DNA from: an uncultured Bacilli bacterium | GTDB taxonomy: Bacteria > Bacillota_I > Bacilli_A > RFN20 > CAG-449 | Assembly: GCA_947627505.1 (NCBI GenBank) | Contig: CANQWG010000003.1 | Coordinates: 5,504 to 69,503 of the forward strand | DNA: 64,000 bases | Direction of reading: 5' to 3' | Part shown: one piece after another, positions 1 to 64,000 of the stretch | Position numbering within the stretch: the stretch's first letter is position 1 | How the letters are laid out: each line of letters begins with the position of its first letter | Position numbers and translations under genes: made by a program | The notes under the pieces: generated by a model | Databases searched by the model: none | What the model saw: the letters and a program-made list of their open reading frames with translations, nothing else | What the model was told of the DNA's origin: nothing

Positions 1-117
1 TGTTTAGAATCGTTTTCATTACAACCAACAACAAATAATGATGTTAATAATAGACCTAATGTTAAAATACTTTTTTTCATTTTGTTTCACTTCCTTATCA
101 TTTTTTTTGTTATTTTT

Positions 118-1002
118 TTACCATTTTTTCTTTTCGTTTTTACCATGATTTTGCTTTCTTTCTTCAACCATATGAGCAAACCATTCTACCATGCTAGGAT
201 CATTATGAGAAAAGAAAGCACTATTAGTTTCATCAAGTGTAGCAATTAGTTTCATTTCATCATCAGTTAATGTAAAATCAAAAACATTGAAATTTTCTTG
301 CATCCTTTCAATATGGGTAGATTTACAAACAACCATGACACCTCTTTGCATTAACCATCTTAAAATCACTTGGGCATTACTTTTTTGATATTTATCACCA
401 ATTGATTTTAAAGCAGGATTGGTAAACATATCTTTTCTACCTTCGCCAAATGGTGCCCAGGCCTCAATAAAACATCCATATTTTTCATTCCACTTTTGAG
501 CTTCAACTTGTTGATTAAATGGATGCGTTTCAATTTGATTAACCATAGGAGGAATTTCACTAAATGAAGCGATGTCGACTAGTCTATCTGGATAGAAATT
601 AGATACACCTATGGCTTTAATTTTTCCTTCTTTGTACAAATCAATTAAAGCTCTATAAGCACCATAGACATCAAAGAATGGTTGGTGTAATAACATTAAA
701 TCAATGTAATCTGTTTTGAGTTTTCTTAAAGATTCTAAAACAGAAGCTTTAGTTTCTTCATAGCCATAATGTTCAACCCATACTTTAGAAGTAATAAACA
801 AATCTTTTCTAGGAATACCGCATTCAACAATAGCATCTCCTACAGCTTCTTCATTAAAATATGATTGAGCGGTATCAATTAAACGATAACCAACTTTAAT
901 AGCGTCTAGAACACATCTTTTAGTTTCTTCTGCAGGTATTTGATAAACACCAAAACCAAGCATTGGCATTTTGATTCCATTTCTTAAAACTTTATATTCC
1001 AT
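118..1002 (-). CDS. aldo/keto reductase family oxidoreductase
   Basis: 294-aa ORF; AKR family hallmarks (LGFGVYQ N-terminus, LIDTAQSY, IPRKDLFITSK, C-terminal NAD(P)-binding region). Confidence 0.85.
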   Translation of the reverse strand: MEYKVLRNGIKMPMLGFGVYQIPAEETKRCVLDAIKVGYRLIDTAQSYFNEEAVGDAIVECGIPRKDLFITSKVWVEHYGYEETKASVLESLRKLKTDYIDLMLLHQPFFDVYGAYRALIDLYKEGKIKAIGVSNFYPDRLVDIASFSEIPPMVNQIETHPFNQQVEAQKWNEKYGCFIEAWAPFGEGRKDMFTNPALKSIGDKYQKSNAQVILRWLMQRGVMVVCKSTHIERMQENFNVFDFTLTDDEMKLIATLDETNSAFFSHNDPSMVEWFAHMVEERKQNHGKNEKKKW

Positions 1003-1003
1003 C

Positions 1004-1468
1004 TTATTTTAGACCTCCGATAAATTTTAAATGCTCTTCAATACCTTTATTAAATAATCCTTTTTCAAACTTCATCTTAGCATCAATTTGTTTACAATCT
1101 TTGAATGAATTAATCATATATTGCGGATCATTTGTATAACTATTAGCAAATAAATAAACTTTGCCTTGAAATCCTTTGATTTGTTCTAAAAATGTTCCAA
1201 TAGGCATTGGAAAGGTATACCACCAAATAGGAAAGAAAAGTAAAATATTATCATACTCATTAACATCGACATTGATATCCTTAATAGATGGATGAATTTT
1301 CTTTTCAACCTCTTCTTTTGCTTCAACATAGGCACATTTGTCATAATCACTAGAATAAGGAATAGTTTTTTCTATTCTTACTACATCAAATTTAAATTTT
1401 TGATTAACTTTTTCAACTAATTTTTTGGTATTATTTGACCAACTAAAATAAACCATTAAATTTTTCAT
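1004..1468 (-). CDS. flavodoxin-like protein
   Basis: VYFSWSNNTKKLVEKV matches the flavodoxin VYxSxxGNTxxxA N-terminal FMN motif; start placed at MKNLM, which has an AAAGGA RBS 8 nt upstream. Confidence 0.55.
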   Translation of the reverse strand: MKNLMVYFSWSNNTKKLVEKVNQKFKFDVVRIEKTIPYSSDYDKCAYVEAKEEVEKKIHPSIKDINVDVNEYDNILLFFPIWWYTFPMPIGTFLEQIKGFQGKVYLFANSYTNDPQYMINSFKDCKQIDAKMKFEKGLFNKGIEEHLKFIGGLK

Positions 1469-1572
1469 TTTTATCATCCTTTCTGACACTTAAATTTTAT
1501 AAAAAAACATAAAAAAAATAAAATATCAAAAAGGTATTGTGGTATAATTAAAACGTATAGTGAGGTGGCATT

Positions 1573-2415
1573 ATGATTGAACTTTATTTACTAGAGTATT
1601 TAGTGAAAATTCATGAACTTGGAAATCTTACCAAAGCAAGCGAAGCTTTATTTGTTTCCCAACCCTCTTTAACTCGCTCTATGCAAAAATTAGAAAACGA
1701 CTTAGGAATTGAATTATTTAATCACGCCAAAAATAAAATTACCTTTAATGAAGCAGGTGAATTACTTGTTAGTTATGCACAAAATGTTTTAAAAGCACAT
1801 GATTTAATGATTGAAAAAATGAACGATTATAAAAATTCTTTATCAACGATATCGATAGGAATGGTGGCTCCCGGGCCTATTTTTAAATATGGTAACTTTT
1901 TATATACTAATTTTACTCAAAAAAATGTTGTTACTTCGATAAAAAATGAAGAAACCTTAATAGAGGAATTGCTAAACGAAAAACAAACCATTATCTTTAT
2001 TAATCATCCATTAGATAATAAAAAAATTGTTTGTAAAAAATGCTTAGAAGAAAAATTATATTTATCAGTTCCAAAAAACCATTTTGTTGCCGGGATGAAA
2101 GATGGTATTTATTTTAAAGATATCGATGGTCAATCCTTTTTAATGGCTAGTGAAATCGGTTCCTGGAATGAAATTGTGAAAAAACATTTACCTAATTCTA
2201 AATTTTTCTTAGAGAACAATGATAATTTAAAGGAACTTGTCAATTCTTCAATTATTCCCTCATTCGTTACTAATATTACAATGAATAATAGATTGAGTAA
2301 TGATCGAATCTATCTTCCTTTTTTAGATGAAGATGCAATTATGCCATTTTATATCGCCTATCTTAAAAAGAATGAAAATAAACTTGAAAACTTTTTAAAA
2401 TCAATCTTAATTTAA
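1573..2415 (+). CDS. LysR family transcriptional regulator
   Basis: N-terminal HTH LGNLTKASEALFVSQPSLTRSMQKLENDLGIELF typical of LysR; 280 aa with substrate-binding-domain length. Confidence 0.85.
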   Translation: MIELYLLEYLVKIHELGNLTKASEALFVSQPSLTRSMQKLENDLGIELFNHAKNKITFNEAGELLVSYAQNVLKAHDLMIEKMNDYKNSLSTISIGMVAPGPIFKYGNFLYTNFTQKNVVTSIKNEETLIEELLNEKQTIIFINHPLDNKKIVCKKCLEEKLYLSVPKNHFVAGMKDGIYFKDIDGQSFLMASEIGSWNEIVKKHLPNSKFFLENNDNLKELVNSSIIPSFVTNITMNNRLSNDRIYLPFLDEDAIMPFYIAYLKKNENKLENFLKSILI

Positions 2416-2421
2416 TAAGTT

Positions 2422-2468
2422 GGTCTTAGAAAAAATGCACTAAATATACTTACTAAGATCTTTCTTTA
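2422..2468 (+). terminator. hairpin plus T-rich tail after lysR; copy 1 of a conserved hairpin element
   Basis: GGTCTTAG...CTAAGATC 8-bp stem with one G.U, a ~23-nt loop, then TTTCTTTAT; near-identical element at 11412-11458. Confidence 0.5.
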
Positions 2469-2597
2469 TAATAATTTATTAAACTTTATAAAAAATTGAC
2501 AAGTGAACGCAAATGAAAGCGGACTATAAGCAAAAAAAAGTCATAATAGACAATGATGGCTTATTAAATAAATATTTATTCTTAACTTTAAAAACGT

Positions 2598-3437
2598 TTA
2601 ACTTAATAAATTTTTTATAACATTAGCAATATCATCTTGCACTTCTAAGGCTTTTTCTTTAACCTCATTAGGGACAAAAGCATACTGATTATTAATTCTT
2701 ATAAGATAAGCATTTTTAAGATTATATGTTAGTGCTTCAAATGGATACCTTATAATACTAGGTGTATTAAATCCTGCTCCTAATTCTAAAAATAAAATCT
2801 TCCTATCTTTATGATCATTTATAAATTTCTCAAAAGCCAAATTATGTTCATGCCAATTATCATCTTCAACAAAAAAACCATCTTTTCTTAAATTAACATC
2901 CATTTTACCACCACATATAGGACACTTAGGAATTAATCTAGTTGGTATTTTACATTCTTTATCTTCTTTTAACATTTCTTTTATCAGTTTTTCATTATCA
3001 TATAGTTTATTATGGCAAGCTCTTGCACATTGAATTTTTGTTAAAGCTCCTTGCACTTCAAATACTTTCTTTTCATCAAATCCAGCTTTTAAAAACTGAC
3101 GATCAACATTGGTTGTTAAAACAAAATAATCTTTATCTTTTATAAATTTAAATAAATCTAAATAAATATCTGTTACTTTCATTCCAACACATAAGTAATT
3201 GATGTGTTTTGCCCAATATGACCATCTTTCTTCTTCTGTATCAAAATCATAAAAACTTGAAGTATACATATCACTAAAGCCATATCTTTCAACAAGTTCA
3301 GGAAATAATTTTGCAAAATCTTTTGTTCCGTAATTAACTCCTGAGGCAGTAGATAGTCCTGCTCCGGCACCAATAACAATAGCATCTGTATTATTAATTT
3401 TCTCTTTAATTTTTAAATAAAGTTCTGTATTCACCAT
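2598..3437 (-). CDS. Sir2-family protein (divergent sirtuin, SirTM-like)
   Basis: IVIGAGAGLSTASG Rossmann motif, TTNVDRQF (cf. QNIDxLH), VFEVQGAL at the position of the catalytic HG, Zn ribbon Cx3C...CxxC; start at MVNTELY overlaps the stop of the macro gene. Confidence 0.75.
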   Translation of the reverse strand: MVNTELYLKIKEKINNTDAIVIGAGAGLSTASGVNYGTKDFAKLFPELVERYGFSDMYTSSFYDFDTEEERWSYWAKHINYLCVGMKVTDIYLDLFKFIKDKDYFVLTTNVDRQFLKAGFDEKKVFEVQGALTKIQCARACHNKLYDNEKLIKEMLKEDKECKIPTRLIPKCPICGGKMDVNLRKDGFFVEDDNWHEHNLAFEKFINDHKDRKILFLELGAGFNTPSIIRYPFEALTYNLKNAYLIRINNQYAFVPNEVKEKALEVQDDIANVIKNLLS

Positions 3438-4167
3438 AATCACTCTCACTAAAAACATTAAAAATAACTTTTAGATCCACATTATATTTACTTAATATTT
3501 CTTTCACCGAGTTATAAGCTATGAACTTAGCTTTTTTTATTGGATAAGCAAATAAACCTGTTGAAATTGAAGGAAAAGCAATCGATTGATATTCATTTTT
3601 AATTGCATATTCTAAAGATTTTTTATAACAACTTGCTAAATCTAATTCATTTTGTCTAGTTACTTCTTGATATACTTGAGGACCAACAGTTGTAACGACT
3701 TTTTGGCTTGGTAAATTATAAGCATTACACACAATGATATCCCCTGTAGGAATCGTTTTACCTTTTAAGATGTCATTACATTCTAATCTTAATCTCATTC
3801 CCGCATTCGTATGAATAATATTATCAATACATTGATGGTTTGGGTTAAAGCAACCAAGTCCATCTTGATTTCCAGCATTAACAATGACATCACATTTTAA
3901 AGTAGTAATATCACCCTTCCAAAGAATGATGTTTTGTTCGATTTCTTTTAAATCTTTTACATCTGTTATTATTTTATCTTTTAATTCTAATTTTAAATAT
4001 TCATCTTCTAAAAGTAAGATATTTTCATCGATTGGTTTTGGCATTCTTATATTAACAAGAGCTTTATATAATTTTTTTAAATCCTCATATGTAGAAGGTA
4101 TATTAACACCATAACCTTTCTCATCAATTAAATATTTGACAATTTTTAAAAGTAATTTTTGCTTCAT
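3406..4167 (-). CDS. macrodomain protein (ADP-ribose binding/hydrolase family) with ~100-aa N-terminal extension
   Basis: LWKGDITTLKCDVIVNAGNQDGLG matches the macro motif GDITxxxxDAIVNAAN; 253 aa. Confidence 0.75.
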   Translation of the reverse strand: MKQKLLLKIVKYLIDEKGYGVNIPSTYEDLKKLYKALVNIRMPKPIDENILLLEDEYLKLELKDKIITDVKDLKEIEQNIILWKGDITTLKCDVIVNAGNQDGLGCFNPNHQCIDNIIHTNAGMRLRLECNDILKGKTIPTGDIIVCNAYNLPSQKVVTTVGPQVYQEVTRQNELDLASCYKKSLEYAIKNEYQSIAFPSISTGLFAYPIKKAKFIAYNSVKEILSKYNVDLKVIFNVFSESDYGEYRTLFKN

Positions 4168-4189
4168 TTAAATCAATCCAATTGATCAC

Positions 4190-4588
4190 TTAATGTTCAC
4201 TGATTTCTTCAGGTGATGCATAAAAATTATATTTATAAGCTTTGATATTAACTAATTTATAAGTAACAAATCTTCCATCTCCTGCTTTATATAACTGAGA
4301 TGGACCTGTAGGATCATTAAGCATTGCTTCTTGAACTTCTATTCGATTATCTTCAACAACTTCCGCGGATACTCTAATCCAAGTTCCACCATCATACATT
4401 CCTGATATTTCAATTTTATTATTTTCTTTTAATTGCTTATAAGTATCTTTATGATTTCCAGTACAAATATAAGGATGTCCTTCAAACTCTGCAATACTTG
4501 AAAATGGTCTAACTCTAGGTTGATCTTTTTCCATGGTTGCAAGATAAAATACTTTTACTTTTTTTAATTCTTCAACTATCTTATTCAT
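4190..4588 (-). CDS. pyridoxamine 5'-phosphate oxidase-like FMN-binding split-barrel protein
   Basis: VFYLATMEKDQPRVRPFSSIAEFEGHPYICTGNHKDTYKQLKENNKIEI matches the PNPOx-like family pattern; 132 aa. Confidence 0.7.
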   Translation of the reverse strand: MNKIVEELKKVKVFYLATMEKDQPRVRPFSSIAEFEGHPYICTGNHKDTYKQLKENNKIEISGMYDGGTWIRVSAEVVEDNRIEVQEAMLNDPTGPSQLYKAGDGRFVTYKLVNIKAYKYNFYASPEEISEH

Positions 4589-4590
4589 TT

Positions 4591-5031
4591 TTATTTCTCC
4601 AATTTTAACTCTTTAAGAATGTCATTATATACATTCCCAATTTTTATTTCTTCCATTTGTTTTTTCATTGAATCTTGAATTTTTGCTAACTTATCATCCA
4701 TAGCCTTATGAATATTTTTTCCAATTGGACAATTGAGATTTGGATTACTATGAAAATGAAATAAACCATCTTCATCTAAACTATCAACAGCATTGAAAAC
4801 ATCTAATAATGATATATTATCAATGCTTTTCATTAGACCAATACCGGTTTTTCCTTGACTAATATCAAGGATTCCAGCTTCTCTTAATTTAGATATAACA
4901 GTTCTTACCGTGACAGGATTTGCACCCGTAGATGATGCAAGTAAAGAACTAGTAACAATGGTTTCTTTTTTAAAATATTCAATCGCACATATAATATGGA
5001 CACCAATTGTAAATTGATTTGTAATTTGCAT
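4591..5031 (-). CDS. Rrf2 family transcriptional regulator
   Basis: N-terminal wHTH SSLLASSTGANPVTVRTVISKLREAGIL typical of Rrf2/BadM; internal promoter TTGCCA-17-TATATA and RBS AGGTGAG upstream. Confidence 0.8.
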   Translation of the reverse strand: MQITNQFTIGVHIICAIEYFKKETIVTSSLLASSTGANPVTVRTVISKLREAGILDISQGKTGIGLMKSIDNISLLDVFNAVDSLDEDGLFHFHSNPNLNCPIGKNIHKAMDDKLAKIQDSMKKQMEEIKIGNVYNDILKELKLEK

Positions 5032-5096
5032 TTCATCTCACCTTATATAATATTTTACCATATTTTTGGCAAGATGTCATTTAGAATACTACAAGT

Positions 5097-5867
5097 CTAA
5101 AATTTACCATTGCTATTTGCCCATTTAGATTTATCTAAAATGGTTTCCATAACATCCCAGTGTTCGGCAATTTTTCCGTTTTCAACTCGCCAAAGATCAT
5201 AATAAGCAGTTGGTTTTCCACCAAAGGTTCCTTCAGATACGCCTAAGGCATAATCGCCACATGCTAAAACCATATGCACTTTATCATAAATCATTTGTAT
5301 GCCAGCTTTTGCTAATGCTTCTAAAGCAAGACCAAGACCACTTAAACCATCCGCAATATCTGTATTATGTTGTAAGTACATATCTCCATTAAAATAGGAT
5401 GTTGTTTTTTCTGGAGCCTTATTTTGCATTACATCATGTAAGAAATTTTTAACTATTTCTCGTGTTTTTTCGGTATTTTTATTGGGAGTAATCAAAGTAT
5501 TGCCATCAATTTGTGTTCTTCCACTTGGATTAGGTTTAGCAAGTAAAGCTAAATTATCCCAATGTTCAGCAATTAAGCCATCTTCAAATCTAAAAATATC
5601 AAATGCTACTTGTTCACCTGCTCCTGCAAAGTTATAAATTGATTGAAGAACAACTTTATCTTTATCTTCAAACTCTCTTATCACTTTTAATGTTGTTTTA
5701 ATGGGAGCTGATGCTAAATAAGTAACACTGCTAATAAAGGCATCTTTTCCTGTTGCGTAAGATAAATTGTGTTGAATGTAGTCTTCTTTTAACAATTTTT
5801 CGACTACTTCTACATCACCGCTTGTGAATGTTGAAATTAATGCTTTTGCTTTTTCAATATTTGTCAT
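5097..5867 (-). CDS. tandem SnoaL-like / NTF2-like domain protein
   Basis: Two ~125-aa repeats, each with the Y[IL]QHN motif and ending IAEHWD; start at MTNIEK with RBS GGAGGG; ORF-track start (5933) is probably upstream of the real start. Confidence 0.75.
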   Translation of the reverse strand: MTNIEKAKALISTFTSGDVEVVEKLLKEDYIQHNLSYATGKDAFISSVTYLASAPIKTTLKVIREFEDKDKVVLQSIYNFAGAGEQVAFDIFRFEDGLIAEHWDNLALLAKPNPSGRTQIDGNTLITPNKNTEKTREIVKNFLHDVMQNKAPEKTTSYFNGDMYLQHNTDIADGLSGLGLALEALAKAGIQMIYDKVHMVLACGDYALGVSEGTFGGKPTAYYDLWRVENGKIAEHWDVMETILDKSKWANSNGKF

Positions 5868-5915
5868 TTTTAAACCCTCCATTTGACAATTCATATTTGC
5901 ATTTTTATCAAATAC

Positions 5916-5952
5916 ACTTGTAGCATATAGCATTACAAGTTATCTTGTCAAA
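5916..5952 (-). promoter_or_regulatory. promoter of the SnoaL-Rrf2-PNPOx-macro-Sir2 operon with overlapping ACTTGTA-N11-TACAAGT inverted repeat
   Basis: Minus strand TTGACA (5947-5952) then ~16 nt to TATATG; perfect 7-bp inverted repeat arms at 5916-5922 and 5934-5940 between the -35 and -10; lies ~50 nt upstream of the RBS. Confidence 0.5.
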
Positions 5953-6250
5953 TAGTTTATTACAAGTTTTAAAAATTTTTACAATTACATAAAATGCTTT
6001 CGCCAAACATCGGTATCTCTATAATTTTAGACATAGTTCGGTTAAAGAATCTTAGATACCTTTCAAATATATTCCCTAATGAAAACATTGGTCTCCTTTA
6101 AAAATATAGTATACTGTTAAACATTTATGAAAGAGATTATTAATAAGCCAAAAAGCTCTAATCCATTTTTTTGGCTATTTAATATGCATTACACAGCATA
6201 AAAATTGCATCATTATAAATTTTTCCCTTACAATTTTCTAACATAGAAGT

Positions 6251-6276
6251 AAAAAAGCCCTAAAATAGGGCTTTTA
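6251..6276 (-). terminator. rho-independent terminator (minus strand)
   Basis: AGCCCTAAAATAGGGCT hairpin followed on the minus strand by a U6 run. Confidence 0.6.
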
Positions 6277-6310
6277 ATACCAAATGGCAAAAGAGAACTA
6301 TTTTGATACA

Positions 6311-6360
6311 ATGCACGCAGTTGCACGCAAATGAACGCAAATGAACGCAGATGCAAGCAG
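6311..6360. repeat. five tandem 10-bp repeats, consensus ATGMACGCAR
   Basis: atgcacgcag ttgcacgcaa atgaacgcaa atgaacgcag atgcaagcag; GC-rich within AT-rich non-coding DNA; exact 10-bp period. Confidence 0.9.
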
Positions 6361-6370
6361 GCTAAAGGCA

Positions 6371-6408
6371 AACAAAAAACCACCAAAGTCATATAAACTC
6401 TAGTGGTT
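6371..6408 (-). terminator. rho-independent terminator for the ABC/hypothetical operon
   Basis: Minus strand AACCACTAgag...cTTGGTGGTT stem (one G.U) followed by UUUUUUG. Confidence 0.55.
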
Positions 6409-6580
6409 ATTATTTAATTTACCATTTTTCTTTTTGCTGATTTAGCAAGTTCTTTTAGGATCCGTAGGTTTTAAATGATGAAATTCGTAATTCATATCTT
6501 TTACCTTTTTTTGAAAAAGACATATTTCTTTATCTTTACAAATTGTTCTCCTAATAAAGCTTTGTCTAGTTCAGTCAAAA

Positions 6581-7201
6581 TTATTCCTCAACAATCTCTA
6601 CACTATATTTTTCATCAAGACCATGTTCTTTTAAAAAGGCATTGAATTCTTCTGAAAGCTGTTTTGCTGAATATTCTCTATTTTCATTGGAATTAACTTT
6701 ATGAGCATTGATGTTTGCTTTTGTCTTTTGATTGAGTTCATCAATTTTTCTTGCAGTATCCGCATTTGCATTTTTAGCACCATTTTTTATGTTTTCAATT
6801 ACAAGACGGCATTTTGCTTTAAAGCCTTTCGTGTGAAGAAATTCTTTAAATTCTTGATTTTCTTTTGAGTTTCTTACTGCTTCGATATTAGCTTTATCTT
6901 GCTCATGTTGACGATGAGCATTTTCTTTCATTTGACTAAAGGCTACTTTAAATTTAGCCTTAATTCCTTTTGTATTACAAAATTCTTTAAATTGCTTTGA
7001 AATTTCTTCTTCAGAAACGGCATAATCAGTTTTATAGTTTTCCATATTATTTTTCCTCCTATTTTCAATATTTTTTTGATTATTTTCTGAATGGATTATT
7101 AATATTTTAATTTTTTCTTTAAAAGTTTTAGCTTCCATGAATTGATGAAATTCATCATCACTTATTACATTGTTTGTATAAGTATCATTATTATTTTTCA
7201 T
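6581..7201 (-). CDS. hypothetical protein with three internal ~35-aa repeats (EFKEF..TKG[IF]KAK core)
   Basis: 206-aa charged, Lys/Glu/Asn-rich ORF, last gene of the ABC operon; repeats visible by eye. Confidence 0.5.
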   Translation of the reverse strand: MKNNNDTYTNNVISDDEFHQFMEAKTFKEKIKILIIHSENNQKNIENRRKNNMENYKTDYAVSEEEISKQFKEFCNTKGIKAKFKVAFSQMKENAHRQHEQDKANIEAVRNSKENQEFKEFLHTKGFKAKCRLVIENIKNGAKNANADTARKIDELNQKTKANINAHKVNSNENREYSAKQLSEEFNAFLKEHGLDEKYSVEIVEE

Positions 7202-7225
7202 TTTAAATGATCATCACCTCAATTT

Positions 7226-8008
7226 TTAAACCAAACTTGTTTTGTTAAGGATGAATTTACTTACAAAAGCAAGTCCAATACTAAATAAGATTCCGCCTAC
7301 AAAACACATAATGACATTTAGAATTCCTGCATCCAGTGGTGTCATCATAGGAATCATCATAAATAAAAGCATTCCACCACCTAAAACACAAATAATAGAT
7401 AGCCATAATTTGGTTTTTGCAACACACGCTAACGTTAAAGCGATAGAAATAAAGATAAGTAAAATAAACATTTTTGAAAGTAAACAGCAAATGATTGTAC
7501 CTACATTAAATCCATCCATACTAAATGGAAGTCCAGCAATTGCTCCACCAACCATTCCACCAATAAAGAATAAAAGGAGCATGACTATACTTGCGATAAA
7601 GCAAGTAATGGTTTTCGATATAACATATTCCATTCTCTTTGCTCTAATAGTAAATAAATTTTTTACATAGCCACTTCTGAAATCTTCACTGACAAAGATA
7701 CAAGCAAAGATTGCAACAATGAAATAAATGAGATTAATATTACACATACTGGTTAAATCCATGGACATACCAGCATTTGATGTAGCACCTAATATTTGCC
7801 ATACATTCGTAAATGTTTCCATTACTGTTTCTTCTCCTGTTGAGGGATCTACAACGGAGGTATTCCCCATAAAACTAGTCATTACAAGAATTAAAACGGG
7901 AATCATGAAACATATGCCGAACATTATATAGACTAAAGGAGTCTTAAACATTCTTCTACTATCTACTTTTAACATGCTCTTAAGATTATTTAAATTCGCT
8001 TTATTCAT
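7226..8008 (-). CDS. ABC-2 family transporter permease (paralog B)
   Basis: 260 aa with ~6 predicted TM segments; start overlaps the stop of the upstream ATPase. Confidence 0.75.
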   Translation of the reverse strand: MNKANLNNLKSMLKVDSRRMFKTPLVYIMFGICFMIPVLILVMTSFMGNTSVVDPSTGEETVMETFTNVWQILGATSNAGMSMDLTSMCNINLIYFIVAIFACIFVSEDFRSGYVKNLFTIRAKRMEYVISKTITCFIASIVMLLLFFIGGMVGGAIAGLPFSMDGFNVGTIICCLLSKMFILLIFISIALTLACVAKTKLWLSIICVLGGGMLLFMMIPMMTPLDAGILNVIMCFVGGILFSIGLAFVSKFILNKTSLV

Positions 8009-8910
8009 TATAATGTACCTCCTTTATCCATGAGATTAATGTAATATTCTTCTAAGTTAATTTTTTTAGTTTGGACATAAGTAGGTAAAATATTTTCACT
8101 ATATAGATAACTTACAACGTCTTTTGTCAAACAAGAATCATAAACACGAAGTTCATCATTTTCTTCAATAACCTTTTTATATCTTTTTTCTAATGCCCGT
8201 TTTGCTTCTATATTATCTTTTGCTTTTATCGCAACATAGGTCGGACATTCTTTTTCTAATTCTTCCGCTGTCATTTCTTTTATCATTTTTCCATTTCGAA
8301 TGATTCCATAATGCGTCGCTATTTTTTCAAGTTCACCTAAAATATGTGATGAAATTAAAACAGTACAACTTAAATTTTTTGTAATATCTATTAATACTTC
8401 TCGCATGATTCTCATTCCATCAGCATCAAGACCATTGATAGGTTCATCTAAAATTAATAGTTTAGGATTTCCAAGTAATGCAAAAGCAATACCAATTCTT
8501 TGTTTCATACCTAATGAACAATTTTTAAATTTATTCGAGGCTGATCCTTCCATTCTTACAATTTTTAAGACTCTTCTAATTTCTTCATTTTCATTTTTAA
8601 TACCTAAATTAGCAGCCTGGATTTTCATATTATCCCAAACACTGATATTAGGAAAACATCCTGGACTTTCAATTAAAACACCTATTTGAGACCTAATTTC
8701 TTGATCATGATAATCTTTATCAAATAATTTAATTGTGCCACTATTTGGTCTAATGAGTCCACATATGAGCTTTTCAGTTGTGGATTTACCAGAACCATTT
8801 TCGCCAATAAAACCATAAATTGCACCCATAGGTACTGTCATATTTAAATTTGATAAAGCTTGTTTTTCTCCATAATTTTTGGTTAAATTTCTAATTTCAA
8901 TTGCATTCAT
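8008..8910 (-). CDS. ABC transporter ATP-binding protein (paralog B)
   Basis: Walker A GENGSGKST, signature SLGMKQR, Walker B LLILDEP, H-loop SSHIL. Confidence 0.9.
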   Translation of the reverse strand: MNAIEIRNLTKNYGEKQALSNLNMTVPMGAIYGFIGENGSGKSTTEKLICGLIRPNSGTIKLFDKDYHDQEIRSQIGVLIESPGCFPNISVWDNMKIQAANLGIKNENEEIRRVLKIVRMEGSASNKFKNCSLGMKQRIGIAFALLGNPKLLILDEPINGLDADGMRIMREVLIDITKNLSCTVLISSHILGELEKIATHYGIIRNGKMIKEMTAEELEKECPTYVAIKAKDNIEAKRALEKRYKKVIEENDELRVYDSCLTKDVVSYLYSENILPTYVQTKKINLEEYYINLMDKGGTL

Positions 8911-8923
8911 AATTATTTACTCC

Positions 8924-9745
8924 TTAATAACAATCTCTTTTTGATAACACTAAGGTTCCCACTATGTTATAAATAACAGCCCAAACTAGACTTATGCCAA
9001 GACAAGTAATTAAACTGATGATATTTGATGATAAACAAGCATTCACGGATGAACCATATAAAAAGATATTTAAAATAGATGAATTCCCAACAATTGATGC
9101 TGCGCCAATGACAGGAATACCTGTTCCAAAAACAAAACATAAGGCGATAGAAATACCAAATTTTCTTCTAAAAATAATGTTAATAAAAGTATATAAACTT
9201 GCCCACCCTAAACTCATAATCATCTTGCCTAAAATGGCTAAAATAAGTGAACCAACATTTATGGTAAATGGAAGACCTGTAAAAGCACCTGAAAGAGTGC
9301 CCCCTATAAGATAAGTTATACACATACACATCATTGAAAAAGCACTAATAATGGTCTTAGACATCATATAATCTTGTTTTGTTGAATGAGTTGTAAATAA
9401 TTGTTTTACATAACCACTATGGTAATCATGTCCAATAAAGATTGAAATCATAATTCCCCCAAAAATAAAGACCATATTCATATTGGCATACTCACCAATA
9501 TTACTTATAACATACAAGGGTTTATCGGCAGCTATGATTTGCCAAGCATTAGTAAACATTCCTGCCGTTTCATTCGTATCCCCCATAGATCCCATAGAAA
9601 CTAAAGCTGGAATAATCGCAGCAATAAACAAAAAGATATAAAACAAAGGCGTATGAAATAAACGATAAAAATCGACACTTAACATTCCTTTAATCCTTTT
9701 AAAAAAAGATGGTTGTTCAAATTCTAAAGTGATTTCTTTTTCCAT
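8924..9745 (-). CDS. ABC-2 family transporter permease (paralog A)
   Basis: 273 aa polytopic membrane protein with the same architecture as 7226-8008. Confidence 0.75.
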   Translation of the reverse strand: MEKEITLEFEQPSFFKRIKGMLSVDFYRLFHTPLFYIFLFIAAIIPALVSMGSMGDTNETAGMFTNAWQIIAADKPLYVISNIGEYANMNMVFIFGGIMISIFIGHDYHSGYVKQLFTTHSTKQDYMMSKTIISAFSMMCMCITYLIGGTLSGAFTGLPFTINVGSLILAILGKMIMSLGWASLYTFINIIFRRKFGISIALCFVFGTGIPVIGAASIVGNSSILNIFLYGSSVNACLSSNIISLITCLGISLVWAVIYNIVGTLVLSKRDCY

Positions 9746-10644
9746 TATTTATTTACCTCCTTACTCATTAATTCAATATAATATTCTTCTAAACCAATTT
9801 TGTTTTGAATAATCTTACTAACTTCAAAGTGATTTGAAAGTAAAATATTCATCACTTTTTCTGTATCATCTTCATCAAAGATTTTTAAATTATTATCTAA
9901 CCTAACATCATTAAAATGTTTTTTTAAAATATTATAAGCTTCTTTATTATTATTCGTTTCAACTTCAATAAACGTCCGATTTCTTGCTTCCATTTCTTTT
10001 GCGGAAATTTCTTGAATCATTTTACCTTGACGAATAATTCCATAATGAGTTGCTATTTTTTCAAGTTCACCTAAAATATGTGATGAGATTAAAACGGTGC
10101 AATGATAATTTTTAGTAATATCCGCCAATATTTCTCGCATCATTTTCATTCCCTCAGTATCTAAACCATTGATAGGTTCATCTAAAATAAGTAAGGCTGG
10201 ATTTCCAAGTAATGCCATGGCAATACCAACTCTTTGTTTCATTCCTAAAGAACATTTTTTAAATGGAAGTTTAATGTGTTCTTCCATTTTCACAATCTTT
10301 AATACCCTATGAATTTCTTCATCAATATTTTCAATTCCTAAATTTAGTGCTTGCATTTTCAAATTAGCATAAATACTAGAGTTTGGAAAACATCCGGCAT
10401 TTTCAATTAAGGCACCTACTCTTGCTCTTACACCTGGGTCAGTATAATCTCTACCAAATAATTTAATTTCACCCTTATTTGGTACTAAGTGACCACAAAT
10501 ACATTTTTCAGTTGTTGATTTACCTGAGCCATTTTCACCTATAAATCCATAAATTGCTCCAACAGGTACAGTCATATGAAAATCATCAAGTGCATACAAA
10601 CCGCGAAAACTTTTTGATAAATTTTTTATTTCTATTGCGTTCAT
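9745..10644 (-). CDS. ABC transporter ATP-binding protein (paralog A)
   Basis: ~60 percent identical to 8008-8910 by eye (GAIYGFIGENGSGKSTTEK identical); start at MNAIEI with RBS AAAGGAG. Confidence 0.9.
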   Translation of the reverse strand: MNAIEIKNLSKSFRGLYALDDFHMTVPVGAIYGFIGENGSGKSTTEKCICGHLVPNKGEIKLFGRDYTDPGVRARVGALIENAGCFPNSSIYANLKMQALNLGIENIDEEIHRVLKIVKMEEHIKLPFKKCSLGMKQRVGIAMALLGNPALLILDEPINGLDTEGMKMMREILADITKNYHCTVLISSHILGELEKIATHYGIIRQGKMIQEISAKEMEARNRTFIEVETNNNKEAYNILKKHFNDVRLDNNLKIFDEDDTEKVMNILLSNHFEVSKIIQNKIGLEEYYIELMSKEVNK

Positions 10645-10660
10645 TGTTTCTCCTTTCAAA

Positions 10661-10748
10661 ACCACATTTGTTGTTTTTACACTAGTATTATAGTATAATT
10701 TGTTTGTAATTTACCCAACAATAAATCAAACATGTGTTGTTTTCACAA
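10661..10748. promoter_or_regulatory. divergent promoter region with two ~20-bp direct repeats (candidate TetR operators)
   Basis: ACATTTGTTGTTTTTACAC (10664-10682) and ACATGTGTTGTTTTCACAA (10729-10747); a TATAAT on each strand between them. Confidence 0.4.
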
Positions 10749-10785
10749 AAATATTATTATTCAAAACATTATACAAGGAGTAATT

Positions 10786-11373
10786 ATGGGAAAATCAGAA
10801 GTCAAATATCAAAATACATCTATTAAAATGGATAAGGCTATGTTAAAGCTATTGGAAGAAAAAGATTTTTTAGATATTAGTGTATCAGAAATTTGTATAG
10901 AAGCTGGTGTAAATAGATCTACATTTTATGATCATTATTTAAATACCAGTGATTTGTTAAAAGAAACACAAAAAGAAATTATGAAAGATTTTACTCTTTA
11001 TTTTAATAATTATTCTATTGAGTTCCCTGACTTTTCAAAAAATAATAGTGAAGAGTTTCTTTTCATATCGCCTAAATATCTAATTCCCTATTTAGAATAT
11101 GTAAAAAAACATAAAAAACTTTTTAAAACTTATTTATCTAATCTTTCTACTTTCAATGTCGATGAAGCTTATAGTGATTTATTTGAATATGTTTTGAAAC
11201 CTGTCTTTATTAGAATGGGTGTTGAGAATGATTTAATTATGAACTATATGTCAAAGTTTTACTTATCTGGTGTAACTGCAATTGTAAATGAGTGGATTAA
11301 TCGTGATTGTCAAGATGATATGTTATTTGTTGTTGAAATAATCATTGCCTGCATACCACAACAAACAAGTTAA
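10786..11373 (+). CDS. TetR/AcrR family transcriptional regulator
   Basis: HTH ISVSEICIEAGVNRSTFYDHY; start at MGKSEV with RBS AAGGAG; divergent from the ABC operon. Confidence 0.8.
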   Translation: MGKSEVKYQNTSIKMDKAMLKLLEEKDFLDISVSEICIEAGVNRSTFYDHYLNTSDLLKETQKEIMKDFTLYFNNYSIEFPDFSKNNSEEFLFISPKYLIPYLEYVKKHKKLFKTYLSNLSTFNVDEAYSDLFEYVLKPVFIRMGVENDLIMNYMSKFYLSGVTAIVNEWINRDCQDDMLFVVEIIIACIPQQTS

Positions 11374-11411
11374 TATCAAAAATTTCTTCCAAGTTAAATA
11401 CATCAAAAAAA

Positions 11412-11458
11412 GGTCCTAGAAAAATGCAACTTCGCACTTACTAAGACCTATTTTTCTT
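11412..11458 (+). terminator. hairpin plus T-run after tetR; copy 2 of the conserved hairpin element
   Basis: GGTCCTAG...CTAAGACC stem, loop AAAAATGCAACTTCGCACTTA, then TATTTTTCTTT. Confidence 0.55.
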
Positions 11459-11490
11459 TAAAACTACATAGACGTTGAGAGTCGAACTCT

Positions 11491-11543
11491 ATAAAAAACA
11501 GACTGACACCATTGCAAACTTGTTTGCATTAGTATCAATCTGG
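11491..11543 (-). terminator. compound rho-independent terminator downstream of tRNA-His
   Basis: Minus strand CAGATTGA...TCAGTCTG outer stem enclosing TGCAAACaagTTTGCA, followed by UUUUUUAU. Confidence 0.6.
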
Positions 11544-11554
11544 TTCTTTCAATA

Positions 11555-11631
11555 TGGGGCGAACGATGGGAATCGAACCCACGAGTGTCTGGTTCACAGC
11601 CAGATGTGTTAACCACTTCACCACATTCGCC
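11555..11631 (-). tRNA. tRNA-His (anticodon GUG) with encoded G-1 and 3' CCA
   Basis: Minus-strand sequence GGCGAATG...GTGGGTTCGATTCCCATCGTTCGCCCCA; anticodon loop CUGUGAA; G-1:C73 pair characteristic of tRNA-His. Confidence 0.9.
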
Positions 11632-11702
11632 ATTAGCGTTTTAATTCTAACCAAAGATAAGGTTTTTGTAAAGAGTTATTTTATCAAAAACCTAAAACGC
11701 TT

Positions 11703-12371
11703 TTATTCTGCATTGTCATTAACAAAAGAATCAAATTCGACTATGCTCTTTAATATTCCAATTACTAGCATTACATCATCTTTTTTTAATTTATCATTGC
11801 CTCTTGGAATGAAAAAATCACCACCGCGAATTACACCCACCACATTAACTTCAAACTTATTACGAACATCCATTTCAATCAAAGTCTTAGCCATATCATG
11901 CTTTAGTTTTATTTGTAGCAAACTATAATCGTTGGTTACTTTATAGTAATCAAGAACATTGTCGCTTGAAATATGGTTTGCCAAAGAAATTGCCGATGCC
12001 TCTTCTGGAATAATAGTGTCGGTAGCTCCTAAACGTTGCATTACCGATTCATATTGTTCGTCATCGACGCGAACAGTGATTTTCTTAACACCTAATTCTT
12101 TAAGGTTGATAGTCGCTAAAATTGTGGCTTGCAGATTATTGCCTATCGCCACTACGGCATGATCAATATTGCTGATTCCGATTTGTTTTAAAACATTGAT
12201 TTTAGTAGCATCACCGATCACACATGCATCTGTAAATTCATTTGCCTGTGCCACACAATCTTCATTGATATCGATCGCTAAAATATCCGCTTTCATTTCG
12301 GCTAAAGTTTTGACGATTGCTAATCCAAAGCGTCCCAATCCGATAACCATAAAACTCTTTTTAGTTTTCAT
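11703..12371 (-). CDS. ktrA: Ktr/Trk potassium uptake system NAD-binding subunit
   Basis: Rossmann motif MVIGLGRFGLAIVKTL; 222 aa with RCK_N plus RCK_C. Confidence 0.85.
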   Translation of the reverse strand: MKTKKSFMVIGLGRFGLAIVKTLAEMKADILAIDINEDCVAQANEFTDACVIGDATKINVLKQIGISNIDHAVVAIGNNLQATILATINLKELGVKKITVRVDDEQYESVMQRLGATDTIIPEEASAISLANHISSDNVLDYYKVTNDYSLLQIKLKHDMAKTLIEMDVRNKFEVNVVGVIRGGDFFIPRGNDKLKKDDVMLVIGILKSIVEFDSFVNDNAE

Positions 12372-12383
12372 TCTTTTTCCTCC

Positions 12384-13718
12384 TTATCCGATGATAATTT
12401 TTTCTTCGAGATAACGAACCTCGCCTTGTGTTTCAAGATTCCATTTTTTATTCCATAAACTCATAATGGTAAGAGGTCCAACACGTCCTAAAAACATCGT
12501 AAGACAAATCAATAGTTTCGCGACAACACTTAAACTAGAGGTAATTCCCATTGAAAGTCCTACCGTTCCAAATGCTGAAACCACTTCAAATAATATCGCA
12601 TTTAAGGGGAGATTTGAATCCGTAAAACTGATAACAAGCGCAATAAGCATAATGTACATTACTGAAATGGAAACAAGCGAAAAAGCTTTGATAATCGTTT
12701 TATTAGATAAACTTTTGTAACCAATTCTCGGATTTTTACCTTTAGCAAATGCGATGATTGCAAGAATAATCGCGAAGAAAGTTGTGGTTTTAACCCCTCC
12801 ACCAGTTGAGCATGGCGAAGCACCGATAAACATTAGCATAATAATGACTATCAATCCCGAATTGGAAAGCGCCTCTAAATCAAATGAAGCAAATCCCGCG
12901 GTTCTAGAACTAATCGAAGTGTTGAAAGCTTGAAACCAAGAGATTTGATTCCACATCGCAAGTTTAATAAATAAGGTACCAAATACAATCAATATGGCAG
13001 AACTGATAAGCACGATTTTCGAATGAACATTTAAGCGTTTTAAACTCTTTTTATCCAAAAAATCAGTTATAACGATAAAACCGATGCCACCTAAAATGAT
13101 CAAAAGATCCGTATTGATATTTAATAAAATATTATCATGCAATCCGATCATACTATCCCCCGTTCCAAAAATATCAAAACCAGCGTTATTGAAACTGGAA
13201 ATAGCATGAAAAATCCCAACACCGAGGGCTTGAAAGAAGTTATTATAATGTGGCCATAAAATCAAGGTGTTCAAAATGGCACCGATGGCTTGAATCGTCA
13301 ATGAAATTACGATAATGCGCTTTATCAACTTACTGATGCCTTCGGTTTGATTTTGATTGAGCGCTTCTTTCATCATCATTCTTTTCGACATATTTAATTT
13401 CCGTCCGAAAATAATGAAAAAGAAGATTGCAATAGTAAGTATGGAAAGACCTCCGATTTCAATCAAGATACAAATTACTGCTTTTCCAAACACCGTGAAT
13501 GTGCTTTCTAGATTGGCGATGGTGCTTAATCCCGTCACGCAAACCGCCGACACCGTCATGAACAAAGCGTCTAGAAAATCAAGGCTAATGTTAGATTTAG
13601 TTGCAAAAGGCAATAACAATAAAAGAGTTCCCAATAAAATAATTGCTAAAAAACTAGCGACAATCCTTAAATATGGCGAACTTTTTCTTCCTTTTAACTT
13701 TAACTTTAAAAGTTTCAT
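12384..13718 (-). CDS. ktrB: Ktr/TrkH family potassium transporter membrane subunit
   Basis: 444-aa polytopic protein with repeated GFxxxG selectivity-like motifs (TGLSTI, NAGFDIFG, STGGG). Confidence 0.85.
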   Translation of the reverse strand: MKLLKLKLKGRKSSPYLRIVASFLAIILLGTLLLLLPFATKSNISLDFLDALFMTVSAVCVTGLSTIANLESTFTVFGKAVICILIEIGGLSILTIAIFFFIIFGRKLNMSKRMMMKEALNQNQTEGISKLIKRIIVISLTIQAIGAILNTLILWPHYNNFFQALGVGIFHAISSFNNAGFDIFGTGDSMIGLHDNILLNINTDLLIILGGIGFIVITDFLDKKSLKRLNVHSKIVLISSAILIVFGTLFIKLAMWNQISWFQAFNTSISSRTAGFASFDLEALSNSGLIVIIMLMFIGASPCSTGGGVKTTTFFAIILAIIAFAKGKNPRIGYKSLSNKTIIKAFSLVSISVMYIMLIALVISFTDSNLPLNAILFEVVSAFGTVGLSMGITSSLSVVAKLLICLTMFLGRVGPLTIMSLWNKKWNLETQGEVRYLEEKIIIG

Positions 13719-13877
13719 TTTAATCAGCCTCTTTATTGCTAATTATTATAGCACTATAAATATCAAAATCATAATTTGTAAAGTAAAATAATAAAAATCT
13801 ATTATTTAAAACGAAAATAAATTAAAATTATATTTTGCTAATAACTTATGTTATAATGCTCGAAGAGGAGAATCCTA

Positions 13878-14750
13878 ATGTCTAATAAATATGTAATTAT
13901 CACAGATAGTTGTTCTGATTTAACAACCGAAATTATCGAAAAATATCACTTATACGTGATTCCGATGTCCTTTAATATTAAAGGAAAAAATTATCTAAAT
14001 TATCCTGATGAACGGGAAATTAAAACTCACGATTTCTATGAGATGATGCGTAACAAAGAAATAGCCACCACATCACAAGTTGCACCTAACGACTTTTTGA
14101 AAGTTTTTGAAAAATATCTTCAAGATGGTTACGATATTTTATCGTTGTCATTTTCAAGTGCTCTTTCCGGAACCTATAATTCCTCTTTAGTGGCTAAAGA
14201 TGTATTACAAGAACAATATCCGGAACGAAAAATTGTTTGTGTCGATTCCCTTTGCGCTTCGATGGGCGAAGGATTATTCGTGTATTATGCCGCAAAAATG
14301 CAACAAGAAGGTAAAACCCTTGAAGAAGTGGCCGCTTGGTTAGAAGAAAACAAACTTCATTTTGCCCACTGGTTTACGGTCGATGATATCGGAACCTTAA
14401 AAAGAGGCGGCCGTTTATCGGCAACCAAAGCCTTTTTAGCGACTATTTTAAACTTCAAACCAGTTCTTCACGTTTCAGATGAAGGTAAGTTAGTCCCAGC
14501 TTTTAAAGTCAGAGGTCGTAGAAAATCAATTATGACCATTATCGAACAAGTGAAAGCGACCATCACCAATCCTGAAGGACAAACGATTTTCATTTCTCAT
14601 GGCGATAGTTTTAACGAGGCCAAAGAAATTGGCGATGAATTAGAACAAAGTTTAAAGGTCAAAGTTATCTACAATTCAATCGGTCCAGTAATTGGAGCAC
14701 ACTCTGGTCCTAACACTCTCGCCGTGTTCTTTTTAGGAAATAAACGATAA
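13878..14750 (+). CDS. degV: DegV family fatty-acid-binding protein
   Basis: YVIITDSCSDL N-terminus and DegV-length (290 aa); RBS GAGGAG. Confidence 0.85.
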   Translation: MSNKYVIITDSCSDLTTEIIEKYHLYVIPMSFNIKGKNYLNYPDEREIKTHDFYEMMRNKEIATTSQVAPNDFLKVFEKYLQDGYDILSLSFSSALSGTYNSSLVAKDVLQEQYPERKIVCVDSLCASMGEGLFVYYAAKMQQEGKTLEEVAAWLEENKLHFAHWFTVDDIGTLKRGGRLSATKAFLATILNFKPVLHVSDEGKLVPAFKVRGRRKSIMTIIEQVKATITNPEGQTIFISHGDSFNEAKEIGDELEQSLKVKVIYNSIGPVIGAHSGPNTLAVFFLGNKR

Positions 14751-14811
14751 TCTAGTTACTTAATATTTTTTTGAGTTATAATAATCATAGAGTCTATTTA
14801 GGAGGAATACT

Positions 14812-16497
14812 ATGCCTGATAAAATAAAATTTTTCGCATTAGGTGGCCTTGATGAAAGCGGAAAAAATATGTTTGTCTTGGAAATAAATGGCGACATTTT
14901 TGTTCTTGACGCCGGATTAAAATATCCCGACAAGTACATTCCCGGTGTCGACACTATCATTCCAAAATACGATTATTTAAAAGAAAACAAACAACGTATC
15001 GTCGCTTTTTTGATAAGTCATGGGCACGATGATCAAATGGGGGCTTTGCCTTATATATATCAAGATATAAAGGCTCCTATTTATTGTTCCAAAATCACCT
15101 CTAAGATGATCGATTTGACCACCAAAGAATTTAAGTTAAAAGGCAATAATTACGACTATCACTTTATTGAAGATGGTGACACGTTAAATATCAAAGGTCA
15201 TAAAATTCTTGTAGCTGGGATGACACATTCAATTTCCGGAGCTTTTTCGTTTTGCTTTGATACCGATCATGGCTATATAGTATATACTGGTGATTTTATC
15301 GCCGATTACGGTGCTCCCAAAAATCATCGAATGAATCTCGCTTTATTGGCGGAAGTCGCTTCAAAAGGAGTCTTGTTATTGCTCAGTGAATCAGCGGATG
15401 CCGATAAAGTCGGTCACACTTCACCCTATCATCGACTAACCCCACACATCGATTCGCTATTTACCGATTCGCCAGGGCGCATTTTTATCGCCCTTTATTC
15501 CCAAAACGTTTTTAATCAACAAGAAGTGATCGATCTTGCTAACCGCACTAACAAAAAAATCATCTTCTACAATGGCGATAACGAACTTGATCGTGTCACT
15601 GATTTGCGGGACAAAGGTTTAGAAAACATCGATACCAAGGTAGTCTATCCTTTCAATGAAATCGAACGACTTCGCAGTCAAGATACTTTGGTATGCATTT
15701 CCGGATCCGGAGAAAAATTATTTGACACTCTTTCTGAAATCGGAAATCAAGAAGATCGCAATCGCATTTTCAATATTGTCGAAAACGATACTTTTATCGT
15801 CGCTTGTCCTCCAGTTCCTGGCACTGAAACTTGTGCAACACCGGCTCTTGATAGTCTCTATCGAACCGGTGCCAAAGTCATCAATTTGACACGCAAAGAC
15901 ATCTTTTCGATGCACGCTAGAGAAGAAGATTTAAAAATGTTAATATCATTATTAAGACCGAAGTACTATCTTCCTATCAAAGGTGATTTTAAAAATTTGA
16001 TGGCCAATGCTAAAATTGCTTTAAATATGAATATGCATTACAATCATTCAAATATATTCGTGTTTGATAACGGCATGGTTTTAAATATCGATAATGGCAT
16101 CGCCAAACCCGATTTCAAAAATCAAATTCCAGTCGGCGACATCATGGTCGATGGGATGGATGTCGGCAATCTTAAATCAAGTGTGATTACCGAACGACAA
16201 AAAATGGCAAATGATGGCGTGATTGTCTTAGGAATTACCATTTCATTAAAAGAAAAGAAGATTACTAATGGCCCGGATGTTCAAATGCGTGGTTTTATCT
16301 TCTTGAAAGACTCTGAAGCCATCGTTAAAGAAATCACCAATATCTTCGTCACTAATACCAACAATTTTTTAAGCGGAGCTTTCCCCTCCATCGAAGAAAC
16401 TGAAAACAAAATCAGCGATAGAATATTCAAATATGTTCGTTCTCAAACCGGAAAAACACCTTTGATTATTCCTCAAATTATCAATATCGATGAATAA
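14812..16497 (+). CDS. rnj: ribonuclease J (metallo-beta-lactamase/beta-CASP)
   Basis: HGHDDQMGALPY zinc motif, 561 aa, RBS AGGAGG. Confidence 0.9.
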   Translation: MPDKIKFFALGGLDESGKNMFVLEINGDIFVLDAGLKYPDKYIPGVDTIIPKYDYLKENKQRIVAFLISHGHDDQMGALPYIYQDIKAPIYCSKITSKMIDLTTKEFKLKGNNYDYHFIEDGDTLNIKGHKILVAGMTHSISGAFSFCFDTDHGYIVYTGDFIADYGAPKNHRMNLALLAEVASKGVLLLLSESADADKVGHTSPYHRLTPHIDSLFTDSPGRIFIALYSQNVFNQQEVIDLANRTNKKIIFYNGDNELDRVTDLRDKGLENIDTKVVYPFNEIERLRSQDTLVCISGSGEKLFDTLSEIGNQEDRNRIFNIVENDTFIVACPPVPGTETCATPALDSLYRTGAKVINLTRKDIFSMHAREEDLKMLISLLRPKYYLPIKGDFKNLMANAKIALNMNMHYNHSNIFVFDNGMVLNIDNGIAKPDFKNQIPVGDIMVDGMDVGNLKSSVITERQKMANDGVIVLGITISLKEKKITNGPDVQMRGFIFLKDSEAIVKEITNIFVTNTNNFLSGAFPSIEETENKISDRIFKYVRSQTGKTPLIIPQIINIDE

Positions 16498-16498
16498 A

Positions 16499-16521
16499 GC
16501 GACAATCGTCGCTTTTTTTAT
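16499..16521 (+). terminator. rho-independent terminator after rnj
   Basis: AGCGACAATCGTCGCT hairpin followed by T7. Confidence 0.8.
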
Positions 16522-16671
16522 GAGTTTAATTAGAATTTAATTTACTTTGTCATTTAATGTAATTAACGAAAGCATCCGCCAAAATATCAAAATTGTTGTT
16601 ATAACATGTTCGTCATGATACAATTGTCTAAGAATTTATTTTAAATACTTTTGAAGGGATTGTGGAATAAT

Positions 16672-17259
16672 ATGTTTTGTAAAAATTGTGGTAAAGAAAT
16701 CTCCGACGATGCAAAATATTGTCCTTATTGCGGAGTTGAACAATCAAATATCGAACCTATTAAAAATGTTTCCGTGAAAGAAGAAAATACTTCTATTCCA
16801 CCTGAAAAACATAAAAAGAAATCTCATCGCTTATTATTTGTCATGATCATCTTCGGTTTTTGTATATTCGGATTTGTTAAGTTTATGCAGTATCAACAAT
16901 CGAGAAGTTTGGTCGGAGAAGATATAGTACAAGGAAATCATGATGGAGATATGCAATTATTCAAACGTTCGGCAAATCTTAATGATATTTCTGTGAATAC
17001 TAGTGCGTCTTTTGAAAGTCTTGGTATGAAATATACCATCATCCCATTAACTGATATTGAAGGATTCGAAATAACTATCAACTACTTGAATAGCGATAAA
17101 ATAATTCTTCATTCTTTAGTCAAACCTCTTGGAAATGTCAAGAAAAACGTTCAAATAAACTTCTCTGTCTCCCTATTTGACTTAGGATTAACGACATCGG
17201 CAAATATTGTATATGAGTCTTATGCCGTAACGGGAGGAACTGTATCTTATTTTAAATAA
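16672..17259 (+). CDS. zinc-ribbon domain membrane-anchored protein
   Basis: N-terminal CxxC-x13-CxxC (FCKNCGKE...CPYCG), one TM helix; ATG start preferred over the TTG start used by the track. Confidence 0.5.
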   Translation: MFCKNCGKEISDDAKYCPYCGVEQSNIEPIKNVSVKEENTSIPPEKHKKKSHRLLFVMIIFGFCIFGFVKFMQYQQSRSLVGEDIVQGNHDGDMQLFKRSANLNDISVNTSASFESLGMKYTIIPLTDIEGFEITINYLNSDKIILHSLVKPLGNVKKNVQINFSVSLFDLGLTTSANIVYESYAVTGGTVSYFK

Positions 17260-17310
17260 CCATATAAATAATGCTTTATTTAACATATTCTCTTTTTGAC
17301 ATCAAAAAAA

Positions 17311-17343
17311 ACAGATTGATGCAGAATCAATTTGTTTCTTTTA
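17311..17343 (+). terminator. rho-independent terminator
   Basis: ACAGATTGATgcagaATCAATTTGT hairpin followed by TTCTTTTAT. Confidence 0.6.
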
Positions 17344-17482
17344 TGAAATTTTTTTCATTGAATTTTTTAATTATAAATATTTTTGTTGAATATTATAGAT
17401 AAAAGAGGTAGAATCTTGTACAAATTTACAATTTAAAAACAATTGTAATTTTCTATATCTATGTAGATACAAGGAGGAATTA

Positions 17483-18703
17483 ATGAAAAAAAGTTTTGGT
17501 ATTATTTTAATTTCTACTATTTTTTTAATAAGTTGCCAACAGGCAACAAGTGTAGAAACCAGTGGAGAATCCTCGAATAATTCAATTTCAAGTAGTGAAA
17601 TGTCCGAAGATTTCCATTCATCTAATACCTTTGAATCCGAAGATTTCAGTTCATCTGATACCTTCGAATTTGAATTTGATCGACACTATAAATCAAATTC
17701 TTGGGATGAACAACTTTTAAAAGCGATTGCCTATTTTACAGGTGAAGAAAATAGTAATCTAGTTCCGTCGGTGAATGCAGATAGCTATGAATATTACTTT
17801 ACTATTGATGAATATTCTAGCGTGGATATTCTTGTCATCAATTGTAATAATATTAATCCTGATACAGTCGTAGAAACTTATGAGAAAAGTTTAACAGCAA
17901 ATGGCTTCCAGCTAGGAGAACAACCTTATGGATTTATGGAACTCAATGTTACAGATGATTTAATGGTTCAATATGCTCTTGGAGAAACGAATCTACTCCA
18001 TCCTGATCCATATCTAGAACTGATTGTCTATACATACGCGACAAGAATGGTAGAATGGCCAAAAAATGCCATTTCTCTCATTACCGCGGAAGAAGTTCCG
18101 GAAGTGAAAGCAAAATCTTATGAAGCCATAGTAGATTATGATATTTATTATAGGCCTAGATTAGATATTATTTGTTATAATACGGATTATCGTTCTGTAA
18201 GTGAATATGAAGCAATTTTAGAAAACGCAGGTTATACCATTGAAAAAAGCATCAATCTATCGACCGCGGTAACTGAAAAAGGAACAAGAATCATGTATTC
18301 CTTTGATACTTACGATTATTCACTTACTCTATATGTCTCTAATGATTGGCCTTATGTTGATATCATGGCACTGCTAGGATTTGATCTTCCTAGATTAGAT
18401 GTAAGTGGCGCAGAATTCTCTTTCCAATATTATACTTATGATGATGGTTCAGAATCCTTAGCGTTATATTATGAGCCTGTTGCTAAATCCTCTCTTGCAA
18501 CTTACGGCTCATTACTTGAAGAGATTGAATTTAGTCAATATGGTCAAGAAACAACAGAAGTTTATAATGAAGGAACAGTAGATCAACTTACAATCACTTC
18601 AAGAGATTATCTTATGAATGAAGGGGATGAAGAAAATGAACATTGGATTCAACTCTTATATTGTGAAGAACAAAGTTCATTAGCAATCGTAATTTATTGG
18701 TAA
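17483..18703 (+). CDS. lipoprotein (paralogous family member)
   Basis: Signal peptide with lipobox LISC; RBS AAGGAGGA; Ser-rich acidic linker. Confidence 0.7.
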   Translation: MKKSFGIILISTIFLISCQQATSVETSGESSNNSISSSEMSEDFHSSNTFESEDFSSSDTFEFEFDRHYKSNSWDEQLLKAIAYFTGEENSNLVPSVNADSYEYYFTIDEYSSVDILVINCNNINPDTVVETYEKSLTANGFQLGEQPYGFMELNVTDDLMVQYALGETNLLHPDPYLELIVYTYATRMVEWPKNAISLITAEEVPEVKAKSYEAIVDYDIYYRPRLDIICYNTDYRSVSEYEAILENAGYTIEKSINLSTAVTEKGTRIMYSFDTYDYSLTLYVSNDWPYVDIMALLGFDLPRLDVSGAEFSFQYYTYDDGSESLALYYEPVAKSSLATYGSLLEEIEFSQYGQETTEVYNEGTVDQLTITSRDYLMNEGDEENEHWIQLLYCEEQSSLAIVIYW

Positions 18704-18729
18704 TAAAAATTTATGAAAGGAAAATAATT

Positions 18730-21700
18730 ATGAAAAAATGTCAAATATTTGTACTATCCGCGACAATATTAGCCTTAGTAGCATGTAATAATCCTGTACA
18801 AGAATCAACGACATCTAATAATTCTAATGATTCTAGTACACCTCTTACTTCTGAAACCTCATCTAATAGTGATGGTAATTCAAGTAATGTAGAAACATCA
18901 AGTTCTACTAATACAAGTATGACCCAAAATCAAGCATTAGCCCTATTTAATAGCGCATTACAAAAGAATTATAGTAATGTTACAATCTATAGTACAATGT
19001 ATGAAAGTGATTGGGCCGATGAATATAATACTGTTCAAACATCTGAAACCGAATTCATGAATGATGGCTATTTGTTATATTATAGTAACACATTGGCTGA
19101 AGCGGGTTATTCAGCAGAAGATTGTTATTCTTTATATTATATTGATGATCAAGATAGAAGCTATTTATATTTTGAGAGCGATTATTCTCATGCTTGTGCC
19201 GAATGGCAAGGTGGATATTTACAACAAGGATTAAGCAATGCAGATTTATCCGTTTGGATTGCATATGTATATCTTCCTCACATTTTAAAGAAACTTTCGG
19301 TAGATGTAGTAAGATATGATGCTGCTACTGGTTACTACATGGTAACTGATCAAACTGTGATCGATGCATTAAATGCTGATGGATTCGGCTTAGTTTCTTT
19401 TGATTTTGCTACTGTTGCATTAAGTATTGGTAGCAATGGTTACTTTAATCAAATCATTGCTTTAGCGGATGGTAGTACATTAGATAATCCTGAACTCTAC
19501 GTCAATGTTTCCTTGTCTAATTTTGGTACAACTGTATTTCCATCAACTTACACAATCGAACAACCATTTGCACCAGAAAATGTGAAAAGATACTATCAAA
19601 TGATGGGCTGGGAACACGATTATGAAGATGCTTATTATAATGACGCAACAGTATCTCTAAAAGACGAACAAGATAAAGATTATACTACTGGAGCACCAGA
19701 TGGTTATGATGCTATCATGAACGTAGATGATGTAATTGATTTACAATACGCCTTGACCCCTACCTCGTTTGAACCATGGCAAATCGAACATGATGCCGAA
19801 GTAGAATGGCATTGGACAAATGGAATGTTTAATAAAGTAAATGATAGTCTTTCCAATGGCAAATTTAGAGCCGTTAACACTAATGGTGGAGATGGTGAAA
19901 TTTGGGTCACATTTACCGGAGCTTATGGTGAGCAACAAACATCCAATAAAATTAAGATTAAAGTGAATGCCTTACCTGATCAAGATAAGACCGGAGCAAT
20001 CTATGACTTTAATTGGACTAATATACAATTAAATTCCGAAGGTGGAAAAGATAAAGAATTTAAGGAAATTACCGCTATTAATGAAGCGCCAAATTCTAAA
20101 GCTTTATACACCATTACTGCCGGTATGAATGTTAGTTTAATCGATGGAAGTAATGGTCAATTAGCAAATTACTTTGAATCTGGTAGACAATATTTAACCT
20201 TTAGTCCAACCGCAAACGATGCCTTGAATCATGATCGAAAAGATGATTTAATCTTCGATTTCGGTGAACAACAAGTCTCTAAGATTTCCTTCAAATATGG
20301 TTTCTTCTATGAAAATCATGCTACGAACAAAGATAAAATTAATCATGTATACATTGAAACGAAAGATGATGATCAATGGTACAAAGAAGTTCCAGTAGAA
20401 GGTAGCGGAACAAAGACCGAGCCAATCTCACCAGACGAAGCAAAATGGTATGTCGATATTGCTGACGAAATTAAAGAGAATATTTCTACAAGCTTCATGA
20501 AAACATATGAAGCCACATTTGAACCAACATCTCATGTTAGAATTGATATTCCTTTAGCAAATACTGTTGGAACACCATTACAAATTTGTATTGATTCTGT
20601 GTGTTTCTTTGCGGATGAAAATTGTCATAACTATGTTGCCCCAGAAGATCAACCTGTAACAGGCATAAATCTTACTCCCGAAACAGCAACTGTATTTGTC
20701 GGTAAACAACAAACGATCAATGCTCAAGTCTTACCTCAAGGTGCGGATAGTACATTAACATGGCATGTTGAAGAAGAAAAAGACGACATCGTTGCAGTTG
20801 AAAACGGAAAAGTCACAGGAAAAGCTCCTGGTGTTGCTAAAATATGGGCTACATCTGATAAAGGAGAAGATGGTCAAACCATCACCTCTAATCAAGTCAC
20901 AATCACCGTTGAAAATGAACCTGATTTTACTGAATATGTCGGTAAAAAATATAATGATTCACAAGTAGATGTTACCCTTACATTTGTGAATAGTAATACT
21001 ATTGCATTAGATGGTATTCAGTCTGAAAAAATTACAGCAACCATCGAAAGTGTTGTAAAAAAGAATAATGAACCTTATTACACAATGAAAATTGCTGATG
21101 ATGGAGGAACATTCCATTTAACAGTATCTAGCTCTAGTGCATTTATCACCGAATATCCGGGTTCATTGAAAACATCATATTCCTTTTCGGTAATTGGAGA
21201 GGTTAAATCTGCTTATTTAACTATGAGTGGAAATAGAGTAAATGAAGATCAAATATATGAAGTTTTCGCTAATGACGGTTCTACATATCTTACAGTTAAA
21301 CCGGACAATTCATCAGCTCCCTTTACAGTAGACGTACAATCTAGCGATTCCTCTGTAAATGTAAGTTATGAATCCAGTAACAAAACAATAACTGTTCAAT
21401 TTACTCAAGCAAATGAAGAAGTGACGCTTACTGTTACTTTAACAGACGAATATAATAATGTAACCACGATGACAGTTAAGTTCAAAGTAAAAGAAAAAGT
21501 ATACCCAACGTCTGAGGCTGATTTTGAAATTAAAACCGATAAAGATGTCAATGAAATCAAAACCGGAAATACCGTTCAATTCTCTATCAATTGGTTAAAT
21601 GACAAAATTAATCAGAACAAAGATGAAGTTACTTGGTCTGTTCAAAATGAAACTGAAGGTGGAGATCCCCTTGCTACTATTAACTCAAAAACCGGTAAAT

Positions 21701-22107
21701 TCGAAGCTATCGGCGAAGGAAATGTTATAGTCACCTGTACAGTTAAGGGTGAAGGAAGTACTACCATTTCAAAGACTATGACAATTACCATTCAAAAGAA
21801 CGACGTTGAAAATCCTACACCAGGAGACATTTGGGGAAATTATACTGGATGGGATGATTATAGTACTTACGAATTTACTTTGGATATCGATGTAAATGGG
21901 GCAACGCTGACAATTGTTGATGGTACTGGTGCATCATATCATTTTACGTTCAGTAAAAAAGATGGAAGTTACTATGAATTTACACTTGATGATGACCCAA
22001 CGGTGACTCTGTATGTTAATGATGGAGGAATGATGTTTAGCGATGATGGTGCTTATATTTATGATAAAGAAGATGCAATGTTCGGAAGTTCGGTATATTT
22101 TGATTAA
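18730..22107 (+). CDS. large surface lipoprotein with bacterial Ig-like (Big_2) domains
   Basis: Start MKKCQIF with lipobox LVAC and RBS AAAGGA; at least two Big_2-like segments (VTGINLTPETATVFVGKQQTINAQVLP..., ...TVQFSINWLN...GEGNVIVTCTV); 1125 aa. Confidence 0.7.
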   Translation: MKKCQIFVLSATILALVACNNPVQESTTSNNSNDSSTPLTSETSSNSDGNSSNVETSSSTNTSMTQNQALALFNSALQKNYSNVTIYSTMYESDWADEYNTVQTSETEFMNDGYLLYYSNTLAEAGYSAEDCYSLYYIDDQDRSYLYFESDYSHACAEWQGGYLQQGLSNADLSVWIAYVYLPHILKKLSVDVVRYDAATGYYMVTDQTVIDALNADGFGLVSFDFATVALSIGSNGYFNQIIALADGSTLDNPELYVNVSLSNFGTTVFPSTYTIEQPFAPENVKRYYQMMGWEHDYEDAYYNDATVSLKDEQDKDYTTGAPDGYDAIMNVDDVIDLQYALTPTSFEPWQIEHDAEVEWHWTNGMFNKVNDSLSNGKFRAVNTNGGDGEIWVTFTGAYGEQQTSNKIKIKVNALPDQDKTGAIYDFNWTNIQLNSEGGKDKEFKEITAINEAPNSKALYTITAGMNVSLIDGSNGQLANYFESGRQYLTFSPTANDALNHDRKDDLIFDFGEQQVSKISFKYGFFYENHATNKDKINHVYIETKDDDQWYKEVPVEGSGTKTEPISPDEAKWYVDIADEIKENISTSFMKTYEATFEPTSHVRIDIPLANTVGTPLQICIDSVCFFADENCHNYVAPEDQPVTGINLTPETATVFVGKQQTINAQVLPQGADSTLTWHVEEEKDDIVAVENGKVTGKAPGVAKIWATSDKGEDGQTITSNQVTITVENEPDFTEYVGKKYNDSQVDVTLTFVNSNTIALDGIQSEKITATIESVVKKNNEPYYTMKIADDGGTFHLTVSSSSAFITEYPGSLKTSYSFSVIGEVKSAYLTMSGNRVNEDQIYEVFANDGSTYLTVKPDNSSAPFTVDVQSSDSSVNVSYESSNKTITVQFTQANEEVTLTVTLTDEYNNVTTMTVKFKVKEKVYPTSEADFEIKTDKDVNEIKTGNTVQFSINWLNDKINQNKDEVTWSVQNETEGGDPLATINSKTGKFEAIGEGNVIVTCTVKGEGSTTISKTMTITIQKNDVENPTPGDIWGNYTGWDDYSTYEFTLDIDVNGATLTIVDGTGASYHFTFSKKDGSYYEFTLDDDPTVTLYVNDGGMMFSDDGAYIYDKEDAMFGSSVYFD

Positions 22108-22131
22108 TAATAAAGGAATAAAAATTAATTT

Positions 22132-22998
22132 ATGAAACGCATTATAGGTACTGGACTATTAATAACAACCCTATTTTTAGGGATGGGATGCACTGAGACT
22201 ATAGAAGATTCAACCGCGGTTGAATCTTCTAGTGATGCTACCACTTCAGAAGTTATTAGTGAACCCTCTTTTCTAGACAGTAAATGGGGTAGAGAGTACA
22301 ATGAAACTATCATTGGCAATTTGGGCACAGATATTCCTTATATTTCCGTTCCGAATTATGAGGTTGTAGAAAGTGAAGATGATTTCGGCGATCCTCTTAT
22401 CATCATTTATTTATACTTTGAAGAAAGTGAATTAGCTTCCAAACTAGAAGAATATGCTCTTATTTGTCAAAATGAAGGATATGTTGTATCTCTAGAACAA
22501 TCGGGATATGTAGATCCTAATAATGGAGATAGCTATACATATGATGTCTATTTTGCAGATAAAGAAATCGATGATAAACTTGGCATAGAATTACAATTTC
22601 TCGAAGGACAAAACAATGGTAAAGAATGTTTAGGTATCTTTGCATATAACTATGTTGTAGATGATCCATATGCATGGCCTACAAATTTAGTCACTTCTTT
22701 ATTAGGTCATGATGTTCCTCATCTAGAGGATGAAGGTAACTATACCTACAATGTTCACATCAATTCCGATGGCGCAGGTGGTAAATACATCGATATGATT
22801 ATTCAAGGAGTTGCGACGACCGCGGAGGAAGATTATATAACCATTCTTGAAGCAGCAGGATATCATGTTGAAAAAGATTTATATGATCCTGAAACATATG
22901 AATATATGGGAAATATGGCTTATGATAAAGATATGAGTCATGTCATTCAATTTGGTTTATCTCAATATGGACTCGAAATTTATATCTGGTTAATATAA
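22132..22998 (+). CDS. lipoprotein (paralogous family member)
   Basis: Lipobox LGMGC; shares the [EY]xxxLxxAGYxxE module with the two upstream lipoproteins. Confidence 0.7.
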   Translation: MKRIIGTGLLITTLFLGMGCTETIEDSTAVESSSDATTSEVISEPSFLDSKWGREYNETIIGNLGTDIPYISVPNYEVVESEDDFGDPLIIIYLYFEESELASKLEEYALICQNEGYVVSLEQSGYVDPNNGDSYTYDVYFADKEIDDKLGIELQFLEGQNNGKECLGIFAYNYVVDDPYAWPTNLVTSLLGHDVPHLEDEGNYTYNVHINSDGAGGKYIDMIIQGVATTAEEDYITILEAAGYHVEKDLYDPETYEYMGNMAYDKDMSHVIQFGLSQYGLEIYIWLI

Positions 22999-23023
22999 TC
23001 ATTAAAATTTAGCATTTATGAAA

Positions 23024-23056
23024 AGTAGAAATAAGCAATTGATTTCTACTTTTTTT
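23024..23056 (+). terminator. rho-independent terminator
   Basis: AGTAGAAATaagcaattgATTTCTACT followed by T6. Confidence 0.75.
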
Positions 23057-23132
23057 GTGGAATTTTCTATTTAGCAAATAAAACACTTATAAAATCTTAT
23101 TTATGAAACAATTTAGTCTTATATGACATTTA

Positions 23133-23160
23133 TAAAAACAGCATGAATAATCATGCTGCT
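23133..23160 (-). terminator. rho-independent terminator overlapping the stop codon of the 23151-23717 gene
   Basis: CAGCATGAataaTCATGCTG flanked by an A5 run on plus (U-run on minus). Confidence 0.65.
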
Positions 23161-23717
23161 TTTTCTAATTCAATTGGAGTTCCTTCAAGATAGAGATAAG
23201 TTTCATTTATGATGGTCGCATTAGGATCATCAAGTACTTCGAGAGAATAATTACCATAATTATCCCAAAATTCAATGATACACTCTTCATCGCTAGTTGC
23301 GACAAACGTAAAATAACCATTGCTTTCAGTATGATTATAATTTATCGCAGGATTTGCACTTGCTTTACGAATTAAAGATAAAGAAACATTATCATCTTCA
23401 TATACATTTGTTAAAACAATGGCATCATCTGCTATTGCTAAAGTAAAATCACTCGAAGCAATATCATAACCATTATATGTTCCTAAAATAGATTGCCACT
23501 TAGCATCCCCTTTAATTTCATCCTCTGTTTTTTCACTGGATGTTGGAGTTTCTGAAACACTTGAAGAATCAAATGGATTAAATTCTAAACTGTTCTTTGA
23601 ATCGATTAGTTCTCCTTGTACACTTTGTGATGAACTTTCGACACTTGCAATTTGTGTTTCTTGACATGAGATTAATAATAGACCTAATAGACTAAATAAG
23701 ACGATGCGTTTTTTCAT
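23151..23717 (-). CDS. lipoprotein
   Basis: Lipobox LISC; 188 aa; last gene of the MoxR-VWA operon. Confidence 0.65.
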   Translation of the reverse strand: MKKRIVLFSLLGLLLISCQETQIASVESSSQSVQGELIDSKNSLEFNPFDSSSVSETPTSSEKTEDEIKGDAKWQSILGTYNGYDIASSDFTLAIADDAIVLTNVYEDDNVSLSLIRKASANPAINYNHTESNGYFTFVATSDEECIIEFWDNYGNYSLEVLDDPNATIINETYLYLEGTPIELEKAA

Positions 23718-26296
23718 TTTCTTTTTCTCCTTTTTAAGGCTTTCAGATCGCTAAAGCGTAATTTACGAATCATGATATCTACGATGAATAAGATTACTAT
23801 GACTAAGATTAGATATAAACTAATACTATCGTAGAATCGTGAACTTGCTTCATCATAAGAGATGACATAATCATAATCTATAGCGACAATTCCGTTTTCA
23901 CCGACAATTTGATATAAAAGTTCTTCGTCGGTAGAATGAAAATAATCATATTCTTTTGAGTAAGAAAAGTCAAAATATTTCGTATCACGATATGTATTTT
24001 CTCCATTATGGTAAATTAAATCTAAAGTATATAAACCAATTTGCTCTACATTAAAGCTCATTTGATATGTAGTAACTTCATTTCTAAAGTATTTAGCTTC
24101 TTCTTTTGTGCCATCTGGATGAGTTAAAATGACCTCTAGATAGGCATTATTATTTAATAAATCAAGATTTACCGTACAATCGGCGCTATAGCCATTCGTG
24201 GATATTTCTACATCATAAATGGTCGATACTCTTTCACTCGGTTCTAGATAATGAACCATATTATTTAATAGCGCCCTTCCTCCAGAAGAGATGTATAAAT
24301 CGCTTGCCCAAGAAGAATTTAAATCACTCGTAAAGGACATCACTTTACCCTTTCCAAAATTCCAATAGGCTAATAAAGGTACTTCACGTTCACCACCTAG
24401 ATCATTTGTATAAGTGACTGTATAAATCGTCGAGGCACTTCCTTTAATTCTCGAAAAGTTGTACCCATGAATAGAAGGTAAATTAGTCACATTTTCCATC
24501 ACAGGATCATTTTGATACTTATTGTGGATTTCAAAAGTACCCTCGACACGCGTATTGGTGATTTCATCTGCGACGGATTGTAAGATGACATCGACGATAT
24601 CTTCACTTTGATTGATATAATAATAAGTTCCATTTCCCTCATTTGCTAAAGTGGATAATAAGGAGGCTCCATCTTTTGAGGAAATATTCAAGAAAGAACA
24701 AGCAATATTATTTCTTGTCATATTGTTAACAGCCATGATTAAAGCAATGGGATCATCCGCGGGTAAACCATCGGATAAGACAATGACATTCTTTGTTTCG
24801 AAATTTGCATTGCGAAGTTGCGAATCCGCTTCTAATAAACCTCCACGCATATTTGTAGCGTACGATGTTTGAATGTTATTGATTGCATTAATAATTTGTT
24901 CTCTATTTCTTGCACTTGTAAGGGGCTGAATAACATTGGTTTTGTCTCCAAAAGTGATCACAGTAACATAATCTTGTTCCCCTAGTAAATCTAAACAAGC
25001 AATCGCGCCTTCTTTAGCCTTTTGTAAACGATTTTGTTCATCCATTGATGAAGAGGCGTCAATGACTAAAGCGACGCATTTTGTATCATTTGTTTCAAAT
25101 TGCACCGGTAACATATTGTTATATTTAGACATCGTTTCAGAACTGGTACCAGAAGCATAAGTCGTGCCATATGTGACTAAAGATTTTCCATAAGTCGCCA
25201 CAACTTTTTCTAAATTCGTTACTAATTCTTCATGATGAGGTAAACCCACAATATTTGCATTTGCAAATACAAATTCATCATATTTACATAAATCTTCAAG
25301 AAGATAAGGAGTTTCCTCACGATTAAAGAAAGGATCAATCACACAATTTTCATTATAAAGAGCGGCAATGGTATTACAATCTGAATATTTATCTCCGACA
25401 ATCATCACTTTATATTCATCTACAACTTCTTGAACAAAATATTTAATATTATTTCTTTCGTCATCTTGTTCATTTCCTTTTACTTCAAGATGATAAGAAT
25501 GATTACCTTTAGTTTCCGTATTTAAAGCAAACTCAATGATATTAATTCCCTTCATTAAGCTTAAATTTTTTGTTTCTTTTACTTTATCATCTTCATAGAG
25601 GGTACATGGAACTCGCATTTGATTTCCTGCTTGAATAGAAGCTTTTACCGTTTCATTTCGATCGATATAAGTTTTATTAATATAATCTAAACTATTAATT
25701 TGGACATCATAATCATGAACTTCATGGTCTAAATAGATAGCGTCGACTTGAATATTTTTGCTTTGAATATCGATCATGGCTCTTAAAACATGATTATCTG
25801 TTTCCCCGCCATCGGAGATAAGAATCATCTTTTTAAAGACATTATCATGATACAAAGTAGAGGTATATTGAATGGCACTTTCAATATTCGTCGCACTTTT
25901 ATCTACACTAGATTCTTTAACACTTCTTAAAGCGCTGTCTAAAGGAGATAATAGTTCGTAATTTTTAGCAAAGGTTACAACACCCATCGAAGAATGATTA
26001 TCTAAATGAGCATAAATCTTTTGAATTTGTTCATCGATTTTATCTAGTTCATCGTTATTGGATTCGGAAACATCGGCAAGAACATAGACTTCACTATCTT
26101 CATTGGACTTCAAAAAGGAAACATCGACACACGCGGTAGTGATAAGTAAAGCAATAAGCAGATGAATGATTAAGGAGATAATATTCTTAGGACTCTTCTT
26201 TCCTGCTTTCATACGAATAAAGGGCACTAAGATAAGTGCTAATAAGGGAATAATTAATAAGAATAACCATGGATGAGCAAATTTAATATTGTTCAT
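23714..26296 (-). CDS. membrane-anchored protein with two von Willebrand factor A domains (Bat-like)
   Basis: BatA-like N-terminal TM region; MIDAS motifs DVSES and DASSS; 860 aa. Confidence 0.7.
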   Translation of the reverse strand: MNNIKFAHPWLFLLIIPLLALILVPFIRMKAGKKSPKNIISLIIHLLIALLITTACVDVSFLKSNEDSEVYVLADVSESNNDELDKIDEQIQKIYAHLDNHSSMGVVTFAKNYELLSPLDSALRSVKESSVDKSATNIESAIQYTSTLYHDNVFKKMILISDGGETDNHVLRAMIDIQSKNIQVDAIYLDHEVHDYDVQINSLDYINKTYIDRNETVKASIQAGNQMRVPCTLYEDDKVKETKNLSLMKGINIIEFALNTETKGNHSYHLEVKGNEQDDERNNIKYFVQEVVDEYKVMIVGDKYSDCNTIAALYNENCVIDPFFNREETPYLLEDLCKYDEFVFANANIVGLPHHEELVTNLEKVVATYGKSLVTYGTTYASGTSSETMSKYNNMLPVQFETNDTKCVALVIDASSSMDEQNRLQKAKEGAIACLDLLGEQDYVTVITFGDKTNVIQPLTSARNREQIINAINNIQTSYATNMRGGLLEADSQLRNANFETKNVIVLSDGLPADDPIALIMAVNNMTRNNIACSFLNISSKDGASLLSTLANEGNGTYYYINQSEDIVDVILQSVADEITNTRVEGTFEIHNKYQNDPVMENVTNLPSIHGYNFSRIKGSASTIYTVTYTNDLGGEREVPLLAYWNFGKGKVMSFTSDLNSSWASDLYISSGGRALLNNMVHYLEPSERVSTIYDVEISTNGYSADCTVNLDLLNNNAYLEVILTHPDGTKEEAKYFRNEVTTYQMSFNVEQIGLYTLDLIYHNGENTYRDTKYFDFSYSKEYDYFHSTDEELLYQIVGENGIVAIDYDYVISYDEASSRFYDSISLYLILVIVILFIVDIMIRKLRFSDLKALKRRKRK

Positions 26297-28112
26297 GAGC
26301 GTACACCATCCAATCTAAAATAAAGAAAATAGCCCCAAGAAGAACAATGATCATCAATTGATCGACAATCGAGGTATTTCTTATAATATTCGCATTTTCA
26401 ACAAGGGCAAAAGAAGCGTCTTTTGTCACAGTGACATAACCTTCATCTTTAGAAAATCCAACATAAATAGGATAAGTTCTGGTTTCATTTTGTGAAGTGA
26501 TTTGTACTTTATATGTACCTACTTCTTTTAAACGATAATATTCGATATTTGAATTAAAGGAGATATATTTTACATCTTCGGAAGGAGTCGTAATTCGCGC
26601 ACTTTCAAATCCTGAAGAGACATTGATTTGTAAATCATCTCCCGCGACATAATTTTTATCCTCAATGGGGCTTGGTAAAGAATAATTTAATAAATTTCTC
26701 ATCAAAGGAATAAAATCATATAGAATCGGTAGGTCACTATCATCAAGTGCAAAAGAGAAAACAACCTCTCTAGCGTTATCTTCTGTAGTACCGACAAATA
26801 ATAAAGGAACAGAATCATAACTTAAAATCGTAGTAAAGGGTTCGTATAAACTATATTTATAATATTGATATAGCATCATCTGATTTTGATGAGTTCCTTC
26901 TGTGATTTGCCTATATAAAGGACTATCCTCTCTTTGATAACGGACACTATAAGAAGGCGAAGAAACACGATGATCTTGAACTAAAAATCCTGAATGATCG
27001 ACATTTTGATCAATATTGATAAACCAAACAGAACTATTTTCCGGTAATCTAGATGGAGTATAGCTATCAAAGATATATAAATCATATTCCCCTTCAACAT
27101 AGGCTTCCGGGGCTATGATATCTAAATCATAAATTCCTATCGCGCGAATCATCGCTTGAATATAGAATGGAGACTTACTCACCAAAGCAATCTTCGATTT
27201 ATTTTTGTTCGTCAAAGGATAATAAGAATCTACATTATCTAAAGCTAAACTATCTTCATTATTAATTTTAACACTTGCTTTTTCATATGTTCTTTTTACG
27301 ACATCAAATCGGAACGGAGTTTCTATATCTTTTGTAACACTAATTTCTTGACTTCTTAATTCATTATCATCGAGTAATAAAGATAAAGATAATGTAGTAT
27401 CTTCTTCATAAGATAAAACATTTCCTTCAAAAATAAGACGATTGTTTTCTTCTTTAACCGAAAGATCATAAATCGCATAATTTTGTTCATGATTAGATAA
27501 ATTCACCCATTCAACATTATCAATATGGGTATAAGTTTTATCAGTATAAACGATTAATTTAGATATCTCCCCGTTTTGATAATAAGAAAGTGCAGTATCT
27601 AAAGCATCATCAAGCTCAATATAAGAATCTTCGGGAGTTATGCGATTGCTTAATTGATAAAAGATGTCTTTATCTTGAGTTTTTTTAACAATAGTTTGAG
27701 CCTCACTTCCGGCATAAATTAAAGTATACGTACTTCCTATTAAAGAAGAAGAAACTGTGGAATTCATTTGTTCTTTTGCCATTTCAAATCGAGATTTCCC
27801 AGCTTGAGTAATATTCATACTTCCCGAAGCATCTAAAATAAAACAAATATTCTCGGCTTGATCAGGAAGATAAAAGACAGGATGGGCTAAAGAAATCGAT
27901 AAGAATAATATAGCGATGATTTCAAAGATTAGACTTAATAAGCCTTCAAAACGACGAAGAATCTTCTTTCTTTTTAAGAATTTTTCACTTAATTCAAATA
28001 AATAAGAAGAAGATACAATATGCTCTTTATATCGATTTCTTATAATATAGATAATGATTAAAATCGGTATTCCAATTAAACCTAATAAACCCCATGGATA
28101 TAGAAAACTCAT
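26283..28112 (-). CDS. BatA-like VWA domain protein
   Basis: N-terminus MSFLYPWGLLGLIGIPILIIIYIIRNRY (aerotolerance-regulator N-terminal type); VWA MIDAS ILDASGSM. Confidence 0.75.
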   Translation of the reverse strand: MSFLYPWGLLGLIGIPILIIIYIIRNRYKEHIVSSSYLFELSEKFLKRKKILRRFEGLLSLIFEIIAILFLSISLAHPVFYLPDQAENICFILDASGSMNITQAGKSRFEMAKEQMNSTVSSSLIGSTYTLIYAGSEAQTIVKKTQDKDIFYQLSNRITPEDSYIELDDALDTALSYYQNGEISKLIVYTDKTYTHIDNVEWVNLSNHEQNYAIYDLSVKEENNRLIFEGNVLSYEEDTTLSLSLLLDDNELRSQEISVTKDIETPFRFDVVKRTYEKASVKINNEDSLALDNVDSYYPLTNKNKSKIALVSKSPFYIQAMIRAIGIYDLDIIAPEAYVEGEYDLYIFDSYTPSRLPENSSVWFINIDQNVDHSGFLVQDHRVSSPSYSVRYQREDSPLYRQITEGTHQNQMMLYQYYKYSLYEPFTTILSYDSVPLLFVGTTEDNAREVVFSFALDDSDLPILYDFIPLMRNLLNYSLPSPIEDKNYVAGDDLQINVSSGFESARITTPSEDVKYISFNSNIEYYRLKEVGTYKVQITSQNETRTYPIYVGFSKDEGYVTVTKDASFALVENANIIRNTSIVDQLMIIVLLGAIFFILDWMVYAHEQY

Positions 28113-28984
28113 TTTACAATCTCCATAGACATGAAGTCTTTAAAAAATACATCTTGCAAAGAACGCTCGACAGGAATTAATAAATATTTAGCATCCCGTA
28201 TTTCACAATAATTTTTAATTCTATTTGTGACATACTTTACGGCTTCTTGATAAGCCTCTAAAACATTTTGTGTGATATTGTTTTTATAATATCGTTCATT
28301 ATTTTCGCTATCGTAAAGAATCACTTTTCCCCTTTTCGAAGGATTTAATTCTTCTTGAGAAAGAACTTGTAAACATAAAACATCTCTTCTTTTTTCACGA
28401 AGGTGATCAATGGAATATTCATAAGGTAAGTCTGTGAGAAAATCAGAAATGATGATCGAATTTCCATCCCCATATCCCACATTTGATTTTAAAATGGCTT
28501 CCAAAAGATTACTTTCCCCTTTAAACTCCACTTCATTTAATCTATTGATATAGTTTAAATAAGAATCTTTTCCTACGACATTTTCCATGATGCCATATAA
28601 TTGATTTTCTTGAACATAATAAATCGATACTTTGTCCATGTATTTGATAGATAAATAAGCAAGTGACGCGGCAAGTTCTAACGCTCTTATGCCTTTAGAA
28701 AAATAACCCATCGACGCGGAGGCATCAACATAGATTTTTGTATGTAATTGTCTTTCGTCTAAAAAGAGCTTTAAAAAGAGATTATCGGTACGCGCAAAAA
28801 CACTCCAGTCGATTTTACTGACATCATCTCCAGGAATATATTCCCTATAATCAGCGAATTCTACTGAGGAACCATAACTTTTTGTCTTATGATTTCCTCC
28901 AAATCTTCCTTGAATGATATCGTGTATTGATAACTGCAGTAATTCGATTTGCTCTAAGAATTGATCATCGATAATCTGCTTCAT
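28109..28984 (-). CDS. DUF58 domain protein (MoxR-associated, VWA-like)
   Basis: SSVEFADYREYIPGDDVSKIDWSVFART plus YVDASASM. Confidence 0.8.
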   Translation of the reverse strand: MKQIIDDQFLEQIELLQLSIHDIIQGRFGGNHKTKSYGSSVEFADYREYIPGDDVSKIDWSVFARTDNLFLKLFLDERQLHTKIYVDASASMGYFSKGIRALELAASLAYLSIKYMDKVSIYYVQENQLYGIMENVVGKDSYLNYINRLNEVEFKGESNLLEAILKSNVGYGDGNSIIISDFLTDLPYEYSIDHLREKRRDVLCLQVLSQEELNPSKRGKVILYDSENNERYYKNNITQNVLEAYQEAVKYVTNRIKNYCEIRDAKYLLIPVERSLQDVFFKDFMSMEIVK

Positions 28985-28986
28985 AA

Positions 28987-29970
28987 TTAATGACCTTTTT
29001 TATTCTCTTGGATTAATAAAGAAATCACCTCATCACAAGATAGATGTTCATTAATCGCATTGTAGTTAATCTTAATACGATGTCTTAATATAGGATAACA
29101 AAGAGCATCGATATCTTCATAACTTACATTAAATCTTTCTTCGATTAAGGCTCTGATTTTTGCCGTGGTAATTAAGGCTTGACCCGCGCGAGGGGACGCG
29201 CCATAACGGATATATTTTTTTGCCACTTCCGAAGTATCTTTTAATTCAGGGTGACTAGAAGAAACTAATTTCATGGCATATGTGACAATTTCAGGAAGAA
29301 CCGGGACGTCTTTTGCTAATGCCCTCATTGCTAAAATGGTTGGTCCATCGATAATTTTCGTCGCAACTTCATCCATCGTAACTTGTGTCATATTGACGAT
29401 GTTTTCAAGCTCTTCATTGCTAGGAAATTCCATGACTAATTTAAACATGAAGCGGTCCATTTGGGCTTCCGGTAAAGGATAAGTACCATCTTGTTCGATG
29501 GGGTTTTCTGTTGCCATAACAAAGAAGGGTTCATCAATTTTATAAGTTTGATTTGAAACCGTGACACTATGCTCTTGCATGACTTCGAGTAAAGCAGATT
29601 GTGTTTTAGGGGTTGCTCTATTGATTTCATCGGCAAGAATTAAATTTGCAAAGACGGGTCCTTTTTGGAATCTTGTATTGAGTTTTCCTTGTTCATCTTT
29701 TTCGATGATATTCATACCGATTAAATCTGATGGCATTAAATCTGGCGTAAATTGAATTCTCGAGAAAGGTAAACTTAAAGTTTGACTTAAAGAACGAACT
29801 AGACGAGTTTTACCAACGCCTGGAACACCTTCAAGAAGAACATTACCTCCTGCGAGAATCGCGATAATGACATTATCGATTACCTCTTCTTGACCGACGA
29901 CATCCTTATGGACTTCTTCTTTGATCTTTTTGACTAATGTTGCAAATTCACTGATTTCTAATTCCTTCAT
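28987..29970 (-). CDS. MoxR family AAA+ ATPase
   Basis: VVGQEEVIDNVIIAILAGGNVLLEGVPGVGKT Walker A, 327 aa. Confidence 0.9.
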   Translation of the reverse strand: MKELEISEFATLVKKIKEEVHKDVVGQEEVIDNVIIAILAGGNVLLEGVPGVGKTRLVRSLSQTLSLPFSRIQFTPDLMPSDLIGMNIIEKDEQGKLNTRFQKGPVFANLILADEINRATPKTQSALLEVMQEHSVTVSNQTYKIDEPFFVMATENPIEQDGTYPLPEAQMDRFMFKLVMEFPSNEELENIVNMTQVTMDEVATKIIDGPTILAMRALAKDVPVLPEIVTYAMKLVSSSHPELKDTSEVAKKYIRYGASPRAGQALITTAKIRALIEERFNVSYEDIDALCYPILRHRIKINYNAINEHLSCDEVISLLIQENKKGH

Positions 29971-30902
29971 AGCATTCTCCTTTTTATTGCCTTTTGCGGC
30001 TCACTATTTCCTTCGTTATTTTTACTTTGATCGTATAATGATTTAAAGTAATCATCTAAAATATCTTCAAGATCATCGGGGATATTTCCTTGTATTTCAC
30101 CTTCGACGATTTGATTATAATAATCATCTAAAACATCGCCAAGTTCTGTAAATCCGTCTTTAGTAAAGACATGACCATCGCCATATTGGGTTTCTCCATC
30201 TCCGCTTTGTATGGAATTTGAAGAATCCGAGTTTTGGCTTGCACTATCGATATCCCCTGAATCAATTTCACTAGTTTCTCCAGATTCTACACTAGTTAAA
30301 TCTCCGCTTTCAATTCCTGAATCGCTTCCTTGTTCTCCACCTTGCATTGAAGTTGAATCACTAGTCACTATGCTTGTATCGATGGAGCTTGGATCAAGTG
30401 AACTATTCGAGTTAGGATCCTCTTTAAAGGGGGAATTAGGATTTAAAGGAATGAAAAAAGATCCTCCAACAATTAAAAGTGCTATAACTAAAGAAATATA
30501 ATAACCAATAGGAATCACAATCGGTAATTCTTTAGTATCGCAATTCAGTAAAGATAGCTTTGTATCTTCTTTTTGCTTAATTAAGATTTCATTGTCATTT
30601 GATGGATATTCCACCATCGTTTGAGTTTTTTCTTTTAAATGGTATGTTTCATCAAGTCTTTTAGCAATGCTTTTTTCATCTGGTTGATGATTAAAATATA
30701 GTAAGCAAACAAATATAGCAGAAGAACTTAAGAAAATCAAAATATAAAAGATAAAAAATAAATCGATCCCGATTAATTTAAAGGCACCAAAAATAAGAGC
30801 AGTAAAAATAGCGCCGAGAGAATCCCCTAATATCAGTGCTTTAATTAAATGTTCGAGTAAAATTTTCTTGCTAAACTTTTTAAATTCTTCTTTCATATCC
30901 AC
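29967..30902 (-). CDS. membrane protein with Ser/Asp/Gly/Glu-rich acidic tail (first gene of the MoxR operon)
   Basis: Three predicted TM segments then low-complexity SDSG/ESG repeats; 4-nt overlap with moxR. Confidence 0.5.
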   Translation of the reverse strand: MDMKEEFKKFSKKILLEHLIKALILGDSLGAIFTALIFGAFKLIGIDLFFIFYILIFLSSSAIFVCLLYFNHQPDEKSIAKRLDETYHLKEKTQTMVEYPSNDNEILIKQKEDTKLSLLNCDTKELPIVIPIGYYISLVIALLIVGGSFFIPLNPNSPFKEDPNSNSSLDPSSIDTSIVTSDSTSMQGGEQGSDSGIESGDLTSVESGETSEIDSGDIDSASQNSDSSNSIQSGDGETQYGDGHVFTKDGFTELGDVLDDYYNQIVEGEIQGNIPDDLEDILDDYFKSLYDQSKNNEGNSEPQKAIKRRML

Positions 30903-31226
30903 TTTTAATTAAGACTTTTATATTTATATAAAATATAAAATTTTGCGTTAATTATAGCATATCTCCCTTTCTTTTCAAGAGAAAAAAATCGAATATGCAA
31001 ATTCGTATATTGAGGGCATAAATTTGTCCTAACTACTCGCTTTTTTAATGGTAAACCATAAACTTTGTACGATGAGGAAGATCCAAATTGAAAATTATTT
31101 AAAGACAGGAGCATTCAACTTCCGCTTCGTTAACTTTGTCACTTAACATCATTGAATTTTTTTTGGCAATTTATTTCATCTATCAAAAATAATTGCTATA
31201 ATAACAAAGTTTGAGGTGATTTTTAT

Positions 31227-33047
31227 ATGAAAATTAGAAATGTCGCCATCATCGCTCACGTCGACCACGGAAAAACAACCTTAGTCGACCAATTGTTACG
31301 AAAATCAGGAACATTCAGAGACAACGAAGAGGTTCAAGAACGGGCGATGGATAGCAATGATATCGAACGGGAACGCGGAATTACGATTTTAGCCAAAACT
31401 ACTGCGATCAATTACAAAGATTATCGCATAAATATTTTAGACACTCCTGGACACGCCGACTTCGGTGGTGAAGTAGAACGAATCATGAAAATGGTTGATG
31501 GCTGTGTATTAGTCGTCGATGCACTAGAAGGAACGATGCCACAAACCCGCTTTGTCTTAAAAAAAGCTTTGGAAGCACATATTCAACCCATCGTCGTCGT
31601 CAATAAAATCGATCGACCAAACGCCGATCCTTCAAGAGTCGTCGACGAAGTGCTTGACCTTTTTATCGAGCTTGGCGCTCCAGATGAACTTTTAGACTTT
31701 AAAACGATCTATTGTTCAGCCTTGAAAGGAACTTCCTCTTATAGCCCTCTTATCAGCGATCAAAAAGAGGGCATGGATCCGATTTTTGAGACGATTATTA
31801 GTGAAATTCCCGAACCGCAATGCGATGAAAATGGTGAATTGCAATTTCAACCGGCCCTTCTTGATTACAATGATTACGTTGGGAAAATCGGAATCGGTCG
31901 CATCAATCGCGGAGTCATTAAAACTAACGACATGGTCACATGTTGCCGTTTAGATGGCACGACTAAAAATTTCCGCATTCAAAAACTCTATGGTTTTTTA
32001 GGTCTAAAGCGACTTGAAATTCAAGAAGCTAAAGCCGGGGATATTGTTGCTATCGCTGGATTACCTGACCTTTGCGTCGGTGAAACGATTTGCGAATTCA
32101 ATAAACCTTGTCCTCTCCCTTTCATTCATATCGATGAACCGACCTTGCAAATGACTTTCGGAGTCAACTCGTCGCCTTTCGCAGGACGAGACGGCAAACA
32201 ATTGACTGCCCGTAAAATCGAAGAACGTCTCTACAAAGAAACACAACGCGACGTCTCTTTGAAAGTCGAACGAATTCCCAATTCTGAAACTTGGATCGTC
32301 TCGGGACGTGGTGAATTGCATCTTTCGATTTTAATTGAAAATATGCGACGCGAAGGCTTTGAATTACAAGTTTCTAAACCCGAAGTTATCATTAAGGAAA
32401 TCGATGGTGATCCTTGTGAACCATATGAAGACGTGCAAATCGACTGCCCGGAAGATTATGTTGGTTCCGTAATGGAAGCTTTAGGTTCCCGTGGTGCCGA
32501 ATTGGTTCATATGTCATACAATGAAGATCAAGTTCGTGTCAATTATGTGATACCTTCGCGTGGATTACTCGGCTTCATGACTAATTTCATGACCTTAACC
32601 AAAGGATACGGAATTATCAATCACACTTTTAAAGAATATCGAAAGCAATTAAAACTAAATGTCGGAGAACGTAAAATCGGTGTTCTAGTAGCCACGGACG
32701 GTGGTCAATCGACACCATATGCTTTACAACATGTCGAAGAACGTGGCACGATGTTTATCGGGCCTGGAGTTGAAGTCTATGAAGGGATGATCGTCGGTGA
32801 AAATCGCTACGATATGGATCTAGGCGTTTCCGTGGTTCGCGAAAAGAATCTTTCCAATATGCGTTCTTCTTCGAAAGATACGACCGTCGTTTTAAAAAGC
32901 CCTCGTCATCTTTCTTTGGAAGAAGCACTCGATTATATCAATACTGATGAACTCGTCGAAGTGACTCCAAATGCTTATCGAATGCGGAAAAAAATTCTCA
33001 ATACCGCAGAACGGAAAAAATTTGAAGCGCATCATCGTCAAGATTAA
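31227..33047 (+). CDS. typA: translational GTPase TypA/BipA
   Basis: [27 protein letters not shown]; 606 aa; promoter TATAAT and RBS GAGGTGA upstream. Confidence 0.95.
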
Positions 33048-33050
33048 AAA

Positions 33051-33071
33051 AACAGGTCAACCCTGTTTTTT
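33051..33071 (+). terminator. rho-independent terminator after typA
   Basis: AACAGGtcaacCCTGTT followed by T6. Confidence 0.75.
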
Positions 33072-33103
33072 CTTATATTAAAATTAGACGGAGGAAGTAA
33101 AAT

Positions 33104-34078
33104 ATGAAATGGTATAAAATTGTTTTAGCAGTTTTTCTGATAATTTTATTTTCGCCCTTTATTTTATTAGGAATAGTATTATTTTCTTTATTAGGATTTA
33201 TATTATTTTGCTTTATAACGCCATATTCAGCTATTTCTAATCGCAAAAATTATAAAAAATCTGCTTACTATCAAAAATATAAAAAATCTTATAATAAAAC
33301 AATTTGCACTAGTAATAATTATATTTTTTATAATTATGCGATTAATGAGAAATTGCCTATTCAATATTTCAGAGTTGAATCTACCGGATTCGAATATTTC
33401 ATTTTTAAAAACAATATTTTTATTTTCCCTGATTTTAATGAAATTGTATTTAATGTAGATAAAGGTGAATACGAAATAGTATATAAGGAAAAAAACAAGC
33501 AAATATATATGTCAATAGATGAATTTATTAATAATAAAAGAAAACTATTTGATGATAATATCGCTTTGCCGATAAAAATTTTAGTATTAAGAAATTATTT
33601 TGACGAAGAATATCTAGATATCGATAATCTTCCTCAATCACTTTATGTTGTAAAGTATTACAATACAGCTTTCAAAAATGAAAATAAAAAATTATTGTCG
33701 ATTGTTCCACATACAACTGAAACATTATATAAAATGATGTTAGAAAATGAAAAACTCGGCGGTAAATTTGAGTTGAAAAATGGCGAACAGATTATTTGGA
33801 CTTTTGAAGATGTCCAATATGAAATAGAAATGGAAGGTGATGAAGGTTATTTTGGTGTTTTTAAAAATAATAAATCTCATACCAATATTACACATTGGCA
33901 TCCTTGGAATTATGAGATATATGATGATGTATGTAATGTCGGCGAAAAAGGTAATATATTAATAATAAAGTATTCATTAGGATCAGCAGAAACATTATAT
34001 ATGGGAAATCCTAAAAACTATGTATTTGATAAAAACAAAAAACGCATCGGAAAAATATTTTATTTTGAATCTAAATAA
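33104..34078 (+). CDS. hypothetical membrane-anchored protein, markedly AT-rich orphan
   Basis: 324 aa; two N-terminal TM helices then Lys/Asn/Tyr-rich soluble region; visibly lower GC than its neighbours. Confidence 0.5.
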   Translation: MKWYKIVLAVFLIILFSPFILLGIVLFSLLGFILFCFITPYSAISNRKNYKKSAYYQKYKKSYNKTICTSNNYIFYNYAINEKLPIQYFRVESTGFEYFIFKNNIFIFPDFNEIVFNVDKGEYEIVYKEKNKQIYMSIDEFINNKRKLFDDNIALPIKILVLRNYFDEEYLDIDNLPQSLYVVKYYNTAFKNENKKLLSIVPHTTETLYKMMLENEKLGGKFELKNGEQIIWTFEDVQYEIEMEGDEGYFGVFKNNKSHTNITHWHPWNYEIYDDVCNVGEKGNILIIKYSLGSAETLYMGNPKNYVFDKNKKRIGKIFYFESK

Positions 34079-34178
34079 ATTAAGTGATAAATCTTTTTTG
34101 TAATGTTTAATAATTACTACTTTATAGGTTCATATTAGATAAAATCGCGTTTATAAAAGATTCTCTTAATTTATTAGC

Positions 34179-34208
34179 ACCACTAAGAACTCTTTTTAGT
34201 GGTTTTTT
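34179..34208 (+). terminator. rho-independent terminator
   Basis: ACCACTAAgaactctttTTAGTGGT followed by T6. Confidence 0.7.
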
Positions 34209-36048
34209 ATTGTTTGATTTTAATTACGAGATTTCGCATCGCATTTAAAATAGCGATAAGCGCCACTCCAACATCGGCAAAGATTGCAAGAAACATGTTA
34301 GTGTAACCTAAAGTCGAAAGAATCAAAACTAAGATTTTTATCGCTATTGAAAAGATAATATTTTCTTTAACGATTCTTATCGTCCGCTTTGACAAGCGGT
34401 AGATTAAAGGGATTTTTTGAATATCATCGTTTAAAATGACGACATCGCTAGCCTCTAACGCGGCATCAGAACCAAGTCCCCCCATTGCAAAGCCCACATC
34501 GCTTAACGCTAAAACCGGTGCATCATTCAATCCATCGCCGACAAAAGCGATTTTACTATCGGCATCCAATGATTCTTTTATCGTCTTGAAAATTCTGACT
34601 TTATCTTGTGGCATCAATTCATAATGCACTTCGTCGAGTTTCAAATAAGATTGGATTTTTAAAGTATTTTCTTTTTTGTCTCCGGTAAGCATCACCGCTT
34701 TAATATTTTGATCATGGAGTTTCTCGATTGTGGCTTTTGCTTCTTTTTTCACTTCATCACCGACCGTCACATAACCTAAATATTGATTATCGTAAGCGAC
34801 ATAGATCGTCGTTCCAAATGAATCGTTTTTAGCATAGTTAATATTAAATTGCTCCATCAATTTGTCGTTGCCGGCGATGATAACTTTATCGTCAATTTTT
34901 CCTTTAAGACCCATTCCGGCAACTTCTTCATACTCTTTTACTTCCTTCAATTCACCATCATAAGATGTGACAATAGCGTTAGCTAACGGATGTAAAGAAT
35001 TATGTTCAAGTGACGCAAGAAGTTGCATCATCCGCCCTTCATCAGCAGCACTTTTATCAATAATTGTAAAATTGCCTTTAGTTAAAGTACCTGTTTTATC
35101 AAAGCATATTGCTTTTAACTTCGCGATTTGTTCAATATATGTACTGCCTTTTATTAGGATTCCTTGTTTTGAAGCATAGCCGATGCCCGAAAAGAATGAT
35201 AACGGAATCGATATCACTAAAGCACACGGACACGAGACCACTAAAAATGATAGTGCTCGATGCAACCACATGGTCCATAATCCGTCAAACAAAGGTGGAA
35301 GTACCGCTAAAACAATTGCTAAAAGGACGACAAGCGGTGTATAAATTCGCGCGAATTTTGTGATGAATTTTTCATTCTCCCCTTTAGTTGACGATGCCTC
35401 TTCGATAAGCGATAAAATTTTAGTAGCCGTCGAATTTTCATAGGTGCTCTTCACTCTAATTACAAGTCGCGAATTGAGATTGATCGTTCCAGAAAATACT
35501 TCGCTCTTTTTTAAAACCTTAACCGGTAGCGACTCACCGGTTAAAGAACTCATATCCAATAAAGATTCTCCCTCTTCAACTATGCCGTCAAGGGGAATTC
35601 TTTCACCCGGTTTTACAACCATAAGTTCATCTAATTTCACTTCTGCAGAAGCGACTTCAAGTTCTTGATCGTCACGGATAACACGTGTAGTTTCCGGAAT
35701 GAGATTCATCATCGCCGTGATCGATTTTCGCGATTTGTCTACCGCTAAATCTTGAAGTAATTCTCCAATTTGGTAAAGAATCATCACCGCGATGGCTTCA
35801 CTATACTCTTGTAATGCTAGTGCGACAAGTGAAGCAAGACTCATCAAGAAAAACTCATCTAGAAAAGCGTGGGGATCATGAAAAATATTTTTGATAGCTT
35901 TAAAGATAATATCGTAACTGATAACAACATACGAGACTATAAAAATAATGACCTTAAAAACATTATCAATCGGCAAAAAGATTCCAAGTAATAGCAAAAT
36001 AGAAGATAAAATTATTTTAACGATTGCGATAATATTTTCTTTATTCAT
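34207..36048 (-). CDS. heavy-metal (Cd/Zn/Co-type) translocating P1B-type ATPase
   Basis: CPC motif VVSCPCALV, DKTGTLT, HP motif, GDGLNDAP; start at MNKEN overlapping (ATGA) the stop of the HMA gene. Confidence 0.85.
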   Translation of the reverse strand: MNKENIIAIVKIILSSILLLLGIFLPIDNVFKVIIFIVSYVVISYDIIFKAIKNIFHDPHAFLDEFFLMSLASLVALALQEYSEAIAVMILYQIGELLQDLAVDKSRKSITAMMNLIPETTRVIRDDQELEVASAEVKLDELMVVKPGERIPLDGIVEEGESLLDMSSLTGESLPVKVLKKSEVFSGTINLNSRLVIRVKSTYENSTATKILSLIEEASSTKGENEKFITKFARIYTPLVVLLAIVLAVLPPLFDGLWTMWLHRALSFLVVSCPCALVISIPLSFFSGIGYASKQGILIKGSTYIEQIAKLKAICFDKTGTLTKGNFTIIDKSAADEGRMMQLLASLEHNSLHPLANAIVTSYDGELKEVKEYEEVAGMGLKGKIDDKVIIAGNDKLMEQFNINYAKNDSFGTTIYVAYDNQYLGYVTVGDEVKKEAKATIEKLHDQNIKAVMLTGDKKENTLKIQSYLKLDEVHYELMPQDKVRIFKTIKESLDADSKIAFVGDGLNDAPVLALSDVGFAMGGLGSDAALEASDVVILNDDIQKIPLIYRLSKRTIRIVKENIIFSIAIKILVLILSTLGYTNMFLAIFADVGVALIAILNAMRNLVIKIKQ

Positions 36049-36260
36049 ACGATTTTTACACCACCTTCGAATTTTGCACATTCTTGGCGAATAGTAGCTA
36101 GCACTGTTTCAAATTGATCATCGTACGATTCGATCGTCATCTTATTAAATAAAAAATTGATCGTAAGGTTTTGAACGCCATCGATTTTTTGAAGTTTCCG
36201 TTCTAATTTAGTAGCACAAGACGGACAGTCTAATCCGATAACTTGAAATTTCTTAACCAT
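36045..36260 (-). CDS. heavy-metal-associated (HMA) domain protein, metallochaperone-like
   Basis: GLDCPSCA metal-binding motif; 71 aa; RBS GGAGGA; translationally coupled to the ATPase. Confidence 0.75.
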   Translation of the reverse strand: MVKKFQVIGLDCPSCATKLERKLQKIDGVQNLTINFLFNKMTIESYDDQFETVLATIRQECAKFEGGVKIV

Positions 36261-36275
36261 AATTTTCCTCCAACG

Positions 36276-36331
36276 ATTAAACGTTTGTTTAATTGTATAT
36301 TCATTATATTCAGGTCAAGAAGCTTTTGCAA
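36276..36331 (-). promoter_or_regulatory. promoter (TTGCAA-16-TATAAT) plus 18-bp near-palindrome ATTAAACaaacGTTTAAT upstream of the HMA-ATPase operon
   Basis: Read on the minus strand; palindrome lies between the -10 and the RBS, a typical repressor-operator position. Confidence 0.45.
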
Positions 36332-36352
36332 CTATTTTAAATTATTTATTTA

Positions 36353-36457
36353 TTATTTGTCGCGATTAAGTCTAGTCGCACCCTTAAAAAAAAGAAGAAT
36401 CACGAAGACACTAATTATATAAGCGATTGCAATTAATAGCATCTTCGATAGATTCAT
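36353..36457 (-). CDS. possible 34-aa hydrophobic small membrane peptide
   Basis: MNLSKMLLIAIAYIISVFVILLFFKGATRLNRDK; RBS AGGAAGTGA 6 nt upstream and TATAAT ~20 nt further upstream; missed by the >=60-aa ORF track. Confidence 0.35.
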   Translation of the reverse strand: MNLSKMLLIAIAYIISVFVILLFFKGATRLNRDK

Positions 36458-36600
36458 CTAAAATCACTTCCTATTATATCAATATGTAGATTTGTCGAAA
36501 TTATTATAATTTTGTCGTATTTTATATTTAAATTGTCCCCATTCAATGAATACTGAATACAATTTTTATCTTCTAATTGGAACTTATTTATAGTTTCACT

Positions 36601-37944
36601 CTAACACTTTATCTCGTCTAATAAAAACATAGTCATATATAATGGATAACACTTAATTTTCGGATTAGAACAATTTACATTATTTGTTGATAGGATAATT
36701 CCATAATCTAATCTTTCCTTTTCAAGTATGGTTTTTAAGCTTGATGCTTTTATATTTTTACCTGACTTTACTTCTATTGGAACAATTTTTCTTTTCATAT
36801 ATGTTACAAAATCTATTTCAACAGTTTCATTTTTTTGATAATAATATATAGGTAGCTGATTATCAATTAAGCATTGCGCTATAGCATTTTCAAAAATACC
36901 ACCTTTAAATACACCTAAATTCCCATTAATTATATCAAAACTAACATTTTGTTCATAAAAAGATAACAATAAACCTGTATCATTAAAATAAAATTTAAAA
37001 GCATTTAAATCTCTATAAGCTTTAAGTGGAATATCAAAGGTTTTTAATCTATTTACTTTAATTACTAATCCTGCATCTAAAAGCCAATTCAATGTACTTC
37101 CATAATACCTTGAAGTTCCCCCCTGCTTAACAACTTTATATTGAAATTTCTTATTATCTTTTGCAAGTTGTTCTGGAATTGACTCAAAGCATTCTCGAGC
37201 TTTTTCTCTCATCGTCTTAGATGCATATTTTGCAATATCATTTTTATAATCTAAAAGAATATTTTTTTGAACATAAATCACTTGTTGCATATTCGAAGTT
37301 TCTATGTATTTTTTTACGGCAGCAGGCATCCCGCCTACAACAATATAGTGTAAAAATAATTCAATCAGTTTTTCATGAGTAGCTAATGGAACAACTTCAT
37401 TTTTATCAAAGTATTCGTGTAAGCTACAAATTAACTCATCACTATATCCGTTAGCCCACAAAAATTCCTTAAAAGACATAGGTCTCATGTATAGTGATTC
37501 AACGTATCCTACAGGATAAGAAGAAACCTCATGCATAATAATTCCAAGCATTGATCCAGAGGCAATAACATCAAATCGTCCATCTAAAGCAAAAACTTTT
37601 AAAGCAGTTAAAACCTGTGGACATCTTTGAACCTCATCAAAGAATAACAAAGTTTTACCTTCTTCTATTGGTGTTGGTTGATAAGTTGTTAATTGCATTA
37701 AAAGTGTTTTTATATCCAAATTTCCAGAAAATATATGCCTTGCATCCTCACTAAACTCAAAATTTATGGAATAGCAATATTTATAATTATTTTTTGCAAA
37801 TTCCTCAACTAAATAAGTTTTGCCTACTTGTCTAGAGCCATATATGAGGAGTGGCTTATGTCCGGGTTGTGACTTCCATTGTACTAATTTGTCATACATA
37901 CTTCTGCGCATAAAATCAACCCCTTTCATACTTAATTTTACCAT
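36601..37944 (-). CDS. AAA-family ATPase with C-terminal DUF4143-type domain
   Basis: Walker A GSRQVGKT, Walker B LLFFDEVQ; 447 aa architecture common to the widespread archaeal/bacterial ATPase family; flanked by AT-rich non-coding DNA. Confidence 0.7.
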   Translation of the reverse strand: MVKLSMKGVDFMRRSMYDKLVQWKSQPGHKPLLIYGSRQVGKTYLVEEFAKNNYKYCYSINFEFSEDARHIFSGNLDIKTLLMQLTTYQPTPIEEGKTLLFFDEVQRCPQVLTALKVFALDGRFDVIASGSMLGIIMHEVSSYPVGYVESLYMRPMSFKEFLWANGYSDELICSLHEYFDKNEVVPLATHEKLIELFLHYIVVGGMPAAVKKYIETSNMQQVIYVQKNILLDYKNDIAKYASKTMREKARECFESIPEQLAKDNKKFQYKVVKQGGTSRYYGSTLNWLLDAGLVIKVNRLKTFDIPLKAYRDLNAFKFYFNDTGLLLSFYEQNVSFDIINGNLGVFKGGIFENAIAQCLIDNQLPIYYYQKNETVEIDFVTYMKRKIVPIEVKSGKNIKASSLKTILEKERLDYGIILSTNNVNCSNPKIKCYPLYMTMFLLDEIKC

Positions 37945-37960
37945 GGTCTATAAAAATATG

Positions 37961-38045
37961 CAATTTCACTATAAAAATATGCCGAAAAATATGCAAAAAT
38001 CAATTTAAAAAATATATAAAAATCTGCATAAAAATTTTTAAGCAT
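37961..38045. repeat. four dispersed copies of AAAATATGCA-like motif upstream of the ATPase gene
   Basis: aaaatatgcaa, aaaatatgccg, aaatatgcaaaaa, aaatctgcataaaaa within 85 bp. Confidence 0.5.
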
Positions 38046-38182
38046 TAAAATAGAATAAAATAATCACAAAGATATTTATTACAAAATTAAAGAAACTAAA
38101 TTAAAAAATATTTTTATATTTACAACTCATCTTTGAGTCCTTTTTTGTCTTTTTCATTAAAATACAATTTCCTAGTTAATAA

Positions 38183-38212
38183 AAAAAGTGATCATAATCG
38201 ACCACTTTTAAT
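38183..38212 (-). terminator. rho-independent terminator after dnaJ
   Basis: Minus strand AGTGGTCgattatGATCACT followed by T7. Confidence 0.7.
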
Positions 38213-38216
38213 AATC

Positions 38217-39350
38217 TCATTTTTTAAAAGTTCGCTTTATTTTCTCAAAGAAACTTTCTCCGCGATTCGGTTTCTTTTGTTCTAACTCATTAAATTGTTC
38301 TAATAGAGCTTTTTCTTCGTTAGTGAGTTTTGTCGGAGTCAAAACTTTGATATGGACATAGTGATCACCTTGACCATTACCTCTTAAGTCCTTGACTCCT
38401 TTGCCTTTCAGTTTAAAAGTTTGACCGTTTTGTGTTCCTTCTTTAATCGTCATTTCTACCGGTCCATACACCGTTTCAACATCGACGACACATCCTAATG
38501 CCGCGGCAACCATCGGAACTTCTAATTGTGAATGAATATCATTTCCGTCTCTTTCAAAACGTGGATCCCTTTCAACTCTAACTTCGATGAAAAGATCGCC
38601 GTTTGGACCTCCATTAGATCCTCTTTCGCCTTTACCGCTGACACGAATTTGCTGTCCGTCATTGATACCCGCGGGAATATTGACTTCGACATTCTTTCTA
38701 ACCCGGTTATATCCTTTGCCATCGCAAGCCGTACATTTATTTTTGATAATTTTTCCGGTTCCATGACACTCAGGACAAGTGGTGCTGGTTTCCATGGTTC
38801 CAAAAATCGTCTGTTGTCTTTGTTTTACGGTACCGGTACCATTACATCGCGAACACGTTTCAATGTCCGAAGAAGAATTTGCCCCCGTACCACCGCATTT
38901 GGTACATGGTTCATCGTAAGTGATTTGAAGATCGATCGTTTTACCATTGATCGCTTCCATGAATTTAATGCTGATGGTGTCGCTGCGATCACGACCTCTT
39001 GTCGGTCCATTCCGTCTTTGAGAGCGACGTCCGCCACCGAAAAACGAACCGAAAAGATCACCTAAATCGACATCTTGGAAGCCACCAAAACCACCGCTAA
39101 AGCCACCGAAACCGCCGGCTCCTTGTTCAAAGGCCGCATGACCAAATTGATCGTACTGGGCCTTTTTTTGAGCATCGGAAAGGACTTCGTAAGCTTCTTG
39201 TACTTCTTTAAACTTTTCTTCGGCACCCGGTTCCTTATTGAGGTCAGGGTGATATTTTTTAGCAAGTTTACGATATGCAGACTTTATTTCATCGTTAGAG
39301 GCATTCTTTGATACGCCTAAAACCTCATAATAATCCCTTTTAGTCGCCAT
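38217..39350 (-). CDS. dnaJ: molecular chaperone DnaJ
   Basis: J domain with HPD, Gly-rich linker, four CxxCxGxG zinc fingers. Confidence 0.95.
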
Positions 39351-39375
39351 ACCTACTCCTTTCTATACGCAAGAT

Positions 39376-39401
39376 GGAGGTTAGGATCATTCCTAGCCTC
39401 C
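39376..39401 (-). promoter_or_regulatory. intercistronic stem-loop between dnaK and dnaJ
   Basis: GGAGGTTAGGatcattCCTAGCCTCC 10-bp stem without a U-run. Confidence 0.5.
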
Positions 39402-39422
39402 ATAATAATTCTTAAAACTTTA

Positions 39423-41857
<2,435 letters not shown>

Positions 41858-41880
<23 letters not shown>

Positions 41881-42892
41881 CCTTTCTTGCAAAGAATTCA
41901 TTTAATTGTTTTTGAATGTATTCAAGTGCATTCATCACTTTTTCATAATCCATCCGTGTCGGACCCACAAGAGCGATTCTTCCTTCGTGGTCATCACTGA
42001 TTTTGATTTTCGTGGTCACCATCGAAACATCGTCAAATCCTTTGCCTTCTTCATCACGACCGATGAAAATTTCCACATCGTCATTCGCGTGCAAATACTC
42101 AGCCATCGTCTTTGGATTTTCAATCAAACGCACCAAACGTTTTAACTTTTCGATATCCGTATTGAATTCCGGTTGCTCCAACAAATTATCGGTTCCAAAA
42201 AAGCTGATTCTTTCGGTAGCGAATTTTAAGAAGGTTTCAGCGAAGGCTCGATAAATGGCATCATTGTTTTTAAGATGTTGAGTGATAATCTCTTTTGATG
42301 CTTCCATTTTTTCGATGAGTCCCGATATCGGCGTTCCTCGCATCCGATCTTGGATGATTTTCACACATTTTTCGACATCTTTGATATCGACATGTTCGGG
42401 AAGGATAAAGGTTTTGTTTTCAACATAGCCTTTGTCAGTCACAAAGACCGCGGTCGCCGAATTTTCCGATAATGGAATCACTTGAACTGAAAGAAGATGT
42501 TCCTCGTCGGCACTCGGCCCTAACACGATCGATGCCAAATTGGTCATATGTGACAAAATTTCGCAACTTTCTTTGATCACATCATCGATCGATTTTGATT
42601 TTTCGCTCAAAATTACCGCTAGTTGTTGTTTAATTTCTTCATCTACATCCCGTTGACGAAGATGTTCGATATAGTAGCGATAACCTTTGGTTGAAGGAAC
42701 TCTACCTGAAGAAGTATGAGTCTTTTCGATAAAACCTTCTTCTTCAAGTTCCATCATTTCATTGCGTATCGTCGCCGACGAATATGGAAGATCATATTGT
42801 TCAATAAGAGTATTGCTTCCAACCGGCGCCGCCGTTTTAATGAAATATTCAACGATGTATTTTAGAATTAGATCGCGTCTAGGCAAGGCCAT
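41858..42892 (-). CDS. hrcA: heat-inducible transcription repressor HrcA
   Basis: N-terminal wHTH ...ILKYIVEYFIKTAAPVGSNTL; start at MALPRR with RBS AAGAGGTG, just downstream of CIRCE. Confidence 0.9.
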
Positions 42893-42904
42893 TTCGTTCA
42901 CCTC

Positions 42905-42963
42905 TTTAGCACTATTTTTATTCAAGTGCTAAATTTATTATACCCACTTTTTTAGCAGTGTCA
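42905..42963 (-). promoter_or_regulatory. sigmaA promoter (TTGACA-16-TATAAT) and CIRCE operator TTAGCACTa-N9-aAGTGCTAA for the hrcA-grpE-dnaK-dnaJ operon
   Basis: CIRCE at 42905-42931, -10 at about 42936-42941, -35 at 42958-42963 (minus strand). Confidence 0.9.
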
Positions 42964-43097
42964 ACTGATTATTGCTAATTTTTGTATTAAATTTTATTTT
43001 AATGTGACAAATAACTTAAGTTTGCATAAATTCAAAATATTTTTCCAAAAAAAAATCCTCATAAGAAGGGGATTTTATCAAATTAAAATATTAATGT

Positions 43098-43505
43098 TTA
43101 AGATCTAATTGCAACCACTTTAGTATTCGTCAATTGATCGAAAATGCTGATTTCAGTATGTTTGGCAATCATGTAAATGGCATTTAAAGCCACGATAAGG
43201 GGAATTGAAATGAGCGCCGAACGCATGAAACTTTCTTTTAAAGTCAATCTTTTATTATCGAAACGTTTAATGCGGCTTCTGACTATGGCTTGGCCTAAAC
43301 TCACGCCATTAGTAGCCCAAATTAACAAAGTATTGATGATCGTAAAAATGATTATTTCAAAAATCATCATCCAGATCAACATCGTGAAAAATTCGATATT
43401 TACCGCGCGTGACAAATAATAATAAACCACAAAAGAAAGAATGAAGGCAATCGCGGCATCGATTACATACGATATTACTCTGCGTTCAAAACCGACTATA
43501 TCCAT
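43098..43505 (-). CDS. RDD family membrane protein
   Basis: FERRVISYVIDAAIAFIL RDD motif region; 3 TM segments; 135 aa. Confidence 0.7.
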   Translation of the reverse strand: MDIVGFERRVISYVIDAAIAFILSFVVYYYLSRAVNIEFFTMLIWMMIFEIIIFTIINTLLIWATNGVSLGQAIVRSRIKRFDNKRLTLKESFMRSALISIPLIVALNAIYMIAKHTEISIFDQLTNTKVVAIRS

Positions 43506-43513
43506 AAATCCTC

Positions 43514-44608
43514 CTAAAATAACAAGCGTCTTAAAACGTAATCTAAGATAAAAAAGTTTTCTTTTTTAACTTTGAGATTAATATCACTATACTCTATTAA
43601 AGATTCTTTTTGAAGTAATTCTATTTTTTCTCGATATTTATCAATAAAATTTTCATGATATTTATCTTGAAATTTGTTTAAATCCAATCCTTCTTCTAAT
43701 CGCAAGGCAAGCATGATTTCATAAAATTCCTGATCTTCTTTATTTAATATTTCTTCTTCTAGTCGATATTGATCTTGGCAATATTTGAAAAAATTTCGCG
43801 TATTGGTATAACGTTTTCCGTCAACATAACCCGATGCCCCAAGTCCAACACCATAATATTCTTCGTTGCGCCAATAGATGAGATTATGTTTACTTTGATA
43901 ACCTTTTTGAGCAAAATTAGAAACTTCATATCGTTCATATCCCTTTTCGTGAAGGTAATTTACGATTAAATCATAATATGTACGCGCCAAATCATCGTCG
44001 ATTTCTTTGACATTTTGATTGAAAAGCAACGTATGTGGGTGAATTCCTAGTAAATAAGTCGAAATGTGTGTCAAAGGTAATGAAGTCAACATTGATAGAT
44101 CTTGGTTTAATGTTTTTAGATCTTGATATGGTAAGCCATAAATCAGATCCCCGTTAATATCCTTAATATCATATTTGTGCAATAAGGAAATTACTTCTTG
44201 GATTTTTTTTAAATCATGATTTCTTTTAATGGTATTTAAAATTGCTTTTGAAAAGCTTTGAATCCCCAAAGAGACACGATTGACACCACTTGCCGCCATC
44301 AAGGCAATTTTCGCTTCGTCAAGATTTTCAACATTGCATTCCATAGTAAACGATAAGCCTTCGTAAACATAGGGTTTAACGATATCAAAAAGGCGCTTTA
44401 ATTGCGGATAAGAAAGCGCTGAAGGAGTTCCTCCACCAAGATAAAGCGTCGCTATTTTATCGATATTGTAAGAATCCAATTCACGTTGCAATGCTTCAAG
44501 ATATTGAGAAGCAAACTCTTCGTTATAAAGCAATTTGCAATAATCGCAATAAGCACAAAACGAAGTGCAAAAAGGAATGTGAATATAAAGTCCTCGCGTT
44601 AACTCCAT
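43514..44608 (-). CDS. hemW: radical SAM heme chaperone HemW (HemN-like, oxygen-independent coproporphyrinogen oxidase family)
   Basis: LYIHIPFCTSFCAYCDYC radical SAM CxxxCxxC motif, HemN C-terminal domain; conserved position upstream of hrcA. Confidence 0.85.
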   Translation of the reverse strand: MELTRGLYIHIPFCTSFCAYCDYCKLLYNEEFASQYLEALQRELDSYNIDKIATLYLGGGTPSALSYPQLKRLFDIVKPYVYEGLSFTMECNVENLDEAKIALMAASGVNRVSLGIQSFSKAILNTIKRNHDLKKIQEVISLLHKYDIKDINGDLIYGLPYQDLKTLNQDLSMLTSLPLTHISTYLLGIHPHTLLFNQNVKEIDDDLARTYYDLIVNYLHEKGYERYEVSNFAQKGYQSKHNLIYWRNEEYYGVGLGASGYVDGKRYTNTRNFFKYCQDQYRLEEEILNKEDQEFYEIMLALRLEEGLDLNKFQDKYHENFIDKYREKIELLQKESLIEYSDINLKVKKENFFILDYVLRRLLF

Positions 44609-44829
44609 TATTCTTTTGAATCGAGTTCGTCCTCGTTTGGATCTTCTTCGTCTTCTACTACTTTTTCATTTTCTTCTTTAGGAGTCACGATCAATCTTTC
44701 GATGTTGTCGCGTGAAATTTTTTCGGGATCTTCTTTTTCATTATCGGCTAAACCCGGAACAAAACGTCGAATCAACCAAACGACAAGTGCAATTGCGACT
44801 GCAACCGCTAAAAAATACAAAACCCACAT
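44608..44829 (-). CDS. small membrane protein with acidic C-terminal tail
   Basis: One N-terminal TM helix then an Asp/Glu-rich tail; 73 aa. Confidence 0.45.
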   Translation of the reverse strand: MWVLYFLAVAVAIALVVWLIRRFVPGLADNEKEDPEKISRDNIERLIVTPKEENEKVVEDEEDPNEDELDSKE

Positions 44830-44832
44830 ATT

Positions 44833-46242
44833 TTAAATCCTTTCCTTCTCTTGAACCACAGGGGTATAGACAAATTTATTTCTGACTTTTTCTTTTTTAT
44901 AGAAACCTAACAAAGCGAGATTTTCCATCGAGGTTCGCGCCGTTTCATAAGCGACATCCAACTCTTTTTTATATTGACCGATCGTATAATAATTTCCGAC
45001 GGTACAATGTCTTGAATAAAAAGAAGCTTGTCCTTTTTTAAGTGACGGATACGTTTCTATCAAATGCTCGGCGATAATTTGGGCATCTTTTTCGTCCAAT
45101 CCCGTTCGCATATGAGGTATCGCTACTTTACGCTCTAACTGAATGGTGGGAGCATTTTCTTCTTCATTAACTAAATTACTTACCACATTATTGGTGGTCT
45201 CTTTAGTATTATCTACCGCTACCACCGGTTTTTCAAGTTGATAGTGCTCTTCTTTGAGTTGCTCGCGTTCAATCATCACAAAATCATCGGTTAAAGCTCT
45301 TACGGCCTCTTCGACATGGGTCAAAATATAATTTAAAATGTAAGTCATATCTAGTCCCATCTCGGTTTCTTCCATCATCGTCTTTCCAAGATTGTCTTTC
45401 ATAATATCAATCAGTTTTTCGATATTGAGAATCGAACCTATTTGATCACTATCTTCATGCGCCAAAACATATTTAAACGACAACAAGGCGACAAATTCAT
45501 TAAAATATTCAAAAGGTTTAACATACATGATGTAATAAAACGCGACGCTAGCTTTCACTAAACTAAACGTTTCTGTCTTCGCGACAAAGTCAAATAATTC
45601 ATTTAGCATTGGAAGAATTTTATCTAAAGGAGCTCCTTCATAATGACGTTTCCCGAAGGTGTAATTAATACGTTCGTTTAAATCTGTCACTCGAAGATAA
45701 GTTTCCGGTTTATCTAATTCATATTCGCTACCGACTAATGAAGAGTAAATATCAACTAGCACCTTTAGATTAAAAGGTGAACTGAAGCAATTTTCGTTTT
45801 TTTTCAATGCCGTGCAGTAATGAGAGATCATTAAATATTCACTTGGAATATTCGCCAAAGATTCATCGAAAATGGCTTTTAAAGTCTCATCGGCGATGTC
45901 AAAGCCATAATAAGATGAAAAATCTTTTAAACATTCTAGATATCGACACTCCCTAAACTTTTGAAAAGAATCATTATCATGACGTAAGCTATTATATGAG
46001 AAAAGCAGTTTACTCAACTTTTTTTCAAGTGAAATAATCCGTGAAGAAACACTTTGAATCGTCGAAATGGTATAAGGAGATCTTTCAACATTGCGAACGG
46101 ATAATTCCAATTGAAAATGACGCCGATATTCTTTGATTTTTTCCCACATCAAATCGATCGAAGAGATCTTTAAAATACTTTTCACATCATTTTTCGTGGC
46201 ATACATACCATCGGTAAAGCGCATTTCTAAGTCTTGAGACAT
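44833..46242 (-). CDS. hypothetical protein (469 aa), no recognisable motifs
   Basis: Long intact ORF tightly packed between lepA and hemW; no Fic HPFxxGNGR motif or other signature recognised. Confidence 0.5.
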   Translation of the reverse strand: MSQDLEMRFTDGMYATKNDVKSILKISSIDLMWEKIKEYRRHFQLELSVRNVERSPYTISTIQSVSSRIISLEKKLSKLLFSYNSLRHDNDSFQKFRECRYLECLKDFSSYYGFDIADETLKAIFDESLANIPSEYLMISHYCTALKKNENCFSSPFNLKVLVDIYSSLVGSEYELDKPETYLRVTDLNERINYTFGKRHYEGAPLDKILPMLNELFDFVAKTETFSLVKASVAFYYIMYVKPFEYFNEFVALLSFKYVLAHEDSDQIGSILNIEKLIDIMKDNLGKTMMEETEMGLDMTYILNYILTHVEEAVRALTDDFVMIEREQLKEEHYQLEKPVVAVDNTKETTNNVVSNLVNEEENAPTIQLERKVAIPHMRTGLDEKDAQIIAEHLIETYPSLKKGQASFYSRHCTVGNYYTIGQYKKELDVAYETARTSMENLALLGFYKKEKVRNKFVYTPVVQEKERI

Positions 46243-46365
46243 CGAATCACCTCATATTCCATATTTTACCGACTTTTTAAATGTAAGTCTATACCTAAAA
46301 CTAATTAAATACTAATTTTCTACTAACAAATTTCGACCTAAAAATTAAATAAAAGACGAAGTTTT

Positions 46366-48177
46366 TTAATCTTCGTCTTGAACTGACAAAATTGCCATGA
46401 ATGCTTCTTGAGGCACTTCGACCGTGCCGATAGCTTTCATCCGCTTTTTACCTTCTTTTTGCTTTTCAAGCAGTTTTTTCTTTCGAGAAATGTCACCACC
46501 ATAACATTTGGCAAGGACATCTTTGCGAACTGCTTTGATATCGCTTCTGGCGATTATTTTATTAGATATCGCGGCTTGAACCGGCACTTCAAATTGTTGC
46601 CGCGGAATGATATTTTTAAGTTTTTCAACCAGCAAACGTCCGCGCGAATAGGCAAAATCACGGAAAACGATACTCGATAAAGCATCGATCACATTGCCGT
46701 TAAGCATGATATCTAACTTGCAAAGGCGGCTGGCGCGGTAATCCGATAATTGGTAATCGAAAGAAGCGTAACCTTTGGTATATGATTTCAATTTATCGAA
46801 AAAATTGTAGACGATTTCGGACAAAGGCAATTGATAGGTAAGCACGACTCGCGTCGGATCAAGATATTCCATATCGATATAAATTCCTCTTTTTTCTTGA
46901 GAAAGTTTCATAATCGGTCCGATGTAATCTTTAGGCGTCATGATTTTAGCCTCGACGAATGGTTCTTGGATTTCTTTAATGAGCGTCATATCCGGAAGTT
47001 TTGAAGGATTGTCGAGTTCGATCATCGTTCCATCATTAAGATAAACATGATAAATGACACTCGGAGCCGTCAAAATCAAATCGATGCCATATTCACGTTC
47101 AAGTCTTTCCTCAACGACATCCATATGCAATAAGCCTAAAAAGCCACAGCGAAATCCAAATCCTAGCGCCGAAGAAGTTTCCGGTTCAAAGTGTAATGAA
47201 GCATCATTTAATGAAAGTTTCATCAAGGCTTCTTTAAGATCGAGATACTTATTGGAATCGCACGGATACAAGCCGCAATAAACCATCGGATTCATTTTTC
47301 GATAGCCGGCAAGCGGTTGCATCGCTTTCTTTTTAGTAGAAGTGATCGTATCGCCGCAACGAACTTTATCGATTTCTTTTATTTGTGCCGCCACATAGCC
47401 AACTTCTCCGACATCTAAACGATTGACTTTGACATCTTTTGGAGTTCTTATACCTAATTCAGTCACCAAATACTCTTCTCCGTTTGACATAAAGATAATC
47501 GTATCGCCGACTTCAAGGTATCCTTCTTTAATAACTATCTGCGCGACAACACCGCGATACGAATCGTAGAACGAATCGAAAATCAACGCTTGCAAAGGGT
47601 TCTCCTCTTTGCCTTTTGGACAAGGAACATACTCGACAATCGCTTCTAAAACATTTTCTACCTGATATCCCGTTTTAGCGGATATTTGCAATCTTTCATC
47701 GAAAGGTAAGCCGATATTATCCTCTATTTCACGTCGCGTACGTTCGATATCCGCACTCGGAAGATCGACTTTATTGATGAGCGGAATCACTTCAAGATCA
47801 TTTTCGATTGCTAAATAGACATTAGCCAAAGTTTGAGCTTCTACTCCTTGCGTCGCATCGACGACAAGAAGCGCTCCTTCACAAGCCGCCAAGGAACGAC
47901 TCACTTCATAGGTGAAATCGACATGACCTGGAGTGTCGATCAAATTGAAAAGGTAATCTTCCCCGTTTTTACTATGATAATTGAGGCTAACCGCGTTTAG
48001 TTTTATCGTGATACCACGTTCCCGTTCAAGATCCATCGAATCGAGCAATTGTTCTTTCATCTCTCGTTTAGAAACCGTTCCGGTCAATTCTAAAAGACGA
48101 TCAGCCAACGTTGATTTACCGTGATCGATATGAGCGATGATAGAAAAATTTCGAATATGTTTCAAATCGTAATCCAT
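46366..48177 (-). CDS. lepA: elongation factor 4 (LepA)
   Basis: [27 protein letters not shown]; start at [11 protein letters not shown]. Confidence 0.95.
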
Positions 48178-48232
48178 GGAAAGCCTCCGCACGTTATACC
48201 ATACCGCATTTATGGTTTTGATTCAAATAAAT

Positions 48233-50566
48233 TTATGAGTTCCAAAATTTTTGAACTTCTCTTTTAATATCTATCAAAGAAAATACTTTTCGATAATGCG
48301 ACCATTCTTTTTTAAACATCTCACGATATTTTTGATAAAGAAAGCGAGAATCGATCAATAAAACCACTCCTCGATCAGTCGCGGAACGGATCACTCTTCC
48401 GGCTGCTTGCATTACTTTATTCATTCCAGGATTAGTATAGGCGTAATCAAACCCGTCATAACCATTCGCGCTATAATGTTCTTTTAATAAGTCACGGTCA
48501 AATGAAATCGTCGGTAATCCGACACCGACGATAATCGCTCCGATAAGGCGATCAGAAGTTAAGTCGATTCCTTCGGAAAAAGCACCGCCCAAAACTGCAA
48601 AACCGACGGTCGTTTCACTCGGCGTTTCAATGAAATTGCTTAAAAATTCTTCTCTTTCCGCCTCTTTCATGTCACGGACTTGTTTGATGATTCGATAATC
48701 GCTATCTGAAAAATATTGATAAATTTCGTCTAAGTATGCAAACGAAGGAAAAAACACCAAATAATTTCCAACCTTTTCTTTAACGACGGCTTTAATCGAA
48801 TTAGCGACATCTACATAAGAAAGCGCACGATCTTTAAGGCGCGTTGAAATATCACCCCGAATCAATAGTAAAAGGTTTTGCGGTGGAAACGGCGAGTTTA
48901 ACGAGATATACGGACTAGTTTCATCGCCACCCAATAAACCAATGTAATAATCTCTAGGAGTTAGCGTCGCCGAGAAATAAACAATCCCTTTAGCTTTCCT
49001 CAAAGTATGTTTTATAAGTTTTGAAGAATCTAAACACTGAAGATGGGCAAACACATTACCATCTGTTTTTTCAAAATATGCCACAAAATCCGAAGAATAA
49101 AATTCACTGATCTTTAAAAATCTGCTGATATCGTTAAAGATATCACTGATTTTCTCACTGACAATTATCAAATCATTCTGTTGCGCATCATAAAAAGCTT
49201 TAAGCAAATTATCCAAAATCACATAAAATTCATCTGAAAAGCCGTTTTCTTGAATTTGACAATCTGTTTCGCCTTCTTTGACTTCTTCAAAAATAGCGAC
49301 GAGCTTTTTCAATTGTCTTTTTAATTTTGGAAGTTTTTCTCGTTTTAATAAGTGTTTTAAAAATACTAAATCATTCAAATTCAGATTGCACGAATACATA
49401 TTTCTAGAACGATCCACGAGATTATGAGCTTCATCGATAAGTAAAAGATATTGATCTTTAACAATTTCAAAATAATTCTTTAAATAAACGATCGGATCGA
49501 AAACATAATTATAATCACAAATGATCACGTCACAATAATACGATAGATCTAATTGCAGTTCAAAAGCACACATCGAATTTTCAATGGCAATTTTGGATAT
49601 GTAATTTTTATCGTAAAGATTTTCATTTTCTAACATCGTTTTTAAAACAGATTTTAATTTATCATAATAACCCTTAGCAAACGGACACTCATCAGGATTA
49701 CAATGTGCGATGTCGTTAAGGCACATTTTATCTTTGGCGGTCAGGATAATCGCTTTAATAACAAGTCCTTTTTGATGCATCAATTTAAGTGCGTCAAAAG
49801 CAATGTCCTTTTGAGACGATTTGGCTGATAAATAAAAAATTTTATCATTGCATTCATCGCTGAACGACTTGATTGCGGGAAATAACGTCGACATCGTTTT
49901 TCCAATACCAGTAGGAGCTTCGGCGAACAATAAACCGCCGTCTTGAGCGATTTTATAAACGAATTTTGCTAGTCTTCTTTGTCCTTCTCTAAAGGAAGGA
50001 TAAGGAAACACAAGATCCATGGCTGACTTTTGACGAAGTAAATTATGGTCATCGATTATTTTATAAAATTGTAAATATTCCCTTATTAAATTTTCAATAT
50101 CGTCTTTTAGTTCCTCCACTTTGAAAGTGAAGTTTTTGATCATCTTACTTCCATCGGTTTGCGAAATATATGTTAAACGGCACGATATTTTTTCAAGGTT
50201 ATTGGCTAACGAATACATCAAAGCATAACATTTCGCTTGTGCTAAATGCCATTCTCCTTGTTCTTCATAAAATTCTTTTAAATCGGCGACAGTCGATTTG
50301 ATCTCATCGACAATATAGCGCGTCGGTTCGACGATTATACCATCCGCCCGTCCGATTAAAATTACCTCAAAATCATCAACCTCAAACTTTTGTTGCAAAG
50401 GAACTTCAGAAAGGTAATTACCGCTTTGAATGCTTTGATACCGTAAATGAATTCTAGTTCCTTCGGATAAGGTTCCATTATTAAAAACGCGGCTATCGAT
50501 GCTTCCGCGACGCAACAAAAAATCGACAAGAGTATGAACGGAAAGATTGATAAGTTTTTGCATCAA
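48233..50566 (-). CDS. ATP-dependent DNA helicase, DinG/Rad3 (XPD-like) family
   Basis: Walker A AEAPTGIGKT, DEAH box LIDEAHNL, four-Cys Fe-S-like cluster (CLNDIAHCNPDECP), helicase C-terminal domain; 777 aa. Confidence 0.8.
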   Translation of the reverse strand: MMQKLINLSVHTLVDFLLRRGSIDSRVFNNGTLSEGTRIHLRYQSIQSGNYLSEVPLQQKFEVDDFEVILIGRADGIIVEPTRYIVDEIKSTVADLKEFYEEQGEWHLAQAKCYALMYSLANNLEKISCRLTYISQTDGSKMIKNFTFKVEELKDDIENLIREYLQFYKIIDDHNLLRQKSAMDLVFPYPSFREGQRRLAKFVYKIAQDGGLLFAEAPTGIGKTMSTLFPAIKSFSDECNDKIFYLSAKSSQKDIAFDALKLMHQKGLVIKAIILTAKDKMCLNDIAHCNPDECPFAKGYYDKLKSVLKTMLENENLYDKNYISKIAIENSMCAFELQLDLSYYCDVIICDYNYVFDPIVYLKNYFEIVKDQYLLLIDEAHNLVDRSRNMYSCNLNLNDLVFLKHLLKREKLPKLKRQLKKLVAIFEEVKEGETDCQIQENGFSDEFYVILDNLLKAFYDAQQNDLIIVSEKISDIFNDISRFLKISEFYSSDFVAYFEKTDGNVFAHLQCLDSSKLIKHTLRKAKGIVYFSATLTPRDYYIGLLGGDETSPYISLNSPFPPQNLLLLIRGDISTRLKDRALSYVDVANSIKAVVKEKVGNYLVFFPSFAYLDEIYQYFSDSDYRIIKQVRDMKEAEREEFLSNFIETPSETTVGFAVLGGAFSEGIDLTSDRLIGAIIVGVGLPTISFDRDLLKEHYSANGYDGFDYAYTNPGMNKVMQAAGRVIRSATDRGVVLLIDSRFLYQKYREMFKKEWSHYRKVFSLIDIKREVQKFWNS

Positions 50567-50633
50567 AAAACCACCATAGTTATTATAACTAAAAGTGGTT
50601 AAAGATTAAAGATTTTCACTCGTGGATTATCGA

Positions 50634-51554
50634 TTAGTGATACAGCAAATAAAAAATCGCCAATTCGATTAATAGCAAAGTGGAAACTACTAATTGCAAA
50701 TAGAAAATCTTACGATGTAACAATTGAGGTTCATTGCCGCTTTCGATGTCTTTTACGATGTATTGTCTAGTAATTTTTTTACCTCCGCTATAAATAGTTA
50801 AACCGATACTGATCACCGCAAAGATAATGATGAACACTAAAAAAGCACTATTTATTTCTCGTCCATTGTTTTGAAATAAGAAACTCATAATGAAGTAAGC
50901 GATAATTAACACAATATTGAAAATTAAAACCGGGTAACGCATTAATTTGATATTTAAAGCAATCGAAGTGATCTCTTTGGAAAGCTGATAATCTATTTTG
51001 ACTTCACCGGTTATTAAATTAGCGTATTGCGTCTTTTTTCCGATTTGAAAAACCACATACGGCAAATAAAAGACAACCACTTCTTGCTCTAAAATCTCCG
51101 ACCAAATTTCAAGTCCTTTTTTTGCTTCTTTATAATCCTTGCAATTCATTAAATGCTTCATTATCAGCAGTTTAATTTTATTCTCATCATAAGTGGAAGA
51201 ATTATTGTCTTGTGGATTGAAAGGTTCCATATCACTTTCTTGATATTTCGAAAGATCCTCTTCGATAAAAGGACAACTATTTTCTTCTGAATCGAATTCA
51301 TGCGACACTTCAAAAGTTTTCGTCGATCCATCTTGAAGTTTAGAATCGATTTTCGCTCGATATTTTAAGTGATAGACAACATGATATTTCTTTTCAATGC
51401 TCTTTTCGTCAAAGGTCGTCTTTTTGACAACATCCATAAAGGTGTTCGCCACATCTAAAGTCGAGGCACTGATTTCGGCTTTGGTCTTTTCAAACAGTTC
51501 TTCAACGGTATATTTTTCTTTAACGACAAAAATATTATTGATTTCCAATCCCAT
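50634..51554 (-). CDS. hypothetical protein with C-terminal transmembrane helices
   Basis: 306 aa; soluble N-terminal region then 3 TM segments. Confidence 0.45.
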   Translation of the reverse strand: MGLEINNIFVVKEKYTVEELFEKTKAEISASTLDVANTFMDVVKKTTFDEKSIEKKYHVVYHLKYRAKIDSKLQDGSTKTFEVSHEFDSEENSCPFIEEDLSKYQESDMEPFNPQDNNSSTYDENKIKLLIMKHLMNCKDYKEAKKGLEIWSEILEQEVVVFYLPYVVFQIGKKTQYANLITGEVKIDYQLSKEITSIALNIKLMRYPVLIFNIVLIIAYFIMSFLFQNNGREINSAFLVFIIIFAVISIGLTIYSGGKKITRQYIVKDIESGNEPQLLHRKIFYLQLVVSTLLLIELAIFYLLYH

Positions 51555-52054
51555 TACATCTTCTCCACTTGATAGTCTTTTTCATCGATCGCGATGGCTT
51601 TTTCAATTATCACTTTTTCATAAGGACGGTCATTGATGGTCGTTTTAACATTAGCGATTTTATCGACGACATCAAGACCATCGATCACTTTACCAAAAGC
51701 AGCATATTGCCCATCTAAATATAAAGCGTCTTGATGCATGATAAAAAATTGACTGCCGGCCGAATTCATATCATAACTGCGGGCCATTGAAATGACGCCA
51801 CGCGTATGATGTAGCGGATTATTTATTCCATTAGCCGAAAATTCGCCTTTAATAGCATAACTAGGACCACCGGTTCCATTACCCAAAGGATCACCACCTT
51901 GAATCATAAATCCTTTAATCACCCGGTGGAAAGTTAATCCATCATAAAATCCGCTTTTAACCAAACTTACAAAGTTAGCGCAAGTATTTTTAGCGGCTTC
52001 ATAGTCTAATTCAATGGTGATATCACCAAAGTCTTTAATTTTTAAAATGATCAT
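51554..52054 (-). CDS. ppiB: peptidyl-prolyl cis-trans isomerase, cyclophilin type
   Basis: FHRVIKGFMIQGGDP and cyclophilin length (166 aa). Confidence 0.9.
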   Translation of the reverse strand: MIILKIKDFGDITIELDYEAAKNTCANFVSLVKSGFYDGLTFHRVIKGFMIQGGDPLGNGTGGPSYAIKGEFSANGINNPLHHTRGVISMARSYDMNSAGSQFFIMHQDALYLDGQYAAFGKVIDGLDVVDKIANVKTTINDRPYEKVIIEKAIAIDEKDYQVEKM

Positions 52055-52256
52055 TTTTTAATCCTCGTTTCATTTCAAACATAGTGTAATTGATACTATT
52101 TTTAATTTCAATGCTTTACTACTTCTTCAATCATCAAGTTATTTTACACTTAATATTTTATGTCTCATCAAAACATTTATTTCTCAAATTCGGAAAATTT
52201 AATTTTCCACTTTAATTTCCTTATTTAAATGCTTTATTGATTTTCCTTTGTTGTTA

Positions 52257-52973
52257 TCAAACATTTTTTGCGGTTATTATTTTGTGTTTAAGATATTCAA
52301 TTATGTCATCATAATAATATGCAATTACCATAAAAATCATCGACACAATGGTGACTAATGAATAAAATATCCGTGCACCTTCTTGATGATAAAGTACGAA
52401 AAGTTCAATATTTTGAAGATTAGTTAAAATTATATTTATCACCAATTGGAACTTATGGAGTAAAAGACTCACCAGATTGTAAGTGTAAACGACAAGCGGC
52501 ATTAATAAAGCGATAACTTGCCACAATGTTTGTAAGGACACTTTATCTTCAGCAAGCGAAATAAAAATATTATGTTCCATTCCAGAAAACACTAAATCTA
52601 AGGTTAAAAACGCATTGCTCTCTTCTGAAGCATCGATAAAAATCATCATAACTACAATAAATACTTGAAGCAATAAAGAAATTATGGCAATCATTACTGA
52701 ACTTTTCCGTTTCGGTCTTACTATCGGTTCGTCGATTAAATCATTGATTTCAACGCCGAATATCTTGGCTATCAAAGGAAGCATATCTTTTTCAATTTCA
52801 AGTTCGCCATTTTCCCATTTGGAGATCGTTTTGTTCGTCACTCCTAATTGTTCACCTAACTCTTCTTGAGTTAAATCGCGTTCAATTCGGTATTGTTCTA
52901 TTTTAAGACCGACATGAGATAAAGAGATGTCATTTAAATTCTCTTGTTGCGGCGATGGCTTTTTTCCATCCAT
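52257..52973 (-). CDS. XRE-family HTH regulator fused to transmembrane domain
   Basis: HTH_XRE (LTQEELGEQLGVTNKTISKWENG) followed by 4-5 TM helices; 5' end overlaps glpK 3' end by ~40 nt. Confidence 0.65.
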   Translation of the reverse strand: MDGKKPSPQQENLNDISLSHVGLKIEQYRIERDLTQEELGEQLGVTNKTISKWENGELEIEKDMLPLIAKIFGVEINDLIDEPIVRPKRKSSVMIAIISLLLQVFIVVMMIFIDASEESNAFLTLDLVFSGMEHNIFISLAEDKVSLQTLWQVIALLMPLVVYTYNLVSLLLHKFQLVINIILTNLQNIELFVLYHQEGARIFYSLVTIVSMIFMVIAYYYDDIIEYLKHKIITAKNV

Positions 52974-54426
52974 AATATAAATCATCTCGTCTTTCTTGAG
53001 TTAAATGTGGCATAAAAACACGTTCGATGCGATGCGCGGTCTGAAGCTCTTCTTTATTTTTCCATAATCCAATGGCAAGTCCCGCCAAATAGGCAGCTCC
53101 TAACGCAGTAGTTTCAAGACATTCAGGACGCACTACTTTACAATCTAATATATCAGATTGAAATTGCATCAAATAATTATTGCTGCTAGCGCCGCCATCA
53201 ACCGCTAAAGAAGCGATTGGTATCTTGGAATCCTCTTTCATAACTTCCATAACATCTTTGCTTTGATAGGCGATCGATTCAATCGTAGCATTAATGAAAT
53301 GTTCCCGCTTGGTGCCTCTAGTTAATCCAAATACCGCTCCTCGAGCATCATTATCCCAATATGGCGTCCCTAAGCCGACAAAAGCTGGTACAACATAAAC
53401 ACCATCGCTACCATCGACTAATTGACTTGCCAATTCACAATCGCTCGATTTTTCAAAAAAGCGCATTCCGTCACGCAACCATTGAACAGCCGAACCACCG
53501 ATGAAGACCGATCCTTCCAATGCATATTCGACTTTACCATCAATACACCAAGAAATCGTCGATAATAAACCATTTTGAGAATCTACGATTTTATCTTTTG
53601 TATTCATTAACATAAAACATCCGGTACCGTAAGTATTTTTTACATCGCCTTTTTCAAAACAAAGTTGTCCAAAAAGCGACGCTTGTTGATCACCGATAAG
53701 GCTGCAAAGTGGAATTTCAAGGCTTTTATCGATCTTTTGTAAGGCGCTAGCGATTCCGTAATTTTTCGATGAATCACACACTTGAGGCAACATTTCTCTA
53801 GGAATATTAAATAAATTCATTAATTCTTCATCCCACTCTAAAGTGTGAATATTAAAAAGTAATGTTCGTGACGCGTTAGAATAATCGGTAATATGAAGTT
53901 TTCCTTCACTCAAGCGATAAGCTAAATATGTATCAACCGTACCAAACATCAACTCTCCCTTTTTCGCGCGTTCTTGGGCACCTTTAACGTGATCTAAAAT
54001 ATAACGGATTTTCGTAGCGCTAAAATACGGATTAATCAATAATCCGGTCTTTGCTTTAATTTTATTTTGATATCCGTCGACGATCATCTTTTCACAAATA
54101 TCTTTTGATTGCCGCGATTGCCAAACGATCGCATTGTAAATCGGCTCTCCGGTTTTCTTATCCCAAACGATGGTTGTTTCCCGTTGATTAGTAATGCCAA
54201 GAGCCATAATTTGTCCATGCAGTGGCTTTAATGCATTAATCACTGACTTTAAAGCTTCAAATACTGTTTCATATATCTCTTTAGCATCTTGTTCTACCCA
54301 ACCGCTTTGAGGAGTGGTAATCGTCACTTCGATTTGTTCTTTAGCGACGATATTGCCCTTTTTGTCAAATGCAATTACGCGGCTCGACGTTGTTCCTTGA
54401 TCAATGGCGATAATGTATTTTTCCAT
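52930..54426 (-). CDS. glpK: glycerol kinase
   Basis: YIIAIDQGTTSSR, FGTVDTYL, 498 aa. Confidence 0.95.
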   Translation of the reverse strand: MEKYIIAIDQGTTSSRVIAFDKKGNIVAKEQIEVTITTPQSGWVEQDAKEIYETVFEALKSVINALKPLHGQIMALGITNQRETTIVWDKKTGEPIYNAIVWQSRQSKDICEKMIVDGYQNKIKAKTGLLINPYFSATKIRYILDHVKGAQERAKKGELMFGTVDTYLAYRLSEGKLHITDYSNASRTLLFNIHTLEWDEELMNLFNIPREMLPQVCDSSKNYGIASALQKIDKSLEIPLCSLIGDQQASLFGQLCFEKGDVKNTYGTGCFMLMNTKDKIVDSQNGLLSTISWCIDGKVEYALEGSVFIGGSAVQWLRDGMRFFEKSSDCELASQLVDGSDGVYVVPAFVGLGTPYWDNDARGAVFGLTRGTKREHFINATIESIAYQSKDVMEVMKEDSKIPIASLAVDGGASSNNYLMQFQSDILDCKVVRPECLETTALGAAYLAGLAIGLWKNKEELQTAHRIERVFMPHLTQERRDDLYYGWKKAIAATREFK

Positions 54427-54590
54427 ATAATTGTCCTCATTCTCATTTTATTAATTCCTATTATAAGCGTAAAAATGAAAAAAAGAAATTACATAGAATA
54501 ACTATTGTAATTAAGAATAGAGTACATTCTTTTTGATTAACTAAATTAAATATATTACAAGGTAACTTGATTTATTAAATAGAAATTATA

Positions 54591-55382
54591 TTAGGCTTGT
54601 TTTCTTTTAATAATTTCTTGAGCAAAATTTTTAATGACAACCACGGAATTATCAGGAACACTTTCAAGAATATAAGTGTTAGCGCCGATTATAACATTAT
54701 TGCCGATTGTTGTCTTGCCACCTAAAATCGAAGCATTGGCGTATATAGTCACATTATTTCCGATTGTGGGATGCCTTTTTATTCCCTTTAATTGTTGACC
54801 GCGACTTAAAGATAAGGCTCCTAAAGTCGTTCCTTGATAAAGTTTTACATAATTGCCGATAATCGTCGTTTCACCGATGACGATTCCGGTTCCGTGATCG
54901 ATAAAAAAAGATTCACCGATTTGGGCTCGCGGATGAATGTCAATCCCGGTTTTTGAATGGATTATTTCACTCATCATTCGCGGAATATAAGGTAACCCTA
55001 AATCATCTAATTCATGAGCGATACGATATACCATAATCGCCACCAATCCCGGTGACGTAAATATTGCTTCATCGATATCGTTAAGTGACGGATCATTATT
55101 AAATATAGCTTGTAAATCCATTTTAAGCATAGAAACAATTTTATCATATCTATTAAAAAATGCAGTTATTAAGCTACTAGAATCTATCTTTAATGATGAA
55201 GAAATATTTATAGCGGCAATCAATGCTTTCAAGTTGTCGGTTACCATTTCAAATAGTTTTTGTGAATCAATTTCCGCGAAAAAATATCCCGGAAAAAGCA
55301 GCGCTTGAAAATGATCGATAAGCTCTTCGACCTTATCTTTACAGATGCAATTAGGATAAGGGCGTTTAAGAACGAAATTCAC
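54591..55382 (-). CDS. cysE: serine O-acetyltransferase
   Basis: SATase N-terminal domain plus hexapeptide-repeat left-handed beta-helix (IGNNVIIGANT); immediately after cysK. Confidence 0.85.
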   Translation of the reverse strand: MNFVLKRPYPNCICKDKVEELIDHFQALLFPGYFFAEIDSQKLFEMVTDNLKALIAAINISSSLKIDSSSLITAFFNRYDKIVSMLKMDLQAIFNNDPSLNDIDEAIFTSPGLVAIMVYRIAHELDDLGLPYIPRMMSEIIHSKTGIDIHPRAQIGESFFIDHGTGIVIGETTIIGNYVKLYQGTTLGALSLSRGQQLKGIKRHPTIGNNVTIYANASILGGKTTIGNNVIIGANTYILESVPDNSVVVIKNFAQEIIKRKQA

Positions 55383-55383
55383 C

Positions 55384-56295
55384 TTAATCTCCTACGATTT
55401 GATTCGACAAATATCGTTCGCCACCATCAGGAAATATCGTAACGATATTTAATCCTTGATTTTCTTTTCTTCTTGCGATTTTTAATGAGGCGGCATAGGC
55501 TGCTCCTGAAGAAATTCCGACAAATAATCCGTGATTAATCGCTAAGTATCTCGCACTTTCTAGCGCTTCTTCATCTGTAATGTCGATTACTTCATTTAAT
55601 AGGCTTAAATCTAATATTTTAGGAATAAATCCGGCTCCGATTCCTTGAATTTTATGAGGACCGGCTTTTCCCTCGGCATTAAGCACATTTGAATTAGCCG
55701 GTTCAACACCGATGATTTTAATTTGAGGATTCCTTTCTTTAAGATATTTTCCAACACCGCTTATCGTTCCGCCGGTACCGATTCCACAAACTAAGATATC
55801 AACGTTACTACAGTCCCTTTCAATTTCCGGTCCGGTAGTTAAATAATGGGCTCTAACGTTAGACGGATTTTCAAATTGCGACAAAAAATAAGAATTTTTT
55901 ATCTGTTGTTGCAATTCATGAATGCGCGAAATTGAACCTCGCATTCCGTCTTTCTTATCGGTTAAAATAATCGTCGCTCCGTATGCCTTCATTAACGATC
56001 TTCGTTCTATTGACATCGAAGAAGGCATCACACAGATAAATTTCATTTTATAAATCGCGGCTATCAACGCTAATCCGATACCCGTATTTCCCGAAGTCGC
56101 TTCAAGAAGCGTCGTTTCATGGTTGATTAATCCGCTTTCAAGCGCATCGTCAATCATTTGTTTCGCAATGCGAATTTTTATCGATCCGCTAGGATTAAAC
56201 ATTTCGATTTTAGCATAAATATTGGCCTTTAAATCTGCTTCTTCCATTTTAATTAAAGGGGTATTACCGATAGTTTCAAGAATGCTATTTTTCAT
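55384..56295 (-). CDS. cysK: cysteine synthase A (O-acetylserine sulfhydrylase)
   Basis: PLP-lysine region NPSGSIKIR, glycine-rich GTGGT loop; 303 aa. Confidence 0.9.
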   Translation of the reverse strand: MKNSILETIGNTPLIKMEEADLKANIYAKIEMFNPSGSIKIRIAKQMIDDALESGLINHETTLLEATSGNTGIGLALIAAIYKMKFICVMPSSMSIERRSLMKAYGATIILTDKKDGMRGSISRIHELQQQIKNSYFLSQFENPSNVRAHYLTTGPEIERDCSNVDILVCGIGTGGTISGVGKYLKERNPQIKIIGVEPANSNVLNAEGKAGPHKIQGIGAGFIPKILDLSLLNEVIDITDEEALESARYLAINHGLFVGISSGAAYAASLKIARRKENQGLNIVTIFPDGGERYLSNQIVGD

Positions 56296-56356
56296 AAATT
56301 CCTCCTAAAATATCAGTAAAAAAATATGCTATACCTTAAATTATTATGAATAACCT

Positions 56357-56899
56357 TTAATTTAAAAATGCCATTTCAATTGCTCTTTTTACTTTTTCGA
56401 TCATTTCATCTTTCAAGGTGATTTTACCGGTGTCTTGTCCGTTCATTCGTGCGATACGCCGTTTAGAAACCGAGCGAATCGCATCTAATTTTAAAAACGA
56501 ATGCGCATTTTCATTTTTATCATTCAATCCTTCAATTATTCCTAAATCGAAAGTCAATAAAGAACCTGGAGCGTCACGACTTGAAAGCGGAATGACCACA
56601 ACATTTCCTAAATCGATGGCCCATACCAACGCATAATGACCATGTGTTTTATAGTCGCTGAGTTCCGTTCCGACGTTGATTCCAAATTCCACCCAGACTA
56701 CATCGCCACGAGAAAGATTGTCTGGTTGCGCTCCATAGCCCAATTTATTTATTGATTGATTTAAATATGCCGTTTTACGATCAAGCCAAGTAAGATACTC
56801 TAAGGCGATTTCACTATCGATATTTTGTAATTGCTTTTTTATCGACGAAAAAACCTCATCTGCCTTCGCATTTGTCTTTCTTTTCGATCGATTTAGCAT
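56357..56899 (-). CDS. MazF/PemK-fold domain protein with ~60-aa N-terminal extension
   Basis: GDVVWVEFGINVGTELSDYKTHGHYALVWAIDLGNVVVIPLSS aligns by eye to E. coli MazF GDLIWVDFDPTKGSEQAGHRPAVVLS...CVPCTT; own promoter and RBS AGGGTGA. Confidence 0.6.
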   Translation of the reverse strand: MLNRSKRKTNAKADEVFSSIKKQLQNIDSEIALEYLTWLDRKTAYLNQSINKLGYGAQPDNLSRGDVVWVEFGINVGTELSDYKTHGHYALVWAIDLGNVVVIPLSSRDAPGSLLTFDLGIIEGLNDKNENAHSFLKLDAIRSVSKRRIARMNGQDTGKITLKDEMIEKVKRAIEMAFLN

Positions 56900-56951
56900 A
56901 TATCAATCACCCTAATATTTAATATATGCAATTTTTAAAATTTGCTAAAAA

Positions 56952-58256
56952 TTATCTTATTGAAAATTCCTCTTCATCAACACCATAAAGATCATAATCG
57001 CCACTATCGACAATGCGACATTGAGCGATGTCTCCTTCTCCATAATTTTTATTAGAAGAAAAGTAGATTATACCATCGATATCATCCGGCGCATTAAAAT
57101 AACTTCTTAAAGTATAAAGATTTTTTTCCTGATCGTATCCGGTCACAATGCCTCGATGTTTTTCACCGATTCTCAGTTTATTTTTACGATTAGAAATTTG
57201 TCTTTGAAGATCCATAAGTTCCTTTTTGCGTTTGTTAGCAAGTGATTTCTTTACTTGCGGTTTCATATTAAAAGAAACTGTATCTTCTTCGCGCGAATAT
57301 GTAAAAACACCTAAATGATCGAATTGTATTTCATTAACAAATTCTTTTAATATTTTAAAATCGTCTTCGGTTTCACCCGGAAAACCGACAATCAAAGTCG
57401 TTCTTAAAATCGGATTTTTAACTTTGGTTCTGATTTTATCAAAAAGATTTTTAAGATCATCTAAATTACCGCGTCGATTCATAGATTGCAACATTTTATT
57501 AGAAGCGTGCTGTATCGGAATATCGAAATATGGTGTCAATCTTTCATTAGCCCCGATTAATTCGATAAGCGCATCATTAATTTCACTAGGATAAAGATAT
57601 AATAAACGTATGTATTCAAACGAAGTTTCCTTAAGCAAATCCTTTAATAGATTTTCAATACGATAATCAGCATATAAATCGGTTCCGTAACGAGTCGTAT
57701 CTTGTGAAATGACAACTAATTCTTTAACTCCTCGTCTTTCAAGGCTTTTTGCCTCGTTTAAAATGTCTTCTTTTTTAAAAGATTTAAAGCTACCTCGAAT
57801 AAGCGGTATCGCACAATAACTGCATCGATTGTTGCATCCTTCGGAAATTTTTAAATACGCGGTAAAAGATGGAGTCGCTAAAACACGATTTAAGCGATTC
57901 AACTCACCCTTTAACGGCAAATGGCGATAATTTGAAAGTAATTCAATAAAATGAGCATAGTCTCTTATTGGAATAAAAAGATCAACTTCAGGCAATTCTT
58001 TTTTTAGATCATTAAGATAACGTTCAACCAGACAACCGGTAACCACTAAAAATTTATGATATGCACTCATTTCAAGAATGGTTTCGATCGATTCTTCTTT
58101 ACTATCTTTAATAAAACCGCATGTGTTAACGATAATGATATCTGCTTCTTCCGGAGAGGAAGTTATTTCAAGACCATTTTCTTTCATGAGTCCCATCATC
58201 ATTTCCGAATCAACGAGATTTTTAGCGCATCCTAAACTAACTAAACCAACTTTCAT
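56952..58256 (-). CDS. rimO: ribosomal protein S12 methylthiotransferase RimO (MiaB-family radical SAM)
   Basis: N-terminal VGLVSLGCAKNLVDSE (RimO-type MTTase domain), radical SAM CNNRCSYC, C-terminal TRAM domain. Confidence 0.85.
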   Translation of the reverse strand: MKVGLVSLGCAKNLVDSEMMMGLMKENGLEITSSPEEADIIIVNTCGFIKDSKEESIETILEMSAYHKFLVVTGCLVERYLNDLKKELPEVDLFIPIRDYAHFIELLSNYRHLPLKGELNRLNRVLATPSFTAYLKISEGCNNRCSYCAIPLIRGSFKSFKKEDILNEAKSLERRGVKELVVISQDTTRYGTDLYADYRIENLLKDLLKETSFEYIRLLYLYPSEINDALIELIGANERLTPYFDIPIQHASNKMLQSMNRRGNLDDLKNLFDKIRTKVKNPILRTTLIVGFPGETEDDFKILKEFVNEIQFDHLGVFTYSREEDTVSFNMKPQVKKSLANKRKKELMDLQRQISNRKNKLRIGEKHRGIVTGYDQEKNLYTLRSYFNAPDDIDGIIYFSSNKNYGEGDIAQCRIVDSGDYDLYGVDEEEFSIR

Positions 58257-58302
58257 AATTCAACCTCGCATTTAATTATAATTATTTATTTAAGTTAAGC
58301 AA

Positions 58303-58331
58303 GAAAAAAGTCGAAGCATTACGCTCCGACT
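58303..58331 (-). terminator. rho-independent terminator
   Basis: Minus strand GUCGGAGCguaauGCUUCGAC hairpin followed by U6. Confidence 0.7.
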
Positions 58332-58348
58332 TTTGTTTAGTTTTTTCT

Positions 58349-58627
58349 CTAGAAGAATGCGGAAATACCACCAACAAGGGCAAGTGCAACGCAGACCCAA
58401 TAAATAATTAACCAAACATTTTTATTTTTCTTGAAGAATTCTAGATTTAAGGCGCCGTATGCTGTAACAATCAAGCAGATTGAAATCAAAAGATCAGCAA
58501 TCTTTTTTAAGACATCGAGGAAACCCCATGTTACGCCAAAAGCTCCTAATAAGGTAATCACTCCAAATAGAAATAATGCAACAAAAGAAGCGATTCCAAA
58601 AACTAGATTAAATGTTGATTTTTTCAT
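58349..58627 (-). CDS. small membrane protein (3 TM)
   Basis: 92-aa hydrophobic ORF; RBS GGAGG upstream. Confidence 0.5.
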   Translation of the reverse strand: MKKSTFNLVFGIASFVALFLFGVITLLGAFGVTWGFLDVLKKIADLLISICLIVTAYGALNLEFFKKNKNVWLIIYWVCVALALVGGISAFF

Positions 58628-58744
58628 TTTCCTTACCTCCGATAAATATTATAATTTATCGCAATTATTTTTTCTATAATAATGTTTAATTTTTTAACAA
58701 TTGAAATACCGAATTTGATTGTTATAATTTATTTGGATAAACAT

Positions 58745-61075
58745 ATGTTAAAATTACTTTGGATTTGTTTTTTATTAAGTTTCATTCCGACAAATTGTCG
58801 AGAACTTGATGCTAGCTTTGTGCAAGCAAAACCGGCAGAATTTTCATATGAACTAAGTGTCGAAGAAGAACCTCTTTACTCTCTTCAAGCAAATTTTAAT
58901 TTTTTAAATCTCGACGATACTTTATCTAATTATCGCGGTGAAAATGTAAAAATCGCGGTCATTGATTCGGGTCTTGATATCGATCATCAAGAATTCAAGG
59001 ATTCTAATGGCAACTTGGTTAATATCTCTTATGATTCTGCTTATGTCAAACGCAATGTGAATACTGGCGTAATAAGTTTTCAAACGATAACCGACTACGG
59101 ATTTTCTATAATCGACGATGACAATACTCAATATAATAGTCACGGAACCGCGGTATGCGGTGTGATCGCTTCTAGAGTAAATAAAGTAGGCATTACCGGA
59201 ATTGCTCCTGAAGTTGAATTGATGGTATTAAAGACCGAATATTACATCGATCAATTAAAAGAAGGTATTATTTATGCCGTTGACCATGGTGCTAAGATTA
59301 TTAATTTATCTTGCGTCATTTATAAATCTTCTTATAGTGCCATCGACTCATACTTCACTTCGGCAATCAATTACGCTAAAAACAAAGGAGTGATTATCGT
59401 AGCCGCTGCCGGCAACGATTCTAAAACCGAAAAAGCCTATCCGGCAGCATATTCCGATGTAATTGGTGTTGGAGCGTTAGCTGATGGAAGCGGTAATTTA
59501 TTAGCCTCTTATTCAAATTATGGTATCGATAATACCACTCTAGTTGCTCCGGGAACTTTTTATTTACCTAAAAATAATGCTCCCGATTATTATACCAAAG
59601 TCAGTGGAACTTCTTTCGCTTGTCCTGCCGTAGCCGCAGCGATCGCTCTTTTTGAATCCAAATTTCCGGACGCGACGCGCGAACAAGTAATCGAAAAACT
59701 TTTAAAATCTAGCGACGATTTAGGCGATAATCAAAAATTCGGAAACGGGCGCCTTAATATTTCACGTTACTTAGATCAATACCCTGTTACCGGTGTGCAG
59801 CTTAGTGAACATGAATTGAATTTGGAAGTTGGCGAACAATACATTTTGGAAGCGACTGTTTTTCCTCTAAATGCCTCTAATCAAGAAAAACTTTTTATTT
59901 CAGATGACGAAAATATCGTCACTATCGATGAGCTTACCGGGGAAATTGAAGCCTTAAGCGTCGGAAATACCGATGTTGGAGTAATAACTGACGATGGCTC
60001 TTTTATTGACCAATGTAAGATTAATGTCGTTCCTAAAGTGATTGTCACCGAGGTTGAATCTATCACATTAAATCCCGATTCTTTAATTCTTAAAATTGGT
60101 CAAAAATTACAATTGATTGCCACAATTTTGCCTGAAAACGCAACTAACAAAGAAATTTTTTGGAGTTCTTCCGATTCTAATGTCGCCACTATCGATTCCA
60201 ATGGCACCATAACCGCGTTAAAGGAAGGCAATGCTACTTTAACCGCTACTACTAGTAATAATAAAAAAGATTTTTGTAGTCTTACTGTGCCAAAGTTAGA
60301 AACACCGCAACTCATAATCGACGATTCAAACTTCGATTATAAAATTCCTTTTAAAAATCATCTTGATGCTTCTTCATTAAATATTTTCTATCGAGATCAA
60401 TATGGGAAACAAAGATTATTAAGTTCTCAAGAAGTAACTTTTACCTATGATGCTTCTCGCTTGGGTATACAAAATTTAACGATAGCCTACCTAGACTTAA
60501 GTAAAACTTTAGAAATATTTGTAACAAATAAAGGCGCTATCGAATATGATGGCACCACTAATTTTTTCACTCCTAGTCAACAAGCTGAAGCTTATAGTCT
60601 TTTTTTTATATCGACAACTGAATTAGGTACGTTCGATTCAGACGCTTGGGCGATGTTGCACGAGGAATTCGATTTTATGATTCCAGCAAGTCAAGAGCTT
60701 CTTTTACGCGAAGACTTAAATTCTTTTAAATCACGATATCGTAAATATGTGGCTCTTGGATACTTAGATTTTATCGACGAAGAATTATTTGAAAATTCCT
60801 CATCAGATGATACTTCATCGAATTCTAGTTTTGATTCTGAAAACATAGAAACTTCTTCAGACTTAACTAGTGCTACCGATTCATCTCTATCTTCATCAAG
60901 CGAAACTTCCACTTCATTTAATAATTTCCAAAATACTAGTGAAAGTAATCCTCAAAATTCAACAACTGATCCGCATAATAAAAATTCTTTTTCGTTATAT
61001 ATAATTCTGTTAAGTGTTGGAACTTTATCGCTTCTTGTTTTATCTTTAGTTCTTTTCATTAAAAAGAAAAAATAA
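58745..61075 (+). CDS. S8 subtilisin-like serine protease with two Big_2 domains and C-terminal TM anchor
   Basis: Catalytic triad motifs VIDSGLDIDH, HGTAVCGVIAS, GTSFACPAVAAAIAL; two Ig-like Big_2 segments; Ser/Thr-rich stalk; C-terminal TM followed by KKKK; signal peptide from MLKLLW. Confidence 0.85.
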   Translation: MLKLLWICFLLSFIPTNCRELDASFVQAKPAEFSYELSVEEEPLYSLQANFNFLNLDDTLSNYRGENVKIAVIDSGLDIDHQEFKDSNGNLVNISYDSAYVKRNVNTGVISFQTITDYGFSIIDDDNTQYNSHGTAVCGVIASRVNKVGITGIAPEVELMVLKTEYYIDQLKEGIIYAVDHGAKIINLSCVIYKSSYSAIDSYFTSAINYAKNKGVIIVAAAGNDSKTEKAYPAAYSDVIGVGALADGSGNLLASYSNYGIDNTTLVAPGTFYLPKNNAPDYYTKVSGTSFACPAVAAAIALFESKFPDATREQVIEKLLKSSDDLGDNQKFGNGRLNISRYLDQYPVTGVQLSEHELNLEVGEQYILEATVFPLNASNQEKLFISDDENIVTIDELTGEIEALSVGNTDVGVITDDGSFIDQCKINVVPKVIVTEVESITLNPDSLILKIGQKLQLIATILPENATNKEIFWSSSDSNVATIDSNGTITALKEGNATLTATTSNNKKDFCSLTVPKLETPQLIIDDSNFDYKIPFKNHLDASSLNIFYRDQYGKQRLLSSQEVTFTYDASRLGIQNLTIAYLDLSKTLEIFVTNKGAIEYDGTTNFFTPSQQAEAYSLFFISTTELGTFDSDAWAMLHEEFDFMIPASQELLLREDLNSFKSRYRKYVALGYLDFIDEELFENSSSDDTSSNSSFDSENIETSSDLTSATDSSLSSSSETSTSFNNFQNTSESNPQNSTTDPHNKNSFSLYIILLSVGTLSLLVLSLVLFIKKKK

Positions 61076-61081
61076 AGCCGA

Positions 61082-61648
61082 CTATTTGGCTTTATCGATC
61101 ATTTCTTTGGCCATCAACAACACCGGCAATTCTCTTTGTTGAATTAGTTTTGCTACTTTTCCTATCATCGCGTTTTGATATAAATCGATCGCTTTATCTA
61201 AAGATACCCAAACCATGCCTTTAATAAAAGTTTTCTCTTCCGGAAGAAGATTATTTTGATGCAATGATTTTAAGCGGCAGAGATAGTAATAAGAAATCGT
61301 CTTCCGTTTTATCAAATTATAATAATCTTCGGTAACCAATAAAGGTGCAATAATTTCTACTTCGGCCCCGATTTCTTCGTTTAACTCACGTTTTAAAGCT
61401 TCTTCTTTAGTTTCATTTTTTTCAATGCCACCACCCGGAGTTTCATAATGGTCGCGATGTCCGAAAATATCATCACAATAAATTTTCAGAAGCGGTATTT
61501 CATTTTTTTCGTTAAGCACGATTCCCCTTGCAACTTCCCTTACGTGATCAAAACCATGATTAGGATAAAGATTATCTTCAAAACATAAAGTTGTTTTAAA
61601 CATTTTTCTTTTGCCCTTTAAAATAGATTTCTTCAATAATGCCACCAC
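61082..61648 (-). CDS. NUDIX hydrolase
   Basis: Nudix box GGGIEKNETKEEALKRELNEEIG; real start possibly at M16 (61603). Confidence 0.8.
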   Translation of the reverse strand: MVALLKKSILKGKRKMFKTTLCFEDNLYPNHGFDHVREVARGIVLNEKNEIPLLKIYCDDIFGHRDHYETPGGGIEKNETKEEALKRELNEEIGAEVEIIAPLLVTEDYYNLIKRKTISYYYLCRLKSLHQNNLLPEEKTFIKGMVWVSLDKAIDLYQNAMIGKVAKLIQQRELPVLLMAKEMIDKAK

Positions 61649-62738
61649 CTAAAAGGCGATCATTGTCATAAAACACCGCGGCTTGTCCGGGTGTTACCGC
61701 TTTATATGGTGCATCGTAAATCACTTCAATCGTCTCTTCGTCGATATAATTGATCGTCACCGGAAGATCTTTTTGACGATAACGGAATTTACAACCAACG
61801 TGAAGACTTTTAAAAGGCTCTCCTATCCAATTGATGCTTTTAACGATGGCTCGATCCGAAAGAAGATATTCGTTTTCTTCGCCTTGGGCCACATAAAGGA
61901 TGTTATTTTTAACATTCTTAGCCACAACAAACCACGAATCGGTCGTGCGATTTTTTAATCCTCCGATTCCTAATCCGCGGCGCTGCCCTAAAGTATAATA
62001 AAGGACTCCATCGTGGTGTCCTACCACTTCTTGCGTTACAATGTCAACAATATCACCGGGCTTAGCAGGAAGATAATTATTTAAAAATAATTTAAAATTT
62101 CGTTCTCCGATAAAACAAACCCCCGTGCTGTCCTTTTTATCAGCGATCGACAAATCCAACTGATGCGCGATTTTTCTGACTTCGGTTTTATCGATTTTTC
62201 CTAACGGAAATAAACAATAAGACAATTGTTTCTCACTCACTTGGGAAAGGAAGTAAGTTTGATCTTTATTTTGATCAAACGCTTTATGAAGCTCCACTCG
62301 TCCGTTTGAACGATCGACGCGATAAGCATAGTGACCGGTGGCGATTAAATCGAAACCTTCTTTTAAAGCAAATTTTAAAAACGCATCAAATTTAATATAT
62401 TTATTGCAAAAGATATCGGGGTTAGGAGTTCTACCTTTCCGATATTCATCGAGAAAATATGAAAAAACCTCATCCCAATACTCTTTGATAAAGTCGATGC
62501 GATAAAGATGAATTCCAAGCTTATCAGCGACCGCTTCAGCATCCTTATAATCGGCTTCTTGAGGGCACATTGAATCGTTGATTGTCGGATTACCGAGATA
62601 ATCATTGTTGGCAAATGCATCCCAGTTTCGCATAAAAGCCGCCGAAACATCATAGCCTTGCTCTTTTAAAAGATAAGCGGCTATCGCGGAATCAACTCCT
62701 CCAGAAAGCCCAACGAGCACTTTAATCTTCTTTTCCAT
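61596..62738 (-). CDS. mnmA: tRNA-specific 2-thiouridylase MnmA
   Basis: PP-loop VGLSGGVDS, 380 aa; ATG with RBS GAGGA; ATGA overlap with dtd stop. Confidence 0.92.
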   Translation of the reverse strand: MEKKIKVLVGLSGGVDSAIAAYLLKEQGYDVSAAFMRNWDAFANNDYLGNPTINDSMCPQEADYKDAEAVADKLGIHLYRIDFIKEYWDEVFSYFLDEYRKGRTPNPDIFCNKYIKFDAFLKFALKEGFDLIATGHYAYRVDRSNGRVELHKAFDQNKDQTYFLSQVSEKQLSYCLFPLGKIDKTEVRKIAHQLDLSIADKKDSTGVCFIGERNFKLFLNNYLPAKPGDIVDIVTQEVVGHHDGVLYYTLGQRRGLGIGGLKNRTTDSWFVVAKNVKNNILYVAQGEENEYLLSDRAIVKSINWIGEPFKSLHVGCKFRYRQKDLPVTINYIDEETIEVIYDAPYKAVTPGQAAVFYDNDRLLGGGIIEEIYFKGQKKNV

Positions 62739-63196
62739 CACAATTCCTCACTATCAATCATCAAAGTAAAAGGTCCATCATTTACTAAACTAACTTCCAT
62801 ATCCGCTTGAAAAATTCCTTGAGCGATTGAACCTTTAAACTTCTCTTTTAAATACTCTAGTGATTTCAAGTACAAATCACGCGCTTCATCACTATTCATC
62901 GCCTTAACAAATGAAGGTCGTCGTCCCTTTTTAATATCCCCATAAAGAGTAAACTGCGAAATATACATGATTTCGCCGTTGATATCATCTAAAGAAAGAT
63001 TGGTTTTTCCCATTTGATCGGGAAATAATCTTAACGAAAGCACTTTATCGATCATTTTACAGGCGATAGTATAGTCATCGTGTTCTTCAAATCCCACAAG
63101 CAATAAAAAGCCTTTCCCGATTTTAGAAAAGACTTGTTTTTCAATTACAACTTCGGCTTCTTTTACCAACTGTAAAACGACACGCATAGTTTTCAC
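62738..63196 (-). CDS. dtd: D-aminoacyl-tRNA deacylase
   Basis: MRVVLQ...SQFTLYGD motif; 152-aa ORF. Confidence 0.9.
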   Translation of the reverse strand: MKTMRVVLQLVKEAEVVIEKQVFSKIGKGFLLLVGFEEHDDYTIACKMIDKVLSLRLFPDQMGKTNLSLDDINGEIMYISQFTLYGDIKKGRRPSFVKAMNSDEARDLYLKSLEYLKEKFKGSIAQGIFQADMEVSLVNDGPFTLMIDSEEL

Positions 63197-63239
63197 CCGT
63201 TTATATTATAAACGAGTGAATTTAAAATCCCAAACAAAA

Positions 63240-64000
63240 CTAAAGATTTTGCTTTTTATGTGCTGACTCTCGCACAAAAACGTTTTTAAAACTGCGATAA
63301 TCAAACGGGCATAACGGATATAAATACGGAAGATTAAACACTTTGATTTGAACGAGATACAGAAATAATATCGTCGTTGCAATTATGAAGCCAATAGTAC
63401 CAAAGATTGATGAAATTATTACTAATGCAATAGAAACAACTTTATTGGTAAGCGACAATTCGTAACTTGGAGTCGCAAAGCCGCAGATAGCGCTGATTGC
63501 TACGAATAGCAAGATTTCCGGTAAGAATAAACCTAAATCCATCGATACTTGTCCTAAGATAATCGCCGCGACTAACGATAACGCGGATACTAAAGAACTC
63601 GGAGTGTGAATAATCGCGATTCTAAAGATTTCAATCAATAAAGTCGCCGCTAAGACCTGAAGTAAAATGGGTGTTTCCGATTCATTTGAAACCGCAAAAT
63701 TTACGCCATTTGAAAACTCGTTATTCGTTACTAGACATAGCCATAAAGGAATCAAAAACAAAGATACGATTATGGCGACACTTCGTAAAAAACGCGTAAA
63801 CGATCCGACTAAGGGAGTTTGACGATATTCTTCGACATGCTTTGAATGATCAACCAAAGTGATCGGTGTAATAATCGCGGTACTAGAAGTATCGACTAAG
63901 ATCAAAGCTTTGCCGTTGATGATTTGAATCGCCGCAACATCGGGACGTTCCGTGTAACGGACAAGCGGATAAGGAGACTTGATTTGTTTAAACATATTTT
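63240..64000 (-). CDS. GerA-family spore germination protein, C-terminal part (gene runs off the window edge)
   Basis: ERPDVAAIQIINGKALILVDTSS...YRQTPLVGSFTRFLR matches the conserved GerA core, followed by multiple TM helices. Confidence 0.6.
   Translation of the reverse strand, partial: NMFKQIKSPYPLVRYTERPDVAAIQIINGKALILVDTSSTAIITPITLVDHSKHVEEYRQTPLVGSFTRFLRSVAIIVSLFLIPLWLCLVTNNEFSNGVNFAVSNESETPILLQVLAATLLIEIFRIAIIHTPSSLVSALSLVAAIILGQVSMDLGLFLPEILLFVAISAICGFATPSYELSLTNKVVSIALVIISSIFGTIGFIIATTILFLYLVQIKVFNLPYLYPLCPFDYRSFKNVFVRESAHKKQNL

What the first reader, a model, noticed from the sequence alone, without database searches (positions are those of the whole stretch)
2598..5952. Rrf2-headed operon coupling a divergent sirtuin (QG instead of catalytic HG) to a macrodomain protein, with PNPOx-like and tandem SnoaL-like partners: a SirTM/macro-like module in a new context
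Five minus-strand genes are packed with 2-65 nt gaps or overlaps. They are a tandem SnoaL/NTF2-like protein (5097-5867), an Rrf2 regulator (4591-5031), a PNPOx-like FMN split-barrel protein (4190-4588), a macrodomain protein with a ~100-aa N-terminal extension (3406-4167) and a Sir2-fold protein (2598-3437). The sirtuin start overlaps the macro stop, which suggests translational coupling. By eye the sirtuin keeps the GAGxGxS Rossmann motif, the NVDRQF region and a Cx3C...CxxC zinc ribbon, but it has VFEVQGAL where sirtuins carry the catalytic HG, and GVNYGTKDF where GIPDFR is expected. Macrodomain-linked sirtuins (class M, SirTM) are established as protein ADP-ribosyltransferases whose mark the macrodomain removes. 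Their operons contain GcvH-L and LplA2, and both are absent here. This operon instead encodes a flavin-binding protein, a tandem cyclase-like protein and its own Rrf2 regulator. That combination suggests a redox-linked reversible ADP-ribosylation circuit acting on a different substrate. I do not recognise this five-gene arrangement as a described system.
Basis: partly seen in the sequence, partly recalled or inferred. Interest (0 to 1): 0.8.

Follow-up and report, generated by a model that had tools for sequence, protein, structure and literature searches.

The report
Canonical SirTM–macrodomain pair, new conserved partners
The "odd" sirtuin is an ordinary member of the known ADP-ribose writer/eraser pair (SirTM plus zinc macrodomain), but it sits in a conserved, stress-regulator-controlled five-gene operon whose small flavoprotein-like partner almost always travels with the pair, which gives a testable candidate for the pair's unknown target.

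Summary
All five minus-strand genes exist as described. The sirtuin is not divergent. Gln-Gly in place of His-Gly is the defining motif of class-M sirtuins. This protein matches the S. pyogenes SirTM structure 5A3A (E 4e-59) and keeps its catalytic trio as N110/Q129/R184. The macrodomain is the cognate zinc-dependent type: Cx4HxC loop, Dx3H, N-terminal extension.

SirTM/Zn-Macro pairs without GcvH-L/LplA2 are already published for Clostridia, but their targets are stated to be unknown. The context appears undescribed in the literature I could search:
- The order tandem-SnoaL, Rrf2, PNPOx-fold, Macro, SirTM recurs in about nine divergent contigs.
- In a 91% relative the same block sits between different neighbours.
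- Its promoter carries two CTTGT-N13-ACAAG palindromes over the -35 and -10 boxes. These are the only two in 64 kb, and they are conserved in all eight operons compared.
- The palindromes resemble the S. aureus HypR operator.
- The PNPOx-fold (Nim-like) orthogroup is almost never found away from the pair: Macro lies directly downstream in 21 of 21 close orthologs and SirTM in 20 of 21.

Verdict: a new extended-operon variant of a known system, most likely a thiol-stress-induced reversible ADP-ribosylation circuit. The PNPOx-fold protein is the best candidate partner or target, and that link is untested.

The parts
2598..3437 (-). SirTM: class-M sirtuin, a predicted NAD+-dependent protein mono-ADP-ribosyltransferase (279 aa). 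Catalytic trio N110/Q129/R184; zinc ribbon C137, C141, C172, C175.
   Evidence: PDB 5A3A SpySirTM E 4e-59 with QG aligned. Q129, G130, N110 and all four Cys are invariant, and R184 is conserved in at least 90%, in 13 homologs. Motif positions. Trio defined.
3406..4167 (-). Zinc-dependent macrodomain (Zn-Macro), a protein ADP-ribosyl hydrolase (253 aa). Zn loop C106-x4-H111-x-C113, D115-x3-H119, N-terminal helical extension.
   Evidence: NCBIfam NF003163 protein-ADP-ribose hydrolase 261 bits (cutoff 272). PDB 8RSI 1.6e-59 and 5KIV 1.2e-55, aligned from residues 8 and 23. Motifs; family definition.
4190..4588 (-). PNPOx-fold (FMN-binding split-barrel type, NimC/NimA-like) protein, 132 aa, with invariant Cys42. 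Dedicated partner of the Macro/SirTM pair and candidate target or effector.
   Evidence: Pfam PNPOx_N. PDB 2IG6 E 6.5e-26. AF2 model pLDDT 92; Foldseek 2IG6 TM 0.88-0.90. Macro directly downstream in 21/21 close orthologs and in 5/6 look-ups.
4591..5031 (-). Rrf2-family regulator of the YwnA/SaiR/HypR type (no Fe-S ligand triad). Cys101 lies in the invariant NPNxxCP(V/I)G motif; Cys15 is also present. Predicted autoregulated repressor of the operon.
   Evidence: Pfam Rrf2 2e-22. NCBIfam HypR only 54 bits against a cutoff of 180. PDB 1YLF 6e-29 and YwnA 1XD7 7e-21. Cys conservation. Biology of this subgroup.
5097..5867 (-). Tandem SnoaL/NTF2-like protein (256 aa) of unknown function; first gene of the operon.
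   Evidence: Pfam SnoaL_2 in two stretches. Homologs at 66-82% identity occupy the same position in other operons. Some homologs carry lipoprotein signal peptides.
5922..5951 (-). Sigma-70-type promoter of the operon: -35 TTGACA 5951-5946, 18-nt spacer, -10 TATGCT 5927-5922.
   Evidence: Promoter scan, 10 of 12 matches. The position is conserved in all eight five-gene operons compared.
5944..5966 (.). Operator O1: CTTGT-N13-ACAAG palindrome overlapping the -35 box.
   Evidence: One of only two matches in 64 kb (expected 0.03). Arms conserved and spacer variable in 8/8 operons.
5917..5939 (.). Operator O2: CTTGT-N13-ACAAG palindrome (ACTTGTA-N11-TACAAGT) overlapping the -10 box. It has the same TTGTA-N11-TACAA geometry as the S. 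aureus HypR operator.
   Evidence: HypR operator TAATTGTAACTA-N3-CAGTTACAATTA overlapping -10 is from PMC6067689.
2500..5980 (-). The whole block (promoter, operators, five genes and about 100 nt of 3' tail) that is conserved as one unit and sits at a different chromosomal position in a 91% relative.
   Evidence: blastn L086 430-3900 = window 5980-2500 at 92% identity, while the flanks match elsewhere in the window (10590-11560).

Best explanation
The 279-aa protein is a canonical class-M sirtuin (SirTM) that uses NAD+ to mono-ADP-ribosylate a protein. The overlapping upstream gene encodes its cognate zinc-dependent macrodomain, which removes the mark. Together they form a reversible ADP-ribosylation switch. 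Here the pair is the 3' end of a conserved five-gene operon: tandem SnoaL-like, YwnA/HypR-type Rrf2, Nim-like PNPOx-fold protein, Zn-Macro, SirTM. One promoter drives the operon, and its -35 and -10 boxes are each covered by a CTTGT-N13-ACAAG palindrome. The proposed mechanism is as follows. The Rrf2 dimer sits on both palindromes and represses the operon, including its own gene. A thiol-oxidising or electrophilic signal, or a ligand, releases it. The redox-type proteins and the writer/eraser pair are then made together. The switch acts on a target that is not lipoyl-GcvH-L, and the co-inherited PNPOx-fold protein is the most likely direct partner (target or regulated effector). SHOWN: the family identity and intact catalytic motifs of SirTM and Zn-Macro; operon anatomy; conservation of gene order; conservation and uniqueness of the palindromes; near-obligate PNPOx-Macro-SirTM linkage. 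INFERRED: that Rrf2 binds the palindromes; that the signal is thiol or electrophile stress; that the five genes are co-transcribed; the identity of the target.
For: SirTM identity: 5A3A E 4e-59, QG aligned to SpySirTM QG, N110/Q129/R184 = Asn118/Gln137/Arg192 (definitions). Zn-Macro identity: Cx4HxC, Dx3H, N-terminal extension; 8RSI and 5KIV near 1e-59. Macro is next to SirTM in 62 of 74 loci from different species. Five-gene order: the window species and a 91% relative, L101 and L105, L107/L109/L113/L116/L119. The block sits between different neighbours in the 91% relative. The operon is mosaic: against L101, SnoaL/Rrf2/PNPOx are 81/67/71% identical but Macro/SirTM only 41/48%, whereas the window's Macro/SirTM are 76-78% identical to HxlR-Macro-SirTM loci. 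The same combination has therefore been assembled or kept with different pair lineages. PNPOx orthologs at 65% identity or more: Macro directly downstream in 21/21, SirTM in 20/21; 5/6 and 4/6 in independent look-ups. Operators: two matches in 64 kb, both at this promoter, expected 0.03; arms invariant and spacers variable in 8/8 operons. Related TGTA-N11-TACA sites lie at the Rrf2 promoter and the SirTM-operon promoter in about 12 of the 16 other Rrf2-linked species loci, at 1.67 against 0.27 per 10 kb. Their geometry and -10 overlap match the validated HypR operator. Stress context: the alternative regulator at these loci is HxlR/DUF24 (about 29 of 74 loci), all with the N-terminal Cys. Other recurrent partners are nitroreductase, a YwnB-like NAD(P)H-binding protein, radical-SAM/SPASM and FMN reductase. 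Known SirTM operons respond to oxidative stress.
Against: There are no expression, binding or enzymatic data for this locus. A second promoter-like site (5080-5052) lies between the SnoaL and Rrf2 genes, so the SnoaL gene could also be transcribed apart. This Rrf2 lacks HypR's sensing Cys33 and scores far below the HypR equivalog cutoff. Its only family-wide Cys is C101, so the sensing chemistry is unknown. About a quarter of SirTM/Macro loci have no recognisable partner at all, so the pair does not strictly need a neighbouring target. The closest relatives of this SirTM (71-79%) lack the PNPOx gene. One PNPOx-Macro pair lacks SirTM nearby. ORF calling for the neighbourhood census was crude (ATG-only, BLAST clustering).
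Confidence: 0.7

Rival explanations
1. Co-regulation only. SirTM/Zn-Macro is a self-contained signalling pair whose targets are encoded elsewhere, possibly many proteins. The PNPOx-fold, SnoaL-like and other redox proteins would be independent detoxification enzymes that merely share a stress-responsive promoter with it.
For: Many loci have only Macro-SirTM, with or without a regulator (L083). Partner sets are variable: nitroreductase, NAD_binding_10, rSAM, DUF1848. The nearest SirTM relatives have HxlR-Macro-SirTM without PNPOx.
Against: The window-type PNPOx orthogroup is essentially never found away from Macro: 21/21 at 65% identity or more, always immediately upstream. That is tighter than a shared regulon predicts. 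The same PNPOx lineage is combined with divergent Macro/SirTM lineages.
Confidence: 0.22
2. Small-molecule or NAD-metabolite role. The pair, or at least Macro with the PNPOx-fold protein, acts on a small molecule. Examples are ADP-ribosylation of a xenobiotic as in Arr, or processing of an ADP-ribose derivative, as part of a detoxification operon.
For: The context is rich in xenobiotic-type enzymes: Nim-like, nitroreductase, FMN reductase, MATE. A PNPOx-Macro pair exists without an adjacent SirTM. Some SnoaL-like partners are lipoproteins, which suggests ligand handling.
Against: Every characterised SirTM and Zn-Macro acts on protein-linked ADP-ribose. All protein-directed catalytic motifs are retained. 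No precedent exists within this family.
Confidence: 0.06
3. Toxin-antitoxin or anti-phage module, like DarTG. SirTM would be an NAD-consuming or ADP-ribosylating toxin, neutralised by the upstream, translationally coupled macrodomain.
For: The eraser gene lies first and overlaps the writer gene by 32 nt. The block sits at a different position in a close relative. Sir2 domains occur in defence systems.
Against: No PADLOC model hits any of the five proteins. Gene order is reversed (SirTM then Macro) in a dozen species. S. aureus lacking the macrodomain gene and expressing sirTM grew like controls. The regulators and partners are redox or stress types, not defence types.
Confidence: 0.02
4. Ordinary CobB-type NAD-dependent protein deacylase that happens to lie beside a MacroD-type O-acetyl-ADP-ribose deacetylase.
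For: Weak NCBIfam hits to CobB-type models (27-43 bits). O-acetyl-ADP-ribose produced by a deacylase would be a macrodomain substrate.
Against: Those scores are far below the cutoffs (221-395). The catalytic His is replaced by Gln, invariantly. The closest structure is SirTM at 4e-59, against 4e-3 for Thermotoga Sir2. SirTMs lack deacylase activity.
Confidence: 0.01

Closest known systems
Extended SirTM operon of Staphylococcus aureus / Streptococcus pyogenes (GcvH-L, Zn-Macro, SirTM, LplA2, with OYE and LLM oxidoreductases; Rack et al. 2015, PMC4518038; Ariza et al. 2024, PMC11490716; Cell Rep 2025, PMC12440151)
   Same: The same writer and eraser families, with the same catalytic residues. 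The same Macro-then-SirTM order with overlapping genes. Association with flavin-type oxidoreductases and with oxidative-stress biology.
   Different: No GcvH-L, LplA2, OYE or LLM. Instead there is a PNPOx-fold protein, a tandem SnoaL-like protein and an in-operon Rrf2 regulator. SauMacro Arg175/Arg176 contact GcvH-L in the published AlphaFold 3 model. By my reading of the 5KIV alignment, assuming a 6-residue tag, these are Tyr-Gln here: PQIRRLP against PQVYQEV. The target is therefore expected to differ.
'Lone' SirTM/Zn-Macro pairs (e.g. Enterococcus faecalis, Treponema pedis, and PDB 8RSI, the closest solved macrodomain to this one, which I take to be the paper's MorMacro; Ariza et al. 2024)
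   Same: This is the published category the locus falls into. Such pairs are reported in Clostridiaceae and Lachnospiraceae. Their Zn-Macros do not demodify GcvH-L, and their targets are stated to be unknown.
   Different: In the text passages I read (term searches only; Table S3 and the figures were not examined), the papers treat the pair as standing alone. Here, and in many related loci, it is embedded in conserved larger operons with dedicated regulators (Rrf2 or HxlR) and a near-obligate PNPOx-fold partner.
HypR-MerA (S. aureus), SaiR (B. anthracis) and YwnA-YwnB (B. subtilis): cluster-less Rrf2 repressors of disulfide-stress genes (Loi et al. 2018, PMC6067689)
   Same: An Rrf2 without the Fe-S Cys triad but with the single conserved Cys (about position 99-101). 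Autoregulated operon. A TTGTA-N11-TACAA-type palindrome overlapping the -10 box. YwnB-like NAD(P)H-binding genes are recurrent neighbours in sister loci.
   Different: Only 54 bits on the HypR equivalog model (cutoff 180). HypR's sensing Cys33 is absent. There are two tandem operators. The regulated genes are different.
Nim / PNPOx-like split-barrel proteins (NimC/NimA family, PDB 2IG6; general stress protein 26)
   Same: Fold and family: E 6.5e-26, TM 0.9. Small, single-domain protein; fold neighbours include FMN-, FAD-, F420- and haem-binding proteins.
   Different: No function is known for this orthogroup. Its defining feature found here is near-obligate linkage to Zn-Macro/SirTM, which is not part of the Nim literature I could search.
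DarT/DarG toxin-antitoxin (ADP-ribosyltransferase plus macrodomain antitoxin)
   Same: An adjacent writer/eraser gene pair for ADP-ribosylation.
   Different: Different writer fold and a DNA target. No PADLOC hit here. The regulatory context is stress or redox, not defence.

Membership tests
Class-M sirtuin (SirTM) | Catalytic HG motif replaced by QG | tested here: met
   V128-Q129-G130 aligns to the SpySirTM IQG (Gln137). Q129 and G130 are invariant in 13 homologs. Definition.
Class-M sirtuin (SirTM) | Conserved Asn and Arg of the N118/Q137/R192 catalytic trio | tested here: met
   N110 and R184, at a constant offset of 8 from SpySirTM numbering (trio).
Class-M sirtuin (SirTM) | Close sequence relationship to a solved SirTM rather than to other sirtuin classes | tested here: met
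   5A3A E 4.2e-59 over residues 11-274, against Thermotoga Sir2 at 4e-3.
Class-M sirtuin (SirTM) | Genetic linkage to a Zn-type macrodomain in the same operon | tested here: met
   32-nt overlap with the upstream Macro gene. Macro is adjacent in 62/74 species loci.
Class-M sirtuin (SirTM) | Protein ADP-ribosyltransferase activity without deacylase activity | not testable with these tools
   Needs enzyme assays.
Zinc-dependent macrodomain (Zn-Macro) | Cx(4)HxC zinc loop replacing the Gly-rich catalytic loop | tested here: met
   C106-FNPN-H111-Q-C113. Motif definition.
Zinc-dependent macrodomain (Zn-Macro) | Dx3H motif | tested here: met
   D115-NII-H119.
Zinc-dependent macrodomain (Zn-Macro) | N-terminal three-helix-bundle extension | tested here: inconclusive
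   The N-terminal 75-95 residues align with those of 8RSI (from residue 8) and 5KIV (from residue 23). The structure was not modelled here.
Zinc-dependent macrodomain (Zn-Macro) | NCBIfam NF003163 (protein-ADP-ribose hydrolase) above its curated cutoff | tested here: not met
   261.1 bits against a cutoff of 272. This is just below. The model is an equivalog, presumably built on extended-operon proteins (my inference, not checked), so this argues against strict equivalence and not against family membership.
Extended SirTM operon (GcvH-L/LplA2 type) | Adjacent GcvH-L carrier protein | tested here: not met
   No GcvH-like ORF in the operon. No tblastn hit with E. coli GcvH in the window or in the loci held at that point, L001-L093. 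A very divergent GcvH-L could escape BLAST.
Extended SirTM operon (GcvH-L/LplA2 type) | Adjacent lipoate-protein ligase LplA2 | tested here: not met
   No hit with E. coli LplA.
Extended SirTM operon (GcvH-L/LplA2 type) | Associated OYE and luciferase-like monooxygenase genes | tested here: not met
   The eight neighbouring genes scanned carry Flavodoxin_4, Aldo/keto reductase, LysR, Rrf2, PNPOx_N and SnoaL domains, or no Pfam domain at all. None carries PF00724 or PF00296.
HypR/SaiR/YwnA-type (cluster-less) Rrf2 repressor | Rrf2 fold lacking the three-Cys Fe-S ligands but keeping the single conserved Cys (about 97-101) | tested here: met
   Only C15 and C101 are present. C101 lies in the invariant NPNxxCP(V/I)G motif. 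Best structures are 1YLF and YwnA 1XD7. Subgroup described.
HypR/SaiR/YwnA-type (cluster-less) Rrf2 repressor | HypR equivalog: NCBIfam NF041852 above cutoff, and the sensing Cys33 | tested here: not met
   54.2 bits against a cutoff of 180. There is no Cys near position 33. It is therefore not HypR itself.
HypR/SaiR/YwnA-type (cluster-less) Rrf2 repressor | Dyad-symmetric operator overlapping the promoter of its own operon | tested here: met
   Two CTTGT-N13-ACAAG palindromes over -35 and -10. The geometry matches the HypR operator. Binding itself is not testable here.
PNPOx-like / Nim split-barrel family | Split beta-barrel fold with family-level sequence match | tested here: met
   PF01243 30 bits (cutoff 28.1). 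2IG6 E 6.5e-26. AF2 pLDDT 92, TM 0.88-0.90 to 2IG6.
PNPOx-like / Nim split-barrel family | Bound cofactor (FMN, FAD, F420 or haem) and nitroimidazole-reductase activity | not testable with these tools
   Needs biochemistry.
Known anti-phage defence / toxin-antitoxin systems | Match to a PADLOC-DB model | tested here: not met
   No hit for SirTM, Macro, PNPOx or SnoaL. The only hit for Rrf2 is meaningless at 0.009.

The most novel reading that the evidence does not exclude
In this operon class the small PNPOx-fold (Nim-like) protein takes the place that lipoyl-GcvH-L holds in staphylococci and streptococci. It would be the dedicated, redox-active substrate that SirTM switches by ADP-ribosylation and Zn-Macro switches back, possibly on its invariant Cys42 or on an acidic residue. 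The module would be deployed under thiol or electrophile stress by an Rrf2 or HxlR sensor. That would give the first target of a 'lone' SirTM/Zn-Macro pair. It would also show that the writer/eraser pair is a portable switch that has been re-coupled to different redox carrier proteins.
Probability: 0.3. Interest if true: 0.7.

Novelty: new variant of a known kind. Interest (0 to 1): 0.5.

Why it matters
SirTM/Zn-Macro is the only sirtuin-based reversible protein ADP-ribosylation system known. Its one established target is lipoyl-GcvH-L, and that target exists only in the extended operon of Lactobacillales and Staphylococcaceae. The 2024 and 2025 papers state explicitly that the targets and physiological roles of the pairs found elsewhere are unknown. 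These other pairs are numerous: more than 8000 database relatives of this protein alone. The present analysis turns that open question into concrete experiments. It names a protein that is almost never separated from the pair (the PNPOx-fold orthogroup). It names two regulator families that control the pair (YwnA/HypR-type Rrf2 and HxlR/DUF24). It defines an operator sequence. It also lists cultivable carriers, for example Anaeroplasma bactoclasticum (HxlR form with the window-type PNPOx), and Coprococcus comes, Ruminococcus flavefaciens and Butyrivibrio (sister variants whose PNPOx partners, where present, belong to other subfamilies). It does not reveal a new enzyme class or a new mechanism.

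Tried and rejected
1. 'Divergent sirtuin': rejected, because QG is the class-M hallmark.
2. CobB-type deacylase: rejected.
3. Defence or toxin-antitoxin reading: no PADLOC hits, and supporting literature argues against toxicity.
4. A GcvH-L or LplA2 hidden nearby: tblastn with E. coli GcvH and LplA found nothing in the window or in loci L001-L093. Sensitivity to very divergent GcvH-L is limited, and the rest of the genome is not available.
5. Rrf2 as a true HypR equivalog: rejected (54 bits against 180; no Cys33).
6. LysR, flavodoxin and aldo-keto reductase (118-2415) as part of the system: rejected, because the conserved block ends at 2500 and the 91% relative has a different neighbour there.
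7. The tandem SnoaL-like protein as the ADP-ribosylation target: unlikely, because some operon-linked homologs are lipoproteins.
8. Literature search for SirTM together with HxlR, Rrf2, nitroreductase, pyridoxamine or Nim: none of the 15 top-ranked papers listed contains 'SirTM'. The library lacks most subscription papers, and I did not open the supplementary tables of Ariza 2024.
9. The first operator pattern, TGTA-N11-TACA, was too loose for O1. CTTGT-N13-ACAAG fits both sites.
My ORF calling was ATG-only, so family counts are lower bounds.

Full report
OBSERVATION.
- Sir2-family protein: 2598-3437, 279 aa.
- Macrodomain protein: 3406-4167, 253 aa.
- PNPOx_N protein: 4190-4588, 132 aa.
- Rrf2 regulator: 4591-5031, 146 aa.
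- Tandem SnoaL_2 protein: 5097-5867, 256 aa.
Pfam supports every domain call. The sirtuin start overlaps the macrodomain stop by 32 nt, and the other junctions are 22, 2 and 65 nt. The SnoaL-like gene heads the operon, not Rrf2. The macrodomain extension is about 75-95 residues.

WHAT THE SIRTUIN AND MACRODOMAIN ARE.
The sirtuin is not divergent. It matches the solved S. pyogenes SirTM (5A3A) at E 4e-59 over residues 11-274, whereas ordinary Sir2 scores 4e-3. SpySirTM itself reads IFHIQGEY where this protein reads VFEVQGAL.
Rack et al. 2015 define class-M sirtuins by this replacement of HG by QG and by linkage to a macrodomain. Gln137, Asn118 and Arg192 form the catalytic trio. Here they are Q129, N110 and R184. 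Q129, N110 and the four zinc-ribbon cysteines are invariant, and R184 is conserved in at least 90%, in an alignment of 13 homologs.
The macrodomain is the cognate zinc-dependent type. It has the Cx4HxC loop (C106/H111/C113) and Dx3H (D115/H119). Its N-terminal extension aligns with 8RSI and 5KIV at about 1e-59 to 1e-55. It scores 261 bits on NCBIfam 'protein-ADP-ribose hydrolase', just under the equivalog cutoff of 272.
The family is very large: more than 8000 database relatives at E<1e-10.

WHAT WAS ALREADY KNOWN.
The published papers state three relevant points.
- SirTM/Macro pairs occur alone, in an extended GcvH-L/LplA2 operon (Lactobacillales and Staphylococcaceae only), or fused in fungi.
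- Pairs occur in Clostridiaceae and Lachnospiraceae.
- The targets and roles of pairs outside the extended operon 'remain elusive', and their Zn-Macros do not demodify GcvH-L.
A SirTM/Macro pair without GcvH-L/LplA2 is therefore not new in itself. E. coli GcvH and LplA queries found nothing in the window or in the flanks of the loci held at that point, L001-L093.

THE CONTEXT IS CONSERVED.
I fetched 80 loci from different species that carry a SirTM homolog at 38-58% identity and clustered their neighbours. The counts below include the window. Where a range is given, the lower figure counts genes in the same-strand cluster or its immediate flanks, and the higher figure counts genes anywhere within ±8 kb.
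- Macro is adjacent in 62 of 74 scorable loci.
- An HxlR/DUF24 regulator is present in 24-30 loci, mostly divergently transcribed, and all 30 copies keep the N-terminal Cys.
- PNPOx-fold proteins are present in 21-29 loci, either about 131 aa or about 205 aa fused to a 2x[4Fe-4S] ferredoxin.
- YwnA-type Rrf2 regulators are present in 10-16 loci.
- Less frequent partners are YwnB-like NAD(P)H-binding proteins, nitroreductases, radical-SAM/SPASM proteins, DUF1848, FMN reductases and the tandem SnoaL-like protein.
On a SirTM tree the Rrf2-linked loci fall in at least six separate clades, interleaved with HxlR-linked ones. The associations have therefore been gained or kept repeatedly.

THE EXACT FIVE-GENE ORDER RECURS.
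- It is found in the window species and in a 91% relative.
- It is found in L101 and L105, reached through PNPOx orthologs.
- It is found in L107 (cut by the contig end), L109, L113, L116 and L119 from a metagenome scan.
The closest SirTM relatives (76-79%) instead have HxlR-Macro-SirTM, and a 71% relative has the bare pair.
The operon is mosaic. Against L101, SnoaL/Rrf2/PNPOx are 81/67/71% identical, but Macro/SirTM are only 41/48%.
In the 91% relative the whole block (window 5980-2500) is 92% identical but sits between different neighbours. The five genes and their promoter therefore behave as one unit.

THE PNPOx-FOLD PARTNER.
It is a NimC/NimA-family split-barrel protein. It matches 2IG6 at E 6.5e-26. 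The AF2 model has pLDDT 92 and aligns to 2IG6 with TM 0.88-0.90. The next fold neighbours are PNPOx-related proteins that bind FMN, FAD, F420 or haem, and general stress protein 26.
I then asked the reverse question: where do its orthologs sit?
Five have Macro directly downstream, and the sixth has a 69-aa ORF in that place. Four have SirTM.
- In the metagenome scan, all 21 loci with 65% identity or more and enough downstream DNA have Macro next. Twenty of those also have SirTM.
- Below about 65% identity the link is lost.
This orthogroup, which has an invariant Cys42, is thus a near-obligate third component. That linkage is tighter than a shared regulon would predict.

REGULATION.
The Rrf2 belongs to the cluster-less YwnA/SaiR/HypR subgroup. 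It has only C15 and C101, and C101 lies in the invariant NPNxxCP(V/I)G motif. Its best structures are 1YLF and YwnA. It is not a HypR equivalog: it scores 54 bits against a cutoff of 180 and lacks Cys33.
Upstream of the SnoaL gene lies a promoter: TTGACA at 5951-5946 and TATGCT at 5927-5922. Its -35 and -10 boxes are each covered by a CTTGT-N13-ACAAG palindrome, O1 at 5944-5966 and O2 at 5917-5939.
- These are the only two matches in 64 kb (expected 0.03).
- In all eight five-gene operons compared, both palindromes are kept at the same distance from each other and from the start codon. The arms are invariant and the spacers vary.
- Related TGTA-N11-TACA pairs sit at the Rrf2 promoter and at the promoter of the SirTM-containing operon in about 12 of the 16 other Rrf2-linked species loci, at 1.67 against 0.27 sites per 10 kb.
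- The geometry (TTGTA-N11-TACAA, overlapping the -10 box) matches the experimentally validated S. aureus HypR operator. This Rrf2 subgroup responds to diamide or hypochlorite stress.
That Rrf2 binds these sites, and that thiol stress is the signal, are inferences.

MECHANISM PROPOSED.
Rrf2 represses the operon through O1 and O2. A thiol-oxidising or electrophilic cue, or a ligand, releases it. The SnoaL-like protein, Rrf2, the PNPOx-fold protein, Zn-Macro and SirTM are then made together. SirTM writes and Zn-Macro erases mono-ADP-ribose on a target other than GcvH-L, most plausibly the PNPOx-fold protein.

RIVALS.
- Co-regulation only, with targets elsewhere. This is supported by bare pairs and variable partners, and opposed by the 21/21 linkage.
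- A small-molecule role. This is suggested by the xenobiotic-type context and by one PNPOx-Macro pair without SirTM, but it has no precedent in the family.
- Toxin-antitoxin or defence. There are no PADLOC hits, the gene order is reversed in a dozen species, and S. aureus lacking the macrodomain gene and expressing sirTM grew like controls.
- CobB-type deacylase. This is refuted.

NOVELTY AND SCORE.
The enzymes are ordinary members of known families. The category 'pair without GcvH-L' is published. What appears undescribed in the literature I could search is the following:
- the conserved extended-operon variant;
- its regulators and operator;
- the near-obligate PNPOx-fold partner.
I did not open the supplementary tables of the 2024 paper. 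This is a new variant of a known kind. A specialist would not be astonished, because flavoproteins and oxidative stress already surround SirTM. It does, however, make an explicitly stated open question directly testable. Interest is 0.5.

Noticed in passing
window 6311-6360 and 2497-2525; L086 3834-3942: A 10-bp tandem repeat in five copies (reads CTGCGTTCAT/CTGCGTGCAT on the minus strand), preceded by a terminator-like hairpin (6408-6378), lies just upstream of the operon block. A truncated copy containing the exact 12-mer CATTTGCGTTCA lies 80 nt downstream of the SirTM stop. With one mismatch or fewer, the 12-mer occurs only at these two places in 64 kb. In the 91% relative the full element lies downstream of the block instead. 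It may mark recombination boundaries of the block.
   Followed up: partly
L086 276-407 and 3951-4085; window 11401-11560: In the 91% relative the five-gene block is flanked by direct repeats of about 135 bp (80-89% identical) and lies beside a tRNA-Leu gene. The matching element in the window follows tRNA-His (11555-11630) and precedes the TetR gene. The block has therefore changed position relative to the TetR/ABC-transporter genes. L086 is a 3x-coverage metagenome contig, so a chimera is not excluded.
   Followed up: partly
window 7226-10665 (minus strand), with TetR at 10732-11373: There is a tandem duplication of an ABC ATPase plus ABC-2 permease pair. The copies at 8008-8910/7226-8008 and 9745-10665/8924-9745 share 74-78% nucleotide identity over 300-nt stretches. 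A TetR-family regulator is transcribed divergently from them.
   Followed up: no
window 6581-7201 (minus strand): A 206-aa ORF with no Pfam hit is built of three or four internal repeats of an (E/Q)F(K/N)xF(L/C)xxxG motif, usually followed by xKAK. It lies between the ABC genes and the operon block.
   Followed up: no
L099 5001-6159 (same contig as L100 and L115); L104 4001-4602: Window-type PNPOx genes occur with Zn-Macro but without an adjacent SirTM (L099). In L104 the PNPOx gene is followed only by a 69-aa ORF where Macro should be, which looks like decay of the module.
   Followed up: partly
L102 988-3893; L121-L125 (about 4685-7903): A sub-branch has DUF1848 (about 309 aa, Cys-rich) inserted between Macro and SirTM: (Rrf2 or HxlR)-PNPOx-Macro-DUF1848-SirTM. 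DUF1848 is also next to the pair in six of the species-level loci.
   Followed up: no
L007, L011, L013, L019, L028, L029, L034-L036, L038, L040, L044, L049, L055, L078 (gene just upstream of Macro or SirTM): In these and several further loci of the same BLAST cluster, a second partner type is found: a PNPOx-fold domain fused to a 2x[4Fe-4S] ferredoxin domain (about 205 aa), often with radical-SAM/SPASM and nitroreductase genes. A third type is a 131-aa PNPOx family ending FSGNPPYEF, which looks nearly identical across several genera by eye.
   Followed up: partly
L055 3569-4456; L036 11625-12542: Homologs of the tandem SnoaL-like protein (66-68% identical to the window protein) carry lipoprotein signal peptides in some genomes and are cytoplasmic in others, including the window.
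   Followed up: no
window 118-2415; L090 12167-13532: A LysR regulator is transcribed divergently from a Flavodoxin_4 plus aldo-keto-reductase pair directly downstream of the block. A second Flavodoxin_4/AKR paralog pair lies a little further on in the same genome, beyond the window edge. This is a separate unit and not part of the conserved block.
   Followed up: partly

Follow-up and report, generated by a model that had tools for sequence, protein, structure and literature searches.

A variable 10-bp repeat array adjoins a putative serine-recombinase site at cassette ends in uncultured gut Bacilli

What a GC-rich array of 10-bp repeats does in an AT-rich intergenic spacer is the question raised by a short segment, here called R, of the window, that is, the whole 64-kb stretch of DNA analysed here, from an uncultured Bacilli bacterium. 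Tandem Repeats Finder (TRF) reports the array at 6311-6360 with period 10, 5.0 copies, 82% matches, no indels and a score of 58. On the plus strand, read from 6310, the units are AATGCACGCA GTTGCACGCA AATGAACGCA AATGAACGCA GATGCAAGCA; on the minus strand they are TGCTTGCATC TGCGTTCATT TGCGTTCATT TGCGTGCAAC TGCGTGCATT. The GC content at the array is 0.42-0.46, compared to 0.2-0.3 in the surrounding spacer, and R is the only GC-rich tandem repeat within the window. The motif TGCGTGCA has no occurrence in the window outside the arrays, and its sub-words are found at or below expectation. A Chi-like genome-wide motif was considered and rejected, as the 8-mer core is found nowhere else in the window.

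The immediate setting of R is largely as an earlier note on this DNA had described it. The five 10-bp repeats are confirmed by TRF and by the sequence, and the two minus-strand terminators proposed on either side of the array are both recovered (6408-6378 and 6275-6253; two terminator-like sites found versus 0.2 expected in shuffles). The genes on either side of R, encoding a 206-aa protein (6581-7201) and a SnoaL-domain protein (5097-5933), both lie on the minus strand. The non-coding gap of about 650 bp that had been proposed between them exists, with a length of 647 bp, but it is not entirely devoid of former coding sequence: it contains the pseudogene remnant of a hexapeptide acetyltransferase. 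An intact Hexapep gene follows the gene for the 206-aa protein in the relatives L017, L020 and L023 (numbers with the prefix L denote loci). All features are listed in Table 1; a slash within a sequence or between segment names marks the point at which homology breaks.

Table 1. Features of the window around the repeat array and its second copy.
Feature	Position	Strand	Description	Basis
R	6310-6360	minus	five 10-bp units	TRF, sequence, unit parsing against 25 other copies
a (partial)	6361-6408	minus	hairpin AACCACTAGAGTTTATATGACTTTGGTGGTT, T-run, spacer TTTTTTGTTTGCCTTTAGCC	terminator scan, alignments to L010, L083 and L051
b	6284-6311	minus	28 nt, TTGTATCAAAATAGTTCTCTTTTGCCAT; ends ..GCCA/T; left arm of 56-bp palindrome	BLAST, homology stops, inverted repeat
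c and d, cassette left end	11386-11553	minus	c: ATTGAAAGAACCAGATTGATAC..GTGTCAGTCTGTTTTTT, hairpin and T-run, right arm of palindrome; d: ends in bidirectional terminator AGGTCTTAG..CTAGGACCTTTTTTT; 92% identical to L010 copy A	segment BLAST, sequence
tRNA-His (GTG)	11555-11630	minus	cassette begins right after its CCA	ARAGORN, Rfam
TetR/ABC cassette cargo	6581-11373	mixed		Pfam
TetR gene	10786-11373	plus		Pfam
Two ABC ATPase/ABC-2 permease pairs and 206-aa protein	6581-7201 (206-aa protein)	minus (all five)		
Hexapeptide-repeat acetyltransferase remnant	6453-6580	minus	L010 retains 300 bp more	
Rho-independent terminator	6253-6275	minus	immediately outside cassette right end	
SnoaL, Rrf2, PNPOx-like, Macro, SIR2 module	2598-5933	minus	absent from L046 hotspot	Pfam
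L2, second copy	2503-2579	minus	decayed a hairpin and degenerate units CGCTTTCATT TGCGTTCACT; b, c deleted	
d-type bidirectional terminator after L2	2412-2480	minus	terminates convergent LysR gene	aligned with three d copies

We are confident that R is the variable-copy module of a conserved, non-coding, multi-copy junction element of about 300 bp, whose segments we denote a-R-b/c-d and read forward on the minus strand of the window. In full copies, segment a consists of the last ~40 nt of a large serine recombinase (LSR) gene, a terminator hairpin and the spacer TTTTTGTTTGCTTATAGCC; segment b of the element is TTGTATCAAAATGGTACTCTTTTGCCAT, and in the window the last R unit overlaps its first 2 nt; segment c (ATTGAAAGAACCAGATTGATACAATGTGTCAGTCTGTTTTTT...) comprises a hairpin and a T-run; segment d comprises about 100 nt with a bidirectional terminator at its end. 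The a hairpin lies between an A-run and a T-run, and is missing from several copies (L052, L054, L067). In recombinase-less copies segment a keeps the last codons of the LSR gene. ARAGORN detects nothing in b, c or d, and a reading of these segments as tRNA-like or tmRNA sequences was rejected.

The element has a narrow distribution. A scan with a b-specific pattern, using one genome per species, returned 53 loci of which 21 are true copies; the copies were detected by a pattern inside b, and hence their number says nothing about the decay of b relative to R. All 21 lie in 14 rabbit-gut 'Lapin' MAGs, labelled as uncultured Bacilli, Anaeroplasma or Anaeroplasmataceae and often harboring several copies per genome; the other matches are chance occurrences in coding DNA of unrelated taxa. 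Segment BLAST added further copies, for a total of about 26 in the 14 MAGs. Related contigs were reached via homologues of the 206-aa protein. At L010/L011 (96% identical), array elements of ~300 nt, one with 6 and one with 3 units, are found on both sides of the block of TetR, ABC and 206-aa protein genes, and L014 carries a degenerate copy. The element is absent from the loci L017-L024, whose homologues of the 206-aa protein are ~70% identical, and it was not found in phage and plasmid collections, IMG/VR or JGI metagenomes. No paper was found that describes the element or its repeat.

The copies share a recurrent layout, established from BLAST, a junction table and ARAGORN: a tRNA ending in ...CCAT is followed by c and d, a variable stretch of cargo (1 to 5 kb), then a, R and b, and finally a flank that differs from locus to locus. 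Segment c begins directly after the tRNA at 8 loci, with a-R-b located 1-5 kb downstream in the same orientation. The respective tRNAs are those for His (window, L046, L054), Leu (L014, L026), Gly (L047, L059) and Val (L061). The end of b (...GCCAT) resembles a tRNA 3' end, and in stacked cassettes b is directly followed by c (twice in L010 and L033, three times in L062, once each in L046, L059 and L076). Tandem composites, which include recombinase-less cassettes with shared ends, are present at L010 (two junctions), L062 (three), L033 (two) and L076 (two) as well as in the window (L1 and L2). The boundaries are sharp: all eight junctions of tRNA and c as well as 17 junctions of b with a flank break at ..CCA/T or ..GCCA/N. 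For example, a cassette encoding TetR and a membrane protein, 92-95% identical in three MAGs, stops at the last base of b and is succeeded by three unrelated right flanks. Cargo differs between cassettes, and defence genes are frequent in it. At other loci it includes genes for an EcoRI-type methylase, GmrSD/HNH, ThsB-TIR and caspase-like proteins, a type I methylase, AAA_14/DUF4143 ATPases, ABC transporters and a Fic protein. One further locus, L130, with apparent inverted terminal arrays, was set aside because it is palindromic and probably a chimeric contig.

The sharp boundaries imply that the window harbors a 5.27-kb cassette (11553-6284) inserted immediately after the tRNA-His gene (11630-11555). 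From the first base of c onward, this TetR/ABC cassette matches positions 1643-6753 of L010 along its entire length with 95.7% identity. In the window it follows the tRNA-His gene, in L010 the b segment of another cassette. The terminator just outside the right end probably represents the displaced native terminator of tRNA-His, with the cassette inserted between the tRNA gene and its terminator. Terminator-like sites follow 6 of the 17 b-only ends, compared to 8.7% of random windows. No empty tRNA-His site was recovered, as contig look-ups with the exact proteins of the flanking genes matched the same strain only. Likewise, neither an excision circle nor an empty attB was found among the loci examined: the b/c junctions lie within tandem arrays or, in L083, at the end of a contig, all inside chromosome-like contigs. 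The cassette ends themselves predict what such products would look like. Joining the right end ...TTTTGCCA to the left end TATTGAAAGAACC gives the predicted junction of an excised circle, and joining the tRNA-His end ...CGCCCCA to TTTGGTATTAAAAGCCC gives the predicted empty-site junction.

A further question is what kind of site R adjoins. Joined, b/c is a 56-bp imperfect palindrome in which two 20-nt arms of 85% complementarity are separated by 16 nt, with CA at the center. This central CA, within ...GCCA/T, is the exact position at which every junction breaks. Size and symmetry are those of what we take to be an attP-type site of serine integrases with a central crossover dinucleotide: the length lies within 40-60 bp, the dyad symmetry is imperfect and arranged around the dinucleotide, and homology breaks at this dinucleotide, which is shared with the target. 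Beyond CCA, the tRNA 3' ends have no obvious similarity to arm b, which counts against the att-site reading. We are confident that R adjoins the palindromic site at which the cassettes are joined.

An LSR gene next to the site is found in relatives only. By tblastn the window has no such gene, only the remnant of segment a, while intact LSR genes (Resolvase, Recombinase and Zn_ribbon domains) are located directly upstream of a-R-b/c in L010/L011, where one LSR gene is visible at the edge of the locus, and in L083. The latter has the gene order HTH (87 aa, sigma-70-region-4-like), SHOCT, LSR (437 aa), LSR (527 aa), the two LSR genes spanning 1417-4306. The longest arrays adjoin these intact genes, numbering 6 units in L010/L011 and 7 in L083, each with a full b/c. 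We note that this association is nearly a single case, given that no more than two or three such copies exist and that the LSRs next to them share 98% identity. In LSR relatives of 71-73% identity the gene order is retained, but a, R, b and c are all lacking. Compared with NCBIfam models, the LSRs score 104-107 bits against CcrB (cut-off 900) and 88 bits against XisF (cut-off 375), a distant resemblance only.

Taken as a whole, the explanation that we consider best, and to which we assign an even chance, combines three parts: a cassette-end element that includes R, an LSR att site at b/c, and a role of R as a phased accessory binding array. Cassettes with the order c, d, cargo, a, R and b would be inserted after the CCA of a tRNA or after a preceding b, which would give rise to tandem arrays. 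It is plausible that the paired LSRs move the cassettes via b/c, with a crossover at the CA of the tRNA. Autonomous versions would be those with HTH, SHOCT and the two LSR genes just upstream of a-R-b/c and a complete array of 6-7 units, whereas recombinase-less cassettes, including that of the window, would retain the ends and progressively lose units. For R itself, the function we prefer is that of a phased accessory array to which a protein of the recombination module might bind: each 10-bp unit, with 8 conserved and 2 variable bp, would present one site per helical turn, starting from the outer edge of the att arm. The 87-aa sigma-70-region-4-type HTH protein and either of the two LSRs are candidate binders.

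The structure of the repeat bears on this proposal. Unit number ranges from 0-1 to 7: the 26 non-redundant copies span 0 (degenerate) to 6 units, and L083 adds 7. Logan contigs end where the array lies. Across these 26 copies there are 16 distinct units, with an information content of 1.3-2.0 bits at positions 1-8 and of 0.8-1.1 bits at positions 9-10. The units fall into six or seven types that occur in a fixed order, namely TGCGTGCAAT, TGCGTTCATT, TGCGTGCATC, TGCTTGCATT, TGCGTTCACT, TGCGTGCAAC and TGCGTGCATT. This conserved order indicates that the shorter arrays are nested deletions of the 7-unit array of L083, together with a few duplications. A binding array is favored by the 8+2 bp architecture, by a period that matches the helix exactly, by the location of R, which abuts the att arm on its outer side, and by the co-occurrence of full arrays with intact LSR genes. 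On the opposite side, the LSR relatives mentioned above manage without a, R, b and c, and the characterised LSRs are not known to require accessory DNA sites. Copy number also differs between near-identical cassettes (2, 1 and 4 units in L047, L059 and L049, respectively; 5, 3, 2 and 3 in the window, L010_B, L051 and L072). One unit would therefore be enough for persistence, an observation that fits a neutral minisatellite equally well.

According to the latter alternative, the chief competitor of the binding array, which we regard as possible but rather unlikely, the repeats were born once, by slippage in the spacer between recombinase terminator and att arm, and have since been hitch-hiking without function, their copy number drifting via replication slippage or unequal exchange. 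By definition R is a VNTR, or minisatellite, as it consists of head-to-tail repeats with copy-number polymorphism at orthologous loci. The variation in unit number between near-identical cassettes, the resemblance of the arrays to progressive deletion derivatives, and the persistence of degenerate arrays (L014, L031, L033 #2 and L048) are all expected of such a sequence. Arrays with a 10-bp period are also not rare. The bare pattern TGCGTKCANN x3 yields at least 120 matches in JGI metagenomes; those listed include a stereotyped family of palindromic (GATGAACGCA)n...(TGCGTTCATC)n TGCGG arrays, located just 3' of diverse genes on contigs with a GC content of 0.33-0.72. As a control, three composition-matched 10-mers were searched in IMG/VR and gave 2, 2 and 2 matches versus 5 for the real unit. 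Controls that match at a similar rate show that arbitrary 10-bp arrays are common in collections of this kind; we therefore do not claim the JGI arrays as relatives, nor a repeat family spanning phyla. However, the units are not homogenised: at least six unit types are retained in the same order across 14 species-level genomes. Moreover, the variation is concentrated at positions 9-10 and 6, which suggests constraint on an 8-bp core rather than recent slippage, and the full array coincides with intact recombinase genes.

A more far-reaching version of the preferred reading is unlikely in our estimation. It holds that the HTH-SHOCT-LSR-LSR module and the 56-bp site would constitute an integron-like or SCC-like cassette system based on serine recombinases, stacking self-insulated cassettes (defence, transport, the sirtuin/macro module) at tRNA CCA ends, with R as a new accessory element for the LSR reaction. 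R would then bind a protein encoded by the module and mark the recombinase-proximal arm, either for directionality or for control of recombinase expression. SCC elements are characterised by paired LSR genes, insertion at the 3' end of rlmH, tandem accretion, pseudo-cassettes, and accessory or defence cargo. The closest analogues of the cassettes described here are the SCC/SCCmec composite islands with ccrAB, together with enterococcal ccrAB-type elements (PMC3068701), and the phage and transposon LSR att sites considered below. The cassettes resemble the SCC and ccrAB-type elements in the paired LSR genes, the insertion at a specific site, namely the 3' end of a conserved housekeeping gene, the tandem accretion, the recombinase-less 'pseudo' cassettes with shared ends, and the type of cargo. 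They differ in that insertion takes place after the CCA of several tRNAs (His, Leu, Gly, Val) and not at rlmH (orfX), in that the LSRs are not Ccr orthologues (104-107 bits compared to an equivalog cut-off of 900), and in the terminator and the 10-bp array at the cassette ends, neither of which SCC ends are known to have. As in integrons, cassettes are arrayed in the same orientation with a conserved recombination site between them and a recombinase gene at one end (L010). In contrast to integrons, the recombinase is a serine and not a tyrosine recombinase (IntI), the cassettes carry their own regulators and terminators, and the junction is a 56-bp duplex palindrome, not a folded attC.

With respect to the site itself, the comparison is with LSR att sites of phages and transposons, such as Bxb1 (PMC1470463), phiC31, A118 and TnpX/TndX. 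Shared features are an imperfect dyad of about 50 bp around a central dinucleotide, an adjacent recombinase gene, and a crossover position at which homology breaks. The known sites are regarded as minimal and independent of accessory DNA, whereas here a phased array of 10-70 bp abuts one arm of a putative site, described from its sequence, whose targets appear to be many different tRNAs. The unusual feature of the locus is thus this repeat array beside an LSR-type site. Repeat arrays near recombination or partition sites have precedents in other systems. Arm-type or accessory arrays comprise the arm sites of lambda Int and the Cox and Apl boxes of phages P2 and 186; arrays bound by RHH proteins comprise the ParR sites of parC and the omega heptads. 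Similar to R, these are direct repeats of 7-11 bp with helical spacing and variable number that border a recombination core and overlap with a promoter-like site. The known cases, however, belong to tyrosine-recombinase or plasmid-partition systems, and no Xis, Cox or RHH gene was seen at the loci considered here, the sole small DNA-binding candidate being the sigma-70-region-4-type HTH protein. The modular organization also recalls the pneumococcal BOX element, an intergenic repeat with the structure boxA-(boxB)n-boxC. Both are mosaic, non-coding, terminator-associated elements with an internal module of variable copy number and several copies per genome, but the unit is 10 bp here and 45 bp in BOX, and the element is located at cassette and tRNA CCA ends rather than being scattered.

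If the cassette reading is true, an uncultured lineage of gut Bacilli shuffles defence and transport genes by means of a compact system, in which an LSR pair and a portable end of ~300 bp insert cassettes after the invariant tRNA CCA and stack them in tandem. Such a system would correspond to SCC, but with tRNA genes as targets, and to integrons, but with serine recombinases. Practical uses are also conceivable: serine integrases serve as tools for genome engineering, and the target may here be quasi-universal. To find a sequence-specific accessory array of repeats next to an LSR site would be unusual, as such sites are regarded as self-sufficient. Even as a neutral minisatellite, R would still be useful in the Lapin genomes as a hypervariable marker for recognising cassette ends and identifying strains.

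A different role for R, as part of a repeat-containing small or antisense RNA, appears improbable. An extended -10 promoter in b (plus strand, ATGGCA-17-TGATACAAT) would fire into the repeats, and the transcript, in which n single-stranded copies of UGCACGCA would serve as seed or sponge motifs, would end at the bidirectional a hairpin or continue antisense to the 3' end of the recombinase gene. Indeed, the plus strand has a promoter-like site ATGGCA-17-TACAAT with an upstream TG at 6284-6312, the TTGATACAAT motif is also present in arm c, pointing outward, the a hairpin offers both an A-run and a T-run side, and the repeat region is predicted to be unstructured, as are seed regions. But the promoter-like motif is a conserved inverted-repeat arm of the b/c palindrome, which already explains its conservation. 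Furthermore, the hairpin is followed on that strand by a poor U-tract (AUUAUUUAAUUU), and it is lost in the three copies named above. The earlier note had placed the small RNA between the two terminators. Each of these terminators is separately explained, and folding of R and b is no better than that of shuffled sequences on either strand (z between -0.4 and +1.2); the two terminators account for the strong z-score obtained for the 171-nt region as a whole. Rfam has nothing relevant in the window at the gathering threshold, nor in L010, L014 and the element alone at an E-value threshold. Coding potential was likewise considered. A small plus-strand ORF (ATGGCAAAAGAG..., MAKE(N/Y)..) was rejected, as it lacks a ribosome-binding site, is preceded by variable sequence and changes frame with each unit; a 54-aa minus-strand ORF (6228-6392) has no Pfam match.

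It remains to account for the second copy, a 20-mer at 2503-2522 that the earlier note had related to the array. A 14-mer, TGAACGCAAATGAA, occurs exactly at 2504-2517 and 6332-6345; allowing up to 2 mismatches it has six matches in total, a number reached in 0 of 100 shuffles. The likeness of the loci at 2503 and 6310 extends about 60 nt beyond and around the 20-mer, and L046, from a 97% identical genome, has a better-preserved copy that bridges the two. The extended similarity and this intermediate show that the two loci are homologous and not alike by chance; the relation proposed for the 20-mer therefore holds, as that of a true paralogue. The orthologue of L2 in L046 is fuller, with the last LSR codons, a canonical hairpin and the same two degenerate units. 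Since the sequence after the units aligns with the d terminator, L2 can be described as a and two units, followed by a deletion of b, c and part of d, and then the d terminator. By its sequence, L2 is a fossil junction between two further cassettes, with the decayed right end of the sirtuin cassette.

This arrangement bears on the proposal that the two copies are direct-repeat boundaries of a 3.8-kb sirtuin island, or that R is an operator array for Rrf2 or LysR, and makes it highly improbable: although the copies are homologous and in direct orientation and the close relative L046 lacks the sirtuin module, the copy at 6310-6360 forms one block with the TetR/ABC cassette on its other side and is inherited together with it (window, L010, L051, L072), both copies are right ends with no left end (c-d) preceding SnoaL, and in 14 genomes the array accompanies unrelated cargo where Rrf2 and LysR are absent, so that these two regulators are not plausible partners. 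What stands of the boundary claim, which of the three readings in the earlier note comes nearest to the evidence, is that the array marks the end of a cassette. The geometry differs: R is not the edge of the sirtuin module but the right end of the TetR/ABC cassette (11553-6284), and the two copies are not the attL and attR of one island but equivalent right ends of neighboring cassettes. Because L2 is also a right end, the sirtuin/macro module lies between two right ends instead of between a left and a right end. The relative without the segment 2523-6310 that the earlier note had called for does exist, in the form of L046 with flanks that are 97% identical, but it also lacks the TetR/ABC cassette and instead harbors other genes between tRNA-His-c-d and the fossil L2. 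The interval from tRNA-His to LysR is, judging from these differences in gene content, a cassette hotspot.

The cargo of the window varies between related loci. The five-gene module encoding SnoaL, Rrf2, PNPOx-like, Macro and SIR2 proteins, which resembles sirtuin/macrodomain ADP-ribosylation operons, behaves as movable cargo: it is missing at the copy of the hotspot with 97%-identical flanks (L046). A second component is a hexapeptide-repeat acetyltransferase, present in the window as a pseudogene remnant. The gene is half-deleted in the 96%-identical relative that carries two array elements (L010), and is intact behind the gene for a Lys/Glu/Asn-rich 206-aa protein in the more distant relatives L017, L020 and L023. 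The 206-aa protein of the window has no Pfam domain; its 259 homologues are mostly from gut MAGs, and their genes usually adjoin TetR and ABC-2 transporter genes.

The cassette-end element is itself variable. Some copies of segment c, part of the left end of the cassette, contain within their hairpin loop an 18-20-nt insertion (TAATGCAAACAAGTTTGC) that forms a small hairpin by itself. The insertion is common to the window copy at tRNA-His and copy A of L010, and is absent from the other copies. Logan contigs from three sequencing runs break off precisely where the window array lies and where segment d ends, which a repeat present in many copies would be expected to cause; the breaks possibly also reflect copy-number heterogeneity within samples. 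Large serine recombinase (LSR) relatives of 71-73% identity have, in place of the array, a conserved TTTTT(G)CGGGGGGGG / TTTTTGGGGGGGG tract downstream of the recombinase gene, which may constitute their attachment core.

Similar arrays occur well beyond the cassette. The JGI metagenome matches listed (L086-L205) include a stereotyped and widespread family, (TGCGTTCATC / TGCGTGCATC / TGCGTTCATT)n, terminating in TGCGG. Among these matches, the arrays lie 8-50 nt past the stop codons of unrelated genes on contigs with a GC content of 0.33-0.72, often with inverted units (CCGCAGATGAACGCAGAT...) 20-60 nt upstream, in which case both arms together make up a long hairpin. The unit core is identical to that of the window array, a match that may be a coincidence, judging from the composition-matched control 10-mers. 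On seven low-GC JGI contigs (L100, L106, L108, L129, L141, L160 and L194) (TGCGTTCATT)n directly follows a terminator hairpin. These arrays seem to lie at one orthologous locus, because the neighbouring proteins cluster; copy number ranges from 4 to 11 among the matches listed, and the array is therefore a VNTR in this lineage also. Around a centre near 3300, one further contig (L130, 2000-4600) forms a large, near-perfect palindrome; it is probably an assembly chimera and no basis for claiming inverted terminal arrays. We note that similar arrays adjoin terminators on two phage-like IMG/VR contigs (L207 and L210).

At a further locus, L029 (704-777 plus about 700 nt upstream), a group II intron (Rfam RF00029, 49 bits) has its 3' end about 12 nt ahead of the TATTTATAGCC spacer and a 3-unit array. 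The intron end occupies the usual place of the terminator hairpin of segment a. Class C introns habitually target terminators, and the position is consistent with this habit.

Coordinates of cargo, repeat-element and array features
Feature	Locus	Position	Detail
SnoaL - Rrf2 - PNPOx-like - Macro - SIR2 module	window	2598-5933	
Acetyltransferase pseudogene remnant	window	6453-6580	small ORF 6455-6523
206-aa protein	window	6581-7201	
Segment c with insertion	window	11484-11553	
Segment c with insertion	L010	1651-1706	
Logan contig end	L002/L003	window ~6301	
Logan contig end	L006/L009	window ~6329	
Logan contig end	L085	window ~11404	
Tract of LSR relative	L078	~11640-11660	
Tract of LSR relative	L081	~2990-3010	
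JGI array	L098	6558-6587	
JGI array	L120	592-631	
JGI array	L128	2640-2699

Follow-up and report, generated by a model that had tools for sequence, protein, structure and literature searches.

We have identified a six-gene operon in an uncultured gut bacterium in which five genes form a fixed core, with the surface lipoproteins encoded beside that core as the variable part. Our preferred reading, to which we assign a probability of about one half, is that the locus is a Bacillota-specific MoxR system of the MRP type, composed of the five-gene core and lineage-specific lipoproteins, in which MoxR and DUF58 remodel a membrane complex of VWA proteins. MoxR-DUF58-VWA (Bat-like) operons are, to our knowledge, among the most widespread bacterial gene clusters that lack an agreed function, and the phenotypes reported for them since 1999 conflict. 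The analysis defines a sharply conserved five-gene MoxR-VWA version that is common in uncultured gut Bacillota and provides testable handles, namely a large unannotated head family, a paralogous VWA pair, and a changing set of lipoproteins that includes the sharing of a domain between g6 and a giant lipoprotein. If the lipoprotein link is physical, the system would give gut bacteria that are wall-poor or monoderm a new means of organising their surface, with bearing on host interaction and on the annotation of MAG proteomes.

Operon layout and encoded proteins

The window, meaning the whole 64,000-nt stretch of DNA that was analysed, derives from an uncultured rabbit-gut MAG. Lipoproteins were recognised by a signal peptide plus a lipobox [LVI][ASTVI][GAS]C, both of which are present in g6 and in three proteins of a neighbouring island; their lipidation is predicted. 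The features of the locus are:

29967-30902, minus strand: g1, head protein, 311 aa counted from a GTG
28987-29970, minus strand: g2, MoxR-class AAA+ ATPase (AAA_3, AAA_lid_2)
28109-28984, minus strand: g3, DUF58 protein (DUF58)
26283-28112, minus strand: g4, membrane VWA protein, 609 aa (BatA, VWA_2)
23714-26296, minus strand: g5, membrane double-VWA protein, 860 aa (two VWA stretches)
23151-23717, minus strand: g6, lipoprotein, 188 aa (lipobox)
30951-30978, minus strand: promoter-like site TTGAAA-16 nt-(TG)TATAAT (consensus match only)
23133-23158, bidirectional: intrinsic-terminator-like hairpin CAGCATGA-loop-TCATGCTG, with T-runs on both strands
17483-18703, plus strand: first gene of the island, 406-aa lipoprotein (lipobox LISC)
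18697-22107, plus strand: 1136-aa lipoprotein, 1125 aa by gene callers (Big_2 E 3e-10, lipobox LVAC)
22132-22998, plus strand: 288-aa lipoprotein (lipobox GMGC)

The six minus-strand open reading frames lie precisely where a first-pass annotation had placed them (23151-30902), and all five junctions between them are tight. The 4-nt overlaps described there occur at three of the five junctions (g1/g2, g3/g4 and g5/g6), whereas g4 and g5 overlap by 14 nt and g2 and g3 are separated by a 2-nt gap. The 4-nt overlap at the last junction suggests that g6 is translationally coupled to g5. Gene callers start g1 at the ATG at 30896, giving 309 aa, and this is the probable start. The promoter-like site lies ~50 nt upstream of g1, has an extended -10 element and received the top score in the region; the total number of such sites in the region is not above that in shuffled sequence, and the g1 site is near-consensus (11/12). 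At the other end, the GC hairpin and T-run overlap the stop codon of g6. With tight junctions, one strong promoter-like site and one terminator, g1-g6 reads as a real six-gene operon of the MoxR ATPase/DUF58/VWA ("Bat-like") kind, as had been proposed.

In Pfam searches, g2 matched AAA_3 (E 1.5e-61; 206 bits, cut-off 27) as well as AAA_lid_2 (E 8.7e-15). Its nearest solved structure is 2r44 (E 8.8e-75), and it is a MoxR-class AAA+ ATPase of the MRP type, predicted to be cytoplasmic. The product of g3, which starts 2 nt downstream of moxR, matched DUF58 (E 7.4e-30, Pfam), contains no hydrophobic or transmembrane (TM) segment and is predicted to be cytoplasmic; its DxSxS motif, DASAS at residue 87 (D87), is invariant in 36 homologs.

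The two large membrane proteins are paralogs with large predicted ectodomains. g4 matched BatA (E 1.9e-9; 38.3 bits, cut-off 25.9) and VWA_2 (E 3.6e-11) in Pfam and carries the MIDAS motif DASGS at residue 94 (D94). It is predicted to start with a TM hairpin of the BatA type, which is followed by the VWA domain; the predicted ectodomain measures ~510 aa, and a TM helix at the C-terminus would anchor the protein. Full-length homologs of g5 are widespread. It contains two VWA stretches (VWA_2 E 1.4e-26, Pfam) with one DxSxS MIDAS motif per VWA domain (D75 and D413), and its match to GATase1_like falls slightly below threshold (26.6 against 27 bits). The four DxSxS motifs of g3, g4 and g5 are invariant across 36-41 homologs, and the three in g4 and g5 are predicted to be extracellular. 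An AlphaFold2 model of g5 (mean pLDDT 84) comprises a TM hairpin (residues 9-57), VWA1 (59-190), a beta-sandwich (198-272), an alpha/beta domain (284-400), VWA2 (406-575), an alpha/beta continuation that matches the C-terminal half of GATase1_like (583-690), a second beta-sandwich (695-777), a TM helix (826-845) and a K/R-rich cytoplasmic tail. Foldseek matched this model to VWA proteins, including BatB (3ibs) and the aerotolerance-related BatA of B. fragilis (4jdu), and the model is also structurally similar to extracellular adhesive VWA proteins, including ITIH1, the mussel byssus protein PTMP1 and integrin I-domains.

Topology of g4 and g5 was predicted from hydropathy, the positive-inside rule and analogy to the BatA-like protein BB0173 of Borrelia, for which three TM helices and a VWA domain facing the periplasm were found experimentally (PMC5700661). 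Since the TM1-TM2 loops of g4 and g5 are positively charged and the 17-residue tail of g5 contains 10 K/R, the bodies of both proteins (511 and 767 aa) are predicted to lie outside the membrane. The predicted cytoplasmic loops of the membrane subunits span 11-59 residues.

The head protein g1 has three hydrophobic segments followed by a 165-aa tail with 35 D+E against 8 K+R. Its predicted topology is N-in, with two TM helices, a 59-aa cytoplasmic loop bearing a conserved AKRLD..L.EKVQTM..QRED motif, a third TM helix, and an acidic S/D/G-rich ectodomain that ends in a conserved ~60-aa motif, YG..D.V....YGDV..DYY....L..YF..LY. No Pfam family was found for g1 by Pfam search, and the family comprises 922 clusters at 50% identity (E <= 1e-10) or 1395 representatives (E <= 1e-3). 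Typical members are 470-520 aa long; the window protein (311 aa) lacks a helical middle region of ~200 aa. Seven of 22 N-terminal head modules matched DUF4175 (PF13779) faintly (best E 7e-4), and in one inspected alignment residues 16-96 aligned with profile positions 18-98 of 825. Among 95 full-length head homologs, two matched DUF4175 at E <= 0.01 and none reached the 27.3-bit cut-off.

The lipoprotein g6 consists of a signal peptide with lipobox LLISC, a disordered S-rich linker with the conserved motif G.L.[DN]S.NS.EF[ND]PF, and a beta-rich C-terminal domain of ~115 aa for which the Pfam search returned no family. The first-pass annotation had called the six products a three-TM protein with an acidic tail, a MoxR ATPase, a DUF58 protein, a 609-aa protein with a BatA-type N-terminus plus a VWA domain, an 860-aa protein with two MIDAS-bearing VWA domains and a terminal lipoprotein, and the matches and motifs given above bear out each of these assignments. 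It had further likened the N-terminus of g5 to that of g4; a profile-profile alignment agrees (98.8%), although a Pfam BatA match to g5 is absent.

Conservation of the cassette and its lipoprotein neighbours

Of 62 informative loci, 59 retain the gene order head-MoxR-DUF58-VWA (~610 aa)-double VWA (~880 aa), and the five-gene cassette is also visible in independent gene calls on metagenome contigs. Carriers are gut MAGs of Bacilli, Erysipelotrichales, Anaeroplasmataceae and Clostridia, among them RF39-like Bacilli, Christensenellaceae and Oscillospiraceae. Homologs of g1 occupy the first position in 69-72 loci, and DUF58 adjoins MoxR in every cassette that contains MoxR. Between cassettes, MoxR proteins share 72-77% identity, compared with only 30-37% for the VWA proteins. 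The double-VWA protein, the acidic-tail protein and the terminal lipoprotein had all been regarded as additions to a Bat-type triad. This description holds for the lipoprotein, whose family is tiny and lineage-specific (6 clusters), but not for the other two, which are fixed core genes in at least 59 loci across Bacillota.

In at least 48 of 77 loci, the gene that follows g5 encodes a lipoprotein; among the remaining open reading frames of these loci the share is 9%, which gives an odds ratio of 16, calculated with loci treated as independent though they are phylogenetically related. This gene typically starts between -3 and +16 nt from the g5 stop, and at least four unrelated lipoprotein families take the role in different clades. 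Loci without an adjacent same-strand lipoprotein also occur (L005 and L014 among them). Because the lipoproteins are unrelated between clades and missing beside some loci, they may simply happen to lie next to the cassette in genomes rich in lipoproteins.

In the window, the lipoprotein island (17483-22998) is convergent to the cassette, and its three genes together with g6 make up the lineage-specific lipoprotein set of this locus. Its 406-aa protein is conserved with the cassette in six loci of the window's clade, the 288-aa and 406-aa proteins are paralogs (90-98% in hhalign comparisons of the former with the family of the latter), and the probable start of the 1136-aa protein is the ATG at 18730. 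The 288-aa gene stays beside the cassette in relatives L004, L007 and L010-L012, where the outer flanks differ. The C-terminal domain of g6 is homologous to the last ~105 aa of the 1136-aa lipoprotein (hhalign 98.3%, E 2.5e-14), and in relative L010 g6 and the large lipoprotein are 48% identical over 136 aa (E 1e-36). In g6, this C-terminal domain of the large protein stands alone as a separate copy. A surface or envelope function had been considered plausible from adjacency to the island, and this reading is strengthened because the island remains adjacent in relatives despite their differing flanks and has a domain in common with g6.

Relation to known MoxR systems

As cited in PMC12067865, Snider & Houry (2006) describe the MRP ("MoxR proper") operon as a MoxR AAA+ gene, an adjacent DUF58 gene and at least one gene for a VWA protein. 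The locus has all of these: AAA_3 plus lid, DUF58 beside moxR, and VWA_2/VWA domains with MIDAS motifs in g4 and g5. The kinship to Bat-type triads noted in the first-pass annotation is thus upheld by domain matches. The Bat operon of Bacteroides (BatI) and the Bat-like loci of spirochaetes (Leptospira bat, Borrelia bb0170-bb0176) share with it an MRP-type MoxR, DUF58, and a BatA hairpin with VWA/MIDAS. Their VWA domain faces away from the cytoplasm (BB0173), as predicted here, and their function is thought to be envelope-related. TPR and SH3 domains (BatC/BatE) gave no match in the six proteins or their neighbours (Pfam) or in the precomputed Pfam lists of three distant relatives, and no protein of the operon, of its neighbourhood or of the relatives checked matched the BatD family. 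Because BatC, BatD and BatE are absent, we regard the locus as an MRP-type MoxR/Bat variant rather than a canonical Bat operon. g4 and g5 (609 and 860 aa) are two to three times longer than BatA/BatB (~330 aa), from which they also differ by beta-sandwich and alpha/beta domains, by a further VWA domain and by an anchor at the C-terminus. The present operon also differs in opening with a three-TM, acidic-stalk head, in its lineage-specific lipoproteins and in its monoderm Bacillota hosts. Phenotypes of Bat-like loci are discordant: an aerotolerance role was reported in Bacteroides, no such role was seen in Leptospira, and defects of the envelope were described in Rhizobium (PMC5700661).

In Rhizobium leguminosarum RL3499-RL3502, an operon of a widely conserved type, MoxR and DUF58 genes are, as here, followed by genes for membrane proteins. 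The last genes of that cluster presumably encode a BatA_N protein and a DUF4175-like low-complexity membrane protein, which would resemble g4 and the head. Its gene order is different, the head being first here, and the similarity of the head to DUF4175 is faint. We know of no lipoprotein partners and no double-VWA paralog in the Rhizobium cluster. According to the summary in PMC5700661, its mutant has an envelope and cell-morphology phenotype that points to envelope integrity, and this matches a surface reading of the cassette.

MoxR and DUF58 genes also lie beside a membrane-protein gene in M. tuberculosis moxR1-Rv1480-Rv1481, Bifidobacterium PFNA and B. subtilis yeaC-yeaD-yebA. The third gene of these actinobacterial and Bacillus MRP operons encodes a single small VWA or transglutaminase-type membrane protein, and they contain neither a head protein nor a paralogous pair of giant VWA proteins. 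PFNA further includes FN3 and a Ser/Thr kinase; in the cassette, transglutaminase, FN3 and kinase domains gave no Pfam match. MoxR-vWA ternary systems (Kaur et al. 2020) and the Esr pathway likewise combine MoxR and VWA with variable, partly surface-exposed components and follow the same logic of ATP-driven reorganisation of a VWA-bound complex. They differ from the present system, which has DUF58 and predicted extracytoplasmic VWA domains. Ternary conflict systems are defined by a third component, which is VMAP, iSTAND, a double FtsH-type AAA+ or a beta-propeller, plus effectors (PMC7159879); none of these third-component or effector domains was found with Pfam. RavA-ViaA, in which a RavA-type ATPase bearing a LARA domain is paired with ViaA, was rejected as a candidate (22 bits to the RavA model NF010054 against a cut-off of 681, and no ViaA match).

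Proposed mechanism and alternatives

Given that a fixed cassette is accompanied by changing sets of surface lipoproteins, the most likely role of the cassette is the construction or control of a metal-dependent protein scaffold on the outer face of the cell membrane. g4, g5 and the head would form a complex in the cytoplasmic membrane and present three MIDAS sites on its ectodomains. Such sites bind peptides that are acidic or extended. The head could supply ligands in its acidic stalk and C-terminal knob, and partner lipoproteins in their linker motifs or docking domains. On the cytoplasmic side, DUF58, acting as a VWA-like co-chaperone with its own MIDAS motif, would be engaged by a MoxR hexamer and would dock on the membrane subunits at their short, conserved cytoplasmic loops and tails. 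Assembly or remodelling of the complex would be driven by ATP hydrolysis and would, we propose, control the maturation, retention or presentation of surface lipoproteins. What the analysis demonstrates is which genes are present and in what order, how well they are conserved, their domain identities, the paralogy of g4 and g5, the invariant motifs, the association with lipoproteins and the domain shared by g6 and the 1136-aa protein; the topology, every physical interaction in this scheme and the direction and purpose of remodelling are inferred. As precedents, MoxR-VWA pairs remodel or mature dedicated complexes, with extended peptides bound by MIDAS sites (PMC7159879), and the MRP-type MoxR1 of M. 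tuberculosis chaperones RipA, an exported envelope enzyme (PMC12067865).

The triad of MoxR (AAA_3), DUF58 and BatA_N plus VWA that is common to the Bat operon, the superposition of the g5 VWA domains on 3ibs and 4jdu, and the restriction of all carriers to gut anaerobe MAGs would fit an equivalent of Bat aerotolerance, in which a MoxR/DUF58-driven membrane VWA complex guards anaerobes against oxygen or oxidative stress and the lipoproteins are irrelevant. One route could be that the extracytoplasmic face is kept reduced. We consider this unlikely: BatC, BatD and BatE are missing as described above, the cassette contains no redox domain, the Bat role was not reproduced in Leptospira and its mechanism was never proven (PMC3557215, PMC5700661), and the consistent lipoprotein partners and head protein are left unaccounted for. 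It is similarly doubtful that g4 and g5 are MIDAS-dependent adhesins for host, mucus or other cells, which MoxR/DUF58 merely insert or fold and to which the lipoproteins are co-regulated but physically uncoupled. Their large ectodomains with three invariant MIDAS sites, the structural resemblance of g5 to ITIH1, PTMP1 and integrin I-domains, the binding of integrin alpha3beta1 by BB0172 from the Bat-like locus of Borrelia (PMC5700661) and the host association of every carrier are consistent with adhesion. However, both proteins are predicted to be anchored at both ends in the cytoplasmic membrane, so their ectodomains would not stand out from the cell wall but lie in or under it, and neither the strict co-conservation of the head nor the g6 domain in the big lipoprotein is explained.

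A role in surface sensing or signalling on the model of the MoxR-vWA ternary systems or the Esr pathway, possibly as a conflict system, in which variable lipoproteins are diversifying sensors and the MoxR/VWA core signals inwards, would account for a conserved core with fast-changing surface partners from unrelated families, and MoxR-vWA modules with cell-surface sensors exist in Actinobacteria (bioRxiv 10.64898/2026.09.08.750141; PMC7159879). The MoxR protein also matches bpMoxR (E 4e-17), but far less strongly than AAA_3. Genes for VMAP, iSTAND, FtsH, beta-propeller, kinase, FHA and effector domains were not found with Pfam in the window and relatives, PADLOC gave nothing beyond generic AAA+ similarity, and the cassette VWA domains are predicted to be extracellular, in contrast to cytoplasmic co-chaperones fused to effectors. 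Moreover, accessory type goes with how the cores rank by similarity, a pattern suggestive of vertical descent and not of shuffling, and we judge a sensing role quite improbable. Least probable of all is a chaperone for metal-cofactor insertion or enzyme maturation akin to NorQ/NorD, CbbQ/CbbO and CoxD/CoxE, with its client enzyme encoded elsewhere. This is the best-documented activity of MoxR-VWA pairs (PMC9976466), and g5 and MoxR do match cobaltochelatase and Mg-chelatase-like families, but weakly and far below family cut-offs; no candidate client enzyme is conserved beside the cassette in about 80 loci, and the VWA domains are predicted to be extracytoplasmic in proteins with both ends membrane-anchored.

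A bolder form of the scaffold reading is speculative and, in our estimation, improbable. Here MoxR-DUF58 would toggle the MIDAS sites of g4 and g5, which would catch, hold or release lineage-specific lipoproteins with the acidic head stalk as a built-in pseudo-ligand, an ATP-driven "inside-out" surface display likened to the open/closed MIDAS switching of integrins activated from inside the cell. If true, Bat/MRP-type MoxR operons would gain a general function, the regulated metal-dependent tethering of surface proteins.

In genomes that have a second cassette, this keeps the head, DUF58 and both VWA genes and is missing MoxR. This fits MoxR as a shared engine and DUF58 as a cassette-specific adaptor, and suggests a division of labour between the two.

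Organization of the operon and its proteins

The operon (23151-30902) consists of six consecutive ORFs on the minus strand, at exactly the coordinates reported in the first-pass annotation:

29967-30902, minus strand, g1, the acidic-tailed membrane protein at the head of the operon (311 aa)
28987-29970, minus strand, g2, MoxR (327 aa)
28109-28984, minus strand, g3, DUF58 protein (291 aa)
26283-28112, minus strand, g4, BatA-VWA protein (609 aa)
23714-26296, minus strand, g5, double-VWA (2×VWA) protein (860 aa)
23151-23717, minus strand, g6, lipoprotein (188 aa)

The 4-nt overlaps that had been claimed were found at three junctions, the other two being a 14-nt overlap and a 2-nt gap. Gene calls in independent assemblies of this organism give the same six genes, and the nearest genome, at 98 % identity, comes from the rabbit gut (MAG 'uncultured Bacilli bacterium Lapin-002__bin95'). 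The region's highest-scoring promoter-like site (TTGAAA-16-TATAAT, extended -10, 11/12 match, 30978-30951) lies immediately upstream of g1, and the g6 stop codon is overlapped by a GC hairpin that has a T-run on each strand. A search of the operon for RNA elements returned zero Rfam matches. TypA was rejected as a divergent partner because the gene upstream of the operon varies among relatives.

Domain searches upheld the assignments of the first-pass annotation. g2 is a MoxR-class AAA+ ATPase (Pfam AAA_3, E 1.5e-61, plus AAA_lid_2) whose closest solved structure is 2r44 (E 8.8e-75), g3 matches DUF58 (E 7.4e-30), g4 joins a BatA N-terminal double-TM domain (E 1.9e-9) to a VWA domain, and g5 carries two VWA domains. 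No family in Pfam or NCBIfam matched g1 or g6. The four DxSxS motifs that mark MIDAS metal sites (DUF58 D87, g4 D94, g5 D75 and g5 D413) are invariant among 36-41 homologs. An AlphaFold2 model of g5, built from a 20-sequence alignment (mean pLDDT 84), was divided as follows:

residues 9-57, TM hairpin
residues 59-190, VWA1
residues 198-272, beta-sandwich
residues 284-400, alpha/beta domain
residues 406-575, VWA2
residues 583-690, further alpha/beta part
residues 695-777, second beta-sandwich
residues 826-845, C-terminal TM helix

Foldseek searches with this model retrieved VWA proteins, including BatB (3ibs) and an aerotolerance-related protein of B. fragilis (4jdu). Profile-profile alignment identifies g4 and g5 as paralogs, pairing g4 2-315 with g5 5-304 (98.8 %) and g4 469-603 with g5 675-843 (90 %). 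Since the two align at both ends, g5 is built on the g4 plan, to which an additional VWA module has been added in mid-protein. Residues 592-684 of g5 gave a GATase1_like match slightly below threshold (26.6 vs 27 bits), and the Pfam coordinates taken with the model point to insertion of VWA2 into a GATase1-like domain.

Membrane topology was assigned from hydropathy and the positive-inside rule. Both g4 and g5 are predicted to run N-out, TM, short K/R-rich cytoplasmic loop, TM, ectodomain, TM, C-in, with ectodomains of 511 aa and 767 aa, respectively; 10 of the 17 residues in the g5 tail are K/R. The predicted cytoplasmic segments are residues 69-127 of the head protein, 25-50 of g4, and 28-38 and 844-860 of g5. 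The Borrelia BatA-like protein BB0173, for which three TM helices and a VWA domain facing the periplasm were established by experiment (PMC5700661), has the same layout as that predicted for g4 and g5. g1 is predicted to be N-in, with two TM segments, a 59-aa cytoplasmic loop, a third TM segment and a 165-aa ectodomain that contains 35 D+E vs 8 K+R. In the hydropathy analysis, export signals were absent from MoxR and DUF58.

Distribution and composition of the cassette

The g5 family has at least 262 protein-database matches, mostly full length at 860-950 aa, and 250 confirmed relatives in GTDB species genomes. ORFs called at 83 loci were labelled with profiles made from the proteins of the window. 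Across the loci examined one gene order was invariant, namely head, MoxR, DUF58, BatA-VWA (~610-650 aa), 2×VWA (~860-950 aa), and all five genes were present in 59 of the 62 with sufficient upstream DNA. Two genes that had been taken for additions to a known architecture, those of the acidic-tailed membrane protein and of the double-VWA giant, therefore belong to a recurrent core. The carriers are gut MAGs, comprising Bacilli (RF39-like Scatosoma and Enterosoma), Erysipelotrichales, Anaeroplasmataceae, and Clostridia (Oscillospiraceae, Christensenellaceae, Borkfalkiaceae, Ruminococcus and Coproplasma). Precomputed Pfam annotation of three distant contigs gave the same core, with TPR and BatD genes absent.

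Several contigs with a Bacillota-type cassette lie in bins named for Bacteroidota (L015 and L026, Alistipes onderdonkii; L041, Bacteroides uniformis; L021, Prevotellaceae). In gene order these cassettes agree with those of bins labelled only 'bacterium', and their genes are almost equal in length (e.g. L015 compared with L016); binning or labelling errors in these MAGs are the probable cause, rather than cross-phylum transfer. In L005, a JGI 3300042975 contig from a Bacilli MAG, the cassette is flanked by a phage-type integrase and an AbiH gene; both its head gene (189-aa and 325-aa ORFs) and its DUF58 gene (228-aa and 79-aa ORFs) are broken in two by frameshifts or assembly errors.

Proteins of the head family share a conserved N-terminal module of ~160 aa with three TM segments and the motif AKRLD..L.EKVQTM..QRED in its cytoplasmic loop, a variable middle region that is acidic or helical, and a conserved C-terminal motif of ~60 aa (YGS.D.VY...YGDVI..Y.....L...YF..LY). 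An exhaustive profile search gave 1395 cluster representatives at E <= 1e-3, of which 922 reached E <= 1e-10; among the matches listed (the best 150 of 1395), members are mostly 470-520 aa. The window protein is a short form in which S/D/G low complexity replaces the middle. No Pfam family covers the head protein. Kinship with DUF4175 is not claimed, because three Pfam scans and a 95-member scan gave only faint matches in a minority of cases. Matches to LPG_synthase_TM were more frequent than those to DUF4175 (32 of 95 head homologs), all below cut-off, and look like a product of TM composition.

Four genomes each carry two cassettes, and the second copies (L022, L023, L025 and L026) were compared with L018, L016, L014 and L015 of the same MAGs. 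The second copies retain the head, DUF58, BatA-VWA and 2×VWA genes, lack moxR and have a head-to-DUF58 gap of ~50-70 nt. Between cassettes, identity is 72-77 % for MoxR vs 30-37 % for g5. Because the second copies are without moxR and MoxR is far more conserved than g5, the comparison suggests a shared ATPase with cassette-specific DUF58 adaptors, in which one MoxR may serve both cassettes of a genome.

Accessory lipoproteins and the neighboring island

A lipoprotein gene directly follows g5 in at least 48 of 77 loci, whereas lipoproteins make up 9.2 % of the other ORFs there (odds ratio 16); because the loci are not independent, the nominal p-value makes this enrichment look stronger than it is. 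Unrelated lipoprotein families occupy different clades. A ~520-aa family (42 loci) usually starts -3 to +16 nt from the g5 stop and is accompanied by a ~900-aa family (38 loci), while a ~1100-aa family (16 loci) lies upstream of the head gene. The ~900-aa protein sits two genes downstream of 2×VWA (L006, L040, L047, L050, L056, L062 and others); it has no Pfam match and carries, directly after the lipobox, a conserved His/Trp/Cys-rich motif (HTHTY..WS.D...HWHAA.C) that could be a metal-binding module. In the clade of the window (six loci), the cassette is accompanied by the ~180-aa lipoprotein g6 and an island of three lipoprotein genes convergent to the operon:

22132-22998, plus strand, 288-aa lipoprotein
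18697-22107, plus strand, 1136-aa Big_2 lipoprotein
17483-18703, plus strand, 406-aa lipoprotein

The mechanically called 1136-aa ORF starts at a TTG (18697) and would extend into the 406-aa gene. Its lipoprotein signal peptide begins at ATG 18730, and gene callers give 1125 aa; with this start the 406-aa and ~1125-aa genes are therefore ~26 nt apart. The 406-aa and 288-aa proteins are paralogs (hhalign 90-98 %), have no Pfam match and are very acidic (D+E 71 and 54 vs K+R 19 and 11).

The surface function proposed in the first-pass annotation gains support from two results. The island still adjoins the cassette in L004 and L010-L012 despite different outer flanks (ribosomal protein S20 and DNA polymerase III delta there, TypA and RNase J in the window), and the domain at the C-terminal end of g6 has a homolog in the last ~105 aa of the 1136-aa lipoprotein (hhalign 98.3 %, E 2.5e-14, signal peptide and linker removed). 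The counterpart pairs align at 48 % identity over 136 aa in L010 (E 1e-36) and 28 % identity in L004 (E 2e-7); the pairwise signal within the window is weak (E 0.14). Remote homology among the accessory families was otherwise rejected, as most hhalign matches were lost after signal peptides and linkers were trimmed; only this relation and that of the 406-aa and 288-aa proteins survived.

The g6 family is tiny (6 clusters) and has a conserved linear motif in its linker (G.L.[DN]S.NS.EF[ND]PF). Its AlphaFold2 model was poor (pLDDT 57, 6 sequences) and gave no Foldseek match below E 0.02; there is only a faint hint of a lipocalin or SP_0198-like fold. In L010 (12587-13832) the small lipoprotein gene after 2×VWA is tandemly duplicated (171 and 178 aa), and the second of the two shares 48 % identity with the C-terminus of the adjoining 1084-aa lipoprotein, which suggests recent domain duplication or gene conversion.

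Relation to known systems and a proposed membrane complex

The operon is real and nothing categorically new, but rather a fresh version of the known MoxR-DUF58-VWA systems. All features tested for an MRP-type MoxR operon were found at the locus. A Bat-type aerotolerance role was considered: the locus shares the MoxR-DUF58-VWA triad with Bat operons but differs from them in BatC, BatD and BatE, for which the tests were negative. A sensing or conflict system was likewise weighed; the third components of ternary conflict systems are absent from the locus, and a negative PADLOC result led us to reject a defence role. A transglutaminase, FN3 and a kinase, which set apart the yeaCD-yebA or PFNA systems, are all absent from the locus. 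Direct adhesion by the VWA ectodomains and cofactor insertion for an enzyme encoded elsewhere were further readings considered. No account of this cassette of Bacillota, of the head family or of the association with lipoproteins came up in our literature searches.

MoxR ATPases and VWA co-chaperones mature or remodel dedicated complexes, and the ligands of MIDAS sites are extended peptides, usually acidic ones (PMC7159879; PMC9976466). In mycobacteria, an envelope enzyme that is exported has an MRP-type MoxR as its chaperone (PMC12067865). We infer an arrangement, including its every interaction and its functional output, in which the head protein, g4 and g5 would come together in the membrane as a complex whose three MIDAS sites face outward. 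The complex would bind the acidic stalk or knob of the head protein together with partner lipoproteins, and cytoplasmic MoxR-DUF58 would assemble or remodel it via the short cytoplasmic loops. The cassette is widespread and well defined, with mostly uncultured carriers, and is a source of testable hypotheses.

Over the window as a whole, G+C is 26-30 % in the first 12 kb (1-12000) vs 31-40 % in the rest, GC skew is negative across nearly the entire length, and the only tRNA is on the minus strand (11558-11630).
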